From an uncultured delta proteobacterium (lineage in GTDB: Bacteria > Desulfobacterota > Binatia > UBA9968): 64,000 nt of DNA. The position numbers and the translations under genes were made by a program. A model generated the notes under the pieces. It saw nothing but the letters and a program-made list of their open reading frames with translations. It searched no databases and was not told where the DNA came from. The stretch spans positions 64,001 to 128,000 of the forward strand of contig CAWJZV010000041.1 in NCBI GenBank assembly GCA_963847445.1, written 5' to 3'. This document shows, piece after piece, positions 1 through 64,000 of the stretch. Each line of letters starts with the position of its first letter. Within the stretch, counting starts at the first letter, position 1.

Positions 1-594
1 TACTACAATCGAAACCACGCCGTGGGGGAGGGGAATCACGAGAGCGACGCGGCACAAAAGCACGAGCAGTCGCGATATCCATAGAGGACCGTAGGCAACC
101 CAGCTGGTATCAAACAGCCGCAAGCCTTGCAACGAATCAAATACAATATTTTTTTAACAAACGCATGCGAGACTTTTCGTTAGATGAACTAGGAAAATTT
201 CAGGTCATTACAGATTTACTCGGCGGGTTTTCATACACTGACCAACTTTCGTCATTTACGGACAAAGGTCCTTCAGCTTTTGGATTTGAAGGGTAGCTTT
301 TATACACTTTTACAAGATGTAAAGTCGGAAGGTGGAACGAATCAACCCTTCTACGCGAACTCCCCCTACCTAACTGAAATCGCCAATGCCGATGGTTCCG
401 AAGTAAAGGTTTGTTCCTGGCTTAAAAGCATTACTTGTGTAGAAGTTACTTGCCAATTAAGAACCGACTGGAAACCACCCGTTGAGATATATCATGTTCG
501 CAAAGTTTGCAGTGGCGTTACAGTGCCCGCTTTGGCGAGGATTAAGTACGGGGCTGGAACTCCTCCCGAACGGCGATTTCTATTGAAAAAATGA
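1..594 (+). CDS. possible 3' part of a low-GC hypothetical gene (probably frameshifted)
   Basis: Open frame 3-296 followed by open frame ~193-594; visibly more AT-rich than the rest; no recognisable motif. Confidence 0.25.
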
Positions 595-622
595 AGCGAT
601 TTAGGCGGTTCCCATGCGAGGC

Positions 623-810
623 AAAAAAGGGTCGGGAGTCAATTAAGCAATCTTAGGCCGGCCACGAGGATTCAGCGACGAAATCAATCCGAGTCGCTCC
701 GCGGTTTTATCATCCAGTCCTCTTCACCAAACGGCCGCCCTCGTTGAGCTGCTGATCTTAGATCCTCCAACTCCGACTCGCCCTCAGAACCGTTGACCAA
801 ATTCGCTAAG
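623..810 (-). mobile_element. C-terminal remnant of a REP-associated tyrosine (Y1/RAYT) transposase with adjacent GACTCCCGACCCTTT end motif
   Basis: Manual translation NLVNGSEGESELEDLRSAAQRGRPFGEEDWMIK/TAERLGLISSLNPRGRPKIA* (stop 643-645, one indel) resembles RAYT C-termini; no HUH domain upstream. Confidence 0.6.
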
Positions 811-874
811 GGGCCGGGGCAAATCTTCAGGTCCCAAGAGTCTGCCGCTGTCGATTCGCTTTCATATGGGGGTT

Positions 875-1856
875 CTATTGCGCCACAAGATTTCGCGGCT
901 CGCCGCGGAGAAATGCTTCAATGTTGGTTTTGACTTCCACCAATAGCCGCTGGCGCGCTTCGCGCGCCGACCATGCCGTGTGCGGCGTGACGATCAGGTT
1001 ATCTAACTCTTTTGCCGCGACAACGATCGGGTGATCGGCGGGCGGCGGCTCTTGGGTGATGACATCGAGGGCGGCGCCGGCGATGCGCTTGGTGCGCAGC
1101 GCTTGAATCAGCGCCGGCTCGTCGATCAGGGCGCCGCGGGCGGTGTTGATTAGAAATGCGCTCGGCTTCATCAACGCCAACGATCTGGTGGTTTATCAAA
1201 TTTTTCGTCTCGGCTGTCAGCGGGCAGTGCAGCGAGATGAAATCGGCTTGGGCGGAACAGTTCTGCCAAGGCACTCGATCCGCCGCGGCTGTCGGGTCGC
1301 CAGGACGGGCGCCGATGAGGATCTCCATGCCGAAGCCGCGCGCCATGTGCGCGACGGTCTTGCCGATATTGCCGAAACCAATGATGCCGAGTTTCTTGCC
1401 GGCGAGTTCGATATTCGGAAAAGTCAGGAGCGTGAAGACCGGGCTCTTCTGCCATTCGCCGGCTTTGACGGCGGCGACGTAGCTGCTGGCGCGACTGGCC
1501 AGTTCCAAGATCAACGCCATGGTGAATTGGGCCACCGATTGACTGGCGTAGCCTGGCACGTTGCAGACTTTGACGCCGTGTTTGGCGGCGGCTTGCTTTG
1601 TCGATGATGTCGGTGCCGGTGGCGGCGACGGCGATGAGTTTCAGCTCGCGGGCTTCAGGCGCAATTCAAAATCGCTTCGTCGAATGACGACTTTGTTGGT
1701 GACGGCGATGGCGTGGCCGGCGAGTCGGGCGCTGGTTTGCGCCGCGTTCGTGACTTGATGGACGGTGCAGTCCCATGTGTCGGTGAATGCCGTTAGCGGC
1801 ATGTCGCCATAGGTGGCGGCGTCGAGAAAGACGATTCGAGTTTGCGGCTTGCTCAT
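875..1856 (-). CDS. D-2-hydroxyacid dehydrogenase (glycerate dehydrogenase/HprA-like), frameshifted
   Basis: MSKPQTRIVFLDAAT..VTNKV, GIIGFGNIG, SLHCPL, INTARG, ALDV, TPHTAW across three frames. Confidence 0.85.
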
Positions 1857-2671
1857 TTCGCCAACTTCCCTTGCGCTTCGAGTTTTTTCGCTTCGTCCCA
1901 GTAGCGGTCCATCTCTTCGATGGACGATTGGGCGAAATCTTTGTTCGCTTGGCGCAGCTTGGCTTCGATGTGATGAAAGCGCCGGGTAAAACGGTCGATG
2001 GTCTGTGCCAGGACTTCTTCTGATTCGACATCGAGAAAACGCGCGATATTGACCATAGTGAAGAGCAAGGTCGCCAAGCTCCTCGCCGGTGTGGACTTTG
2101 TCGCCGGAAGCCACGGCTTGCTTTGAGCTCGCGCATCTCTTCGTCGACCTTGGCCCAGACCTGTTCGATATTCGGCCATTCGAAGCCCAGACTGGCGGCG
2201 CGCCGCGAGATCGATTGCGCGCGCGCCAGCGCCGGCATCGCTTTGGGCACGTTGCCGAGCGCTGATTTGCTTTCGCCGTCTTTCTTTTCATTGACTTTGA
2301 GCTGGGCACGCTGTTTGAGCGCGGCCGCGGGATCTTCCGGCAGCGGTTCGCCGGCGAAGACATAGGGATGGCGGCGCACCAGTTTGTCGGTGAGCAGCGC
2401 GATGACGTCTTCGATGGTGAAACGGTTTTCCTCCCTGGCGATCTGGGCGTGAAAGATCACCTGCAGAAGCACATCGCCGAGCTCCTCTGTGACTTTTTTC
2501 GCGTCGCCGTCGTCGAGGGCATCGAGCAGTTCATAGGTCTCTTCGAGCAGGCAGGGCTTGAGCGAGAGGTGGGTCTGCTCCCTGTCCCAGGGACAACCGG
2601 CGTCGCTGCGCAGTTGCGCCATGACGTTTAGCAGTTCGGTGAATTTTTGCTTCGGTTTCGCGATCGCTCAC
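1853..2671 (-). CDS. mazG: nucleoside triphosphate pyrophosphohydrolase MazG, frameshifted
   Basis: GCPWDREQTHLSL, EETYE, EELGDVLLQVIFHAQIA, KLVRRHP; second domain EELGD..RRFHHIE..W. Confidence 0.9.
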
Positions 2672-2786
2672 AGATTTGGCCTCCACGCCGTTTGCCATTG
2701 TCAACTTTCCTTCCGGGCCACAGCGTGCTAGATCTTACTGGTCGTTATTCTTGAAGTCCAGCAAATCAGTCAAAGGAGAGCCGCTT

Positions 2787-3641
2787 ATGCCGAGTTGCCA
2801 ATCGTCGATGGGATCGAGACCTACTATGAAACTCATGGTTCGGGAACGCCGATCTTGATGTGCGCGCCGGGCGGCTTCGACGCGACTATTGAAAAGTGGC
2901 GGGTGGCGAGCGCGTGGACGGGAATCGACGCGATCCAAGCGTTGGCGACGGAGCATACGGTGATTCTCTATGACCGGCGCGAGTGCGGCCAGTCCGGCGG
3001 GCGGGTCGAGCGGTTGAGCTGGGCGACTTTCACCCGTCATGGCAAAGCGTTGCTCGATCATTTGAAGATCGATTCGGCCTGGATCATGGGCGGCTGCATG
3101 GGCTGTTCGGTGGCTCTTGCGTTTCGGCGTGCATTATCCGCAAGCGACCCGCGGTTTGCTGCTGCATTGGCCGGTGGGCGGTTATCGTTGGAAGGTCAAT
3201 AGCCAAGCTCGCTTCCTGCGCCACTATGAGTTCGCCAAACAGAATGGCCTCAAAGGCGTGGTCGAGCGCGCCCGCGGCGGCAAGAGTTTTTGGATGGACC
3301 CGGAGGCCGGACCTTGGGCCGGTATGATCGCCGGCGATGCCGGCTTCGCGGAGCGCTTTGTCAGCGCAAGATTTAGAACGTTACCTGGGGTATGATTATC
3401 ACCAGCGGCCGCGCCCTGTTTGACCGCGACACCGCACCCGGCGCAGAGCCGGAAGAGGTGATGGGAATCAAGGCGCCGTCGCTAATCATCCCCGGCGACG
3501 ATCAGTCCCACGCGACCTCCGGCGCGCATTACCTGCGGGAACTTGTTGCCGAATGACGATTTCTGGAATGTCATGCCGCCGCGGCAGACGACGCAGACCG
3601 TGGTCGATCGGATTCTCGAATTCTGCCGCAAGCATGATTAA
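2787..3641 (+). CDS. alpha/beta-hydrolase with Cys nucleophile elbow, frameshifted
   Basis: YYETHGSG, YDRRECGQS, GGCMGC; GGAG RBS. Confidence 0.75.
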
Positions 3642-3742
3642 ATTCTTGTGAAGTCGGTTCGCTGAGGTGTGGACCGGTGCGGTCGAAATTTGATAGACAA
3701 AATCCACTTCGAATTGTCATTGACCAATCTAAGGAGGTACCG

Positions 3743-4462
3743 ATGGACGTTTCCAATTCTACTGTGCAACTCAACACTTCCGACGGCAAGATGGATGCCT
3801 ATGTGGCGCAGCCGAAGGATGGCGGCAGTTATCCCGGCGTCGTCGTGATTCAGGAGGCTTTCGGCGTCAACGATCACATGAAGAAAGTCACGGAGCGGAT
3901 CGCGGCGGAAGGCTACGTGGCGATCTGTCCGGATATTTTTCATCGCGAGAGCGAGCGGGTGATTCCATTCTCCGATATGGCCAAGGCGATCGCGACTTTG
4001 CAGCGGGTGCAAGATCCCAAGGCGATGGAAGATGTCGGCGCGGCGATCGCCCATTTGAAATCGCAGGGCAACGTCAAAGCCGGCTCCATCGGCGTCGTCG
4101 GCTTCTGCATGGGCGGCCGGCTAACCTATTTGGCCGCGGCGCATCACGCCAACGACGTGAAGTGCGCGGTGCCCTATTACGGCGGCGGCATTACGATGGG
4201 CAATCCGAGCCCGCTGTCGCGCACCGGCGAGATCAAATGTCCGATGTATCTATTCTTTGGCGCCAAGGATCAGCTGATCCCGATGGATCAAGTCGGACAA
4301 ATCAATACTGAGTTGACCACCAAGCAGGTGCCGTTCCAGATGAAGATCTATCCCGATGCGGGCCATGGCTTTTTCTGCGACGAGCGTGGCAGCTATCATG
4401 AAAAGTCGGCCACCGACGCGTGGGAGAAGACCAAGTCATTCTTCGCGCAGCATCTCAAATAA
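3743..4462 (+). CDS. dienelactone hydrolase family protein
   Basis: QEAFGVN, GFCMGG, YPDAGHGF; AAGGAGG RBS. Confidence 0.92.
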   Translation: MDVSNSTVQLNTSDGKMDAYVAQPKDGGSYPGVVVIQEAFGVNDHMKKVTERIAAEGYVAICPDIFHRESERVIPFSDMAKAIATLQRVQDPKAMEDVGAAIAHLKSQGNVKAGSIGVVGFCMGGRLTYLAAAHHANDVKCAVPYYGGGITMGNPSPLSRTGEIKCPMYLFFGAKDQLIPMDQVGQINTELTTKQVPFQMKIYPDAGHGFFCDERGSYHEKSATDAWEKTKSFFAQHLK

Positions 4463-4482
4463 ATCCGCCTGTCGATGCCTCC

Positions 4483-4524
4483 AAAGGGAGCGGAGAAGTG
4501 CAAAGCTTTTCCTCTCCCTTTTTT
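4483..4524 (+). terminator. putative intrinsic terminator
   Basis: AAAGGGAG-GGAGAAG / CTTTTCC-CTCCCTTT imperfect stem followed by a T run, just after the DLH stop. Confidence 0.55.
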
Positions 4525-4560
4525 GTTTCTTCGAGTTATTTCAGCTAGATTAGCCGCATC

Positions 4561-5446
4561 ATGGCAACAAAGAAAAATTCGCGACCAGGTTAGAGTCGCT
4601 CTCGTGCAGATGAGCTGCGCCAAGGAACCCGCCGCCAATCTCGCCAAGGCTATGCAACGCATCGAAGCGGCGGCCGAGAAAGGCGCGCAGATCGTCTGCC
4701 TGCAAGAGCTGTTTCGCTCGCGCTACTTTTGCCAGAGCGAGGATCATGGCAATTTCAAGCTCGCCGAAGCCATTCCCGGGCCGAGCACCGATGCGTTGGG
4801 CGAGGTTGCCCGGAGAAAAGAAGTGGTCATCGTCGCCTCGCTGTTCGAGCGGCGCACAGCTGGGATCTACCATAATACCGCGGTGGTCATCGATGCCGAT
4901 GGCTCGCTCGCTGGCAAGTACCGCAAGATGCATATCCCCGACGATCCGCTCTACTACGAAAAGTTCTATTTCACCCCCGGCGATTTGGGCTTTCCCAGTT
5001 TTCAAACGCGTTACGCCAAGATCGCGGTGCTGGTCTGCTGGGATCAGTGGTTTCCCGAAGGGGCGAGGGCGGCCGCCCTGGCCGGCGCGCAGATTCTTTT
5101 TTATCCGACGGCGATTGGTTGGATTCCTCAAGAGCCGCGTGTCGCGGCGCAGAATCAACGCAATGCCTGGGAGCTGATACAGCGCTCCCACGCGATCGCC
5201 AACGGCGTGTTTGTCGCCTCGACCAACCGTGTCGGCAGCGAAGGCAAGATCAGGTTCTGGGGCAACTCCTTTGTCGCTGGGCCCTTGGGTGAGCTGGTTG
5301 CCCATGCCGGCGACACGCGCGAAGAAATTCTGATCGCTAAATGCGATCTCGCTAAGATCGAAGAGACGCGCCAAGCCTGGCCGTTTCTGCGCGACCGGCG
5401 CATCGACGCTTACGGTGCCCTGCTGACGCGATCCCTCGATCAATAA
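4561..5446 (+). CDS. aguB: N-carbamoylputrescine amidase (nitrilase family)
   Basis: CLQELF, YRKMHIPDDPLYYEKFYF, VCWDQWFPE; adjacent to aguA; start chosen downstream of the terminator and needs one indel. Confidence 0.88.
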
Positions 5447-5470
5447 TTTTTCCGGTTTGAAACAAAATCG

Positions 5471-6535
5471 ATGGCAAATTCATTTCCAAGTTCATCCACG
5501 CCATCTGAACTGGGGTACTCGATGCCGGCTGAGTGGGCGCCGCATCGCGCCACTTGGCTATCCTGGCCGCATAATCTAGAAACTTGGCCGACCTACCTGG
5601 AAAAAGTCCGGGAGGTCTGGCTGCGGATGGTCGCGGCGCTGTCACCCCATGAGCAGGTGCTTTTGCTGGTCAATGATGCCACCGTGAAAAAGGAAGTGAC
5701 GGCGCGACTCACCGGCGCGAAAGCGGCGATGGCCAATGTGACGCTGCTGGAGATCCCGACGGTCGATGTCTGGATGCGCGATTACGGACCGACGTTCGTT
5801 ACCCGGAATTCAGCGGAGCAGCCGTTGGCGCTCAACGATTGGATCTTCAACGGTTGGGGCGGCAAGTACCCGGCCTATGATGAGGACGAGCGGGTCGCGC
5901 AGGCGATCGCACAGCTTTTGCAAGTGCCGGTGTTCGAGCACAAGCTGATCCTCGAAGGCGGTTCCATCGAGGTAAACGGCGCAGGCACTTGTCTTACCAC
6001 CGAGCAGTGTTTGCTCAACCCGAATCGTAACCCGGAGTTGAGCCGCACGCAGATCGAAGAGTTTCTCAAAGCCTCGCTTGGAGTGCGCCATGTCCTCTGG
6101 CTCGGCGACGGCATCGTCGGCGACGATACCGACGGCCATATCGACGACATTGCGCGCTTTGTCGATCCGACCACCGTAGCGTGTATGATCGAGACCAATC
6201 CGCAAGACGATAATTACCGCTGCTTGCATGAAAACCGTGAGCGCTTGCAGAGCGCGCGCGACCAGGACGGTAATAAATTAGAAATTATCTCCTTGCCGTG
6301 TCCGGCGCCGCTCTTCTACGACGGCGCGCGCCTGCCGGCAAGCTACGCCAATTTTTACATCGCCAATGAAATCGTGCTCGTGCCGGTGTTCGACGATGCC
6401 AACGACAAATTAGCCTTGGGTATATTGCAGGAGTGTTTTCCCAAGCGCAAAATAATCGCTCTGCGCGGCAATGAAGTGGTGGCCGGCTTGGGCGCGATCC
6501 ACTGCGTCACCCAGCAGGAGCCGTCGGTGCGCTGA
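5471..6535 (+). CDS. aguA: agmatine deiminase
   Basis: MPAEWAPH, WMRDYGP, FNGWGGKY, LEGGSI, DTDGHIDD, ASYANFY, GAIHCVTQQ. Confidence 0.95.
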   Translation: MANSFPSSSTPSELGYSMPAEWAPHRATWLSWPHNLETWPTYLEKVREVWLRMVAALSPHEQVLLLVNDATVKKEVTARLTGAKAAMANVTLLEIPTVDVWMRDYGPTFVTRNSAEQPLALNDWIFNGWGGKYPAYDEDERVAQAIAQLLQVPVFEHKLILEGGSIEVNGAGTCLTTEQCLLNPNRNPELSRTQIEEFLKASLGVRHVLWLGDGIVGDDTDGHIDDIARFVDPTTVACMIETNPQDDNYRCLHENRERLQSARDQDGNKLEIISLPCPAPLFYDGARLPASYANFYIANEIVLVPVFDDANDKLALGILQECFPKRKIIALRGNEVVAGLGAIHCVTQQEPSVR

Positions 6536-6606
6536 CTACTCGACCGCTGCGTTTTCTTTTCCAAGGCCTTGACTATTTTTCGCGCTACCCTATCCTGGCC
6601 GCTGTT

Positions 6607-6819
6607 ATGGGTCAGATCATTCAAATCCAGGAGCTGCACCAAGCGCGCCGGCGCAAGTCGGAAAAAGTCAGCATGCATCAATGCCTCGAGCTTTTGGAAT
6701 GGAATTTGAAAAAGAGCGTCGATGACTATTTCGCCGCGCCACGGGAAGAGCGTTCCATGCGCGCAACCCAAATCCGCAAGCTCAGCGAAATCCTCGAATA
6801 CGCGTTGAGACTGCTTTAG
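6607..6819 (+). CDS. small helical hypothetical protein
   Basis: 70-aa ORF filling the gap between aguA and rmuC on the same strand. Confidence 0.6.
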   Translation: MGQIIQIQELHQARRRKSEKVSMHQCLELLEWNLKKSVDDYFAAPREERSMRATQIRKLSEILEYALRLL

Positions 6820-6836
6820 CCCCGCCACGGTTAGTC

Positions 6837-7965
6837 GTGGATTTTGTCCATCTCATAGTTCCGCTGGTTATCTTCGTTAGCCGGGTCGATAGTGCTTGGC
6901 TGGTTTTTTCTCAGCCGTTTGCGCACGCTCCTACAGGGTAAGTCGGAAGATCAGTCGTTGCTGCTGATGCAGCAGCAGATCGATCAACTGCGCTCGCAGT
7001 TGAGTTCGACTCTCGATAACAATTCTCGGTCATTGCAACAGCAGTTGGGCCAAATGATCGCTCAGGTCAACGAGCGCCTGAAGGAAAACGCTCAGGTGCT
7101 CAACGACACTCAGCAGAGTCTGGGCGAGCGGCTCGATAACGCGGCGCGGGTGGTTGGCGGCGTGCAGAAAAGCCTCGGCGGTCTCGAAGAGGCCAATCGG
7201 CGCATTTATGAAGTCGGCAAGGATATCTCGTCGTTGCAGGAGATCCTGCGGGCGCCCAAGCTGCGCGGCGGTCTCGGCGAATTTTTCCTCGAGGACTTGC
7301 TCGGGCAGATTCTGCCGCCGCAACATTTCTCGATCCAGCATGGCTTTCGCAGCGGTGAGAAAGTCGACGCGGTGATCAAGCTCGGCGCCTCCCTGGTGCC
7401 GGTGGACGCGAAGTTTCCCTTGGAAAATTTCAGACGCTTGCTGGAGGCGACGAGCGACGATGAGCGTGGCCGGGTCAAAAGACAGTTCGCGGCCGATGTG
7501 CGCAAGCATATTGACGCCATCGCGGCCAAGTATATTCTTCCCGATGAGGGGACCTACGATTTTGCGCTGATGTATATTCCGGCGGAAAATGTTTACTATG
7601 AAACGGTCATCAAAGATGAAGCCGCCGACGAGCGCAATCTGTGCCAGTATGCCATGAGTAAAAGGGTGATTCCGGTATCGCCCAACAGTTTTTACGCCTA
7701 TTTGCAGGCTATCGTCTTGGGTCTCAAAGGCATGCGCATCGACGACCGCACCAAAGAAATTATTCAGTACTTGGGCCGGCTGCAGGGAGACTTCGCCAAG
7801 TTTCGCGACGATTTCGCCGTCCTCGGCAAACACATCAATCATGCCCAGTCGAGTTATCAGAGCGCCGACAAGCGGCTCGAACAGTTCGGCCAGAAATTTT
7901 TGGCCGCGGAGTCGGCGCAGAGCGAGCTGTCGGAAGCCGGCACCACCGGCGCTAAGACCGACTAG
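6837..7965 (+). CDS. rmuC: DNA recombination protein RmuC
   Basis: N-terminal TM and coiled coil, KLRGGLGE, VDAKFPL, TYDFALMYIPAE, VSPNS. Confidence 0.9.
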
Positions 7966-7974
7966 CGAACCGCC

Positions 7975-9418
7975 ATGCATTTGAGTTTGTTTTCCCGTCT
8001 GACGATCGGCTATCTGGCGATCTTTGCGATCGTCGCGGCGGCGAGCACCTACGCGATCGTCGAGCTGACCGACTTCGGCAACCAGGCCGAGTCGATCCTG
8101 CGCATCGACAATCGCGTGCTCGACCATGAAAAGTTTCTCACCGATCTGTTGCTGGCGCAGAGCCGGGCGGAGCAGAAGTATGTCATTAGCCGCGACGAGG
8201 CCTGGTATCTGCAATTCGTCCGTTTGAAGATCGATTTCGAAGCCCGTGCCGAGGGCGCGGCGGCGGTGGCGGACGTTTTGGCCAAACCGATCTTGTTACG
8301 GGTACGAAATGACTATCGGCGTTACGTGGATTTGGTCGAAGGCGAGGCGCGCCTGGTGCGTACCCGAAAAGAATATCGGCATGCGCAGTTCAAGCAGGAC
8401 AAAGACAATCTGGTCGACGCCATGTTGGACGAGCTGGAGCGCTTGCGCGCCAATCAACAACTTGCGACCTATGCCAAGGTCAAAGACTTGGCCGCGTCGG
8501 CGGCGCAAGCGCGGGAGGCTGCGTTGTCGATCACCGCGGGTTGTCTGTTGGTGATCGTCCTGATGTCACTGTTGATCACCAAGAGCATTACCCGGCCCCT
8601 CGCTGCGCTCAAAGCGAAGACTCAGGAAATTGCCCGCGGCAATTTCGATAACCCCGTTCAGGTCAAGTCGCCTCAGGAGATTGGCGAACTGGCGGTGGCG
8701 CTCAATTCGATGAGCCAGCGGCTGAAAGAGCTCGACTTTATGAAGGCGGATTTTTTCGCATCCATGTCCCATGAGCTGCGCACGCCTTTGACCTCGATCA
8801 AAGAGGGCACCGGGCTTTTGCTCGACGGCGTCGGCGGCGCGATCACCGAGAAACAGCAAAAACTGCTCGGCATCATCACCGAGGAAAGCAACCGCTTGAT
8901 CAGCCTGGTCAATACTTTCCTCGATCTGGGGAAAATGGAAGCCGGCATGATGCGTTACGAGTTCGAGATGAGTCCGATCGAGCCTTTGATCAAACGCGCG
9001 GTCGCGGAAATCACGCCGTTGGTGGAAGCCAAGCAAATCCAGTTTCGAAAGTGCGCTGGATGGACCGATACCGGCGCTGCGGCTCGATCCCGAGAGGATG
9101 TTACAAGTGCTGCGCAACCTGATGGGCAATGCCGTCAAGTTCACGCCCAAAGGCGGGCAAGTGTCGATCGCGGTTAAACGCCGCGATGGCATCCTGGAAG
9201 TTTCTGTGAAAGACTCCGGTCCGGGCATCCCAGCGGAGAGTCTCGAATCGATCTTCGAAAAATTCAGCCAAGGCAGTCACGCCGGCGCCAATCATCGTCA
9301 GGGCACAGGACTCGGTTTGGCGATAGCCAAAAATATTATTTCATCGCATGGTGGAAACATATGGGCGGAAAGTCAATTGGGCAGTGGCAGCAAATTTGTA
9401 TTTGTCTTGCCCTGCTGA
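7975..9418 (+). CDS. HAMP sensor histidine kinase (GlrK/QseE-like), frameshifted near 9045
   Basis: 2 TM, HAMP, SHELRTPL, NAVKFT, DSGPGI, GTGLGL. Confidence 0.92.
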
Positions 9419-9987
9419 TAATCGTTTCGGGCTGCGGTCTGTTTCAGGAATCGAATGCGGCGCCGGGAGTTGCGCGAAGCGTTGACCCAAGGGCATCAGT
9501 TGCTCGCCCGTGGCGACTACGACGGTTCGCTCAGAGCCTTTCAAAACGTCATCGTTATCGCTAAGGATCAACCGCCGGCGGATGCGGCGAATTTACCATA
9601 TCGGCGTCGTGTACGCGCACCCGCAGAATCCGCGAAGGGACCGGCAGAAGGCGGTCGGTTCATTTCGACTGTGTGCTGACGCGGTATCCGGAGAGCCCGT
9701 TGGTCGAATCGGCCAAGGCCTGGATCGGCGCCCTAAACGAAATCGACGCGACAAACCAGGAAATTGAGCGAACCAAACTCGAGGTTGAGAAGTCTAAGCA
9801 AGAAATTGAAAATTCCCGGCTCGCCGCGAACCGCTCCAAGCAAGAAGCCGAAAAGTTCCGCGTGGAACTCGAAAGATCCCGGCAAGAAATCGAAAAGATC
9901 AAGCAGGAGATCGAAAAATCCAAGCAAGTGGACATTCAGATCGAGAATAAAGCGACGAGAGCGGGGCAGATGAGGGGGCCCAAATGA
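9361..9987 (+). CDS. lipoprotein with TPR-like segment and C-terminal coiled coil (QseG/YfhG-like position), frameshifted
   Basis: Signal ..LALLIIVSGC lipobox; HPQNPRRD..A..F..L..YP.S; E/K-rich heptads; lies between kinase and regulator. Confidence 0.7.
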
Positions 9988-11409
9988 TAAAAGGCAAAAT
10001 TCTAGTCGTTGACGATAATCCTAATCTTCTTGAGCTGATAAAAATGCGTCTTGAAGCGGCGGACTACGAGGTCATCGCGCTTGACCGATGAGGATAAAGC
10101 GCTCGGCGCATTTAAAGACAAAGCCTTCGACCTTTGCGTCGTCGATCTGATGCTGGCGCAAAGCGATGGTTTGACTTTGATGGAGCAGTTCCGGCTGATT
10201 CATCCGGATATTCCGACGATTATTTTGACCGCCCATGGCAGTATCGAAAACGCCGTCGAGGCGATGCGCCGCGGCGCCTACAGTTATTTGACCAAACCCT
10301 TCGAGCCGACCGATTTGCTGTTACAGATCCAGCGCGCGTTGGAAAACCGCAATCTGAATTCCGAGATCAAGCGGTTAAAGGACATGCTCCACGAGCGTTT
10401 CGATTTTACCAATATTATCGCGCGCAGCGGTAAGATGCGGGCGATCCTCGATGTGGTCACGCGCATCGCCAAGCTCGACTCGACCGTCTACATTCACGGC
10501 GAAAGCGGCACGGGTAAGGAGCTGGTCGCCAAGGCGATCCATCTGGCCAGCGATCGCAAGGACACGACGTTTGTCGCGCTCAACTGCGCCGCGCTGCCGG
10601 AAACGCTCTTGGAAAGCGAATTATTCGGCCATGAAAAGGGCGCCTTCACCGGCGCCGTCCGAAGCACCAAGGGATTGTTTACCCAGGCCCATGGTGGGAC
10701 GCTCTTTTTGGACGAGATCGGCGACATGCCGCTGGCGACCCAATCCAAACTGCTGCGCGCCCTGCAAGAACGGCAATTCTACCCCGTGGGCAGCGAAGCT
10801 CCCGTCGAGGTTGATGTGCGGGTGATCGTCGCTACCAACAAAGATTTGGCCGAGCAGGTGAAAAAAGGTTTGTTTCGCGACGACCTTTATTATCGCATTC
10901 ACGTCATCCCGATTTATCTGCCGCCCTTGCGTGAGCGGAAAGAAGACATTTTACCGCTGGCCGAGCACTTCTTAAAAAAATTCAGCCAGCAGATGAAACG
11001 CGACGTGAAAGGTTTTACTCCGGAGGCGGTGCGCCGGCTTATGCTGCATGAGTGGCCCGGCAACGTGCGTGAGTTGGAGAATACCGTCGAGTATGCGGTG
11101 GCGATGACCCAAAAGGACATGGTGACCGAGGATTACGTCATTCAGGGCAAGCAGTCGCCGACGGAACGGGTTGGCGGGTTGCCGATGGAACGAGGCGCGA
11201 TGAGCGCCGACGCGCTCAAATCGCTCAAGCATGCGCGGGATGCCTTCGAGCGCGACTACCTGGTGCAAGTTCTGTCCATGACCGAGGGCAATGTCAGCCA
11301 AGCCGCCAAGCTGGCGGGCAAATATCGCGCCGATTTCTATGACCTACTGAAAAAACATGATCTCAAAGTTGACGAGTTCAAGCGCGCCAAACCTTCTTAT
11401 CAGCATTAG
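9984..11409 (+). CDS. sigma54-dependent response regulator (GlrR/QseF-like)
   Basis: ILVVDD receiver, GESGTGKE, GAFTGA, WPGNVREL, FERDYL..GNVSQAAKLAG HTH; one indel near 10050. Confidence 0.92.
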
Positions 11410-11672
11410 CCAATCTGCCTGGCGCGATGCCGGGATGGATTAGCAGTGCCCGGTTTCTTAAATCGAACAAATTTCCCGGAAACCGGTCCTGCCCCGATGG
11501 GGAAATCAGTGACTACGCGAGCAGTTTGAGAAAAGCCAGTGTAGTCAATGGCTCTAAATCTGGTGTCCCATTAACCTTCACTGATGTATAGAAATCCTGC
11601 ACTCCACTCTAAGCGTAGTTATCCTAAAGGTGAAAACACAATGATTTTGAATGCTTAGGGATTTTCCGTGGG

Positions 11673-11687
11673 TGGTACAGAAATTGA
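11673..11687 (+). promoter_or_regulatory. putative sigma54 -24/-12 promoter for the OmpA lipoprotein
   Basis: TGGTAC-AGAAA-TTGA versus consensus TGGCAC-N5-TTGC, ~95 bp before ATG, next to an enhancer-binding protein gene. Confidence 0.45.
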
Positions 11688-11783
11688 GTATAACGAACTG
11701 TAATCGGTCCATAGGAAACCGAATTTGCAAATAGAGTGGCGGGCAAAATGAATAATCGTCACCAACAAACAGGAGGAATTGCT

Positions 11784-12566
11784 ATGAAAAGTATCGCTAG
11801 TAAGTATTTTATCGGGGCAGGTGTTAGCGCAGCATTGCTGATCGGCCAGGGGTGTTTGGCGACTCGCGATTGGGTTCGTGAGAATGTCAACGATCCGCTG
11901 TCTGGGCGAATCACCAAGAACGATGGACGTTTGGATGGCCATGATAGTCAGATCGGCAGTCTCGGCACCCGTATGACCGGTGTCGAAGGCAAGCTTGGGC
12001 AATTCGAAGGCCGTCTCGGCCAAGTCGAAGGCCGGGTCGGTCAGGTCGATGCCAAAGCCGACAAAGCGCTCAGCGCTATCGCCAATCTACGCTTGGAGCG
12101 CAAGATCGTCATCGATATGAAAGATGGCGCGAACTTCGCGTTCAACTCGGCCAGTTTGCCGCCGCAAGCGCAGCGTGAGATCGACGGTTTTCTGAGCGAT
12201 CTCAAAGGCGATGTCGCCGGTGCGGACGGGACGGTTTTCCTGGTTGCCGGGCACACCGACAACGTGGGTAATGAAGAGTACAATTATGAGCTCGGCAAGA
12301 AGCGTGCGGATGCGGTAAGCCGTTACCTGATCACCAAGAAGAGCATGGACCCGATGAAGGTGATCCCGGTTTCTTACGGCCAGAGCGCTCCGGTAGCTGA
12401 GAATAACAACAATCAAGGCAGATCTAAAAACCGCCGGGTTGAAATCCTAGTTTACCGCGAAGGCATCACCTCGCAGGCGGCCGCAGCTCCGGCGCCGCAG
12501 CAGCCAGCCGCGCCGCGCTCGTCGCAGACGACCCAGCCGGACGGTGAGAGAGTCACACAGCGCTAG
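11784..12566 (+). CDS. OmpA-family lipoprotein with N-terminal coiled coil
   Basis: GQGC lipobox, heptad repeats, GHTDNVG..YNYELGKKRA, NRRVEI; AGGAGG RBS. Confidence 0.9.
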   Translation: MKSIASKYFIGAGVSAALLIGQGCLATRDWVRENVNDPLSGRITKNDGRLDGHDSQIGSLGTRMTGVEGKLGQFEGRLGQVEGRVGQVDAKADKALSAIANLRLERKIVIDMKDGANFAFNSASLPPQAQREIDGFLSDLKGDVAGADGTVFLVAGHTDNVGNEEYNYELGKKRADAVSRYLITKKSMDPMKVIPVSYGQSAPVAENNNNQGRSKNRRVEILVYREGITSQAAAAPAPQQPAAPRSSQTTQPDGERVTQR

Positions 12567-12594
12567 TTTCTTTGTAAGAGTAACGGGGGCAGCG

Positions 12595-12628
12595 AAAAAA
12601 GGCGGAGTCATCGACTCCGCCTTTTTTT
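12595..12628. terminator. bidirectional intrinsic terminator
   Basis: AAAAAA-GGCGGAGTC-ATC-GACTCCGCC-TTTTTTT. Confidence 0.9.
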
Positions 12629-12872
12629 ATGGGTGCGAGATTTAACCGGGGATTCCCCAGTTGAAATTGGGCCTGCGAGCGAGGCGCAACCCTTTGGTTG
12701 CGAAGACAATGACGACTGGCGCTAAGTGGGTGGCGATCAATGGTGCAATGCGAAATCGCTGCGCGACCGGTGTATCGACTTGGCCAATTGGGAATATGAC
12801 TTTAAAGGCGCACTCCTCGGTGGCTTCGCAACTCGCTGGCGCTTTGACGCCGTGGAACTGCGATATCCGGGT

Positions 12873-13809
12873 TTAACTATACAATTTGTCGATGTAACCG
12901 CTGTCGTCCAACTCGCGCACGAAGTGGGTATTCCATAGCGCCAGCGGATTATAGGCGGCGATCTCGGGATTGCGGCGCACGGCGAGCTGAAAGACGTTGG
13001 CAATGCCTTCGAGGGACGGATAGGGCTTTTTCTCCAAAGATTGCGCCCATTCGTCGTAAAGCGTTTCGACTTCCTGGTCGGTTTGCGAGCTTGAGGATCG
13101 GCGTCGCGTGTTCCTTAAGAATCTCCAAGGTCTCCGGCTTGCGGGTGATGAAAAAGTGGATGGCGTCGACCAACCCCCGGGTCAGTAGACGAATCTCCTC
13201 GGCATGACTTTTCACGAAGCTGGAGGTGGTGGTCAGCGTGACGCCGCGGATCATCGGGATCGCCCGCACGGTGATTACATGGGCGCCGGCTTTGGCGGCG
13301 CGGCTGTCATGGGGGATGGTAACGAAGGTGGCGTCGTAGTCGCCGCTGAGGACGCTTTTCCAGCGGTCTTCTGAAGAGCCGCGTAACTCGCACAGCTCGA
13401 TATCGCCGCGGTCGACATCCAAACCTTCCTGCTTCAAAAACAGCCAGATGTTGAGACCGGCGTGGGAGTTGAGCTTGTCGGCGACGATTTTTTTGCCTCT
13501 GAGCTCCTGCACCGAGCGAATTTCCGGCCTGACGATAAGTTTGTTTTCCGTCCAATTATTCGTCGGCTGCGCCAGGTGGACGAAGTCTTCGCCATTTTTG
13601 GCGTTGCGCACATACAAATTATGATGATTGCCGGAGATCAGGTCGACGGTGCCGTTTTTGAGCGACTCGACGGCTTTTTCGCGAACCAGCTGCGGTGAAG
13701 TGTCGACTTCAAGGCCATTTTTTTGCCAGGATCCCGATTTGTCGGCGACCAACCAAAGCGGCGCGTGGGAATTGGAACGGTAAATGACCCGGAGTTTTTT
13801 ATTTGCCAT
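12873..13809 (-). CDS. NitT/TauT (SsuA/THI5-fold) binding protein lacking a signal peptide, frameshifted near 13085
   Basis: PLWLVAD..G..KNGLEVD, ELRGKKI, C-terminus FVRELDDSGYIDKLYS* as in the 36810 paralog. Confidence 0.8.
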
Positions 13810-13884
13810 GGGAACTTCCTCTCAAATGTAAATCGCTGCTATCGCGGTCATAGCACTACTTAGAACTTTATTGCCAGCGCCGGT

Positions 13885-14358
13885 TTAGCGCTGCAGCCGC
13901 AGACCGAGCCACAAAGTAATGGCGGCGAAAAGCAGGATGCACCAGTTGGCGCTGGTCATGCGGGTGATGACGGAGCGCAGTTGCTCGGGGGTGACTGCGT
14001 CGCCGCCTTCGGTCCGCCTGACGAAACGATGGCCGATGCCGAGGGCTTGGTAGACGCTGAACATGACCATCAGAAAGGCGAACAGCAATTTGATGCCAAG
14101 TTTGTAGGCGAGATACTCGATGAACGTCTCGCGGTAAGCAGCTTTCAGTTCGGTGAGCTGAAACGCCCCGGTGAATAAAATGATGCCCAGGGAACCGACC
14201 TGGAGGGGATTGTAAAACTTCAGGCCGCGGACGAAATAACGCACCCGCTCCTCATGCTTCTCCAACACCCCGACCGCGGGTAGCAGCATGAGCCAAAAAC
14301 CGACGACCGCGCCCAGGTAGACCACCAGGGCGATCAAATGGAGCCAGGAGTAGAACAT
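13885..14358 (-). CDS. 4-TM membrane protein (CopD/DUF4149-like)
   Basis: WLHLIA..YLG first helix, LFTG, KLGIKL; four hydrophobic helices. Confidence 0.7.
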   Translation of the reverse strand: MFYSWLHLIALVVYLGAVVGFWLMLLPAVGVLEKHEERVRYFVRGLKFYNPLQVGSLGIILFTGAFQLTELKAAYRETFIEYLAYKLGIKLLFAFLMVMFSVYQALGIGHRFVRRTEGGDAVTPEQLRSVITRMTSANWCILLFAAITLWLGLRLQR

Positions 14359-14370
14359 CGGGCGGTGGGA

Positions 14371-15187
14371 TCACCCCCAACTAAAACGCGAGCCCTTCTT
14401 GTAGGGTTTGCCGGCGGCGTCATAGGTGTCGCCGATGGTGTCCAGCTGTGCGCGGATGCGCTCGCGCTCGCGCTGCTGGTGGCTCTCGAAGGCGCTGGCG
14501 TCCTTGGCGCGCCGTTCGACGAATTGCGCCAGCTCACGCTCGCGCCGTTCGACGAATTCGCGTTGCTCATTTTCCCATTGGTCGTAGGAGTCTTTGAGCA
14601 GCGTGCGGATATGATAGTTCAAGTTGTCACGGACTACGGTGGACTTGTGGCAGTGGGGGCAAAAGATCACGTTGCCGATGGTGAAGTTCTTGACATTTTG
14701 TTCAGTGACGCCGTTGCACTTGTAGCAGCGCAGCGGAATGTTCCAGGAATCGATGGGCGGCAGTTCGACATAATTCACATCGGCTTCGGCGAATGCCGAT
14801 ACCGCCCCAGCCTCGGCCGGCGCGGCAAGCGCGTTCGCGTTGGCTGGCGTGCCGGGCGTTTGAGCCGCATCGGCCGTCGCCGCCGCTGATTTCCCTTGAC
14901 CCTTGCGAAAGCGCGACTCGAAACTGTCGCCAAAGTTGGTTTCCGGATGGAGTCTCGCGTGCTCTTTGGATCAAAGCTTCTTCGGATTCAACATTGTTCG
15001 GATCGGTGATGCAGACATCCACCGGGCAGACCGCTGCACAGGCCTCGTAATCGTGAAACCCGACGCATTCGGTGCAAAGCTTCGGATCGATGACGAAAAT
15101 CGGGTCGCCTTGAGTAATCGCATTGTTGGGACACTCGGGCTCGCAAGCGCCGCAGTTGATACAGTCGTTGGCGATCATCGTTGCCAT
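14371..15187 (-). CDS. YfhL-type 2[4Fe-4S] ferredoxin, probably fused via an Ala-rich linker to a CxxC..CxxC/coiled-coil domain
   Basis: CINCGACEPECP, CTECVGFHDYEACAAVCP; one indel near 14955 joins to HPETNFGDSFESRFRK..CYKC..CPHC. Confidence 0.75.
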
Positions 15188-15511
15188 GAACTTCTCACCT
15201 CCAAAATAACTAGCGCGGAATTGCCATCGGCGTGAAACTCGCCATATCCTAGATGAAATGAATTGGCGTTGCAAATCTTTGAATTCCCTGTGACCCGAAT
15301 GTCACAAGCGTTTTCTCCATCGGCCATGGGGCGGCAAAGTTGTGAGCTCGTGCGACGGCGAGTGAAGTGCGACTTTACGCTAGCTGCGGCTACTTCTAAA
15401 TTGGCGATCTCAAGGATCGCACTGCGTCGATAGCGCCCAAGAAAATGTCGCAGACAAGATGGGGCGGCGCCACCCTCTTGGCGCGTCGGTTCTGGTGGGC
15501 TATGATGCCGC

Positions 15512-16537
15512 ATGATGATTTCCCGACCATTTTACCTCCATCGGATTTTTTCGATGGGTTTCGCAGTTGCACTAGTTGTTTTTACCGCCAACGTTTCTCC
15601 GGGCGCCGATAGTCCGAAGAAACTGCGCTTGGCCTACGCCGGGTGGGAGGTCGGCACGGCGGTGGCCTACATCGGCGTCGACGCCGGTTTGTTCAAACAG
15701 CATGGGTTGGAAGTCGACGAGCTGCCGATTCGCGACACGCTGAGCGCCGGCGTGCAGTCGCTGTTAGGCGTCGATTTGCTGATCGGTTTCGGCAATCCGC
15801 TCGCTGTGCTGCAGCCGGTGGCCAGCGGCGGGGATATCACGGTGATCGGCTCCCATGTCAGTTTCGATCAGTACGGCATGGGCGTGGCGACATCCATCGA
15901 CGCAATTAAAGATTTGAAGGGTAAGAAGGTCGGGGTCTCGGCGCTCGGCGCGCGCTCGGATCTAATCGCCCGAGTCATGTTGCGGCGCGCCGGACTGGAT
16001 CCCGCCAAGGATGTTGAGATGGTGGCGGCCGGCCTGGCGCCGCAACGGGCGCTGGCGTTATCGAAGAATCTCGTGCAGGGAGTGCCGCTGCGGGAGGATA
16101 TCGCCGCGGAAGCGAAGAAAGCCGGCATCAAGATTGTCGAAGTGAAAACCGTTCCAGTGGTCACTGATTTGTTGATGACCACACGCTCGTTCATCAAGCG
16201 CGATGAAGAGACCATCCGCCGTTTCATGAAGGGCTACGCCGCGGCGATCCACCATTTCCTCTCCAAGCGTAGCGAGAGCTTGGCGATCCTGAAAAAATAC
16301 TTTCCCGGCACTCAGGGGATCTCTGTCGACAGCATGTATGACGCCTACTCGGCGCAACTACGGCCGCTGCCCGAGCTTAACAACGAATCGATCCAAGCCC
16401 TGGTCGATGTCAGCGCCGTCGCGGACCAACGCGCCGGCAAGCTCAAACCCAGCGATATCGTCGAGCCGCGCTTTTTCGACGAGCTCAAGAACAGCAAGTT
16501 TTTGAAGGATCTCTACGTCGAGAAGGTCAGCCTCTGA
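15512..16537 (+). CDS. NitT/TauT-type ABC substrate-binding protein
   Basis: Signal peptide, GLFKQHGLEV, DLKGKKVGVS, RFMKGY. Confidence 0.85.
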   Translation: MMISRPFYLHRIFSMGFAVALVVFTANVSPGADSPKKLRLAYAGWEVGTAVAYIGVDAGLFKQHGLEVDELPIRDTLSAGVQSLLGVDLLIGFGNPLAVLQPVASGGDITVIGSHVSFDQYGMGVATSIDAIKDLKGKKVGVSALGARSDLIARVMLRRAGLDPAKDVEMVAAGLAPQRALALSKNLVQGVPLREDIAAEAKKAGIKIVEVKTVPVVTDLLMTTRSFIKRDEETIRRFMKGYAAAIHHFLSKRSESLAILKKYFPGTQGISVDSMYDAYSAQLRPLPELNNESIQALVDVSAVADQRAGKLKPSDIVEPRFFDELKNSKFLKDLYVEKVSL

Positions 16538-16728
16538 TCGTCCGCTGTTAGACTTCACACAGAGAACTTTAATCGAGGATTGTCGCTGGAAGATCGCCGA
16601 TGGCGATCTTCCAGCCGCGCATCCTTGCTTCGGTGGGCGTGCGCCTATCGGTTCCTCAGCGCGCCGAACTGGAACTTTCACCGGCCTTTTGATATGCAGC
16701 AGACAACAAAATTTAACCGGAGGAACTC

Positions 16729-17475
16729 ATGAGACTCAAAGATCAGGTGGCGATCGTTACCGGAGCGGGGCGTAATATTGGCGAGGATGTTTGTAAACTG
16801 TTCGTCGCGGAAGGCGCCAAGGTTGCCGTCGTCGATTTGGATCCGGGGCGCGGCAGCAACGTCGCCAATGAAATCAACGCGAAAAATCCTGGCAAAGCTA
16901 TTTCGGTGGTTTGCGATGTCGCCAACGCTGCGTCGGTCAACAGCATGGTCGAGACCGTGGTTAAGGCCTTTGGCGGCGTCGATATCCTGGTCAACAACGC
17001 GGCTTGGACCGATCACAAGACGCTCTTCGATATCACCGAGGAAGAATGGGATCGGACGATGAATGTGTGCATGCGCAGCGTGTGGTACTGCACCCGCGCG
17101 ACGGCCAAAGTGATGATCGAGCAGAAGCGCAAAGGGCGGATCGTCAACATCGCCTCGACTTCGGGTCACTGGGGGCGCAAGGAAGCGACGGCTTATACCA
17201 CGGCCAAGGCGGGCGTGTTGAACCTGACCCGTTCCATCGCCGTGCAGTTGGCGCCGGAAGGCATTCGCGTCAATTCCGTCTCGCCGAACCGCATCGGCTC
17301 TCCGGTGGGTCAACAAGACGTGCCGGAAAATCGTTTCGTGAAAAATTTGGCCGGCCGGCGCGGCGTGCCGATGGATATCGCCAAGGCGGTGGTGTTCATG
17401 GTCTCCGATGAGTCGGAGTTTATCTATGCGATCGATCTGCCGGTCGACGGCGGCGCGTTGGCGATCCGGGATTAG
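16729..17475 (+). CDS. SDR oxidoreductase
   Basis: VTGAGRNIG, LVNNA, YTTAK, GIRVNSVSP. Confidence 0.92.
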   Translation: MRLKDQVAIVTGAGRNIGEDVCKLFVAEGAKVAVVDLDPGRGSNVANEINAKNPGKAISVVCDVANAASVNSMVETVVKAFGGVDILVNNAAWTDHKTLFDITEEEWDRTMNVCMRSVWYCTRATAKVMIEQKRKGRIVNIASTSGHWGRKEATAYTTAKAGVLNLTRSIAVQLAPEGIRVNSVSPNRIGSPVGQQDVPENRFVKNLAGRRGVPMDIAKAVVFMVSDESEFIYAIDLPVDGGALAIRD

Positions 17476-17495
17476 TCTTCGTTCGATACGTCATG

Positions 17496-17534
17496 AAAGG
17501 CGGTGAAGCGATCATGGCTTCACCGCCTTTTTTT
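17496..17534 (+). terminator. intrinsic terminator
   Basis: AAAGGCGGTGAAGC / GCTTCACCGCCTTT followed by a T run. Confidence 0.88.
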
Positions 17535-17555
17535 GCTCTCGGACTCGGAAAGACT

Positions 17556-17670
17556 CACCGCAGAGGCGCTGCAGAGGTCACAGAGAGAAGATTCGGAATC
17601 GGATGATTTAACCGCAAAGGACGCAAAGAACGCATTTCCGAACGTACGGGGCGGGTTTGAAACCCGCCCT
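17556..17670. repeat. CCGCA(A/G)AG 9-mer-type repeats plus REP hairpin
   Basis: ACCGCAAAGGACGCAAAGAACGCA and GGGCGGGTTTGAAACCCGCCC, both recurring at 22917-23134 and 55110-55279. Confidence 0.7.
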
Positions 17671-17736
17671 CGTCTTGTCTCCGCGTTGACAGTCTTTCGC
17701 TGGATCGGATAACTTCGCCGACGAAGAGGAACCACC

Positions 17737-18774
17737 ATGAGTGAAACCGCAATCCAACGCAGCGGTTCAGCCCGACGCGACTTTGAAGTCGACGCCCGAG
17801 ACGGTTCTGTGGGGCTATATCGCGGCCAATTTGCCGCCGGCATTGACCGTGAAGTCGGGACAGATCGTCGAGATCGAGGCGCTGTCGCACCAGGGGCTGA
17901 CCACCAGCAAGGATCCCGAGAAGTTTTTTGCCGGCTATGGGATTCCCGGCAACGAAGTTCTCGCCGATGCCAAGCAGGTTTACGCCGAGGTGAAGCGGCC
18001 TAAAGGCGCGAGTGTGCATGTTCTCACCGGGCCGATCTATGTCGACGGGCGCCGAGCCGGGCGATTGTTTGGAGATCCGCGTGCACGACATCAAGTTCCG
18101 CGTGCCCTACGGCGTCAACAATACCGGTCCCGGTAAAGGCGTGCTGCCCAAGCTGCTCAAAGAGGCCACGGCGAAACTGATCCGCATCGATCTCGAACGG
18201 CGCGTGGCGCTGTTCTCCGACGATATTCAGATACCGCTCAATCCGTTCATGGGCATCATGGCGGTGTCGCCGCCGACGAGTTTGGGGCTGGTTTCATCGA
18301 CGCCGCCGGGCGCCTGGGGCGGCAACATCGATTTGAAATACACCGGCATCGGTTCGTCGTTATTTCTTCCCGTGTTCAACAAGGGCGGGCAGTTTTTCAC
18401 CGGCGACGGCCATGCGGTGCAAGGCGACGGCGAGGTGGACGGCGGCGCCATCGAGATCTCGCTCAAGCCGACCCTGCAATTCATCGTTCACAAAGGCAAG
18501 ACGATCAAGCAGCCGCGGGTGGAAACCGCGACGGATTATCTCACCACCGGGCTCGATGTCGACTTAAACGTCGCCACCAGAATCGCCGTGCAGGAAGCGG
18601 TGGATTTCCTCCAGGAGGAAAAAGGCATGAGCGCGGCGGACGCTTACGCGCTGTCGAGTCTTGCCGTGGATTTAGGCAATTGGCGAAGCGGTCGACATGG
18701 TGAATCTGGTCTATGCCAAGATTCCCAAGAATATTTTTAAGAGCAATGCGGAGTTCTGGCATAAGCCGGCGTAG
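17737..18774 (+). CDS. acetamidase/formamidase family protein, frameshifted
   Basis: HVLTGPIYV.GAEPGD, PPGAWGGNID, GDGHAVQGDGEV. Confidence 0.88.
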
Positions 18775-18779
18775 CCGGC

Positions 18780-18852
18780 GTTCAAGGTTCAATGTTCAAG
18801 TGTTCAACGTTGAATCCGAATCCGGTTTCAAATCTAACCCGTTGTCTTGAAC
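18780..18852. repeat. degenerate GTTCAAN tandem array
   Basis: GTTCAAG GTTCAAT GTTCAAGT GTTCAAC ... TTGAAC. Confidence 0.65.
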
Positions 18853-18902
18853 GATCACCGAGTTGGCGGGTAGATAACATTAGCCCACTGAAGGAGAATC
18901 CC

Positions 18903-19994
18903 ATGGATATCGCGCCGCTCAATCAAAAAACCGGTTACGTGCGCTGGATGAAGAGCCAGGGGCTGCCGATTCATACCGGCCATGGCATGGCCGATCTACG
19001 CGCACTCGAAGTTACGCCCTATGCGCGCATGGGCGGCAAGGCCGCGTTCATTCAACTGCACGGCATGCAGGGGATCACCGGCGGCTACATCGGCGAGATC
19101 CCGCCGGGCGATGCGCTGAAACCGGAGCGGCATCTCTATGAAGAGGTGATCTGCATTCTCAACGGCCAGGGCGCCACCGAGCTATGGGACGATCATGGCA
19201 ACAAAAAAATGTTCGAGTGGAACAAGTGGAGCCTGTTCGCGCCACCGATGAACACGAACCATCGGTTGGTCAACGGCTCGCGCGAACCGGTGCGCTTCCT
19301 CGCCGTGACCAATGCGCCGTTGGCGTTCGACATTTATCGCGATGAAAATTTCGTTTTTAATTGCCCCTACAGTTTCAAAGACCGCTATTACGGCGAAGAA
19401 GATTATTTCGAAGTCGGCAAGAAGCGTTACGTCAGCGGCTTGATCAATATCTGGGAGACCAATTTTATTCCCGACATCAATGCCGCGATGTTGGAAAGCC
19501 TCGAAGTCAAAGGCGCCGGTCTGCGCTTGGCGCAGTTCGAGATGGCCGGCAACGCGCTGGTCGGCCATCTGGGCGAGTGGCCGGTGGGCAAATATCACAA
19601 AGCGCACCACCATGGTCCAGGCGCGATCATCGTCGGCACCAAGTCGGTCGGCAACGTGCTTCTCTGGCACAAGCAATGGGGCATGCACCCGTACACCGAC
19701 GGCCATGAAGACAAGGTGATCGATATCAACTGGGGTGAAGGGAGCATTTATTGCCCGCCCGGCGACTGGTTCCACCAGCACTTCAACACCGGCAAAGAGC
19801 CGGCGCGCCACTTGGCCGTGCGCTACGGCAGCCGCATTCATCCGTTGGGTTTCAAAGTCTCGCACCAGAAAACCGACGACGATGTTTTCCGCAGCGTCGA
19901 CGAAGGCGGCTGGATGATCACCTACGAGAACGAAGACCCGGAGATTCCCAAGCGCTATCAGGCGGCGCTCAAGGCGAATGGGGTTGTTTCCTAA
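18903..19994 (+). CDS. bicupin protein
   Basis: ERHLYEE..G.G.TE and KYHKAHHHGPG..WFHQHFN cupin motifs; AAGGAG RBS. Confidence 0.82.
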   Translation: MDIAPLNQKTGYVRWMKSQGLPIHTGHGMADLRALEVTPYARMGGKAAFIQLHGMQGITGGYIGEIPPGDALKPERHLYEEVICILNGQGATELWDDHGNKKMFEWNKWSLFAPPMNTNHRLVNGSREPVRFLAVTNAPLAFDIYRDENFVFNCPYSFKDRYYGEEDYFEVGKKRYVSGLINIWETNFIPDINAAMLESLEVKGAGLRLAQFEMAGNALVGHLGEWPVGKYHKAHHHGPGAIIVGTKSVGNVLLWHKQWGMHPYTDGHEDKVIDINWGEGSIYCPPGDWFHQHFNTGKEPARHLAVRYGSRIHPLGFKVSHQKTDDDVFRSVDEGGWMITYENEDPEIPKRYQAALKANGVVS

Positions 19995-19999
19995 AATTT

Positions 20000-20060
20000 G
20001 TTCAAGGGTTCAAGGTTCAAAAGTTCAAGGTTCCGGCCCGTTTCGGCTGAACTTTGAGCT
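20000..20060. repeat. degenerate GTTCAAN tandem array
   Basis: GTTCAAGG GTTCAAG GTTCAAAA GTTCAAG GTTCC ... TGAACTTTGAGC. Confidence 0.65.
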
Positions 20061-20083
20061 ATTACAATTGTGTTTGCAGGGAC

Positions 20084-20356
20084 TCATGACGTTCCTCGAT
20101 GGCTTAGAACGCGTCGTAGACGCTGCTGTCGGCTGTGCGGCGCTGCGACATTAGTGACGCCAGCACCGAGAGCAATAAATCCCGCAATCACCCCGAGCGA
20201 TGCGCCGATCGGATTTTGTAGACATCGACGAGCATCATTTTGACCCCAACAACCGAGCACGACGGAAAGGCCGACTTTCATATAGACGAACATTTCCATC
20301 ACGCCCGCGAGCATGAAATGGAGCGCGCGCAAACCGAGAATGGTGAACACGTTTGC
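20084..20356 (-). pseudogene. 3' fragment of a TerC/Alx family gene
   Basis: ANVFTILGLRALHFMLAGVMEMFVYMKVGLSVVL resembles TerC SNIFAILGLRxLYF; the N-terminal two thirds are absent. Confidence 0.75.
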
Positions 20357-20359
20357 GCG

Positions 20360-21637
20360 CTAATTCTCCGCTTCCCAGTATTTGTCTTTCTTCAACTGCT
20401 CGACGACATAGGTCTTGGGGTCTCGGCTCGCGGGGATTGTTGTGGCGATGCAGGCGACGTGGCGGACGTCGGTTTGCGCGGTGGTGCGAATGATATGCGG
20501 CGGCTCCTTGCCGCTCGCGACGGCGCGGGCGGCGTTCAGCAGGAATTTGCGCACGGCGATGACGGTCATGTCGCTGACGCCCAAGTGTTCTTGGGAGCGG
20601 TCGTAGATCGGTCCCATGGTTTCGGTGGCGCAGGCGTCGTGGTTTAAAAAGATCGGCCCCATGCCGGTGAAGTTTTCTCGCCGCTGCTTTTCGCGGTCGA
20701 TGAGATAGTCGTTTTGCAGGTTGCGAATTTTAATAAAGTCGGGACCGATCTCCTCGTCGTGTTGTCTTTCTTCCGGCTCGATGGGCCGGTTGCGGCGGAA
20801 GTGGATGTTGTAGCGCATGCTGTGGGTGTCATCGACCGGCACATGGGAGTGGATCGTGTAGCCTTCGGGGTTTCCTTTGATGCCGCCGGTGGGGATGAAG
20901 CCGTGGCAGGGCATGACGATATTCGACACGCGCAGGTAAACCTTGTCGGCGGCGATTTTGCGGCATGACAACATGCGCACGCCGTAGTCCATCTCGATGC
21001 CTTCGAGAGTCGGCGCGGTGTCGGCGGCGTAAAGATCGCCGTCGCCGCCGCCGCGCGGCCGGTCGCCGGTGAAAGATCGGTGTAAGAACGACAGGTGCGA
21101 CGAGTCGCATTCGCCTTCGAGGCCTTGGAGCCAACTACAGTCTTGCATCGACCGGGTGACGTAGAGATTTTCCGGCGCCATGGTCATCCACTCGTAGTTG
21201 GGCAAGAGCGGCTGCTTGTCCGGCGCGCCCATGTAGGTCCAGATCATGCCGCCGGCTTCTCTGCACGGGTAGGCGACCTGGCGCACTTTGTCTTTGAGCG
21301 TGCTGCCGGCGGGCTCCGCCGGGGTGTCGAGCACCTTGCCGTCGATGTCGTATTTCCAACCATGGTAGATGCAGCGCAGGCCGCACTCTTCGTTCCTGCC
21401 AAAAAACAGCGACGTGCCGCGGTGGGCGCAGTGCTCTTCGAGCAGGCCGACTCGGCCTTGAGTATCGCGAAAGGCGACCAGATCTTCGCCGAGCAAGCGC
21501 ACGCGCACGGGCGGGCAGTCGGGCTCAGGGATTTCTGCAGCGAGCAGCGCCGGGATCCAGTAGCGGCGCATCAGTTGGCCCATCGGCTTGTCCGGGCTCA
21601 CGAGCGTGAGCATGTCGTTTTCTTCGCGTGGCAGCAT
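20360..21637 (-). CDS. Rieske non-heme iron oxygenase alpha subunit (phthalate 4,5-dioxygenase/LigX-like)
   Basis: CAHRG..CIYHGW; DSSHLSFLH; EHLGVSD. Confidence 0.92.
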   Translation of the reverse strand: MLPREENDMLTLVSPDKPMGQLMRRYWIPALLAAEIPEPDCPPVRVRLLGEDLVAFRDTQGRVGLLEEHCAHRGTSLFFGRNEECGLRCIYHGWKYDIDGKVLDTPAEPAGSTLKDKVRQVAYPCREAGGMIWTYMGAPDKQPLLPNYEWMTMAPENLYVTRSMQDCSWLQGLEGECDSSHLSFLHRSFTGDRPRGGGDGDLYAADTAPTLEGIEMDYGVRMLSCRKIAADKVYLRVSNIVMPCHGFIPTGGIKGNPEGYTIHSHVPVDDTHSMRYNIHFRRNRPIEPEERQHDEEIGPDFIKIRNLQNDYLIDREKQRRENFTGMGPIFLNHDACATETMGPIYDRSQEHLGVSDMTVIAVRKFLLNAARAVASGKEPPHIIRTTAQTDVRHVACIATTIPASRDPKTYVVEQLKKDKYWEAEN

Positions 21638-21667
21638 GGCTTGGTCCTCTTGAGTGCTGAAAGTCGA

Positions 21668-22822
21668 TCAGCCGATTTTGAATTCTCCCGGCGCGATTTC
21701 GACGATGCGGTTTTTTGCCGGATCGCGGATCGTGCCGATGGGATCTTGGCCGGCGGCGATGGCGTCCATGGAGTCCTTGTAAAGCTTGCGCAGCATGATC
21801 ACGCCTTTGTCCGACACGCCCAAGTGTTCAATGGTCCGGTCGCAAATTACCCCTTGGCTTTCTTGGGCAGCGCGGTCTTGGTCGCCGCGCGCCAGATAGC
21901 CGGTCGCTTCGTCGTAGCGGTACTGGCCTGGTGTGGTTTCAACCACGCCTTTGGCCGCGCCATCCGGCGGGATGTTCCCGGTCGGTTTGCCGTCGACCAC
22001 CGGCGCGAAGTAGACGGTGAAATGCATCGTGTGGGTGTCGTCGGCGGGCACGCGCCAACGCAGCGCTTCGTAGCCCGGATGATTGGCCGACATGCCGCAG
22101 GGATGGCTTTCCGGGACGTGATATCCGGTCTTGTTCATGGTCGGCATGATGAAGTAGCTGAGAGTCTGATAGCGCTCACCGCCGCCGGTGCGCGCGAAGG
22201 TGTCACGAATGCCGTAATCGAAGTACTCCGAGGTCAGCACCGGGTCGGTCCATTTTTTGGTATTGGGCGTGCGGTGCAGCCACTTGAAGTGATGTTGATC
22301 GACGGTGTTCTCGACCATCTGTAAATAATTGCAGCTGGCGATACGTCCTTGCAGCGAACGGATTCCGTCCTCGCGCACCAGCACGTCATAGCGCGGCAAC
22401 AACGGCGCCGGCTCCGGACCCAGGTAGGCGAAGATGACACCGGCAAGCTCTTCGACTTTGTAGGATGGCTGGCGCATTTTGTCTTTGAAATTCGCCTCCG
22501 GCGGTTCCGTGGGTTGTTCCAAACAGCGGCCGCTCACGTCGAACAGCCAGCCATGATAACAGCAGCGCAAGCCGCCGTCTTCGATGTAACCCAAGTGCAG
22601 CGATGTGCCGCGATGCGGACAGCGCGCGCCGATCAGGCCGAGCACGCCGTTCTCGTCACGGAATAAAACCAGATCTTCGCCGAGCAGCATGCGCCGCACC
22701 GGTTTGCCTTTGAGTTCGGCGGTGAAGCCGACCGGATGCCAGTAGCGGCGCATCATGGTGCCGCAAGGCGTGCCGGGCCCGACGCGGGTCAGATCGGTGT
22801 TTTCTTGGGCGGTGAGTGCCAT
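21668..22822 (-). CDS. Rieske non-heme iron oxygenase alpha subunit
   Basis: CPHRG..CCYHGW; ENTVDQHHFKWLH; QDRAAQESQG; EHLGVSD. Confidence 0.92.
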   Translation of the reverse strand: MALTAQENTDLTRVGPGTPCGTMMRRYWHPVGFTAELKGKPVRRMLLGEDLVLFRDENGVLGLIGARCPHRGTSLHLGYIEDGGLRCCYHGWLFDVSGRCLEQPTEPPEANFKDKMRQPSYKVEELAGVIFAYLGPEPAPLLPRYDVLVREDGIRSLQGRIASCNYLQMVENTVDQHHFKWLHRTPNTKKWTDPVLTSEYFDYGIRDTFARTGGGERYQTLSYFIMPTMNKTGYHVPESHPCGMSANHPGYEALRWRVPADDTHTMHFTVYFAPVVDGKPTGNIPPDGAAKGVVETTPGQYRYDEATGYLARGDQDRAAQESQGVICDRTIEHLGVSDKGVIMLRKLYKDSMDAIAAGQDPIGTIRDPAKNRIVEIAPGEFKIG

Positions 22823-22916
22823 TTGGATGTCTCCTGCCTAGTGCGAAATGATCGAGGGAATTGGCAATAGTGTTCACTACGATGGACCTAGTGCAGCGAA
22901 GCCGCAACCGAAAAGA

Positions 22917-23134
22917 AGATTGGCCGCAAAGAACGCAAAGGGTGCAAAAAAAAATCGGGACTGGTAGGGGCGGGTTTGAAACCCGCCCTCTTGGATTTGG
23001 CGCTCGGACAATTTGCGCATGCCGCGTAAACTATCTCGGATAGCACTACGAAGGTCTGGGAAGTAGGGCGCAGCATGCTGCGCTCCTACAAGTCCAGTTG
23101 CTTTCGGTCCCTTTGCGTTCTTTGCGGCCAATCT
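22917..23134. repeat. element bounded by perfect 26-bp inverted repeats, enclosing two GTAG REPs
   Basis: AGATTGGCCGCAAAGAACGCAAAGGG at 22917-22942 and its reverse complement at 23109-23134; REPs at 22964-22990 and 23063-23089. Confidence 0.85.
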
Positions 23135-23142
23135 CTCCGTCT

Positions 23143-24215
23143 TCAAACTACCTTGCGAACAGTTTTAATTTTTCCGCCGGCAGATCGGATGTAAACTTGC
23201 TGCGCCAGCACGGTCCTCTGCGTCGTTTTGAATCGTAACGGCTTGCCGTTCACCTTCACGTCGCACACCGTCAGCTCGCCGAGAAACGTCGATGCCAATA
23301 CTTCGGCGGCAAATTCGTTTTCCAATCCGGTAGGCGCGGCGGCGATCTGCAACTCTTCGGGCCGGATGGCGACGCTGACGTTGCGCAAACTGCCATCGCC
23401 GACGGCGCAGACAAGCTTTCCTAGGTCGGTGTCGACTTGAGCGCCGTTGCTGACGACGCCGTCGATCAAATTGGTCGAACCGAGGAACTCGCAGACTTCA
23501 CGGTTCAACGGCCGATCATAGAGATCCCGCGGCGGCGCGCACTGCAAGACTTTCCCTTTGCTCATGACCGCGACACGGTCGGCCAGCGCCATGGCTTCGA
23601 CCTGGTCGTGGGTGACGTAGAGCACGGCGATGCCAAATTTCTTGGACAGGTTCTTGATCTCGTCGCGCACTTCTTCGCGCAGGCGGGCGTCGAGATTGCT
23701 GAGCGGCTCGTCCATCAACAGCACTTTCGGTTCCACCGCGAGGGCGCGCGCCAAGGCGACGCGCTGCTGCTGGCCGCCGCTTAAAAATGGCGCCGGGCGG
23801 TCGGCGAGGCCGCCGAGCTGAACCAGCTCCAGCGCGTTCAGCACGCGCTTTTTGATGTCGGCGCGGGACAGCTTGTAGCGGTCCATTGATCAGCGGGAAG
23901 GCGACATTGTCGTAGACCGTCATATGCGGCCAGACGGCGTAGGACTGAAACACCATGCCGATGCCGCGCCCTTCGGGAGCGACGAAGAATTTGCGTTCGG
24001 CGGAGCTGACCAGGACGTTGCTGATGGCGATCTCGCCGCCGTCGGGCCGCTCCAAGCCGGCGACGCAGCGTAGGAGCGTGGTCTTGCCCGAGCCGCTGAG
24101 CCCGAGCAGGACGAAGAACTCCTGGTCGCCGACATCGACGCTGACGCCGTCGACGGCATGCACCGCGTCGGTGCCGGACTTGTAGATCTTTAGTAAGGTT
24201 TCTTATCGATATCAT
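23143..24215 (-). CDS. ABC transporter ATPase (FbpC/PotA-like), frameshifted
   Basis: GLSGSGKTT, LSGGQQQRVALARAL, MDEPLSNLD, YVTHDQ. Confidence 0.92.
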
Positions 24216-24331
24216 TTTCGGCGCTTACTCAGTTGATATTCGTTGTCGTGACTCGACTGCGCGCAAAATGTCCAGCGCAGTTTTTATCACGCCGCCGGGG
24301 ATTTGCAATCGACTCGTGGCCGCTCAACGCG

Positions 24332-25105
24332 TCAGTCGCCGGAATAGTGCAGGCGCCAGTAATAATTCGCCCAGCCGATATACTCGTGGAGGGTGGCAAA
24401 CATCTTCGGCGCGGCGCCTTCGCTGGGAAAAAAGTTGAAGGGCGAAAAGTCAAATTTGCCAACGGAAAAATCTCCCGGCGCGGGGATCGGTTCGGCCACC
24501 CGCGCGCCGAACACCAGCATGCTGCGCGGCATATGCACGGCTGAAGTGACCAAGAGATAGCGTTTCCAGCCATGCTTCTTCAGGACTTTCTGAGTCTCCA
24601 AGGCATTCTCAAATGTGTCGCGGGATTTTTCTTCGCCGATGACATCCTGCTTGGGCACGCCCCACTTGATGAGAAAGTCGCGGGCGATCTTGTTTTCGTC
24701 CATCGCCGGCGTGAACGGATTGACATGGCCGCCGGAAATAATGATCGGTTTGGGCTGGATGCGATAGAGCCGCCAGGCCTCGTCGAGGCGGCGAAACATA
24801 TGCTCGTCGATGGAGGGAAAGGGAATCAAGCCGCTCGCCGGATAGCTGCCGCTGGTGAGCACGACGATGGCGTCGTAGGCGCCGGCTTGGCGCGGATCGA
24901 GCAGCGGCGGATAGCGCGACTCTAGTTGGTAGCGCAGCGCATAGTTTAACGGGCCGCAGTGGAGGCTGAGTATGAGTAGCAACGTGACGAACAGCAGTTT
25001 ACGCGCCCAGCGGCGCCGCCAAAAGATCAAAACCGCTAGCAGCATGAGCAGCCACGGCATCGGCGGCAGCAGGAGCGCTTTCAAGAACTGCTTGAGGGTG
25101 AACAT
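24332..25105 (-). CDS. YdcF/ElyC (DUF218) family protein
   Basis: LLLPP TM start, AIVVL, IIISGG, EEKSRDTFENA, LVTSAVHMPRS, LHEYIG. Confidence 0.88.
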   Translation of the reverse strand: MFTLKQFLKALLLPPMPWLLMLLAVLIFWRRRWARKLLFVTLLLILSLHCGPLNYALRYQLESRYPPLLDPRQAGAYDAIVVLTSGSYPASGLIPFPSIDEHMFRRLDEAWRLYRIQPKPIIISGGHVNPFTPAMDENKIARDFLIKWGVPKQDVIGEEKSRDTFENALETQKVLKKHGWKRYLLVTSAVHMPRSMLVFGARVAEPIPAPGDFSVGKFDFSPFNFFPSEGAAPKMFATLHEYIGWANYYWRLHYSGD

Positions 25106-25116
25106 GGGATTGATGA

Positions 25117-25209
25117 GGTTTCGGGTCCAGGGATTCGAGTTTCGGCTTGTCGCCGCCGCAACCGAACCGACGATGCAACTCGAAACTGAGAAACCCGAAA
25201 CGCGAAACT
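25117..25209. repeat. palindrome built from GTTTCGR / YCGAAAC heptamers
   Basis: GGTTTCGGG..TTCGAGTTTCGG versus AACTCGAAACTGAGAAACCCGAAACGCGAAACT. Confidence 0.6.
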
Positions 25210-25215
25210 GCAGTT

Positions 25216-25860
25216 TCACTCCGCATCCGGCTGCTTTTCCGGGGCGGCGTTGGCGAAGGCTGGGATCGCGTTGCAGTTCTGCTCGATTTCTAAAATCGTC
25301 GGGTACTTCGACAGATCGCAGCCGTAACGCCGCGCGTTGCCGAGCTGCGGGATTAAACAAACGTCAGCCAGTGTCGGCACGTCGCCGAAGCAGAACTTGC
25401 CGCGCTTGGGCTGGGCGACGATCATCTCTTGCAGCGCCGCCAGGCCGAGGTCGATCCAGTGCTGTGCCCACTTGTTCACTTGCTCGTCGGTCTGATTGTA
25501 GGTCGCTTTGACGTAATTGAGCACGCGCAGATTCTGAATCGGGTGAACTTCGCAGGCGATCACCAACGCCATGCTGCGCACCAGCGCTCGATCTGCGGGG
25601 TCTCTGGGTAGCAACGGCGGATTGGGATGGGTTTCTTCGAGATATTCTATTATCGCCAGGGACTGGGTCAGAACCCTGCCGTTGTCCTCCAGCGCCGGCA
25701 CCAGGGCCTGTGGATTGATCGCCGTGTACGCCGGCATCAATTGCTCGCCGCCGCCGCGGCGCAGATGAATCGGCGCCTGTTCGCAGCCGATGGCTTTCAA
25801 ATTTAACGCGATGCGCACGCGGTAGGAAGCGGAGCTGCGGAAGAAGGTGTAAAGTTTCAT
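25216..25860 (-). CDS. maiA: maleylacetoacetate/maleylpyruvate isomerase (GST zeta)
   Basis: MKLYTFFRSSASYRVRIALNLK, NPQALVP, QSLAIIEYL, HPIQNLRVL, PEKQPDA. Confidence 0.95.
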   Translation of the reverse strand: MKLYTFFRSSASYRVRIALNLKAIGCEQAPIHLRRGGGEQLMPAYTAINPQALVPALEDNGRVLTQSLAIIEYLEETHPNPPLLPRDPADRALVRSMALVIACEVHPIQNLRVLNYVKATYNQTDEQVNKWAQHWIDLGLAALQEMIVAQPKRGKFCFGDVPTLADVCLIPQLGNARRYGCDLSKYPTILEIEQNCNAIPAFANAAPEKQPDAE

Positions 25861-26858
25861 TGAAATATTTTCCTGTACTCTTTGCGTTTCTCGGCCATCA
25901 TGTTGGCGTCGGGTTCGTCCATCTCGACGACTTGGATTTTGTCGGCGTCGGCGAGCGGTGGGTGAATGCCTTTGCGGGTGACGAACTCGCCGGACTTGGC
26001 CATCACTCTTAGGCTTTCGTCGCTGTAGAAGTAATCGAGAAACGCCTTGGCGGCGTTGGGCCTTGCGGCCCTGCTGCTCATGGCGATGGCGTGGCCGTGG
26101 CCGAGCATCTTGTCTTGTCTGACGTAGTCCAGCGGCGCGCCCTTTTGGCCGAAGACGATGACGTATTTCAAGTAAGTAATCGCGATCGGCGTTTCGCCGG
26201 TGGTGACGCGCTCGGCGGCGGGCAACACGCCTTCGACGATCACCGGTTTGGTGGCGCCGAGATCGCGCAGGTACTTGTCGGCGCGATCTTTGCCCATGAG
26301 TTTGTAAAGGCTCATGGGCCACATGACGGCAACGGCGCCGCGGGACGGATCGGCAAAGGCGAGCTTGCCGCGGAACTCGGGCTTCAGTAAATCTTCCAGA
26401 GACTTGGGCGCTTTGTCCGGGCTGATGATGCTCTTGTTGTAGACGATGCCGACGATCGATGTGCGGTAGCTCGGGCCGAGCTGCGGATGCTGAAACTCGG
26501 CGGCGAAGTTTTTCGCCATCGGCGAGTCGTATTTCGCCAGGGCGCCTTCGGTTAGAAGAATTTCCATCGGGCCGGCATTGTTGAGCACCAGATCGTAGCC
26601 GACTTTGTTGGCGCGCTTTTCACTCGATGCGCGTTCCAGCACCGTGGCGCCGGCGGCGCGCCAGTAGTCGACCTTGATGCCGGTTTTTTTTTCAAATCCT
26701 TGCTGAACGCCGTCGAAGATGTCGGTCTCCATGGAGCCGTAGATGACGACCTTGCCATCTTTCTTGCCTTCGGCGACCAGTTTGGCGTCCTGGGCGAGCA
26801 GGTGAGACGGGAGACAGAGACAGAGCAAGCCGAGCAGTATGCGCATAGAGATTTCCAA
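25857..26858 (-). CDS. Fe(III)/AfuA-type ABC substrate-binding protein
   Basis: Signal peptide, GKVVIYGS, YNK..APKSLEDLL.P, PNAAKAFLDY. Confidence 0.82.
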   Translation of the reverse strand: MEISMRILLGLLCLCLPSHLLAQDAKLVAEGKKDGKVVIYGSMETDIFDGVQQGFEKKTGIKVDYWRAAGATVLERASSEKRANKVGYDLVLNNAGPMEILLTEGALAKYDSPMAKNFAAEFQHPQLGPSYRTSIVGIVYNKSIISPDKAPKSLEDLLKPEFRGKLAFADPSRGAVAVMWPMSLYKLMGKDRADKYLRDLGATKPVIVEGVLPAAERVTTGETPIAITYLKYVIVFGQKGAPLDYVRQDKMLGHGHAIAMSSRAARPNAAKAFLDYFYSDESLRVMAKSGEFVTRKGIHPPLADADKIQVVEMDEPDANMMAEKRKEYRKIFQ

Positions 26859-26860
26859 CT

Positions 26861-26884
26861 GTAGGGGCGCAGTATGCTGCGCCC
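26861..26884 (+). repeat. GTAG REP
   Basis: GTAG-GGGCGCAGTATGCTGCGCCC. Confidence 0.7.
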
Positions 26885-26890
26885 GTTGCC

Positions 26891-27859
26891 TCAGGCCGCC
26901 AATTCCACCGAGGTGACGAACGGCAGGCCGCTGGCGACTTCACGCGCGCCGCTGTCGTCGATCAGCAGGAGGGTTCCGTCCGAGGTGCCGGCGATCATGC
27001 CATTACCCTCGGGCGTCGGGCAGAGGTGCATGACGCCGCCGTTTAGATTGTCGATGACGGTGTCCCAAGTCTTGCCTTTGTCGCTGCTGCGCAGGATCGC
27101 CGACATGGCGCCTTCTTCGCGTAGCCAGAGATTGGGCCGGCCACGGGCGGCGCCGACGTAGAGGACGCCGTGGTTATCTTCGGCGACGGAAATGCCGTAG
27201 TCATGATTTTTCGGCGAGATGTTTTCCCAGTGGCCGGCGCGGTCGGGGCTGCGGAAGCAGGCTTCGCCGCAGGCGAGAAAAACCATGCCGCTGTGTTGCT
27301 CGGACGCGAGGATCTCGTGGATGTCCATGTCGGTGAGCCCTTCGTTGCAGGGCTCCCAGCCGCGGCCGCCGTCGTCGCTCAACACCATGCCGCCGACTTC
27401 GATGCCGGCGTAGAGGCGATTCTTGTTTTCCGGCTCGTAGGCGAGGTAGCGCGTGCGCGACTGCAATTCCGGACTCGGCGGGAAGTTGGCGCCGGCACTG
27501 TGCAACCGCACGCCCTCTAGTTCCTCCCAGCCGCCGTTCTTGCTGCGGTACACCGCGGATGGGATCGTGCCGACCATGACGCCGCCGTCGATGGCCAGCG
27601 CCGAGTAGAGAAACATCTTCGGCACCTGCGGATCGGCGCGGTTCCAGTGGGCGCCGGCGTCTTTGGTGTAGAAAAGCCCGGAGTGTTCGGTGCCGGCGTA
27701 AATCTTCTTGGGATCTTCCGGGTCCACGGTCATGCAGGTGAGCGTCCAGTAACTCAAGTCGCGCTTGGTCTGGGTGAACTGCTTACCGTTCTGTTCGAAA
27801 CGGTACCAGCCGGAAAATGTCGCGACATGCAAGGCCTTCTTGCCATTCGTCCCGCTCAT
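26891..27859 (-). CDS. BNR/Asp-box beta-propeller protein
   Basis: TKDAGAHW, SDDGGRGW, SSDKGKTW; no signal peptide. Confidence 0.8.
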   Translation of the reverse strand: MSGTNGKKALHVATFSGWYRFEQNGKQFTQTKRDLSYWTLTCMTVDPEDPKKIYAGTEHSGLFYTKDAGAHWNRADPQVPKMFLYSALAIDGGVMVGTIPSAVYRSKNGGWEELEGVRLHSAGANFPPSPELQSRTRYLAYEPENKNRLYAGIEVGGMVLSDDGGRGWEPCNEGLTDMDIHEILASEQHSGMVFLACGEACFRSPDRAGHWENISPKNHDYGISVAEDNHGVLYVGAARGRPNLWLREEGAMSAILRSSDKGKTWDTVIDNLNGGVMHLCPTPEGNGMIAGTSDGTLLLIDDSGAREVASGLPFVTSVELAA

Positions 27860-27948
27860 GAGAGTCTCCTTACGGCGATGTGCCGAGTGAAATTTGCCTT
27901 AGTATTAACTCGACATGGGGTTCAATCGCAAATGGGAAAACTCGTGAA

Positions 27949-28360
27949 TCACTTTTTGGCACGCAGCTCATACATGACTTGTCCGATCGCCTCGTCCAGC
28001 CACAATTGAAATCTTCTATTTGCTGACTCTTCGGCAAACGGTCGTGAGCGGGCAGATTGAAGAATCTCCAGGGATTGCGGTGTTGCAAACGCTACCAGGC
28101 CGTCCAGCGCTTGTTGCCACGCTTCTTCTTCCGCGCCGTGGAGTACTTCGCTGAGAAAAGGCAGGACCGCCTCTTCATGGCGTTCCCAGGCTGCTTTGAC
28201 CAGGAAGGCGCGAATGCCGGAACTTTGTTCATCTCTGAAAGTCTCGATCAATGCCGGCAGGATGTCGCCAGGCAACTCAATCAGAGTGAAAAACGCCGAC
28301 TCTTCGTCTCCCGACCGAAACGTCTCGACGATAGCATTCGATTTCGCGCGCCAACGACAT
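27949..28360 (-). CDS. small HEAT-repeat-like protein, frameshifted near the start
   Basis: LPALIE..R.FLV.A, VLPFL..L..WQQALDGL. Confidence 0.6.
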
Positions 28361-28992
28361 CTAACTTTTCCAGATCTCTATAAGTTCTTTCGACTCCACA
28401 ACATCGGCGAAGCGCTCGATTCTTTTCAGCGCGGCGTTGTGGCCTTCCTCGGTGTAGGTGCCGACGCAATCGCGTATGATGACCATTGAAAAACCGCGGT
28501 TGTGGCCGTCGCGCACGGTCATCTCGACGCCGCCGTCGGTGGTGCAGCCGATCATGACGACGGTGCTGGCGCCGCGGTTGTGCATGATGGTTTCAAACTC
28601 GTTGCCGACGAACATGCTCGGCCGGCGCTTGTCGATGACGATGTCTTCGGGCGCCGGTTTGAAGGGTTTCATGATCTCCCAGTTGGTGCTGCCCTTCGCA
28701 CGGCGCGGCTTGAGCTTGCTCGGATGATCGACCTTCTCGTTGATCATCGCTCGGCGAATCCAGGTGACCGCCTCTTCGCTCCAGAGAAACGGCGTCTGGC
28801 GCGTGTAAACGGTCTTGACGCCGGCCTTGGCTGCGGTGGCGATGAGCGGCGGCGCGTGCGAATGAGCGCGTCTTTGTTAAACGAACCCCCGGCTTGATCG
28901 TTCTGCATGTCCCAGACTAGCAGGACCGTGCGTTTGGGATCGACGATCTCTTTTAGTTCGTTGGGAATCTGTCTACCGTCGAATTCGATCAT
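28361..28992 (-). CDS. isochorismatase/cysteine hydrolase, frameshifted
   Basis: LLVWDMQND, IDKRRPSMF, GCTTDGGVE.T.RDG (Gly where the catalytic Cys usually lies). Confidence 0.82.
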
Positions 28993-29046
28993 CGGCGTTG
29001 CCTCCTTACTTGAATGGGCCTTTCGGTTTACTGAGAAGATGCATTT

Positions 29047-29290
29047 ACCACGAAGGACACGAAGGGGTCGGAGAATTCATATTCCGAACTTCGTGCTCTT
29101 CGTGACCTTCGTGGTGAAGACTCTTTCCCATTTGGTTGCTAGGCGATCACCGCTCCGCCACCCCAGGGCGTATGCAATACGCCCTTACAAAGAGATCCGA
29201 ACTTTGCGCCCTTTGCGCGAGATATTCCGGTTTTAGGTCCTTCGTGGTGAAAATACTCCTGCCCACTTGGCTGAGGCTGCCCCGCTCTAG
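29047..29290. repeat. composite of CACGAAG 9-mer inverted repeats and a REP
   Basis: ACCACGAAGGACACGAAG / CTTCGTGACCTTCGTGGT (17/18); REP AGGGCGTATGCAATACGCCCTTAC at 29165-29188. Confidence 0.72.
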
Positions 29291-29294
29291 CTGA

Positions 29295-30290
29295 CTAGCG
29301 CGTCGATGCCAATTCTTTACGCGCTTTTTCGAGAAAACTGAAGTCGACGACCTGCGCGGCTGAGATCGGTTGCGCCACGTTGGAAGTCTCGCGGGTCAAA
29401 TCGATGAAGTATTGCACGGCTTGGGGGCTGATCACCGCGTCTTTGGCCAGGCCGCGCTTGAGATAGCCGAGCATTTCAGCGGCGAGCTTTTGATCGCTGA
29501 CACGCCACTGTTTCATCATGACGTCGCGCGCCTGCTCACGATTAGCTTCGTCGCTGACGAACTGCAAGCCGCGGTAGGTCGCGCGCACCATGCGATAAAC
29601 TTCATCCGGCTGCTGTTGGATGCGCGCCACCGAAGTGCCGAAGCCATTTTGCGGAAAACTCACGACGTCGCCCAAAAAGATCAGCTCGTTGTAGCCTTTG
29701 TTCACGGCGATAATATTCTCCGGCACCGAGAGTAATGCGGCGTCGACGACGCCCTGTTCCAATACCGCCAGCCGCCCGGCGCCCGATCCCCCCATCGGTA
29801 ATACCTGCACGTCCTTACCGGGTTCGAGGGCGAAATGTTTTAAGGCTTGATAGGCGAGGATCGTCGCCGAACCGCCGGGCGAGCTGCCGGCGACTTTTTT
29901 TCCTTTCAGATCGCGTGGCTCTCTGATCTCCTTGCGGCTGACGAAAGATTGCAGCGGTTTGGCGATGGTGAAGATCAAGATCTTTGCCGGGTAGTTGCGA
30001 GTCGCGGCAAGCGCCAGGCCGGTGAGTCCGGCGCTGTACTCGATCTCGCCCTTGAAGAAGGCGTTGTTCGCCGCGGCGAGAGACATCAGGATGATTTCCA
30101 GATCGATGCCTTCGTCTCGATAAAAACCTTTCTGATATGCCGCGTAGATTGGCAGAAAGCCAACGCTGGTGGCGGCGATGCCGAGGCGGAGCTTTTTGAG
30201 TGCAGGCTGCGCCGGTGCCGGCGAGCAAAACCAACTGTCTATGGCAAGCACGCCGATGCAGCAGAGCATTGGCAGGTAACGTCGAGACAT
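29295..30290 (-). CDS. NitT/TauT-type substrate-binding protein
   Basis: Signal peptide, FLPIY.A..KGFYRDEGIDLE, DLKGKKVA, FPQNGF. Confidence 0.85.
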   Translation of the reverse strand: MSRRYLPMLCCIGVLAIDSWFCSPAPAQPALKKLRLGIAATSVGFLPIYAAYQKGFYRDEGIDLEIILMSLAAANNAFFKGEIEYSAGLTGLALAATRNYPAKILIFTIAKPLQSFVSRKEIREPRDLKGKKVAGSSPGGSATILAYQALKHFALEPGKDVQVLPMGGSGAGRLAVLEQGVVDAALLSVPENIIAVNKGYNELIFLGDVVSFPQNGFGTSVARIQQQPDEVYRMVRATYRGLQFVSDEANREQARDVMMKQWRVSDQKLAAEMLGYLKRGLAKDAVISPQAVQYFIDLTRETSNVAQPISAAQVVDFSFLEKARKELASTR

Positions 30291-30306
30291 GGCGGTGTCT
30301 CCTTTA

Positions 30307-30510
30307 AAATCCGAAATTCGAAGCACCAAATCCGAAATAAACTCCCAACAAACAAATCCGAAATCCGAATATCGAAAGCGGCCCCGCGGACCGAAATAAA
30401 CCGCAGCCAAATCAACTCAAACTGGGAAAATCCAAAACGAGGAATCCGAATCAGGGTTGTTTGGAACATTGTGTTTTTGGTCATTGGAATTTGTTTCGAG
30501 TTTCGAGCTT
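30307..30510. repeat. AAATCCG / TTTCGAG heptamer array
   Basis: AAATCCGAAATTCGAAGCACCAAATCCGAAA..AAATCCGAAATCCGAAT and opposite TTTCGAGTTTCGAG. Confidence 0.65.
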
Positions 30511-30552
30511 TGCCTTTCTCAGTGAGTGCTTGGCGTTTTTTGGGGCGATGAT

Positions 30553-31542
30553 CTACGGGTTCGCGCCTTTGGCTTCGAGCTCTTTCCGCACTTCTTCCGC
30601 CCAGCGCAGGTCGAAAAAATTTTCCGCGGCGAGCGGCTTATCGAGCTTGAGCGGGATCCGCAGTTCGTTTTCGAGGATGCTCTTTACTCCTTCGGCGGAA
30701 GGCACGCCGGGGATGCCGGGCGGAAAGGCGCGGGTGTAGCTGCGGATCGCCTCGGTCAACATCGGCTTGGTGATGTTTCTAATTCTCAAGCGGCGTAGCG
30801 CGATGTCGGCAGCGTCTTCGGGCCGCTCTCGGATGAACAGTAAAGAGCGGGTCATCGCCCGGAGCCATCTTTTGACCTGTGCCGGGTTTTCGGCGAGCTT
30901 CTGATTGGTCACGACGTAGCCCTGAAAGGGTAGGGTGAAAATATCGCCCATGAAGACAAGTTTGCGCAGCCCTTCACGTTCGGCGGCGACGGTGCCGGCG
31001 GGATCAAGCACGACGGCGGCAACGTTACCGCTTTTGAGGCCGAGGATTTTGTCGCCGATGCTCGTGCCTAATGAGATTCTAGTGATCTCCTTGGCCGACA
31101 CGCCGGCACGTTCGGCATACAGCGTGATGAAGCGGTCTTCGCTGTCGCCGATCAGGGCGACGCCGATTTTCTTGCCCTTGAGGTCGGATCCCTGGCTGAT
31201 GCTTGGATGAACGACTAAATACCAAGTCGGTTTTTCGGTTTGATAGAAGATCGCCTTGAGCGGCGCACCGCGCACGGCGCCGCGCAGGCCGCTGCCGCCG
31301 GCGCCGCTGAAATCGACGTCGCCGCTGACCAATGCCGCGATGCCGGCCGGGCCACCAATGGCGATGGTTTCGTTGTCCAAGCCTTCGTCGCGGAAGAATT
31401 TACGCTCCTCGGCGCTGTACACGCTCAGATAATTGAGATTCGCGCCGGGGATGGCGGTGCGGATCTTTTCGGCGCGCGCGCTGGCGGCGAGCCAAGCGAC
31501 GCAGAACAGGACAAGGATGAAACTAACACGGCGGCCGATCAT
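30553..31542 (-). CDS. NitT/TauT-type substrate-binding protein
   Basis: Signal peptide, FFRDEGLDNE, ALVSGDVDF, DLKGKKIGV. Confidence 0.85.
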   Translation of the reverse strand: MIGRRVSFILVLFCVAWLAASARAEKIRTAIPGANLNYLSVYSAEERKFFRDEGLDNETIAIGGPAGIAALVSGDVDFSGAGGSGLRGAVRGAPLKAIFYQTEKPTWYLVVHPSISQGSDLKGKKIGVALIGDSEDRFITLYAERAGVSAKEITRISLGTSIGDKILGLKSGNVAAVVLDPAGTVAAEREGLRKLVFMGDIFTLPFQGYVVTNQKLAENPAQVKRWLRAMTRSLLFIRERPEDAADIALRRLRIRNITKPMLTEAIRSYTRAFPPGIPGVPSAEGVKSILENELRIPLKLDKPLAAENFFDLRWAEEVRKELEAKGANP

Positions 31543-31594
31543 GGAACCTCCAATCCGGTTTGGGTTATTTCACGCCAAGGAGGAACGGGTTTGT

Positions 31595-31660
31595 TCACCA
31601 CGAAGTCACGAAGGACACGAAGGGATGCAAGGGAAGGGCGGGTTGCAAACCCGCCCCTGC
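31595..31660. repeat. CACGAAG 9-mer repeats plus REP
   Basis: CACCACGAAGTCACGAAGGACACGAAG; AGGGCGGGTTGCAAACCCGCCCCTGC. Confidence 0.65.
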
Positions 31661-31748
31661 GAAACATCGTGTCTCTTGGTATCCTTCCCAGTGAATACTC
31701 GTTCACACTAGGACCCTTACTTTAGAGGCGAGCATGGATCGTCAGCCA

Positions 31749-32930
31749 TCATCGTGCGCTCGCATGATGCCCCTGCTGGTAGTGCAAGCGCAACAGGTCC
31801 TTGCCGTAGTCGTTGCCGTTGGGTGTGCGCAGGATGACATGGATATGATCTTTGTACGGCTTAGCGCGTTCGCGAAAGGCGATGCCGCGTTGGTGGTCGA
31901 ATTCGACGATGATCACCGGACTCTGGACGCGATAGTAAAAGACGCCGTCGTCAGAGCCGCCGCCCATCCAGCAAAAGTAGGTGTCGTTCAAATGGCGCCT
32001 GACTTCGTCCATCTTGACCTGGGCATGGCCGTCGCGCATGCGACTGACGTGGTATTCCACCAAGCCGAGCAGCAACTCATGTTGCGCGCTGGACAGCTCG
32101 CCGGAGCGGATGCCTTGGTAATCGAGCACGAGGTTGTCGCGAAACGCCGTGGTAAAGTCTTCGCCGGTAGTCTCGGGCGCGATCACCGTTTTCACGCGTT
32201 GCGGTTCCGATAGCGAGCGGAACAATGCCAGGCCGCGGTCTTCGTCGCCCTTGAATGCGCGCACGCCGGCGTATTTGCCGCTGACGGCATGCACCGGTTC
32301 CGCGCCCAAGAACGTCGGTGTCACGACGATCCGATCGCCGAGGATAAAATAATTGATGATCAAATGATGGCCGTCCCACTGCCAGCCCCAGGGTTCGGTG
32401 GCCGACGGCGCGCCCATGATGCTGAGCCAGTAGAGGTCCTCTCCATATTCACTGAGCCTACCGGTCATCTCTTGCACGGTTTCATTCAAGTGCATGAGAT
32501 CGAGCGTTTCCTCGAAGCCCCGTTGACTTAAACTTTCACGCAGGAGCGCAAAGGCGCAGTCACGCTGGCCGTCGGTCATCTCGAATAGCGCCGTGCCGTG
32601 GCGCATCAGCGTCGGATGAATATTGCTCCACTTGCGCCACTGGTCGGTGTCGACCGGAAAGAGTGTCTTGGCGCGCTGCTCAGCGGTCAGCGATGCGAGA
32701 AAAGCTTCGGCCGCCTGGCGAATCGACTGTGTCGATATGCCGGTCGTTTGCAGATTGAAGAGATTGGGAATGACATCACCATTGCTCGTTATCCCTTTAA
32801 ACGGTTCGGCGGCGGCCGCCAGAGATTTCTCCACATAATTCGGCGGACCGCCTTTGGTGAAGAGCGGTCGACTGGGGCCGCGTTGGTTGCAGGTTTCATG
32901 AAGGCCGCGGGTGCGTGGATCGATAGCCAT
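31749..32930 (-). CDS. DUF3500-like protein
   Basis: AA.AFLASL, W.WSN, PWGWQWDGHHL..N, TPTFLGAEP, YYRVQSP, HIH..RTPNGNDYG. Confidence 0.8.
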   Translation of the reverse strand: MAIDPRTRGLHETCNQRGPSRPLFTKGGPPNYVEKSLAAAAEPFKGITSNGDVIPNLFNLQTTGISTQSIRQAAEAFLASLTAEQRAKTLFPVDTDQWRKWSNIHPTLMRHGTALFEMTDGQRDCAFALLRESLSQRGFEETLDLMHLNETVQEMTGRLSEYGEDLYWLSIMGAPSATEPWGWQWDGHHLIINYFILGDRIVVTPTFLGAEPVHAVSGKYAGVRAFKGDEDRGLALFRSLSEPQRVKTVIAPETTGEDFTTAFRDNLVLDYQGIRSGELSSAQHELLLGLVEYHVSRMRDGHAQVKMDEVRRHLNDTYFCWMGGGSDDGVFYYRVQSPVIIVEFDHQRGIAFRERAKPYKDHIHVILRTPNGNDYGKDLLRLHYQQGHHASAR

Positions 32931-33150
32931 GCGTCATTCCTCCGACCGGTCACCTTTAGTGTGATTGAATGCGGAATGTCAAGATGAAATGGATGCGGTG
33001 AGGACTGAATAATGTCAGGAGTGAAAAGTAAGCGGCTAAGTAGAAAATAGCCAGGAGTTTGCTTCACGGCCAATCGTATGGCGCAATGATGGGCATGATT
33101 CAATTGTTTGGCAAAGACTTCAGCGCCGGTGCTCCAAGTCATGTTGCTTC

Positions 33151-33181
33151 GATGGGTATCGCTACGCTCCACCCATCCTAC
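33151..33181 (-). repeat. GTAG REP overlapping the ferredoxin stop codon
   Basis: GTAG-GATGGGTGGAGCGTAGCGATACCCATC on the minus strand. Confidence 0.8.
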
Positions 33182-33393
33182 GGGGTTGCTGGCTCATATT
33201 GTGCCAACGCACCCGGCTCCGGGCAGTAGGGCAGGCAGTCGGCGCAGCCGGTGCATTCATTCTCAATCACTTCGTACATGTGATGGATGTCTTGCATCTT
33301 CGGATGGACGGCGCGTTCGGGGCAGACTTCGCGGCACAGGCCGCAGGCGATACAGAGGGTTTCGACGATTTTAACTTTCATGTTTGCGTTCAT
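33178..33393 (-). CDS. 2[4Fe-4S] ferredoxin
   Basis: CIACGLCREVCP and CTGCADCLPYCP. Confidence 0.9.
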   Translation of the reverse strand: MNANMKVKIVETLCIACGLCREVCPERAVHPKMQDIHHMYEVIENECTGCADCLPYCPEPGALAQYEPATP

Positions 33394-33394
33394 T

Positions 33395-34136
33395 TCACGC
33401 GCTGCCGCCCAAGGCGCGGCTCGGTTCGGGCGCCCAGGGGCGCAGGAGAAAATCGAAAACCTCTTCGATGGGCTTCTGGTCCTCGGGCGTTAACGCGTAG
33501 GCGTCGATCTGATATTTGCCTTCCATGAAGTGCATCAGTTCTTCCGCCGACTGGCTGTGCAGTTGATGGCGGATCAGGTCGTCGTCGATGACGCTCAACG
33601 TCGCGGCAATGCCGAGGCAGGCCATCGACTCGTTGTAATAGTGCTGGCCGGCGCGGGCGAGGGGGTGGATATGCGGGAACATGGCGGTCATGCCGAAATA
33701 GGACAGCTTCGGCTGGGTATTCGCCCGCGCATCGTCCATCAACTCTTCTTCGCGCTTGATGAAGCCGCCGCGCAGCAGCACATCGGCGTGGAGCTGGCCA
33801 TGCTTGACCTCGTCCCAGATTTGCCGGGCGCGCATGCGCTGCAGGTCGATATACTTTGGTTGCTGGTCGACGCTGACCGAAAGAATTTGCGTTGACATTT
33901 GTTTCAATGACATGAACGGTCCTTCGGCAGCGTAGCCGCCGCGCGCCCGCGCCGCTTTGTATTCGTCGCTGCCCGATCGCAAATCGTTCTCGGCGGCTTT
34001 GATCGCCTGCAGCACCAGCTTGTCCCACAGCGGCAGGCAGCGCTCGGTCTGGCGCAGGCGGAAGTCGACGCCGGGGCCGGTGAAGCCGGTCGGATACACC
34101 CATTTGTCTAGGAAATTCTGTCAGAATGGGATGCAT
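33395..34136 (-). CDS. ferritin-like diiron-carboxylate protein (complete ligand set)
   Basis: E59..DE97VKH100..E157..EE187LMH190 (ORF-track numbering); start MHPILTEFLDKWVYP restored by removing one base near 34113. Confidence 0.78.
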
Positions 34137-34146
34137 TTGAAGCTCC

Positions 34147-34227
34147 GTTCCAAAGGTTCCATAGTTCCAGGGGTTCCAGTCGTTCAAAACGTTCAAGCCG
34201 TTCAAATCGTTCGTTCATGGTTCAAGG
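34147..34227. repeat. GTTC(A/C)ANNN ~9-mer tandem array
   Basis: GTTCCAAAG GTTCCATA GTTCCAGGG GTTCCAGTC GTTCAAAAC GTTCAAGCC GTTCAAATC. Confidence 0.75.
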
Positions 34228-34228
34228 G

Positions 34229-34507
34229 CTAAGGTTGGCGCGGCCAGCGTTTGTTTTCGGTCCAGACTTCCGGCGGCGGTGGCACCATCGAACGGCCGGT
34301 GGCGGTTTCGACGATGGAGCCTTCCGCCGGACAGTACATCAAGCACACCGTGCAACCTGGATAGGTGCAGCGCTCGTCGATTTCCAAAAAATGCTGCGAT
34401 GTCGGCGACACGACGACGGCATTGATCTCGATCTCGCGGCAAGCGACGTAGCACATGCGGCATTCGGTGCATTTACCATGATCAATTTTGAGTTTTGGTG
34501 TCGCCAT
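34229..34507 (-). CDS. 2[4Fe-4S] ferredoxin (variant second motif)
   Basis: CTECRMCYVAC and CTYPGCTVCLMYCP. Confidence 0.85.
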   Translation of the reverse strand: MATPKLKIDHGKCTECRMCYVACREIEINAVVVSPTSQHFLEIDERCTYPGCTVCLMYCPAEGSIVETATGRSMVPPPPEVWTENKRWPRQP

Positions 34508-34540
34508 CTTGTTGTCTATCAGACCTATTGAAAAACGTTT

Positions 34541-34690
34541 GTTTCAAGTGTTCCAAAAAGTTCCAGAGGTTCCAATCGTTCAAGCCGTTCAAAACGTTCA
34601 ATGCGTTTGGTTCAAGGTCAGAGTTCGGAATCGATTGAACTTTTGAACGCCTTCGATATAACTCAGGCCAGGCTCGTGAACCCTTGAACG
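34541..34690. repeat. GTTC(A/C)A array with opposing TTGAAC arm
   Basis: GTTCCAGAG GTTCCAATC GTTCAAGCC GTTCAAAAC GTTCAATGC ... TTGAACTTTTGAAC..TGAACCCTTGAAC. Confidence 0.72.
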
Positions 34691-34701
34691 GCTGTTATCT
34701 T

Positions 34702-35451
34702 TTAATCTATATCCGCCTGCACGGTCACTTCTCCGGCTTTCTCTTCGGCCATGCCGAGGACGAAGCGGGCGGTTTCTTCGAGGAAGAACAGATAGTCGCG
34801 CTTGGTTTCCGTGCACAGGCGTTTGGCCAATTCGCTGTCGACCGCCTTGTGAACGTACCGCTCGACCTGGTGTTGGCCCATCAGCACATGGCTGCGGGTC
34901 TCGGCCAGTTGACTGTGAAATACCGCGCGCATGGATTGATCCGGCAACGACTCGGCGAATCTCTCGGTCCAGGCGAGCTCGATGACCTTCGGGCCGAGAT
35001 TGAGCGCGGCGATGCGGATGTTGTGCGGATAGTTGGCCAGCGCGCGCAGGCAAAATATATAGGCGCCAGTGCGGGTGGCGGTGCCGAACTGGCCGTAGGG
35101 ATGGGCGAACAGCGCGCGCTGGGTCGGCACGAAACGGCGGCGGAGAATCTCGTCGCAGTACTGCATTTCCTGCGACGACTCGTCGTAGGTCTGCTTGCCG
35201 AAGAGATAGGCGACAGCCGGCGGATACTCGTTTAGATTTATTCCTTGCGCCCAGCCGCCGTAGACATAGTAGAGCATGCGTTTGAGCGTCCACAGCCGGG
35301 CGAGCAGGCGAAAGCAGTGGTCGTTGGTGAACTTACCCGCGCGCGCGGCGTCGACCACGGCGTCCATCGGCGTGATGGCGGCGTCCTGCTCGCTTTGTTT
35401 GAGCAGCTGCAAGGCGAGGGCCGCGCCGGGTTTGTCGGAAGTAGATGACAT
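34702..35451 (-). CDS. ferritin-like protein with degenerate metal ligands (paralog of 33395-34136)
   Basis: QTYDESSQ..D..LR..F aligns to QIWDEVKH..D..LR..F; HSQLAETRSH..G..Q..Y aligns to HSQSAEELMH..G..Q..Y. Confidence 0.72.
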   Translation of the reverse strand: MSSTSDKPGAALALQLLKQSEQDAAITPMDAVVDAARAGKFTNDHCFRLLARLWTLKRMLYYVYGGWAQGINLNEYPPAVAYLFGKQTYDESSQEMQYCDEILRRRFVPTQRALFAHPYGQFGTATRTGAYIFCLRALANYPHNIRIAALNLGPKVIELAWTERFAESLPDQSMRAVFHSQLAETRSHVLMGQHQVERYVHKAVDSELAKRLCTETKRDYLFFLEETARFVLGMAEEKAGEVTVQADID

Positions 35452-35526
35452 CGCGTTTGATCAACTTGTCTTTTGGTCAATCAAGGATTAACCGTCATCC
35501 AGTGGGTGGTTAGGACAGGGCGAGAG

Positions 35527-36643
35527 TTAGCTCGCTGCCAACAAGCGCTCGTGCCCCTTCTTTGAGATCGCCGCCAATTGATCGGTGATCAGCGTCCAAC
35601 TTTCGCCGTTGTCTTCGCTGCAGTAAACCTCGCCGCCAGTTGTCCCGCCGAAGATCGCGCAGTTGCCGTTGGCTTCTTCGAGACAGAGCGCGCCGAACTC
35701 ATGCTTCAAGCTTGCCGGCAGTCCGCCGGCGAGGCGCTGCCAATTTTTGCCGCCGTCCTTGCTGCGATAGATTTTTCCTTCGGCACGGGCAGCCGGTCCG
35801 GCTTTGCGCCAGGTCACCGGATTATGCTCGGCGGCGGCGACGAACATGGTGTCGGGATTTTTTGGATTCCACACGAAACCGTCGGGATAGACATCTTTCG
35901 CCCAATCCGTCCGCCGTCCAGCGTTCCCAGCTGCCGCCGCCGGTGTGGGTGACGTAAAGTCCGGCGCCGCCGGTGACGTAGATTCTCTGCGGATCGCGCG
36001 GGTCGATCAGACAACGGTGCACGTCGTAGAAGTGTTCCACCGGGCGGTTCTTGTCTTTGTACAGGCCCACGGTGTTGAGCTCGCGCCAGCTCTTGCCGAG
36101 GTCGGTGCTTTTGAGAAACGCGCCTTGCTCGACGCAGGCGTAGAGCGTGTGCGCATCGCGGGGATCGAAGGTAATGAATTTCGTATGGGCGATATGCGGC
36201 GGCGCCGGGAAGGACCATTGGCCGGTGGTCGGCACTTCGCGCAGCGAGGGAATTTCGCTCCAATGCATGCCCAAGTCTTCGCTGACGAACAAATGCGCCG
36301 GTTGGGTGCCGGCGTAGACGCGGACTTTGCCGTCGACGACGTGGGCGGCCAGGCTGTAGACGTCGTGGATCGTCATGCCGTTATCGCGGCGCTCCCAGGT
36401 TTTGCCGCCGTCGGCGCTGGCGTGAATCGAGCCGAAGAACGCGCCGGCGAACATGGTGCCGGTGGTCTGCTCGAAGATGATCGCGCTGATATGCTGACCG
36501 CGCAGGGCGCGCTGGGTTTCGCGCCAGCCATCGTTGCCGCGCTCGAATAGCACAAGCCCATCCTGGGTGGCGACCCAAAGCTGCTTGGAGCGCTCGCCCG
36601 CCGAATAAACATTGGTCCCGCCGTGAGAGAGTCCGATTGCCAT
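35527..36643 (-). CDS. BNR/Asp-box beta-propeller protein, frameshifted near 35895
   Basis: SADGGKTW, SEDLGMHW, STDLGKSW, SKDGGKNW, SEDNGESW; GGAGGTG RBS; no signal peptide. Confidence 0.82.
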
Positions 36644-36809
36644 AGGTCACCTCCGCTATGCTTGCTTTGATTTGCCAACCTTGCGATAGGCGCACTCTAG
36701 CAACCGAGGTTCTTCGCCGTCAATGGTTCGCCGCGAGATTAAGTTTGGCGCCATTGACGGCGCGGCGCCGCTTCGGTTAGTTTCCGGCCATGGGCTTTGA
36801 GGGTTGCCA

Positions 36810-37814
36810 ATGAGAATCGCTAGACTGTATTTGCTGCTGCTGGCACTGGTTGGGAGTTTGTTGGCGCTTGAGAGCCACGCGCAGATCAGCAAAACCACGA
36901 CCTCCTATGTTTCCGATTCGGCCGGTGTCCTGCCGCTCTGGCTCGCCAAGGAAGCCGGTATCTTCGCGCGCAACGGCTTGGATGTGCAGGCGGTGCGCGT
37001 GCACGCCTCGGTCGGAGTCATGGCGCTGATGTCCGGCGAGCTGCAATTCGTTCTGATATCCGGACCGGTGGCGGTCGAAAGCGCCCTGCGCGGCTCCAAT
37101 ATGGTCTACGTCGCCGGCGGCATGTCGACGCTGGACTTTGTCCTCGTCACCCGGCCGGAAATCAAAACTGCCGAGCAACTCAAAGGCGGCATCGTCGGCC
37201 TGTCGGCGATCCGCGGCGCCAATCCGACCGCCACCCGATTCGCGCTGCAAAAGCTTGGCCTGGCGCCCAAGGACGTATCGCTCCAGGTGGTCGGCGGTAT
37301 CAGCGAGCGAATCGCCAGCCTGCGCCTGGGAAAAATCCACGGCACACTGTTCAGTCCGCCGCAAAGCATCACGGCGCAGCGCGAAGGCTTCAATGCCCTG
37401 GCGGATGTCGCCGAACTCGGCTTGCCGTTCGTGCATATCGGCGTGGCGACCACCCGCGCCGTCATCCGGGATAAACCGGACATCGTGCGCCGCTACGTCA
37501 AATCCCATGTCGAGGCGGTCGCGCTGATGAAAACCGATCGCGAATTGTCGATCAAGGTGCTGGCGAAATATCTTGGGCAAATAAAAGAGCGCGATGTGCT
37601 GGCGCAATCTTATGACACCGCCGCGCCGGACAACCGGATCTCGCGCAAACAGTATCCGTCCGTCGCCGGTCTGCAAATGGCCCTCGATCTATTGGCGGAC
37701 GATAATCCGAAGGCGAAGGTTGCCAAACCGGAGGACTTCATCGATAACCGTTTTATCAAAGAGCTCGACGACAGCGGCTATATCGACAGTCTGTATAAGC
37801 TCAAGCCGCGCTGA
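36810..37814 (+). CDS. NitT/TauT-type substrate-binding protein
   Basis: Signal peptide, PLWLAKEAGIFARNGLDV, FIKELDDSGYID. Confidence 0.85.
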   Translation: MRIARLYLLLLALVGSLLALESHAQISKTTTSYVSDSAGVLPLWLAKEAGIFARNGLDVQAVRVHASVGVMALMSGELQFVLISGPVAVESALRGSNMVYVAGGMSTLDFVLVTRPEIKTAEQLKGGIVGLSAIRGANPTATRFALQKLGLAPKDVSLQVVGGISERIASLRLGKIHGTLFSPPQSITAQREGFNALADVAELGLPFVHIGVATTRAVIRDKPDIVRRYVKSHVEAVALMKTDRELSIKVLAKYLGQIKERDVLAQSYDTAAPDNRISRKQYPSVAGLQMALDLLADDNPKAKVAKPEDFIDNRFIKELDDSGYIDSLYKLKPR

Positions 37815-37903
37815 GAGAACTAAAAATTCGCGATGGCGTGGTGCGGTAGTTAACTTGACTGAAATGGTTCATTTCTCTAGGCTCCGTGGCGGGGGACAAA
37901 CAA

Positions 37904-38860
37904 ATGTTTGAGCGCCGATCTTGGCTTTGCCTAACAGTGCTATTGCTCGTTGGCAGCATCCGGCCCGCTGCCATCGATGCCCGGATGGTCGTCGGCGTGT
38001 CGACGGTGAACGTCGCCTTCTTGCCAATCTATCTGACCCAAGACAAAGGCTTCTTCAAAGACGAGGGCTTGGACGTTCTCGTCGTCATGTTCAACGCCGG
38101 CGCGACTAATCTTCAGGCGATGATCGGCGGCGACGTGCAGGTCATGGCCGGCGGCGTGCCGGAGACGGTGCTTGCCAGGGCAGGCGGCTTGGATATCAAA
38201 AATTTTTGGGCGATCTCCAATCTTATGCCGTTTCAGATCTACGGCAGCCCGAGCCTAAAATCGCTGAAGGACGGCAAGGGGAAAAAGTTTGCCATCAGCC
38301 GCTTCGGCTCGTTGTCGGAATTTCTTACCCGCTCGGCGCTGCGCCGGGCCGGAGTCGATCCCAAAGACGTTACCATGGTGCAGATCGGCGCCACGCCGGC
38401 GCGCTTTACCACGCTGGCAAGCGGCATCGTCGATGCGACGATTCTATGGTTTCCCGTCACCGAGCGCGCCAAAGCGGTTGGCTTGAATAAGCTCTTCGAT
38501 CTGAAAGAGCTCTATCCCAACTGGACCAACGTCGGCTTTGTCGCCCGCGAAAGCTGGCTCGCCAAAGAAAAAGAGCAAGCGACGAAATTTTTGCGCGCTT
38601 ACCAGCGTGGGGTGAAGCACACTCGCGAGAATCGCGACGATGGCATTCGCGCCTTGAGAAAATATGTTGGACTAGACGCCGCCGAAGCCGCCGCCGGATA
38701 CGACGAGTACCGCGATTCCTTTCCAATGGACGGGCGCATCCTCGACGCCGGCATTACCGCGACGGTCGAGCAGGAGATCGAGACCGGCAGGCTAAAGGGA
38801 AAAATCTCGCTGAGCGAGATGATCGACGGCAGCTTCATCAATTTGCTCGGAAAAAAGTAG
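37904..38860 (+). CDS. NitT/TauT-type substrate-binding protein
   Basis: Signal peptide, KGFFKDEGLDV, KFAISRFGS, KFLRAY. Confidence 0.85.
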   Translation: MFERRSWLCLTVLLLVGSIRPAAIDARMVVGVSTVNVAFLPIYLTQDKGFFKDEGLDVLVVMFNAGATNLQAMIGGDVQVMAGGVPETVLARAGGLDIKNFWAISNLMPFQIYGSPSLKSLKDGKGKKFAISRFGSLSEFLTRSALRRAGVDPKDVTMVQIGATPARFTTLASGIVDATILWFPVTERAKAVGLNKLFDLKELYPNWTNVGFVARESWLAKEKEQATKFLRAYQRGVKHTRENRDDGIRALRKYVGLDAAEAAAGYDEYRDSFPMDGRILDAGITATVEQEIETGRLKGKISLSEMIDGSFINLLGKK

Positions 38861-38893
38861 CGTATCGCTGGTTCATTCAGGGGAACCCAAAAC

Positions 38894-39856
38894 ATGTTCA
38901 CCGTTTCGATTAGAATTTTCGCCGCCGTGTTGGCGTCTTGGCTCTGTGCTGGCGGGAGCGCTCAGGCCAAGCCGATCACGCTGGCGTACAATACCAATTC
39001 TCTCAACGTGATGTTGCCGCTTCTGGTTGCTCAGGAGTTAGGATTTTTTACCGCTGAAGGTTTCGAAGTCACCCCGGTTTACGTGCGCAGCGGACCGACG
39101 GCGATGGCGGCGATGGTGAGCGGGTCGGCGGATTATTCCATCGTCGGCTCGACCACGGTGGTGCAAGCGATCGCCAAAGGCATTCCAGCCGTAGTGATCG
39201 GTAATTATGTCCGCCACGTTAACTGGATGCTGATGGGCGGCACCGGTGTGACTCATCTCAATGCGATCAAGGGCCAGGTGGTCGGCGTAACTTCGGCCGG
39301 GGGCATGACGGAGTTCTTGACGGTTGAGGCGCTGGCACGCCGCGGCCTCAAGCGCGATCGCGACTATCGGATTCACTACGCGGGCAACAGTCCGGCGCGG
39401 GTGTTGGCGTTAGAGACGAAGATTATCCAAGCCGCGGCTTTTTCGCCGGGAGAACGGGTGGCGCTCGAACCGAAGGGTTACACATTGCTCATGGATATGG
39501 TCCAGGTCATACCGGAATTTCCCTTGAGCATTCTCGCCAGCAGCCGGCGCAAGTTGGACAGCAGTCCGGTTGAAGTGGAAGCGTTCCTGCGCGGGTTGCA
39601 TCGGGCGATGGAAGTGATTCGCACCGACAAGGATCGCGCCGCCGCTGCGGCCTTCAAAAAGACCGCGCGCGGCGATCTCGCCAGGGAGCGCAAAGCGTTG
39701 GACTATCTGGTCAACGATTATTCCATCGTCATCAGCAAAGAAAATATCCAGGCGCTGATCTATGCCGCCGGCGTCGAGGCCGAAGCGCGCAAACTTGGCG
39801 GCGCCGAAAAGTTTTTCGCGGCGGAGCCCCAAGCCAAAGCGGTTGGGCGGCGCTGA
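38894..39856 (+). CDS. NitT/TauT-type substrate-binding protein
   Basis: Signal peptide, VAQELGFFTAEGFEV, AFLRG. Confidence 0.82.
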   Translation: MFTVSIRIFAAVLASWLCAGGSAQAKPITLAYNTNSLNVMLPLLVAQELGFFTAEGFEVTPVYVRSGPTAMAAMVSGSADYSIVGSTTVVQAIAKGIPAVVIGNYVRHVNWMLMGGTGVTHLNAIKGQVVGVTSAGGMTEFLTVEALARRGLKRDRDYRIHYAGNSPARVLALETKIIQAAAFSPGERVALEPKGYTLLMDMVQVIPEFPLSILASSRRKLDSSPVEVEAFLRGLHRAMEVIRTDKDRAAAAAFKKTARGDLARERKALDYLVNDYSIVISKENIQALIYAAGVEAEARKLGGAEKFFAAEPQAKAVGRR

Positions 39857-39991
39857 TCGGTGCGATGCCTTTGGGAGAAGTCTCACCACGTAGATCCCAG
39901 CGCGGCAAGACCGCAACCAAGAATCCGAAGATCTCGCGCTAAGCACCCACAGGACGCACAGGTGCGGGCCAATGCCCGTCATCCCGAGCGA

Positions 39992-40125
39992 CAGACTGGG
40001 TGAAAACCCCGTTCATGGTTCGACTGGGACTCACCACGAACGGTTGTCAGACATTACAAATCGAGTATTTAGCCGTTCGCCCGGAGAGCTGTCGAAGGAC
40101 TCCTAAAGAGTTTTCACACAGTCTG
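39992..40125. mobile_element. 134-bp MITE with 16-bp TIRs and 4-bp target duplication, inserted in a REP
   Basis: CAGACTGGGTGAAAAC / GTTTTCACACAGTCTG (15/16), GCGA on both sides; the rejoined flanks match the 42403-42480 REP. Confidence 0.8.
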
Positions 40126-40426
40126 GCGAATGCGAGGAATCGAAGAGAGATTTCTCCCTGCTTTGCGTCATTGCGCCCCTTCGATGAACGCAGGGCAGAC
40201 GTGGCGGGATAAATTGCCGAATCCGGCTGGCTGCAATTTGCCGATCATTTGCGCACACAGCACAAATCGAATGTGAAGGAGAGATCGCAGCGCCTGCGTG
40301 CCGATTCGACGGCCGCACTCTAACTACTTTATTTTTTGCTATTAGTAGCCAACCCGGCGACTCGGTGAAAAAGCGTTGGACTGTCGTGAAGATTTACGAT
40401 ATGGGACAGCGGAACTGATAATCACC

Positions 40427-41455
40427 ATGGAATATTTTCGCAACTCGTTTATCGTCACGTTCGTTGGCCTCGGTCTCGGTGCCTATCTCGGCTGGCAGGC
40501 CGAGCATACTGTAGTCGGCGCATTATCGACGTTGTTCATTGTCAGCGTGCTGGCGATTCTAGAAATCTCGCTGTCCTTCGACAACGCGGTGGTCAATGCC
40601 ACGGTGCTCAAGGAAATGAGCCCGCTGTGGCGCCATCGCTTCCTTACCTGGGGTATCGCCATCGCAGTTTTCGGCATGCGGATCGTTTTCCCGCTGGTTA
40701 TCGTCGCGATCATCGCGCGCATCGACCCCTGGTCGGCGCTGGTGATGGCGGCCACCGACGCGGATGAATATTCCCGGGTGTTGACCAGCGCGCATGTCTC
40801 GGTGGCGGCCTTTGGCGGAGCGTTTCTCGCCATGGTCGGGCTCAAGCATTTTTTCAACCAGGAGAAAGATATCCACTGGATCGCCTGTATCGAACGTCCG
40901 CTGACCCGTCTTGGCCGTATCGAGGCGGTGGGACTGGGATTGGTCTTGCTGCTTCTCTATGCGGTATCCCGCTGGCTGATCGGCGGCGAGCAGATCGAGT
41001 TTCTGATTGCCGGGATCTTCGGTCTGGTGACCTATATCGCCGTCGATGGCGTTTCAGCCGTCCTCGACATGACGTCGGGCGCCACCGGCCAAGTGGCGCG
41101 GTCGGGTGCTGCGTCGTTTCTCTATCTCGAAGTGCTCGATGCCAGTTTTAGTTTTGACGGCGTGATCGGCGCCTTTGCGCTTTCCAATAACCTGTTCATC
41201 ATCGCCATCGGTCTCGGTATCGGCGCCATGTTCGTTCGAAGTCTGACCATCATGCTGGTGGAAAAGGAAACCCTCGCCTCGTACCGCTATCTCGAGCATG
41301 GCGCGTTCTACGCGATCATCGCGCTGGGCGTGATAATGTTCCTCAATGCCGTCACCCATATCCCAGAAGTGGTCACCGGCCTGATCGGCTGTGGCTTTAT
41401 CGTCTGGGCGTTTTGCGACTCGATCCGCTTTAACCGCCGCCAGCGCGGTGCGTGA
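40427..41455 (+). CDS. DUF475 (TerC-like) membrane protein
   Basis: LEISLSFDNAVVNA, FLTWGI..VFGMR, YLEVLDASFSFDGVIGAFA, YLEHGA. Confidence 0.9.
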   Translation: MEYFRNSFIVTFVGLGLGAYLGWQAEHTVVGALSTLFIVSVLAILEISLSFDNAVVNATVLKEMSPLWRHRFLTWGIAIAVFGMRIVFPLVIVAIIARIDPWSALVMAATDADEYSRVLTSAHVSVAAFGGAFLAMVGLKHFFNQEKDIHWIACIERPLTRLGRIEAVGLGLVLLLLYAVSRWLIGGEQIEFLIAGIFGLVTYIAVDGVSAVLDMTSGATGQVARSGAASFLYLEVLDASFSFDGVIGAFALSNNLFIIAIGLGIGAMFVRSLTIMLVEKETLASYRYLEHGAFYAIIALGVIMFLNAVTHIPEVVTGLIGCGFIVWAFCDSIRFNRRQRGA

Positions 41456-41579
41456 TTTAATCTAGTCATTACATACTTGCCGGGCGCTGAATTGGCGCGG
41501 CACCTTGCATTCCCAACATTTGCCATTATAAGACGGGAATCGATTACAACCGATGCTATTTGATCACGAGGGTGTCGCA

Positions 41580-42374
41580 ATGATCGATCTTTCGCGTTTT
41601 TCATTGACCGGCCGGACGGCGGTTATTACCGGCGGCAGCGGCGGCATTGGCCGGGCCTGCGCGCGTGGCCTTCGCCAAAGCGGGAGCGAACATCGTCATC
41701 GCTTCGTTGCCGCCGGAGTCGATTCCGCCGGTGATCCAGGAAGTCGAAGCGCTCGGGGTAAAGGGGCTTGGTTTGGCGGTAGATGTGTCCGATGAGCCGC
41801 AGGTGAAATCGCTGGTCGAGCAAACTTTAGCGCAGTTTGGCCGCATCGATGTTCTGGTCAATGTCGCCGGCGGTTCTTACAGCCGCAATCCCGCATATGC
41901 CGGCGTTCAAGCGCGCGCCATTGTCTCGAATTGGCACCGGAAGATTTTATGACCGCCTACGCGGTCAATACTAAGACCGCCTTTCTATGCGCCAAGGCGG
42001 TGGCGCCGGCGATGAAGGCGCGCGGCAAGGGCAGCATTGTCAATATCGGTTCGATTTCCGGCCGCGGCACCAAGAAAGAACGAGCCGACATGGCGGCCTA
42101 CGGCACGGCCAAGGCGGCGGTGATGAATTTGTCGATTCACATGGCGCAGCATTGGGGGCCGGAGATCCGCGTCAACGCGATTGCTCCGGGCATCATCGAC
42201 ACGCCAAGACCGGCAGGGAGCACGCGCCAGGACGATTGGGCGGAGGCGCTCAAGAAAATCGCCCTCGGCCGCGCCGGCAGCGCCGACGAAGTCGCCAGCG
42301 TGGCACTGTTTTTAGCCTCGGACGCGGCGAGCTTCGTCAGCGGCGCGATTATCGATGTCAATGGCGGGGAGTGA
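41580..42374 (+). CDS. SDR oxidoreductase, frameshifted
   Basis: ITGGSGGIG, LVNVAG, YGTAK, IRVNAIAPG. Confidence 0.88.
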
Positions 42375-42402
42375 TCGGACTAAGCAGCTTTTCATTTGGA
42401 CG

Positions 42403-42480
42403 TCTGTCATTTCGACCGAAGGGAGAAATCTCGTCTCAGATTATGCGGCAAGATTTCTCACATTCGTTCGAAATGACAGA
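42403..42480. repeat. GTCAT-type REP palindrome between convergent genes
   Basis: TCTGTCATTTCGACCGAAGGGAGAAATCT ... AGATTTCTCACATTCGTTCGAAATGACAGA. Confidence 0.82.
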
Positions 42481-42521
42481 GTGAAGATATAGATTCCGTG
42501 AATCTTAAGTTGCCAGCGGAA

Positions 42522-43628
42522 CTAATCCAGCCAATCCTTGTCCTTCAATTTTCTCGGCAAGTAGGTTTTCGTCAAGTACTGAAAATCTTTGTTGGCGAGC
42601 GCGTCGAGCTCGAATTTGAGGCCGCTCGTCAGCATGCCTTTGATTTCGTTCTGCCATTCTTTTTTCTGAAACCACTTGTACTTCATCAGTTCTTTGGCGC
42701 GGTTGATGTCTTTGTCGTTCAACTTGATGCCGACGTTGCGCGGCAGGCCGTAGCGCTCGGGGTCGGCGCTGGAGAAGCCGATGAACTTCGCCTTGGGGAT
42801 CGCCATGCGTTCGCTTTCGAAGGCGAGATTGATCGAGCCCTGCTTGATGACCGAGTAGATGTAGTAGCCCCAGGGATCGTTGTCGACGAGAACGTAGACC
42901 GGCAGCTTGTAGTCTTCGTGCAGCCGGCGCGCCAGCCGGCGCACGCCGCGCGGCGGCTGGCCGTTGCCGGTGAGCAGGATGCAATTGTACCGGCGCCAAA
43001 ATTTATCTTCCGACAGCCGGTTCCATTGGGTGCCTTTTTCGACCAGCAGGACGAAGTCCGCGGTGCACTTGCTGATCTGAATATACTCCGGCTCGACGAT
43101 GGACGGCACCGAGTAGCCGCCTTTGCCGAGCTTGGTGCAATCGACCCGGTCGCCGTCGTCGACGATGGTCAACGGCCCGACGACGGTGCCGGAGTTTTCG
43201 GCGCGGACATGCAGTTCTTCGCGCAGCGCTTCGAGGGTGACTTCGAGATCCTCGATCAGCGGGTCGGATTCGTTCTGGCCGTCGAAGGTGTTTTCGTGGG
43301 AGTTCTTGATCGTGTGCTTGGTGCGGTAATAAATTTCCCGCAGCGAAGTGGTCAGGTTGGCGCGCTGCAGCTCGGCCAGAGCGTCGGCGACGAGCACCGT
43401 CTGCATGAATTTTTTGGCCATGCCGACGTTGAAAAAGGTGCGCGCCTGCTTGCGCCGGCCCATCTCGATGATGCCGCGCTTGGCGTTGAAGTTGACGTTG
43501 GCCAGGCTGCGCACCGGAATCGCCAGCGACGGGTCCTGGCTGCGCTGCGCCGCGGTGATCACGACATCGGCGACGCCGATGAGTTTTTTTTCGACTACGC
43601 CGTTATTTTTTGGTTTTTTTGCCGCCAT
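42522..43628 (-). CDS. top6A: DNA topoisomerase VI subunit A
   Basis: SLREIYY catalytic Tyr, ENTF..Q.ESD..IEDLE, LLVEK, G.GQP, DNDPWG Toprim. Confidence 0.95.
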   Translation of the reverse strand: MAAKKPKNNGVVEKKLIGVADVVITAAQRSQDPSLAIPVRSLANVNFNAKRGIIEMGRRKQARTFFNVGMAKKFMQTVLVADALAELQRANLTTSLREIYYRTKHTIKNSHENTFDGQNESDPLIEDLEVTLEALREELHVRAENSGTVVGPLTIVDDGDRVDCTKLGKGGYSVPSIVEPEYIQISKCTADFVLLVEKGTQWNRLSEDKFWRRYNCILLTGNGQPPRGVRRLARRLHEDYKLPVYVLVDNDPWGYYIYSVIKQGSINLAFESERMAIPKAKFIGFSSADPERYGLPRNVGIKLNDKDINRAKELMKYKWFQKKEWQNEIKGMLTSGLKFELDALANKDFQYLTKTYLPRKLKDKDWLD

Positions 43629-45649
43629 TTTTCTTTCCTGTCTTTTTGCCGGGTTTTTCCAGAGCTAGAGTCATTTGCTTGGTGTCTGGGGATTTCGCGC
43701 CGCGCTGTTGCCGCGGTTTGGTGGCGCGCGGCTTGGTCGTTGTTGGCCGCTGGCGATTTGCCCTTCGCCATTGAGGGCAGCGCCGGTTCTGCATCTGCGG
43801 CAGCGCTGTCCTCCGTCGACTCAGCCTCCGTCGGCGCCGCGCTTGGCAGTTCGGGTGCGTCGCCCTCGGTGCCTTCGTCGGTGACGATAATCGAATGCGG
43901 CAAGCCTTCCGGCCCGCCGCCATCGTGGCCGAGGATCTCGTCGGTCTTTTGTCCGCCGGTGCGCTTGGTGGCGATCTTCTGCAACTGTTCTTTGAGCTTT
44001 TCCTTGGCGAGCTTGCCGCCTTTCAGCCGGGCGCAGGCTTCGACGACTTCCTCGATGTAGAGCTCGAAGATGTTGCGCCGGCGGAATTCATCCTTGGCCC
44101 GTTCCCGGCGGCGCAAGAAAACTCCCAGCCGCCGGCCGCACTCTTGCAAGGCGAGTTTGATTTCTTTTCTGATCTCGTCGTAGTCGGCGATGGCTTCTTT
44201 GGACTCGCTGGTGAACGGCACCCAGACCGACGCCATGTGCACGAAGATCACCATCGGTCCGGCCGGCAGCGCGCCGCGCGACTGCGCCACGCCGTAGTTA
44301 CGCCAAGTGGTGTCGAGGACCGATTTGAAAGTCGCGCAGGCGGACTGCTGGTAGAGCAGCGGCACGCGGTTGGCGTAGCGGATCACCGAGGCTAGCTCGT
44401 TGTCGTCGTCTCGGTCTTCGCCTTCGGCGAGCGGGATGTTTTGCTCTTTCACTTTTGCCGCTTGTTCGGGATTCTTGCCAAAGGCCAAGCCGGCTTCGAT
44501 CACAAATGGATTGCCGCGATAGACCGCCGGCGGCCGGGTCACGGCGGTGTAAAATTCGCCTTTGATCTGTTTGTACAGTCCGTGGAGTATCGCCCGCTCG
44601 CCGATGGGCGAGATGCAGTTGCTCGGCGGCGCCATGATCTTGGTCGACTGGATCGCCTTGTAAAACGTTTCGGCGGCGGCGCCGTGCAGGTCGCGCGGCT
44701 TGGCGTTTGGCGAAAGCTTGGCGGTCTTGCAAATGTCCTGCGCCAGACTCGACGACACCCGGCTAAACTCGCTGGCGAGAAATCCCACCAGGGAGTGGCT
44801 CTTGGTGTCATGGAGCATCTTCAGCATCATGCCGAATTCTATGCCATAGGGATGCGGCTTGATCTCGCGCGGCTGCGGCGGCAGCTCGTCAATGGTCCGC
44901 GGGTATTGTTTAATCTCGCCTTCCGGCGTGTGGTAGACGAGCTTGACATGGGGATTGGCGATGGCCGTTTGTTCCAGGTATTCGTCCACCGAGGCGCGGC
45001 CCTTTTGATAGCGCCCTTCGATTTCCAGACTGACCTGGGTGCCGCGGTGGTTTTCCCAGTCGATCTTTTTGTTCTCGAAAATTCGCGGCTCGTTTTTCTT
45101 GGTATCGATCTGCACTTCGAAATAGTGCGCCGGCGCCTTGGCGCTGGTGCGCGAAATGATCTGCACCGGCTTGCCGGTGGTGAGCTGGGCGTACATGCCG
45201 GCGGCGGAGATGCCGATGCCTTGCTGGCCGCGGCTCATGCGCAGGCGATGAAACTTCGAGCCGTAGAGCAGCTTGGCGAAGATCGGCGGGATCTGCTGGC
45301 GCACGATGCCGGGACCATAGTCGATCACGGTGACGCGAAAGCGCGTCGCCTGGCTCGGCGCCGGCGTGACGCCATTGTTGGACACGACTTCGAGCTTGAC
45401 GATGACTTCTGGCAAAATGCCCGCCTCTTCGCAGGCATCCAGCGCGTTGTCGACCGCTTCCTTGATACAGGTGAGCAGCGACTTGCGCGGACTGTCGAAA
45501 CCCAACAGGTGGCGATTCTTGGTAAAAAACTCCGATACGGAAATTTCTCTCTGGCGCGCGCCCATCTCGGCGGCGGTGACGGCTTTTCTCGGTTCGGCCG
45601 GCGCCGCCGGTGTGGCTGCCGCTTCGGCCTTTGGCATGGGTTTAGACAT
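43603..45649 (-). CDS. top6B: DNA topoisomerase VI subunit B
   Basis: EISVSEFF.KN, KEAVDNALDACEEAG, DYGPGI, YGSKF, SRGQQGIGISA, RYANRVPLLY, VPFTSESKEAI; tail frame uncertain (stop 43603 or 43595). Confidence 0.95.
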
Positions 45650-45940
45650 CGTTAGTTCGTTTCTCCATGGATGAGTTCGGCGCTGGAGCTCAGTGATTAA
45701 TCGGCAGCGTTGGGCGCCGCCCTAAACTCGTGTGACGCGATAATTGAATGCAAAAGTGGATCAAACGCTCACGCTACGGAAGGTTGATGTTCGCCAACGA
45801 TTATAGCAGAGCGGCAAAACTTGTGAATGGCTCGACGGAATATTTTTCCACAAATCAGGGCGAGATCCCGGTTAGGATTGATATCAGCTCCTGGATGCCG
45901 ACATCCGTGCTCAGGACATGTTTCAGGAAAAGAGCCGATC

Positions 45941-46052
45941 CGTCATTCCGGCGCAGGCCGGAATCCAGACCCATCATCCACCTGGATACCGTTTTTCAAC
46001 GGTATGACGGACTCTGTCCGTCACCTGGATTCCCGTTTTCACGGGAATGACG
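45941..46052. repeat. GTCATTCC-type REP cluster
   Basis: CGTCATTCCGGCGCAGGCCGGAATCCAG opposite two copies of CTGGAT.CC.....C.CGG.ATGACG. Confidence 0.78.
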
Positions 46053-46116
46053 AATAAGAGTCAATGGACTTCGAGTCGACGCAATCGGAATCCTTCGGCT
46101 TCGAGCCAAGGGATGT

Positions 46117-46927
46117 TCAGTTAAAGAACGCGAAAGCGCGCACTTCGATGCTTTGCCGCGCCGGCGCGCCGGCCGGGGTGTTGGGGTCGTCGAAGGATGT
46201 GTGCGGCGTGAAGCGGGCGCGGCCGTCGGTGTTGGAATCGTAGACTTTAAACACGAGCGCCTCGTCGCGGCGCATTTCGGGAAAGTAATACCAGCGATGA
46301 TTGGCGTGGTATTTCAATCGATAAGTCTGCCCGACGCGGTGCGGGTAGCGGCGCTCGGCGACGACCAGATCTGCCATCGCGACGCTCTTGGCGTCGGCCA
46401 GCGCGAGGGGATTGGACTGGATCGGTTGATTGATCGCGCGCCAAACCTGGATGATTGCGAAGCGGCGGGTCAGTAAGTCCTCGGCTTCGTCCGGCAGGAA
46501 CTCACGCACGCGGTTGGGTCCCGACCATTCCGTGTAGTCGTTATGCGCCGACATGACCGGTTCGCGGATCAATTTCGCCTCGCGCTCGGCTTCGTCGCCG
46601 GAACGCAGCGTGTGATCGAAGATCGCCACCCGAGACGCGCCCGATTGCTGTTTGATCAACTGCTCGACTTCCGGGTAGTAGACCGACTCCAATTGCGCGC
46701 GTGTCGAAGAAGTCGCCGACTTTGGTTTTGTGCTCGACCAGGACGAAGCCGTTTTGCTCGAGTGAAATCTCGCCGGCAAGCAAACGGCCATTGCGCACCG
46801 CCATCGGCATCAAGTCGTGGGTGCCGGTCTTGCGCCGCCGGATGTTATTCGGACCGAAGGTTTCGTTGACGAGTTTTTCACCCGTGTCCACGGTATAGGG
46901 GATGCCGGCGGTCAGTTCTTGGATCAT
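46117..46927 (-). CDS. CmcJ/NvfI/AsaB family oxidoreductase, frameshifted
   Basis: GFVLVEH, YYPEVE, FDHTLR, HNDYT, PLALAD, WYYFP.M, PHTSF, RQSIEVR. Confidence 0.85.
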
Positions 46928-46968
46928 GACTGAAGCTCCTTGCCGATTTAACTCACCATAGCACAAAC

Positions 46969-47970
46969 TTATTGTTTTAGCCGCCCTTCGTTTTTCAATT
47001 CCTGCTGCGCCTGTTTGAGAATCCGATCGTTGACGACCCGGTCGAGGGTGAATTTTTTGTCGACCAAGCCGGTGCGGTGGTCGTCGTCGAGCATGGTTTG
47101 AATGCCGTCCCAGGCCACCGACATATCGGCGGCGTAACCGGGGCTAAACAGATCGTAAGAACGCTGGACGATTTCCGGGTCGCCCTGCAAGCCGGCTGCG
47201 AAGCCGATCTTGATCGCTTCCTGTTTGTTGAACTTGGCGAATTGCATGCCGAGAATCAGCGCCTTTAAGAACCGCTTGGTCGTATCCGGGCTTTTCTCCA
47301 GCATCTCGCCGCGGCTGACGTAGACGCTCTGGGGCACGCGCAGGGCCTCATTGAAATTGGCGATCATGGCGAAGCCCTTGTCGAGCAGTTTGACGGTGTC
47401 TTCGGCGGAAAACGGCGCGGCGGCGATCAGTCCTTTTTCCAACGCGCTGGCGCGCACCACGGTTTGACCGATCGAGCGCAAGGTGACGTCTTTATCGGGT
47501 TCGAGATTGTTGCGTTTGAGATAGAGCCTAACGGTGAAATCGGAAAAGGACCCAGCGCCAGTGATGCCGACAATCTTGCCGCGCAGGTCTTCGATCCGTT
47601 TGATGTCTTTGTTGCCGATCAGCGTGTAGTTGGTGTAGTTCGACGTCGACGCGATGATGTTCATGTCAAGGCCGCGTGCTTTACTGCGGATCGCCGCCTG
47701 GGCGCCGCCGATGGTGGCGAAGTCGATGTTTCCCGACACCAGTGCCATGACTGCGGTTGGGCCGCCACTGACGAAGATTTGCTCTACGGTGAGACCCTGA
47801 TCGCGGAAGTAGCCGCGGTGATTGGCGACGCGGAAAGGCAGCTGCGCATTCCACGCCAAGCTGACGAAGACGACACGGAGGTTTTTCTTTTCCTGGCCCG
47901 ACGCGAGCTGGGCGGATAGGAGCGACAGGACCAATAGAACGGGTAGCATTCTGCAACAGCGAGAGTACAT
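46969..47970 (-). CDS. NitT/TauT-type substrate-binding protein
   Basis: Signal peptide, GYFRDQGLTVE, DLRGKIVG, RFLKA. Confidence 0.85.
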   Translation of the reverse strand: MYSRCCRMLPVLLVLSLLSAQLASGQEKKNLRVVFVSLAWNAQLPFRVANHRGYFRDQGLTVEQIFVSGGPTAVMALVSGNIDFATIGGAQAAIRSKARGLDMNIIASTSNYTNYTLIGNKDIKRIEDLRGKIVGITGAGSFSDFTVRLYLKRNNLEPDKDVTLRSIGQTVVRASALEKGLIAAAPFSAEDTVKLLDKGFAMIANFNEALRVPQSVYVSRGEMLEKSPDTTKRFLKALILGMQFAKFNKQEAIKIGFAAGLQGDPEIVQRSYDLFSPGYAADMSVAWDGIQTMLDDDHRTGLVDKKFTLDRVVNDRILKQAQQELKNEGRLKQ

Positions 47971-47984
47971 CGTTGCGCCCTGTG

Positions 47985-48953
47985 CTAGCGTTTGCGTTCC
48001 AACTCTTCTTTGACTTCCGCGGCGAGCTTCAGCGACAAAAACTTTTCCGGCGCGACATCTTCTTTGATTTTGAGCGGCGCTTTGACGTCGAACTCGATGA
48101 CGTTCTTGATCCCTTGCGCCGACGGCACGCCGGGAATGCCGTCGGGCAAGGCGCGCACGAAGCGGCGGATGCCTTCGATGACGATGGGCCGGCTCGGGCT
48201 GCCCATGGGGATTTTCTTTATAGCGATGTCGGCGGCCTCTTCCGGCCGCTCGCGGATGAACATGAGGGCGCGCATCATGGCGCGCAGCCAGCGTTTGATA
48301 TCGCCGGGCCGCTTGGCGATTTTCTCATCGCTGGCCATGAAGCCTTGAAACGGGTAGGGAAACAGGTCGCCTAAAAATGTCAGCGTGCGCAAGCCTTCTT
48401 TTTCAGCGATGAACGCTTCGTCGCCGTTGACCGTGGCGGCCTGGATCGCGCCCGATTTCAGTCCCAAAATGGTCGTGGTGGTCGAGCGCGACGGCATGGC
48501 GACGCGGATCAGATCGCGCGGCCCAACGCCGTTGCGTTCGGCGTAGGCTGTAATCAAAGCGTCCTGGGTGTCGCCGACGGTGCCGACCGCGACGCGCTTA
48601 CCTTTGAGATCGGCACCCTTGGCGATCTCCGGCGCGGCGATCAAGTACCAGGTCACTTTCTCGGTCTGGAACATCACCGCTTTGATCGGCGCGCCGCGCA
48701 GCGCCGCGCGCATGCCGGTGCCGCCGGCGCCGCTATAGTCGACCTCGCCGCTGACCAAGGCGGCGATGGCGCTGCTGCCGGGAATGACGATGGTTTCGTT
48801 TTCCAAATTCTCATCGCGAAAGTAGCCTTTGACCTCGGCCACCGGCACGCTCAGATAGTTCAACGTGGCGCGCGGAATGACCGTACGCACACGCTCGGCA
48901 TTAATATTAGTCGGTGCGAGAAGCGCAAAGGCCAAGACGATGGCTAGTTTCAT
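47985..48953 (-). CDS. NitT/TauT-type substrate-binding protein (paralog of 30553)
   Basis: LNYLSV, SGAGG, QTEK.TWYL, PFQG, GIPGVPSA shared with 30553-31542. Confidence 0.85.
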   Translation of the reverse strand: MKLAIVLAFALLAPTNINAERVRTVIPRATLNYLSVPVAEVKGYFRDENLENETIVIPGSSAIAALVSGEVDYSGAGGTGMRAALRGAPIKAVMFQTEKVTWYLIAAPEIAKGADLKGKRVAVGTVGDTQDALITAYAERNGVGPRDLIRVAMPSRSTTTTILGLKSGAIQAATVNGDEAFIAEKEGLRTLTFLGDLFPYPFQGFMASDEKIAKRPGDIKRWLRAMMRALMFIRERPEEAADIAIKKIPMGSPSRPIVIEGIRRFVRALPDGIPGVPSAQGIKNVIEFDVKAPLKIKEDVAPEKFLSLKLAAEVKEELERKR

Positions 48954-48963
48954 GGTATTGCCC

Positions 48964-49932
48964 TCAGCGCGCCATTTCGCGCCGGACCTCTTCGAGGACG
49001 CGGAAGTCGACGATCTTGTTCAACGCGATGTCGCCGATGCTTTTGTCGGAGTTCTGGATCAGTTTGATATGGACCTTCAGGCCGGCGTCGGACGAGGCGC
49101 CGTCGCGGCTGGCGGCCTTCATGATCGATTGATAGGAGTCGCGTGCCGTCGCCGCATCGAGCTTCCATTCGCGCTCGACGATCTTGATCGACTCTTCAGG
49201 ATTGTCCCGGGAGAACAGCAGGCCGCGGTAAAAGGCGCGCAGCAGCCGCTTCACTTGATCGCGATTCTCAGTCAGCCGGCGCTCGGTGGTGGTAAAGCCG
49301 TTACTGGGAAACTCAATGGCGTCGCCAAGAAACAGCAACTCGCGAAAGCCTTTTTGCTTGAGCATGGAGTTGTCCGGCGGATTGGCGATGTTGGCGTCCA
49401 CCGAGCCGGCGATGAGCGCGGCGTTGCGCGTGTTGCCCAGGCCGATCATGATCAAGACGACATCTTTTTGCGGATCGAGGCCGTTGGCTTGGAGCGCGAC
49501 TCGAGCGGCTAAATCGGTGGTGCCGCCGAAACGGCTGACGGCGACTAATTTGCCGCGCAGCTCGCTGACCGATTTGATGGCGGGCTTGGACATGACGAAA
49601 TAATTCGGCAGCCGGGCGCTGAAAAAGATCGATTTCAACGGCGCGCCTTTGGCCGCCAGGCGCAGCGCCGAGTCGGCGACGCCATGGTATTCGACCTCGC
49701 CGCTCAGCAGCGCGTTGTGAGCGATGTTAGGCAGCAGCGCCGGCAGTTCGAGTTCGATGTTTTCGTCTTTGAGGAAACCGCGGTGCAGGGCGATGAACAT
49801 GGGCAGATAACCCATGGAGCGCGACGGCAGCGCGAGACGGACTTTTTCCGCCGCAGCAAAGTTTGTTGCGGCCAGGAGGGTTAGCATCAGGGTAAGGACT
49901 ACGCTCAAGCCGTAGAGAAATTTGCGGGTCAT
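48964..49932 (-). CDS. NitT/TauT-type substrate-binding protein
   Basis: Signal peptide, GFLKDENIELE, FLGD..FPSNGF. Confidence 0.85.
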   Translation of the reverse strand: MTRKFLYGLSVVLTLMLTLLAATNFAAAEKVRLALPSRSMGYLPMFIALHRGFLKDENIELELPALLPNIAHNALLSGEVEYHGVADSALRLAAKGAPLKSIFFSARLPNYFVMSKPAIKSVSELRGKLVAVSRFGGTTDLAARVALQANGLDPQKDVVLIMIGLGNTRNAALIAGSVDANIANPPDNSMLKQKGFRELLFLGDAIEFPSNGFTTTERRLTENRDQVKRLLRAFYRGLLFSRDNPEESIKIVEREWKLDAATARDSYQSIMKAASRDGASSDAGLKVHIKLIQNSDKSIGDIALNKIVDFRVLEEVRREMAR

Positions 49933-50083
49933 GATCTGCTTCCGTGTCCGGCGACGAATTTGCGCTAGTATAACCAGAACTTGCGATGAAGCAACTCAGT
50001 TCACCGTGGAATTTGCCATGGAAATCCGCCACCGCCGAGATTAAAATACGACGATAAGCCGAGATCCGAGTGGAGGACTAAAT

Positions 50084-51070
50084 ATGACATTGGGGCGTGT
50101 GTTGGTCGAGGAGTTTCAGCCGGAAGTTTTGCAATGGTTGCGCGAGCGGGTTGACCTGGTGGTGGTCAATCCTTGGGTCGAGCCGCAGCGCTGGGATATC
50201 GAAGTGGCGCGCGTCGACGCGGTGATCAGCCGTAAGGGGCAAATCACCCGGGAGCATATGGAAAAGGGCGGCGGGCGTTTGAAAATCATCGCTCGCACCG
50301 GCGTCGGCGTCGATCCGTCGCGGGTCGACTTGGAGGCGGCCAAGGAACTCAAAGTTTGGGTGACCAACCAGCCCGGCAGCAACGCCGTCTCGGTCGCCGA
50401 GTTGGTGTTCGGCCAGATGATCGCGCTGGTGCGCCACACCCATGCGGCCGACCGCGCGGTCAAAGATAATCGCTGGAGCGATTATCTAAAATTCATCGGC
50501 ACCGAGCTCGCCGGCAAATCTCTCGGCATCGTCGGCATGGGCAACATCGGCGCGCGCATGGCGATCCGGGCGCGCGCTTTTGAGATGGCTTTTCTCGTCT
50601 ACGATCCTTATATCCCCGAGTCCCATGTGACCGCGCTGGGCGGCAAGTGGGTTGGCCTCAACGACCTTCTGTCGGACGCCGATTTCGTGACGATCCACTG
50701 CCCGCTCAATCGTGAAACTCGCGGCATGGTCGGCGCCAAAGAATTGGCGTTGCTGAAGCCCTCGGCATTTCTCATCAATATGGCGCGCGGCGGCATCGTC
50801 GATGAAGTAGCGCTGTGCCAGACCTTGCAGCAGGGCAAGATCGCCGGTGCGGCATTGGACGTGATCGCCGCCGAGCCGCCGGCCAAGGACCATCCGTTGT
50901 TCAAGCTCGACAATGTTCTGTGGACGCCGCATTTGGGCGCGGTGACGCTGGAAGCTTCCGAGCGCGGCGAATGGGGCGCGGCTGAAGAAGTCATTCGCGT
51001 GCTCGAAAGCAAACGGCCGAAGAATCCGGTGGTGGACGCGGATGAAGCGCGATTGCTATTGCCGGCGTAA
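50084..51070 (+). CDS. D-2-hydroxyacid dehydrogenase (SerA-like, no ACT domain)
   Basis: ARTGVG, NAVSVAE, GMGNIG, INMARG, TPHLGA. Confidence 0.88.
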   Translation: MTLGRVLVEEFQPEVLQWLRERVDLVVVNPWVEPQRWDIEVARVDAVISRKGQITREHMEKGGGRLKIIARTGVGVDPSRVDLEAAKELKVWVTNQPGSNAVSVAELVFGQMIALVRHTHAADRAVKDNRWSDYLKFIGTELAGKSLGIVGMGNIGARMAIRARAFEMAFLVYDPYIPESHVTALGGKWVGLNDLLSDADFVTIHCPLNRETRGMVGAKELALLKPSAFLINMARGGIVDEVALCQTLQQGKIAGAALDVIAAEPPAKDHPLFKLDNVLWTPHLGAVTLEASERGEWGAAEEVIRVLESKRPKNPVVDADEARLLLPA

Positions 51071-51078
51071 ACAAGAAC

Positions 51079-51138
51079 GTAAGGGGTAAGTAGCGTCAGA
51101 ATGGCGAGTCCGGACGCCTCGCCTAACTTGCCCCTTAC
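51079..51138. repeat. hairpin between convergent genes
   Basis: GTAAGGGGTAAGT / ACTTGCCCCTTAC. Confidence 0.55.
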
Positions 51139-51142
51139 TGTC

Positions 51143-52213
51143 TTACCTCTTCAGAGCTTTTTCCAGTCGTGTTTTGATCGCCGGCGGCATGGCGAGGAAG
51201 TCGCGGACGATTTTATAAATCGACTCGGCGAAGATCGGGGTGATTTCCAGCTTGCCTTTTTCCGCCTCAGCTAAGAACGATTTGTCGGTGAGAGTCTTAG
51301 CAAAGGCCGCTTCCAAGGCCGCGGCGCGGTCGGCGGGCACGCCCGGCGGCACCATATACACTTTGCCGAACTGATTGGGCGCGCTGGTGCCGTAGCGCAA
51401 TAACAGTCGCTGGTTTTCGTCTTTGGTTAGTTCAGGGATAGTCGGAATACTATTCGCAGGCAGATCGGCCAACGGTTGATCGGCGAGCTGGGCGATGACC
51501 GACCAGTCGCGGTTTTTGAATTTATCCAGTGAACTCGGTTTGACCGTGCTCCAGGGATTGAAAAAACCGCCGATCTCACCGGAGTCGATGGCCAAGCGGA
51601 TATCGGCGCTGCCTTTGTAGCCTGAAACGACTTTCAGATTTGCCTCCAATGCCTCGCGCAACAGGATCGGCGCGTGTTCCAGGGTCGAGTTGGGGATAGC
51701 GCCCAGGGTCAGCTGCTTGGCATTGCTTCCAACCAAGTCGGTGAATTTAGCTATGCCCGACTGGCGCGCGACGATCATGACATAAGTTTCGTTCACCGGC
51801 ACGGCTAGATAGCGGAACTTGGCCATGTCGAAATGAACGCCTGGATTGGCGAAGAGTTGTTCCAAGATCACCGCGCCGTTGAGCATGCCGATCTCGCTAC
51901 CGTCCCTGGCGCCGCTATTGAATATATAATTGCCGGCGATGATGCTGCCGGCGCCGGGCATGTTGGCCACGGCGAGGGTGGGGTTGCCGGGGATAAAGCG
52001 GCCGAGGTGGCGCGCGATCAATCGCGAATATACGTCGGCGCCGCCGCCAGGGGGAAAGCCGACGACGATCCGGACGACCTTACCGCGGTAGAAGTTAGCC
52101 ACGGTCTGCTCGTCGAACTTTTGCGGCTTCGCTAGAGCCGCGCCGAGGGATTCTCCGTGGGCGGAAAAATTTATCAGGAACAGCGCGGCGATAAGGAACA
52201 AGAACCTACGCAT
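51143..52213 (-). CDS. Bug/TctC tripartite tricarboxylate transporter binding protein
   Basis: IVVGFPPGGGAD.YSR, NMPGAG, GYKGS, PPGVP. Confidence 0.88.
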   Translation of the reverse strand: MRRFLFLIAALFLINFSAHGESLGAALAKPQKFDEQTVANFYRGKVVRIVVGFPPGGGADVYSRLIARHLGRFIPGNPTLAVANMPGAGSIIAGNYIFNSGARDGSEIGMLNGAVILEQLFANPGVHFDMAKFRYLAVPVNETYVMIVARQSGIAKFTDLVGSNAKQLTLGAIPNSTLEHAPILLREALEANLKVVSGYKGSADIRLAIDSGEIGGFFNPWSTVKPSSLDKFKNRDWSVIAQLADQPLADLPANSIPTIPELTKDENQRLLLRYGTSAPNQFGKVYMVPPGVPADRAAALEAAFAKTLTDKSFLAEAEKGKLEITPIFAESIYKIVRDFLAMPPAIKTRLEKALKR

Positions 52214-52279
52214 GAGGGGCAGCTGCAACGATTTGCGGTCGAACGAATGACGCGGATCGAACTGACCAACGCGACGACG

Positions 52280-52990
52280 CTAGCGCAGCTTGGCCGTGCT
52301 GACGTGGACTCTACCATCGCTCTGCAACTTGACGACGTTGACAGTGCCGGTGTACTCGGGCGAGCCGGAGTAGTGGGCGGTCACATCGCCGTTGCCCACC
52401 GCAATGGACTGATTCCAGTGGCCGAGGGCGACATAATCGGCGCTGGTGGCGAGCAGTTCCTCGCGATGGATCAGCCAGGAGCCGATCATTCGATTGGGAT
52501 CGCGCGCTTCGTCGACATAGTGACCATGGGCGGCGACGAGCTGCCAGCGGGTGCTGCGCGGCTGGGGATTAGCCAGCGGCGACATGTCGGTGTAGTCGAC
52601 GTGGGCGTGGCCCCAGATCTCCAGATCGAACTCCGGGAACATGATGGACTTGCCGCAGTTCAAGCCGAGAATATTGACGTTGGCAACGTCGGCCAGGCCG
52701 CCGCGCCGATAGACAGAGTCGGGAGTCAGCGGGTCATGGTTACCCGGCAGGATCACCACGCGCTTGCCGTAGTCGCGCAAGATTCCCGCCGCGCGCTCAA
52801 GCAGGTCGACAGGTTGGCGGTGATTGTCGAAAGAGTCGCCGGCGAGCAGGACGATGTCGGCATCGACCTCGTTGGCCGCGGCCAACACCTGCGGCAACAC
52901 CGCTAAACGGTCTTTTTCACTGAAGCTATCGTCGGTGCCGAGGTGCAGATCCGAGCTATGAACTATAGTCACTTCTGGGTGCGTAGCCAT
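52280..52990 (-). CDS. SbcD/Mre11-like metallophosphoesterase
   Basis: HSSDLHLG, AGDSFD, PGNHD, AHG, YVALGHW, YSGSPE. Confidence 0.88.
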   Translation of the reverse strand: MATHPEVTIVHSSDLHLGTDDSFSEKDRLAVLPQVLAAANEVDADIVLLAGDSFDNHRQPVDLLERAAGILRDYGKRVVILPGNHDPLTPDSVYRRGGLADVANVNILGLNCGKSIMFPEFDLEIWGHAHVDYTDMSPLANPQPRSTRWQLVAAHGHYVDEARDPNRMIGSWLIHREELLATSADYVALGHWNQSIAVGNGDVTAHYSGSPEYTGTVNVVKLQSDGRVHVSTAKLR

Positions 52991-53086
52991 TTTTAGCCGT
53001 CCGGTTGCGAGAATATAGAAAACCGTAACAAAAGCGCCGGGAAAAGAAAAGCCAGCGGTAGAAATGAAGATAGTGGGTCATTGGCC

Positions 53087-53124
53087 AAAAAAAAGAGCAA
53101 GGCGGAGAGGGCCACCTTGCTCTT
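53087..53124 (-). terminator. intrinsic terminator
   Basis: Minus strand AGAGCAAGGTGG..CCGCCTTGCTCT followed by T8. Confidence 0.8.
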
Positions 53125-53144
53125 CAGTCAATCTAGTAGAAAGA

Positions 53145-53413
53145 TTACTTGCTGGCTTTCTTCTCGTCGCTCTTCGCGTCCGCTTTGGCGTCCTTGGCTT
53201 TTTCACTGGCCTTCGCGTCGCCTTTAGCTTCGCCCTTGGCCTTCTCGCCGCCCTTGGCCGGCTCGGCCTTGCTCTCACCCTTGGTGTCGCCGGCTTTCGC
53301 CTTGGCATCGGCCTTGGCTGGCTCAGCCTTCTTCTCTTCCTTACGGCATCGGCCGCAAATGCGGCAGAAGCTAAAAACATCGAAGTAACAAATACGCTCA
53401 AAAATCTTTTCAC
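53145..53413 (-). CDS. small secreted Lys/Ala/Glu/Asp-rich low-complexity protein, one indel
   Basis: Signal MKRFLSVFVTSMFLASAAFAA then EEKKAEPAKADAKAKAGDTKGESKAEPAKGGEKAKGEAKGDAKASEKAKDAKADAKSDEKKASK*; GGGGA RBS; own terminator. Confidence 0.75.
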
Positions 53414-53638
53414 TAGTGATTCCCCCTTAAAATATTTGTGGTTGCTATTTGAACAAAGCGTTGGGGTATCGCCCTCCACTCGACCTAATTTCAACGCATT
53501 CGTTCTGGTGACTTGGACGTGTGCTAGCAGCTTTCCATTCACGCTGGATGAGTTTATATATGAATCGGCCTCAATTGCTCAAGCTTAATCACGATCGCGT
53601 ATGCGCGCTAAGTTTTTGAAATTTAGGAGGTTCTTGCG

Positions 53639-55100
53639 ATGTCGGAGGGGTTGACGATTGCTCAAGGCGATAACCGATTGGTTTTGTTGCCGCGTATGGC
53701 GAACCGCCATGGTCTGATCGCCGGTGCCACCGGAACCGGCAAGACGGTGACGCTACGGGTGATGGCGGAGAGTTTTAGCCGCATCGGCGTGCCGGTATTT
53801 ATGGCGGATGTGAAAGGCGATTTATCGGGTATCGCTCAAGCCTGGCACGGCGAATCCTAAAATCGGCGAACGGGTCGCCAAGCTCGCCATCGAAGGATTT
53901 CAATTTTCCGCCTATCCCGTGGTCTTCTGGGATCTCTTCGGCGAACAAGGCCATCCGGTGCGGACCACCATCTCGGACATGGGGCCGCTGCTCATGGCAC
54001 GCTTGCTCAATCTTAACGAGACCCAGAGCGGCGTGCTGACGATGGTCTTCAAAATCGCCGATGACAACGGCATGCTGCTGCTCGATTTGAAAGATCTGCG
54101 CGCCATGCTGCAACATGTCGGCGACAACGCGGCGCAGTTCAAAACCCAATATGGCAATGTCTCGGCGGCGAGCGTCGGGGCGATCCAGCGCGGCCTGTTG
54201 GGACTCGAAGAGCAGGGCGCCGACAGGTTTTTCGGCGAGCCGGCGCTCGATCTCGAAGATCTGATGCAGACCGACAGCCAAGGGCGCGGTGTGATCAATA
54301 TTCTTACCGCCGATAAGCTCATCAATGCGCCCAAGCTCTACGCGACGTTCTTACTCTGGCTGCTGTCCGAGTTATTCGAACGCTTGCCGGAGGTGGGCGA
54401 TCCGGAGAAACCCAAGCTGGCATTTTTCTTCGACGAAGCGCATCTGCTTTTCAACGATGCGCCCAATGTCTTGCTGGAGAAGATCGAGCAGGTGATCCGC
54501 CTGATCCGTTCCAAAGGCGTCGGCGTTTACTTCGTGACGCAGAATCCCCTCGACGTGCCCGATGTCGTGCTCGGCCAGTTGGGCAATCGCGTGCAGCATG
54601 CGCTGCGGGCGTTCACGCCGCGGGATCAGAAGGCGGTGAAAGCCGCGGCGACAACTTTTCGGCAGAACAAAGACATCGACGTCGAAACCGGCGATCACCG
54701 AACTCGGCGTCGGCGAAGCGCTGGTGTCGTTTCTCAACGACAAAGGCCAACCGACGGTGGTCGAGCGCGCGCTGATCTATCCGCCGCAAAGCCAGCTGCC
54801 GCCGTTGACTGCCGGCGAGCGCGAGCAGATCGTCAAGCAGGTTCAACGCTCTACGGCCATTATGAAAAGATCGTCGACCGCGACTCGGCCTACGAGATGC
54901 TCAAGGCCCGCGCGCCGCAGGCAGAAGCCGGGCCGGCGCCAGCGCAGAGCGGCGTCGGTTGGCAGGGCGAAGCCGGGAAATTGCTCGGCGCCCTAAGTAA
55001 AAGCGCCGCGCATGCGATCGGCAGCCAAGTTGGCAGAGAGATTATCCGCGGCGTCTTGGGATCGATCTTCGGTTCGACGACGACGCGAAGAAGGAGATAG
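53639..55100 (+). CDS. DUF853 HerA-like ATPase (YjgR family), frameshifted
   Basis: [44 protein letters not shown]. Confidence 0.9.
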
Positions 55101-55109
55101 GATTCTTTA

Positions 55110-55279
55110 ACCGCAAAGTACGCAAAGAACGCAAAAAAGATTTCTGAATCGTCGGGGCAGGTTTGCAAACCCGCCCTTTTAGATTGTGTCGGCGGTTCGT
55201 TCGAAAATCTTGCTTGCAGGCTGATCTCTTCCAGTCGCTCTTCTTTTCTTACCTTTGCGTTCTCTGCGTACTTTGCGGT
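55110..55279. repeat. element with 26-bp inverted repeats enclosing a REP
   Basis: ACCGCAAAGTACGCAAAGAACGCAAA / TTTGCGTTCTCTGCGTACTTTGCGGT (25/26); REP at 55151-55176. Confidence 0.82.
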
Positions 55280-55288
55280 GAAATATTC

Positions 55289-56462
55289 TTACGGTCTTTC
55301 CACCGGCAACGGCTCGTAGATCATGTCGCCGCGTATGGCGTAGACGGGTGTAATCGTTTGCTTGGCTGGAATCATGCCTTTTTGCGAGTCGAGCGCTTGC
55401 CACTCTCGGTCTTCAATCTTCAAAACTGAAATTTCCGCCTGATCGCCGACGCGCAGGGTGCCGAGCTGCCCGGTTCGGCCCAGGAGCTTCGCGGCGTTGG
55501 CCGTCGCCATTTCGACTACCTGATTCAGGGTAAATCCCAGCGCCATCAGTTTCGCCATGGTCGTCGGCAGATCGTAGACCGGGCCGGCGCGGTTGCCGCG
55601 GTGGCCGTCGGTGGAGACGCCGTCGGGGTGGAGCCCCTGGTCGAGCACCTTGCGGGCGACGTCGAAGTTCAAATTATGCAGACCGTGGCCGACGTCCATG
55701 AGCACGCCGGTTGCTTTGGCGTCGCGCACCTGCGGCCACAGTTTGCCATTGGCGTCGAGCAAGCCGCCCGGATGCACGGTGAACATATGGGTGATGATGT
55801 CGCCGGGGACGAGATACTTGAGCACGTCGCCGATGGCGACCGGCTCGGTGCCCTTGGTCCAGCTCTCGCCGATATGAATCAGCAACGGTATCTTGAGCGC
55901 GTCGCCGAGTTTGCGCGCGCGCTCCAGCGGCTTCAGCCCCTGCGCGCCCAGCGCGCCGCCGGTGGCCATGATCTTGATGCCGACGATGATGTCGCGGTTG
56001 GCTTCGACCGCCTGCTCGATCTTCGCTTCGTCGATCAAGCGCGGGTCGGCGAGGATGCTGTAGCCCGGACCGCTGACGCCGCCGAGGGTCGACAGATTGA
56101 TATAGTTCAGCACCCGCGTCTTGGCGTTGTCGGTGACGTAGTTGCGAAAGACATTGAGCAGCGTATGACCGGCGCTGCCGGCGTCGACGACTGTGGTTAC
56201 GCCCGAGCCGACGCCGAAAATATCCGGGTCGACGCCAAAGGCGCCGAGCCCTTTCATCAAGTGTAGATGAACGTCGATCAAGCCCGGCGTGACGATGCAT
56301 TCTTTGGCGTCGATGACGGATGGCGCCGTCGGCGTCGAGATTCGCGCCGATCGCTTCAATCTTGCCGTCGACGACGCGAATGTCGAACGAGCCATCTCTG
56401 CCGCTCGCCGGGTCGATCAGTCGGCCGCCTTTAACTAAGAAATTAGAGATTCGTTGCGACAT
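55289..56462 (-). CDS. amidohydrolase/deacetylase family metallohydrolase (dihydroorotase-like), frameshifted
   Basis: PGLIDVHLH, GVTTVVDAGSAG, GIK, HIG, THMF, DVGHG, STD. Confidence 0.88.
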
Positions 56463-56479
56463 TTGCGTGGATGAGCAAG

Positions 56480-56731
56480 TTAAGCCGATGCTCGGCGCTT
56501 CTTCGTCGGTGTGGAACGAAAAGCCGTCGTGGCCAGTTGCAGCAGCGAGCGCAGCGTATCGTTGACTATCTTGTCGTTGGGAAACGCCTTCGCGATTTCC
56601 GGTTCAAGGAGTACAACATTCGTCGTGGCTGCGATGTTCTTGGCGTATTTGCCGCGCACCATCGCGCCAAAGTCCGATCGCTTATATTCACGCCGAAGCC
56701 CATCCGACTTCTGCGATTTAGCCTTCTTCAT
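56480..56731 (-). CDS. BrnA-like antitoxin
   Basis: LRREY..RGKYA, VVLLEPEIAKAFP....VN..LR.L; overlaps the toxin gene. Confidence 0.75.
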   Translation of the reverse strand: MKKAKSQKSDGLRREYKRSDFGAMVRGKYAKNIAATTNVVLLEPEIAKAFPNDKIVNDTLRSLLQLATTAFRSTPTKKRRASA

Positions 56732-56996
56732 AAATGCTCCGTTCTTTTTTCGTCGCTAGACGCGCCGTGATGATGCGAATCGTGTCTTCACGTTCCGCAA
56801 AGCCCACCACCAATAATCGCCGGCGAGACGACAGCCCGAATGTGATGAAGCGTTCTTCTTCATCAGAGTGGTCCGGGTCTCGGCCGGTCGTCGAAAGTGG
56901 ATCGCGAAGAGCGGTCGTTGCTTCATGAAAGCTGACACCATGTTTACGGAGATTTGAAGTAGCTTTCTTCGGATCCCACGCGAATTTCACAGCCAA
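56718..56996 (-). CDS. BrnT family toxin
   Basis: FAWDPKKA.SN.RKHGVSF, DHS..EERF, IRIITAR.A. Confidence 0.9.
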   Translation of the reverse strand: MAVKFAWDPKKATSNLRKHGVSFHEATTALRDPLSTTGRDPDHSDEEERFITFGLSSRRRLLVVGFAEREDTIRIITARLATKKERSIYEEG

Positions 56997-57077
56997 GGTA
57001 TAGCTGAAACCGGCTGTGAACCCAAGGAATCACAACAAGATTACGGGCCCTTGCCGCCTGAACTCGTGCGATCGCAT

Positions 57078-58254
57078 TCAAGTCGTATAATACGCATTCT
57101 CTTTCACGTAGCCTTCGGTCAAATCGCAGCCCCAGACGCGAGCCGATGCTTTGCCGATGCCGAGCTCGACGCCGATGGCAACTTCGGACTGGCTGAGATA
57201 TTTCCGCAGCGCTTCGAGATCGCAGTCGACAGGGGAGCCTTTTTTGAAAACGGCGGTGGCGCCGAATCGAATGGTGACTTTGGCCGGGTCGATGCTCGGA
57301 TCGAAGGATCTTGCCCACTGCCATGATCACCCGGCCCCAGTTGGGATCGGAGCCGTAGACCGCGGTTTTCACCAGCGGCGAATTGGCGACCAACTTCGCC
57401 ACCCGTTGCGCTTGCGCAGCCGTCTTGGCGCGACTGACGTCGACGGTGATGAGTTTGGTCACGCCTTCGCCGTTGCGGGCGATTTCGCGGGTGAGATATT
57501 CGCAGACCTGGAACAAGTCCCTTTTCAAATTGCGGCAGCTTCACTTTGCCGGCGAGTCCGTTCGCCATCAGCACGACGGTGTCGCTGGTGCTGGTGTCGG
57601 TGTCGATGCTCATGCAGTTAAACGTCCGGTCGACGACGCGCTTGAGCATCGGCTTCATCGCCGCCTTCGGCAATTCGGCATCGGTCATCAGGTAGACCAA
57701 CATGGTCGCCATGTTGGGCTCGATCATGCCGGCGCCCTTGGCGATGCCGGCGATGGTCGCTTTGCCGACCTCGGACCGAGATGTACTTGGGATACATGTC
57801 GGTGGTCATGATCGCTTCGGCGGCGAGTTTCAGATTATCCGGCTTCAGCTCGCCGCGAATGCCTTTTAGCCCGGCGCGAATCTTATCCATCGGCAAGCGG
57901 CCGGCCGATGACACCGGTGGAGAAAGGCAGGACATCGTATGGATCGACGCCCAGTTCTGCACCAACGATCCGGCAGGTCTCGACGGCGTTGTCGATGCCC
58001 TGCTTGCCCATGGCGACGTTGGCGTTCTTGCTGTTGATCACCAGCGCTTGGGCAAAGCCGTTGGCGATATGCTTGCGCCCGACGATCACCGGCGCGCCGG
58101 GAAAACGGTTGCGCGTAAACATCGCCGCCGCCCGCGCGCGCACAGTGGAAAAGATCACCGTCAAGTCGAGCGTCGAATCTTTGATGCCGACGTTTTTGGC
58201 GAGGGCGAGAAAACCTTGAGGGTGGTGGAATTCCGTGGGTGGTGTGTGCTGCAT
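57078..58254 (-). CDS. argJ: ornithine acetyltransferase ArgJ, frameshifted
   Basis: FTRN, NSKNANV, STGVIG, IMTTD, AKGAGMIEPNMATML, DTDTSTSD, SPLVKTA..DPNWGR, WGCDLT. Confidence 0.92.
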
Positions 58255-58382
58255 CTTTCGTGCCTACTTCAAAAATAATTTTCAGAGTCGGAGCATAACA
58301 CAGCCATGGACAAATTTAAGGGCCGCTATGACCACATTTTTGAAGTTGGGGCCGATGCTCAACCTAATTGTGCTCGGTGTTC

Positions 58383-59105
58383 TCAACCACGTCCAGCCTT
58401 GCACACGAAATACAGCCGCTCCGACCGGTCCGATGGCCGCGCGCCTTCGGGATCGAACACTTTGACTTCGGTGAAACAGGCTCGCAAGGCAGTCAGAATG
58501 CGCTGCATCGGAAACGCCGTCTCTTCGATGGTCTCGGCGATGAGTTTATAGTCATCGCGTTTGCGGTGTTCAAAGATTTTCACGTCCCATGCGAATACTC
58601 CTGCCCGCCCGCCGTTCACTCTAATGACCACTAGATCCCGGCCGAACTGTGTAACCCACGGCGGACCTTCGACGAGACGTTGCAGCTTGCCCGTGGTATT
58701 TACATCACAAACAAAAACTCCGCCGGAATTGAGATGGCCGGCAACGCCTCGAAAGGTTTTCTTCCAGTCAGAAAATCGCCGCAGGTGATTGATCGAGTCG
58801 AAGGCGCAGACGATGGCGTCGAACCGGCGGTCGATGTGAAAACTCGTCATGTCCTGCCGGAAAAGACGGATATGCGGCAGTTTCGCGCGCGCGATCGCGA
58901 GCATGGGCCGGGAGCGATCGAGGCCGGTGACATCGTAGGATTCTGACAAGCGGCCCAATAGGCCGCCAGTGCCGCAGGCGATTTCCAACAGCGTCTTTGC
59001 GCGCGGATGGTGATGCTCGATGAGATCGCGAATGTAATTCGCCGCATCCGCTCGATCGCCCATGACCTGGTCGTAGAACCTTGAGAATCTGTCGTAGGGC
59101 ATCAT
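58383..59105 (-). CDS. class I SAM-dependent methyltransferase
   Basis: LLEIACGTG, GLDRS..ML, FDSINH, GGVFVCD. Confidence 0.88.
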   Translation of the reverse strand: MMPYDRFSRFYDQVMGDRADAANYIRDLIEHHHPRAKTLLEIACGTGGLLGRLSESYDVTGLDRSRPMLAIARAKLPHIRLFRQDMTSFHIDRRFDAIVCAFDSINHLRRFSDWKKTFRGVAGHLNSGGVFVCDVNTTGKLQRLVEGPPWVTQFGRDLVVIRVNGGRAGVFAWDVKIFEHRKRDDYKLIAETIEETAFPMQRILTALRACFTEVKVFDPEGARPSDRSERLYFVCKAGRG

Positions 59106-59286
59106 CGGTTACGGTGTTACTTTGAGCGCAGCGATTTTCGCGTCAAGATGAAATCTTTTCCACGGTCCGAAAGGTTTTTCGTGATGGTTATCAAGCGAGG
59201 CGCGGCAAATTTGCCGAAGACTCAAGCGAGGCGGAGGCTAAACGGTTGAGGCTGGCGCACTTGCGCACTCAAATGGTGCGCTAGCG

Positions 59287-60174
59287 TTACTTGCGCTGTG
59301 CGAGAATCTTCAGGGCAGCTTTTTTGACTTTCATGTCCCGGTCATCGAGCAGAGCTTCTATCTCCTTTGGAAATCCTTGCATCGCCGCCTGGGCGGCATC
59401 CTCGGCTAATCTTTTAATCGCCAAGCCGCGAATTCTCGGGTCGGTATCCTTAAGAAGCTTTCGGTAAACTTCGAGGTGGTCTCGCGTCTTGGCCAACAGG
59501 CCGAAACAAGCGAGCGCATCGAAGCGCACGGCGGATTCATCATGTTCCAAGCACTGCAGATAGACGTTGATGACGTCCTGCCGTTTCGCGGCGAAGCGCC
59601 AGAGGTTGAGCAGGATGGCGTGCTTTTGTTCCGAACCACCGTGCTCCAGCCGTTCTAGCAGAAGCGGCAGGATGCGATCGTCCCTGAGATTGCACAGCGC
59701 ATTCACCGCGGTTTGCCGGACTTGCTCGTCGCTGTCATAGAGCCGCTCGATCAGGGGAATCCCCGCCTCAACGTTTCCCTTCCATCCCAACGCGAAGGTT
59801 GCGTGGAGTCTCAGATCGCGATCTGAGCTTGCGATATCCTTGAGGAGCTTGTCGATCAACGATTGAGCATCTTTCAACAACGGACCCATGACGCTTATCT
59901 GGATCGCGGCGTGCTGGCGAATTTCGTCGTCTTCCGCGCTATCGGTCATGATTTCATACAACGGCCCAATGCATTGTTCATTGGCGAAGGTGCCGAGCAC
60001 GAATAGTATTTCTCTTTTAAGCTCCCCGTCGGCGTGCTTGAGAGCTCTTAAGAGCAAAGGAATCGCCTGATCGCGCTCGTCAATGAACAGGTCGACGGAT
60101 TCAACGTAATTCTGAGCTTTCTCAAGAATTCGTTGTTTCGAGTCGAATTCGATTACGCGGGTAGTTTTTTTCAT
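59287..60174 (-). CDS. HEAT-repeat protein
   Basis: Repeated L..L.D.D..VR..A..AL helices. Confidence 0.82.
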   Translation of the reverse strand: MKKTTRVIEFDSKQRILEKAQNYVESVDLFIDERDQAIPLLLRALKHADGELKREILFVLGTFANEQCIGPLYEIMTDSAEDDEIRQHAAIQISVMGPLLKDAQSLIDKLLKDIASSDRDLRLHATFALGWKGNVEAGIPLIERLYDSDEQVRQTAVNALCNLRDDRILPLLLERLEHGGSEQKHAILLNLWRFAAKRQDVINVYLQCLEHDESAVRFDALACFGLLAKTRDHLEVYRKLLKDTDPRIRGLAIKRLAEDAAQAAMQGFPKEIEALLDDRDMKVKKAALKILAQRK

Positions 60175-60729
60175 AAAATCGGGATCGCGAGGATGGATGA
60201 CTTTTCACGCATCGTGAATTCCAGTTGCCAAGCTTTGGAACGACATGCCATCCAACAATTATCAGATCGCGCTCCACGCCGTCCAGCTCGGCGACGCGCG
60301 GCAAATACGCCCCAGCGGTGAAAGCCGAATTTCTCGAATAGCTGCAGGCTAGCGTCGTTATGGGCGAAGATGAAACCGAGGAGAGTTTTCAACCCCAAGT
60401 CGCGGCGCCTGCACGATCGCTTGAGAGAGCAGCGCGTTGCCGATTCCTTTGCGCTGCCAGCTTGGAGCGATGTAAATGCTCAACTCAGCGGTCGCTTGAT
60501 ACGCCGGGCGGCCGTAGAACGACTGAAAGCTGAGCCATCCGGCGATCTCGTCGTTTTCCAGCGCGACCCAAAGCGGCCGCGCGTTCGGATGGTGTTCATG
60601 GAACCAGTCACTCCGGCTTTCGACGGTTACCGGTTGGGTATCGGCCGTGGCCGTGCGTCCTGGAATCGACGCGTTGTAAATTGCGACGATGGCCGGAAGA
60701 TCAGCTTCTATGGCATCTCGAATCGTCAA
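60171..60729 (-). CDS. GNAT acetyltransferase (Pat/MnaT-like), frameshifted; 3' end approximate
   Basis: IRDA..DLPAI..IYN, YGRPAY..TAELSIY, RKGIG, IFAHN..S..LF.KFGF, VAELDGVERDL. Confidence 0.85.
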
Positions 60730-60845
60730 TGTAGAATCCGTAGCGCGGGTTTAATCCCGACTTCAAAACTGTTTCAGCGAAAAGGAAAGTGTTAAAAAGC
60801 AACCGACGGCAATTTCATTACCACACTCTGGAAACGGAGGGTATC

Positions 60846-61568
60846 TTGAACGAAACGGAGCATAGGCTCGACCGCTACGTGGGGCACCTCACCGAAGGGG
60901 TGCTACGGTTTCGGAACGAGTTGGCCGTAGGCAGTGAAGCACCTGATTTTGCGTTGCCCTCGCTCGATGGTGACCTCGTGCGTTTGTCCAAGTTTCGCGG
61001 CAAGTCCAACGTGGTGCTGATCTTCGGCAGCTTCACTTGTGGCTCGACGGTCACGCAACTGCGGGCGGGAATCCACCACTCGGGGAATTGTATCGCGCGG
61101 ATATAGGCGGAAGGGGTTTGAGTTCTTCTTGGTCTACAGTGTCGAGATGCATCCCGGCGAATCGTGTCCCGCGGCCGTTGACCTTTGAGCAGCGTGTGGA
61201 GCATGCGCTGCGGCTCAAGAAAGAAGAGAATGTGCCGTTTCCGATTATCGTCGACGGCATCGGCAATGAAGTTCGCAAGCTCTATCACGCACTTACGAAT
61301 CCTAGTCTTTATCATCGACCGCGACGGGGTCGTTGGTTTACAAGTCGTCCTGGACTTGGGCGCCGGACTTAGAGCAAGTGCTCACCGAGTTGGTCGCTTA
61401 CGAGAAGAGCGAAGATCCAAGAATCAAATGGTACGGATGTGTTATTCGGAAAACCTTGTTGGCCTAACGCGCAACGCCAAGATCAGCGCTCAAGTTCACA
61501 GACGCGCTGGCCCACAGGCGGTGAAAACGTTCCAGGTGCTGAAGCGGAAAGAGGGGATAAAGGGGTGA
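60846..61568 (+). CDS. thioredoxin-fold, iodothyronine deiodinase-like protein, frameshifted
   Basis: GSEAPDFAL, VLIFGSFTC, Y..EMHP, IIVD, FIIDRDG; GGAGG RBS. Confidence 0.72.
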
Positions 61569-61614
61569 CTGGTCGTCTTGGAGTGTTACTGCCCAGGCAG
61601 CGTTTAGGTGCCAT

Positions 61615-62001
61615 TTACAATTGGCCAATCTCCTGTACCAGCAAGCGGTGATTCTCTCGGATCAATCGGTCCGTTGTACATAAGGGCACACGGCGGGCGG
61701 AACTGTGGGCTACAAGCAACCGGTCGAAGGGGTCACGGGTCCAGCTCAGGACCTGAGCATGACTATTCAGTGCCATGATACCAATGTCGTCAACAACAAA
61801 TCGCGGATCGCGCATGACGGTCTGGGTGAATCCGGGGTTGTTCACTGCGAGCTTTCCGACCTCTGACAAAAATTGAATCTCCAGCAGAGATACCGGTGAG
61901 ACACCCCAAGGACGATAGAGCGCCAACCAAGGGAACTGTCTTAGCCGTTTGGTGTTCAGGACAATCCAAACGAGAAAATGCGTGTCGAGGAGCGTGCTCA
62001 T
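61615..62001 (-). CDS. PIN-domain VapC toxin
   Basis: LLDTHFLVW, VSPVSLLEI, RDPFDRLLVAH, T.D. Confidence 0.88.
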   Translation of the reverse strand: MSTLLDTHFLVWIVLNTKRLRQFPWLALYRPWGVSPVSLLEIQFLSEVGKLAVNNPGFTQTVMRDPRFVVDDIGIMALNSHAQVLSWTRDPFDRLLVAHSSARRVPLCTTDRLIRENHRLLVQEIGQL

Positions 62002-62261
62002 TTACGCGAACGCTTCCTGAGCCTCAGCCCGCGTTCAGGACGCCAGTCCCATGACCACTGATCTGCTTCGTCAGCTCGCGGGACTTTCAGGAGTTTCTTG
62101 TAAGAAAGTTCGTTCGAATCGCGGGTTGGCTGAGCGGGATCTTCGCGCCGAAGCACGACTCGCTGCCCTTTGCGTTCCACCGCGATGACTTCGCCGCGAA
62201 GGGCATCATCAAGAAGCTGAAACCAATGCTTTCGAGCTTCAGAGGCTTTGACCTGTTTCAT
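61998..62261 (-). CDS. Phd/YefM-like antitoxin
   Basis: VKASEARKHWFQLLD.A..GE.I...RKG; ATGA overlap with vapC. Confidence 0.8.
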   Translation of the reverse strand: MKQVKASEARKHWFQLLDDALRGEVIAVERKGQRVVLRREDPAQPTRDSNELSYKKLLKVPRADEADQWSWDWRPERGLRLRKRSRK

Positions 62262-62269
62262 GTGCGTAC

Positions 62270-62299
62270 AATGTACAACAGTTAACCAGTTGCCGTCAA
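62270..62299 (-). promoter_or_regulatory. sigma70-like promoter of the TA operon (near-leaderless), with overlapping GTACA-A-TGTAC palindrome
   Basis: TTGACG-N18-TACATT-N8-ATG; palindrome at 62266-62276. Confidence 0.55.
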
Positions 62300-62399
62300 C
62301 CAAGTCGGAATCCCGTTTCCCCGCGAAATTGTGTGAACTTAAGGACAATGATATCGGGCATCGGATCGTCGAGGAATTCTTCTTGTGCGATATCGCCGC

Positions 62400-63121
62400 T
62401 TATTTCCTGGTTGAAGTGGTTATACCCGTTCCAGCCCGTGTGCATTTCAATAGGTTGTTAAGGGAATTGATTGTCGCCCCCTGCCACTCCCGCGCTTCTC
62501 GCCGGACTTCGCTGTGCGATTCCGATGTCTTGATCAATACTGGATGCATGCCCACTTGCGCGGCTGCGGCCAGTTCGTAGTTTTCACCGTCGGCGACGTA
62601 CAGGCATTCTTCAGGCTGCGACGCCGAGTCGTTCGCAGGCGAGCTGATAGATCTGCTTAGCGGGCTTCTTGATCCGTTCGCGGCTGGAGAAGACTGTCGA
62701 ATCGAAAAGTTCAGCGAATACGGTTTCCGGCCAGACGATGGGGATTTCGATGGAGCAATTGCTCAGCAAGCCGATCTTGAAACCGTCGTCTCTTAGTTGT
62801 GCCAAGGTTCGACGGCGTCCGGCTTCGTGGCGTCAGCGCGCGCCGGGTGAGTTGCAAGCGGGTTTCAACTGCCTTAGTCATTTGCTCGTCTGTCACCGAC
62901 GCGCCGATGATATTGCAAACGTAATTGATGCTCGCCTCGACGGTTTGAAACTCGCCCAGACTTCGCCGGTCGGTCAGTTGTCGCCAGTGCTGCATGAAGG
63001 GATCGTAGGGTAAACCGAGCGCCGCGGGGAACTCTGCATGGTTCGAACCGGCGGAGGCCGCGGCGAAGTCGTCGACGATGGTCCCGAATAGGTCGAAAAT
63101 GATAGTGCTAATCTCCATCAA
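62400..63121 (-). CDS. HAD-superfamily hydrolase, frameshifted
   Basis: IIFDLFGTI, LLSN, KKP..IY, CLYVADG..EL.AA..VGM. Confidence 0.85.
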
Positions 63122-64000
63122 AAAACATCCATGGTCGGAAATTTAGCTTCGCCATTTATACAGTCCCACAGATACACGGCAAGGCCGACGTCGCCTGTCC
63201 AGAGCGAGTAGCGGCGGTGGCCGTACTCCCTGGCGTGCCGCTCGCTCTGCTCGATGGCGTGCATCGCGAATGCACGCGCACGTTCCAGCCACTTTGCGTC
63301 GCCGGTCCTGCGATAGAGTTTTAGCAAAGCGTAGCCATTGCCGGCGGTGCCGTGACAAAGGTTCGGGCCTTTTGTCAGTGGCCCCGCTCTCCATATGAGT
63401 TCGCCACCTTTTGCCAATAGTTGATCGAATACCTCGTCCGCACCGGACGGGAGGTCGGCAAGACAGGTGATCATGCCCGGCGCGCCGTGACAATGTTGAA
63501 CGAGTTTGCCCGTACCACCCAAGCCCGCGGGCCAATTGGCGTAGACAGCGTCGGCTTGCGCGCTTCGTTCAACGGTTTCCCGAGCCCGTGATTCGACAAG
63601 CGCCAGTGTTTGTGAGTCGAGATATTTGCGACCTTTGAGGATTGCGAAAACATTTGCCGCAAAACCATGAACAGCGCCAAGGTAAATACTCGACCGTCCA
63701 TACATGTCCTGAGTCCAGACGTAGCAGTTGTGTTCCTCGTTCTTTTCCAGTTCGCTCATGAGCTGTCCAACATTTCGCACGTAGACTTCCTTCCAACGCT
63801 CATCGCCAGTCGACTCGAGCATAAAAAGCGCAGCCAACATGGTTCCAGGCGCGCCCCACATGAGTTCCCGCGCCGGGTTCGTCACGTTTGCCGCGACGGC
63901 AGGAAAGATCTGATCGGCCAGAGCATCGCTCGGAGAGAGGCGCCATTGCACCAGTAATATCCCGACATCACCCATCAGATACGAATTTGTCTGTGGGCCA
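63118..64000 (-). CDS. LanC-like (LanCL) protein, 5' end outside the window
   Basis: LMWGAPG, YLGAVHG, QHCHGAPG, NLCHGTAG, SLWTG. Confidence 0.88.
   Translation of the reverse strand, partial: GPQTNSYLMGDVGILLVQWRLSPSDALADQIFPAVAANVTNPARELMWGAPGTMLAALFMLESTGDERWKEVYVRNVGQLMSELEKNEEHNCYVWTQDMYGRSSIYLGAVHGFAANVFAILKGRKYLDSQTLALVESRARETVERSAQADAVYANWPAGLGGTGKLVQHCHGAPGMITCLADLPSGADEVFDQLLAKGGELIWRAGPLTKGPNLCHGTAGNGYALLKLYRRTGDAKWLERARAFAMHAIEQSERHAREYGHRRYSLWTGDVGLAVYLWDCINGEAKFPTMDVF

Follow-up and report, generated by a model that had tools for sequence, protein, structure and literature searches.

A conserved four-gene cassette of uncultured bacterial lineages encodes a candidate ferredoxin-driven heterodimeric diiron oxygenase

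What kind of enzyme could be built from two distantly similar proteins, each encoded next to a ferredoxin of its own? The question is raised by a group of genes in a 64,000-nucleotide stretch of DNA (hereafter, the window) from an uncultured delta proteobacterium of the Binatia, which the initial annotation presented as five co-directional genes of an undescribed multicomponent diiron system. All five genes are found, on the minus strand, as follows.

35527..36643, minus strand: BNR/Asp-box beta-propeller gene (Pfam, tblastn), 371 aa in relatives, split here
34702..35451, minus strand: protein B, 249 aa, degenerate paralogue of A
34229..34507, minus strand: Fd2, 92 aa, 2[4Fe-4S]-type ferredoxin (Pfam Fer4_21, Cys pattern)
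33395..34136, minus strand: protein A, candidate catalytic diiron subunit (conserved motif), 246 aa in relatives
33178..33393, minus strand: Fd1, 71 aa, classical 2x CxxCxxCxxxCP ferredoxin (Pfam Fer4_21, Fer4 and others)

A literature search yielded no published description of such a cassette, in line with the view that it is undescribed. Two of the gene models need correction. The reading frame of A is an intact 234-aa ORF (33395-34099) with a GTG start at 34099; because the ATG at 34136 lies in a different frame and the homologues of A are 246 aa long and start with MHPIL..., one extra base is placed near 34112-34120. The propeller gene consists of ORFs 35822-36643 and 35527-35874, divided by one extra base near 35907, and the frame switches at residues 245/246 in a tblastn comparison with the intact 371-aa protein of a related locus (L001). 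Contigs of relatives have one letter fewer at 34118/34120 (public runs X9 and X1) and at 35907 (runs X1 and X2); thus, A and the propeller each bear in the window a one-base frameshift that is absent from related environmental contigs. Six RNA-library runs contain just 0.05-0.06 of the sampled words, and run X15 yielded contigs 90-96% alike over Fd1, A, Fd2 and the propeller; such libraries can contain DNA.

The order B-Fd2-A-Fd1 is preserved in 43 of 46 loci, the remaining 3 being interrupted by contig ends. Among the 28 Binatia-type loci, 25 have the propeller gene upstream and 3 are cut, whereas it precedes the cassette in 0 of the 18 other loci; given this absence from the latter, the conserved unit comprises four genes, not five. 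The proposed conservation of gene order accordingly holds for B-Fd2-A-Fd1 and fails for the propeller, which is a clade-specific accessory outside the conserved core; its protein matches the Pfam families BNR, Sortilin-Vps10 and PSII_BNR, the match to the NCBIfam model F510_1955-like being under the cut-off. Within the genus, 12 of 24 species have the cassette, compared with 0 of 16 for the sister families and 0 of 300 for the phylum sample, and the family has been seen only in uncultured lineages of soil, sediment and groundwater, labelled in the records as Binatia, Methylomirabilota/Rokubacteria, Dehalococcoidia and some Gammaproteobacteria.

The view of A as a candidate catalytic diiron subunit is supported by an invariant ligand motif, E71/E109xxH112/E169/E199xxH202 in the numbering of the 246-aa protein. 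This is the pattern previously given as E59, E97xxH100, E157, E187xxH190; the pattern is real, and its numbers fit the 234-aa ORF, to which 12 must be added. E71, E109, H112, E169, E199 and H202 are invariant across 39 homologues of A and across 14 aligned rows, eight of them relatives at 19-29% identity, and they are present in 45 of 46 locus-encoded orthologues (the 46th is interrupted by a contig end); Q195 is kept in at least 90% in the orthologue alignments. The ligands come from four distinct segments (spacings, 38 and 30 residues), which fall in different predicted elements of the A model.

Neither A nor B has a match in Pfam, NCBIfam or the sequences of the PDB. No Pfam family was found at E <= 10 for the two proteins of the window, PF14518 (Haem_oxygenas_2) and PF03070 (TENA_THI-4) included, and P0001 and orthologues encoded in other clades had none at E <= 1; the ferritin-clan profiles and the PaaA_PaaC family PF05138 likewise gave no match to A or B. 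Searches of the PDB sequences returned nothing at E <= 10 with A or B as single sequences and chance-level rows only with the profiles A1 and A2. A whole-library profile search retrieved 111 proteins, mostly fragments, and no named family, and the ESM Atlas yielded only the unnamed clusters of the family itself, plus leads to DUF455 and PF14518 at 0.88-0.90.

Protein B had been interpreted as a homologue of A with lost ligands, on the basis of the aligned segments QIWDEVKH/QTYDESSQ and HSQSAEELMH/HSQLAETRSH. The alignment is reproduced by BLASTP (E 5e-5, 22% identity, 120 residues) and by profile-profile comparison (hhalign with the wider profile A3, E 4.9e-17, probability 98.8%, 170 columns; the narrower profiles A1 and A2 reach just E 5.5e-4 and 30% probability), and the homology is accompanied by substitutions that are conserved in orthologues. 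At the six ligand positions, B contains K57, E91, Q94, K155, T185 and H188, so that Lys, Lys and Thr replace three carboxylates and, in the clade of the window, Gln replaces one His; all 45 orthologues have K155, T185 and H188, and 35 of 42 have K57. In most lineages, B retains [D/E]xxH along with invariant E95, E158 and E184, and given these residues it may still bind metal.

The proposal that A and B form a heteromer is likewise supported by complex modelling, which predicts a heterodimer with an ipSAE of 0.84 (runs 0.71, 0.86 and 0.84), compared with 0.00 for the best of three controls; 58 of 80 solved complexes attain the ipSAE mark applied, as do 2 of 110 mismatched pairs. At least 82% of the contacts are common to the runs, the pLDDT of the partner is 86, and in the modelled interface residues 72-133 of A would face residues 58-116 of B.

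The statement that A and B are each followed by their own 2[4Fe-4S] ferredoxin is borne out. Fd1 and Fd2 contain eight Cys each and match 4Fe-4S dicluster families (Fer4_21 at 38.9 and, for Fd2, 36.8 bits, cut-off 35), as expected of bacterial-type 2[4Fe-4S] ferredoxins; Fd1 also matches many dicluster domains in the PDB, and the translation of Fd2 shows the Cys patterns CxxCxxCxxxC and Cx4CxxCxxxCP. The two ferredoxins are 33% identical (E 7e-7), which fits the suggested duplication of a protein-plus-ferredoxin module. Fd1 starts one base past the stop codon of A, and one homologue (P0049, 319 aa) is an intact A-Fd1 fusion; in a second long form of A (P0050), the ferredoxin frame is lost, and no fused forms longer than 432 residues were found, which is weak evidence.

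Several non-coding elements accompany the genes.

36694..36723, minus strand: promoter-like site (TTGACG-18-TAGAGT with TG), ~50 nt ahead of the start of the propeller gene
34550..34601, no strand assigned: array of 9-nt GTTCMA repeats (sense strand TKGAAC) in the B-Fd2 spacer
34147..34205, no strand assigned: second GTTCMA repeat array, in the Fd2-A spacer
33150..33182, no strand assigned: REP-like hairpin GATGGGT...ACCCATC, spanning the Fd1 stop codon (33178-33180) and the positions immediately past it

The promoter-like site comes from a consensus scan only (3 sites vs 1.1 expected) and is weak. GTTCMA arrays occur in the same spacers of 18 of the 28 Binatia-type loci (L001-L028), and the repeats have 601 matches genome-wide vs 1 in the control. 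Structured RNA in the spacers was considered and rejected, the folds being no better than those of shuffled sequences (z -0.55 and +1.23, the latter for the Fd2-A spacer); Rfam gave no match at E <= 1 over 33000-37000, and a terminator scan found nothing above shuffles. In all four runs, the summed depth of contigs at 33150-33182 is very high and loose ends are numerous, and the hairpin there probably marks the end of the operon.

The fold of A and B is predicted from AlphaFold models of middling confidence (pLDDT 81.9 for A and 76), which were built on shallow alignments; the E71 segment of A is a low-confidence loop at 58-61 only. Foldseek detected no match to either model in the PDB at E <= 0.001. 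In the fold comparison, the first 19 rows for A and the first 22 for B are all heme-oxygenase-like proteins, a number of dimetal enzymes among them (scores for A/B: CADD 12.4/13.2, HrmI 11.8/11.5, UndA 11.6/10.0, BesC 10.1/11.5), with higher Z and longer alignments (~200 residues) than the ferritin-like proteins, and the predicted models have the helical bundle of the heme-oxygenase-like fold. MiaE, aldehyde-deformylating oxygenase and COQ7 rank below these, show no family match to A or B and, unlike the cassette, have neither a paralogous partner nor private ferredoxins. At the profile level, A3 aligns with seven PF14518 proteins of the same genome (hhalign, E 3.3e-4, 165 columns, 38% probability) such that H112, E169 and Q195-x3-E199-x2-H202 of A fall onto H, E and H-x3-D-x2-H; a whole-genome search with PF14518 gave 25 matches elsewhere, this locus not among them.

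A and B thus resemble the heme-oxygenase-like dimetal oxidases/oxygenases (HDOs: UndA, CADD, SznF, BesC, HrmI, AetD, RohS) in size, ~250 residues, and in the His and Glu residues that line up on equivalent helices in this weak profile alignment, and differ from them in several respects. In the HDOs, core helices 1-3 supply 3 His together with 3 or 4 carboxylates (PMC13108848), whereas A, in which Q195 aligns with the first His of H-x3-D-x2-H, has 4 carboxylates and 2 His, distributed as E or ExxH over four segments in the manner of the ferritin-like diiron oxidases/oxygenases (FDOs). The cassette also adds a conserved degenerate paralogue and two dedicated ferredoxins; the main text of the HDO review uses the words 'ferredoxin' and 'heterodimer' 0 times each (PMC13108848).

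The 4 carboxylate/2 His set is of the ferritin type rather than the HDO type, an observation that counts against placing A in a heme-oxygenase-like family. The alternative is that A and B serve the same function as ferritin-like four-helix-bundle diiron proteins and that the heme-oxygenase-like match is an artefact of the shallow AlphaFold models. It draws on the identity of E / ExxH / E / ExxH on four segments with the classical 4-carboxylate/2-His set (PMC13108848), on sub-threshold matches of the broad A profile to MmoX (E 0.02, with the second ExxH of MmoX falling onto E199xxH202) and RNR R2 (E 0.25), on weak matches of a distant relative, P0345, to COQ7, R2 and rubrerythrin (E ~0.02) and on the DUF455 lead. 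Yet the same profile also matches the TenA homologue 3oql (E 0.06), the leading fold rows for both proteins are all heme-oxygenase-like, and the E-value of 3.3e-4 obtained with PF14518 contrasts with 0.26, no detectable relation, for the PaaA/PaaC-family proteins encoded in the same genome. Overall, we consider this ferritin-like alternative the less likely one.

Taken together, the invariant ligands, the paired homologues and the gene order slightly favour the reading of B-Fd2-A-Fd1 as a ferredoxin-driven heterodimeric diiron oxygenase, for which we infer the metal binding, the O2 chemistry, the electron flow and the substrate. A, on a predicted heme-oxygenase-like helical bundle, would hold two iron ions through E71, E109, H112, E169, E199 and H202, with Q195 close by. 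B, with Lys in place of the two 'lone' glutamates and Thr in place of the last one, would pack on A in a pseudo-symmetric heterodimer and play a structural or substrate-shaping role. Fd1, apparently translationally coupled to A and at times fused to it, and Fd2 would pass electrons from the cellular low-potential pool to A, where the reduced diiron site would activate O2 for the hydroxylation, epoxidation or desaturation of a small organic substrate, the likeliest being an aromatic acid, free or as its thioester with CoA or a carrier protein.

A functional parallel is the phenylacetyl-CoA 1,2-epoxidase PaaABCE, in which PaaA is catalytic and PaaC structural, the two sharing 17% identity and one fold (PMC4498308). 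Both systems combine a catalytic diiron subunit with a homologous partner of low identity; in the cassette, this division of labour is suggested by the A/B homology, the ligand loss in B and the predicted heterodimer, and an aromatic thioester context adjoins the cassette in some lineages. Unlike A and B as interpreted here, PaaA and PaaC are ferritin-like subunits of a multicomponent monooxygenase and, in the account of PMC4498308, require the bridging PaaB and the reductase PaaE with FAD and [2Fe-2S]; the cassette contains no PaaB- or PaaE-like gene. Known diiron systems had been said to use only [2Fe-2S]/FAD reductases, which is contradicted by the benzoyl-CoA epoxidase BoxAB, another diiron oxygenase fed through [4Fe-4S] clusters, two of which are borne by BoxA (PMC4498308). 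In the same source, BoxA doubles as an FAD- and NADPH-dependent reductase, and BoxB is described as monomeric, without a structural subunit, whereas the ferredoxins of the cassette are free proteins of 71 and 92 residues, with no flavoprotein gene nearby.

The neighbours of the cassette bear on the substrate. A comparison across loci, in which the many clusters that represent antisense ORFs of GC-rich DNA were disregarded, identified no neighbour gene common to all clades. An A-T-TE enzyme, an aromatic amino-acid lyase and a CoA-transferase adjoin the cassette in three loci (L029, L031, L032), the enzyme and the lyase only in a fourth (L030); Rieske alpha and beta subunits follow it immediately in L037, and Rieske genes are near it in L038, L042, L043 and L046. 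The window itself contains LigXa-like Rieske genes at 20360-22822. The suggestion of a possibly aromatic substrate finds support to this extent: neighbour genes of other clades hint at an aromatic acid, whereas the clade of the window has, in place of that context, the propeller, DUF3500 and NMT1-type binding proteins, all lineage-specific neighbours. That the aromatic neighbours come from clades other than that of the window weighs against the preferred reading, as do the frameshifts in the A and propeller genes of the window itself.

It is conceivable but improbable that the cassette encodes instead a ferredoxin:peroxide or ferredoxin:oxygen oxidoreductase, which would act in detoxification as rubrerythrin does, its diiron site reducing H2O2 or O2 with no organic substrate. 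The combination of a diiron-type motif with low-potential ferredoxins, the lack of an NAD(P)H reductase or substrate-related gene in the cassette and the absence of neighbour conservation across all clades would suit such a role; diiron enzymes that oxidise a substrate, such as PaaAC, however, typically have a conserved degenerate partner (PMC4498308). Moreover, a housekeeping detoxifier would be expected to be distributed more widely than this patchy family, and in four loci the cassette is tightly linked to the A-T-TE enzyme and the ammonia-lyase.

Low-potential 2[4Fe-4S] ferredoxins rarely serve oxygenases, which counts against the oxygenase reading, and enzymes with two such dicluster ferredoxins are met more often in anaerobic reductive chemistry. 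A reductive enzyme driven by ferredoxin and independent of O2, acting at a dimetal site, for instance in the deoxygenation or reduction of an aromatic thioester, would accommodate this pairing and has a parallel in the possible deoxygenation by BoxB of its own epoxide, noted as a suggestion in a DFT paper (PMC5489048), but it is very improbable, given that every characterised two-metal protein among the fold matches uses O2 (match descriptions; PMC13108848) and that the neighbouring Rieske oxygenases need O2.

The oxygenase reading can be extended, tentatively and at less than even likelihood, to a new O2-activating diiron branch that would unite a heme-oxygenase-like fold with ferritin-type ligands, an obligate heterodimer whose pseudo-subunit is plugged by Lys and a pair of private 2[4Fe-4S] ferredoxins, and would act on aromatic acyl thioesters as a fold-independent analogue of PaaABCE and BoxAB. 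To our knowledge, few heme-oxygenase-like diiron enzymes have a known natural electron donor, and artificial reductants are usual in assays; if this extended reading is correct, this would be the first enzyme of that fold known with its own electron-transfer chain, and a cassette with two ferredoxin genes of its own would open electron delivery to direct testing. The family is one without a Pfam or NCBIfam model, and the ligand set of A, placed between the two known structural classes of diiron oxygenases, bears on the relationship between them. Located beside aromatic-acid genes in several lineages, the cassette may contribute to the turnover of aromatic compounds.

The initial annotation described five co-directional genes at 33178-36643, and five minus-strand reading frames are indeed present in this interval:

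35527-36643, minus strand, BNR/Asp-box propeller
34702-35451, minus strand, protein B (249 aa)
34229-34507, minus strand, ferredoxin Fd2 (92 aa)
33395-34136, minus strand, protein A
33178-33393, minus strand, ferredoxin Fd1 (71 aa)

Across 185,579 species, each represented by one genome, a pattern scan identified 46 loci, and the conservation of gene order, proposed as a check on the system, was borne out for four of the five genes: the order B-Fd2-A-Fd1 is found in 43 loci, and the genes present in the remaining three, in which contig ends cut the cassette, are consistent with it. The stop codon of A and the start codon of Fd1 are adjacent or overlap in most loci. The propeller, originally counted as a fifth member, is the gene immediately upstream in 25 of the 28 Binatia-type loci (L001-L028; the other three being truncated) but in 0 of the 18 loci from other clades (L029-L046). 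The cassette is a real, conserved and unnamed set of four genes. A promoter-like site, a consensus match only, precedes the propeller by ~50 nt. Downstream of the cassette lies a second BNR propeller paralogue (322 aa, 26891-27859, minus strand), and many Binatia-type loci carry a propeller-like gene 1-5 kb downstream; DUF3500 is found downstream in 10 loci.

Two of the five frames are interrupted in the window. The frame of gene A that starts with the ATG at 34136 reads MHPILTEF and then runs off. The conserved frame picks up again with LDKWVYPTG; its open part begins at the GTG at 34099 and encodes 234 aa. The homologues of A are 246 aa long and start MHPIL..FL.KWVYPTG, so the window contains one surplus base near 34112-34120; contigs of close relatives in public sequencing runs have one letter fewer at 34118 (run X9) or 34120 (X1). 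Likewise, alignment of the window with the intact 371-aa propeller of L001 requires two frames, which switch at residues 245/246, near 35907, where relatives' contigs also have one letter fewer in X1 (1 contig, depth 7.3 of 7.3) and X2 (1 contig, 17 of 17). The surplus bases could be either assembly errors or real. Judged from its translation, an isochorismatase-family gene (28361-28992, minus strand) also appears frameshifted: a 128-aa ORF aligns with only positions 61-174 of the 175-position profile, and an upstream 82-aa ORF begins like the absent N-terminus and then leaves the frame. Counted with those in A and the propeller, this makes three one-base shifts inside 9 kb.

The ligand residues first listed for A agree with the 234-aa ORF and, counted along the full-length protein (+12), become E71, E109xxH112, E169, E199xxH202. 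None of the six varies across 39 homologues (56-89% identity) or in a 14-row alignment that includes eight relatives of 19-29% identity from a whole-library profile search. The sole invariant columns of that alignment are F25, E71, E109, H112, D118, G124, E169, E199, H202, G206 and Q220, and at least 90% of its rows have Q195. The pattern E-E-H-E-Q-E-H (positions 71, 109, 112, 169, 195, 199 and 202) is present in 45 of the 46 proteins translated from the loci, the 46th being cut by a contig end.

No Pfam or NCBIfam model and no PDB sequence is matched by A, B or their orthologues from other clades. For the AlphaFold models (mean pLDDT 81.9 for A and 76.0 for B), Foldseek returned nothing at E ≤ 0.001, with TenA, UndA, AetD and MiaE as the best rows. 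In an exhaustive VIA-align search, the matches were TenA (A 13.1 over 206 residues, rmsd 3.5; B 14.1), CADD (A 12.4, B 13.2), HrmI (A 11.8, B 11.5), UndA (A 11.6), BesC (A 10.1, B 11.5), PaaC (A 9.6), ADO (A 9.5, B 9.9), a Dps-like protein (A 8.8) and PaaA (B 8.3). As an independent test, a wide A profile was compared with alignments of seven PF14518 (Haem_oxygenas_2) and two PaaA/PaaC-family proteins from the same genome. The PF14518 proteins were matched at E 3.3e-4 (38% probability, 165 columns), with H112, E169 and Q195-x3-E199-x2-H202 of A in register with their H, E and H-x3-D-x2-H, and the PaaA/PaaC family at E 0.26. Against the heme-oxygenase-like link count sub-threshold PDB matches of the wide profile to MmoX (E 0.02), with its second ExxH on E199xxH202, and to RNR R2 (E 0.25); the TenA homologue 3oql was also matched below threshold (E 0.06).

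A 2026 review (PMC13108848) defines heme-oxygenase-like dimetal oxidases/oxygenases by a set of 3 His and 3 carboxylates contributed by three core helices, with an additional Glu in about a quarter of them; in ferritin-like enzymes, four core helices supply the ligands, which vary between 4 carboxylates/2 His and 1 carboxylate/9 His. By these definitions, A combines features of both classes, a predicted heme-oxygenase-like fold and a ferritin-type ligand set, and is assigned to neither family. Distinct from A and B, the genome encodes a large expansion of small dimetal-type proteins, with 25 matches to PF14518 (the heme-oxygenase-like 'iron-containing redox enzyme' family) and 4 to PaaA_PaaC.

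The proposed relatedness of A and B is evident from the comparison of the wide A profile with the B profile (E 4.9e-17, 98.8% probability, 170 columns), as well as from narrow profiles (E 5.5e-4) and BLASTP (E 5e-5). In the wide-profile alignment, K57, E91, Q94, K155, T185 and H188 of B fall on the six ligand positions of A. K155, T185 and H188 are universal over 45 B orthologues, in the 42 alignable rows position 57 is occupied by K (35), E (5) or N (2), and position 94 by H (31 rows) or Q (11), the B of the window belonging to the Q group. By these counts the canonical site is gone in all B orthologues, most thoroughly in the window's clade, in agreement with the ligand loss noted at the outset. 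Given that E95, E158 and E184 are also invariant, B may possess a remodelled metal site.

The postulated heteromer is supported, short of demonstration, by a predicted A+B complex with ipSAE 0.84 (three runs: 0.71, 0.86 and 0.84) vs 0.00 for the best of three controls; 58 of 80 solved complexes attain the calibrated mark, as do 2 of 110 mismatched pairs, counts that apply only roughly here because the alignments were author-supplied. The runs have at least 82% of contacts in common (partner pLDDT 86), and the predicted interface involves equivalent parts of both chains, A 72-133 with B 58-116. Fd1 and Fd2 each have eight Cys, pass dicluster profiles and share 33% identity (E 7e-7), as expected of the duplicated module that had been suggested. 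Among the best 120 of 323 A homologues at E ≤ 0.001, P0049 (319 aa) is an intact A-Fd1 fusion, and P0050 is a second long A form in which the ferredoxin frame is lost; no fusion forms longer than 432 aa were found. Relatives of Fd1, A, Fd2 and the propeller are represented among the contigs of one metatranscriptome library, X15 (33191-33795, 34254-34489 and 35954-36620; 90-96% likeness), a weak hint of expression, with DNA carry-over possible.

The cassette is found in genomes labelled as Binatia or 'delta proteobacterium' MAGs, Methylomirabilota/Rokubacteria, Dehalococcoidia, Gammaproteobacteria and a few others, which may be binning errors. The window's genome has single copies of A and B. 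A occurs in 12 of 24 other species genomes of the genus, including the unpublished G305 (11 of 23 without it), in 0 of 16 genomes from two sister families of the order and in 0 of a further 300 genomes sampled across the phylum. This patchy distribution and the 87-91% identity to Binatia proteins suggest lateral spread of the cassette.

A REP-like hairpin, GATGGGT...ACCCATC (33150-33182), covers the stop codon of Fd1 together with the bases immediately after it; in all four runs, metagenome contigs accumulate in this interval, reaching a summed depth of up to ~3476 and leaving numerous loose ends, which points to a very common repeat. Tandem arrays of the GTTCMA hexamer (period 7-9 nt), all intergenic, occupy 34147-34205, 34550-34601, 18780-18807 and 20000-20028 (13 overlapping matches in the window vs 0 expected). 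They are a dispersed repeat family, with 601 matches genome-wide, often in inverted pairs, vs 1 for the reversed control; the first two spacers hold arrays of this kind in 18 of the 28 Binatia-type loci. The window also encodes a strong local expansion of NMT1/THI5-like periplasmic binding proteins (at least 10 genes in 64 kb: 12949-16537, 29295-31542, 36804-39856 and 46969-49932) and, side by side, topoisomerase VI subunits A and B (Spo11/Toprim, transducer domains; 42522-45649, minus strand), an arrangement uncommon in bacteria.

No neighbour is conserved across all clades among the cassette loci; three contexts recur. In L029-L032 (~8800-13250, locus coordinates), the genes immediately downstream of the cassette, on its strand, encode an adenylation-carrier-thioesterase protein and an aromatic amino-acid lyase; upstream are a family III CoA-transferase (L029, L031 and L032) and an Ldh_2 gene (L029 and L031). 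Genes for Rieske ring-hydroxylating alpha and beta subunits lie directly downstream in L037, and Dehalococcoidia loci contain Rieske/VanA-like, MmgE/PrpD and amidohydrolase genes. In the window, LigXa-like Rieske genes are located 11 kb from the cassette. These contexts tentatively point to an aromatic acid or its thioester as the substrate, more tentatively still in the window's own clade.

Searches of the main text of papers found no published description of such a cassette. Its nearest working analogues, as described in PMC4498308, are two epoxidases: PaaABCE, in which catalytic PaaA and structural PaaC share the same fold at 17% identity and PaaE is an FAD/[2Fe-2S] reductase, and BoxAB, in which the reductase BoxA bears two [4Fe-4S] clusters. 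The product of the cassette is most likely a ferredoxin-driven heterodimeric diiron oxygenase, of which the metal, the chemistry and the substrate are predictions.
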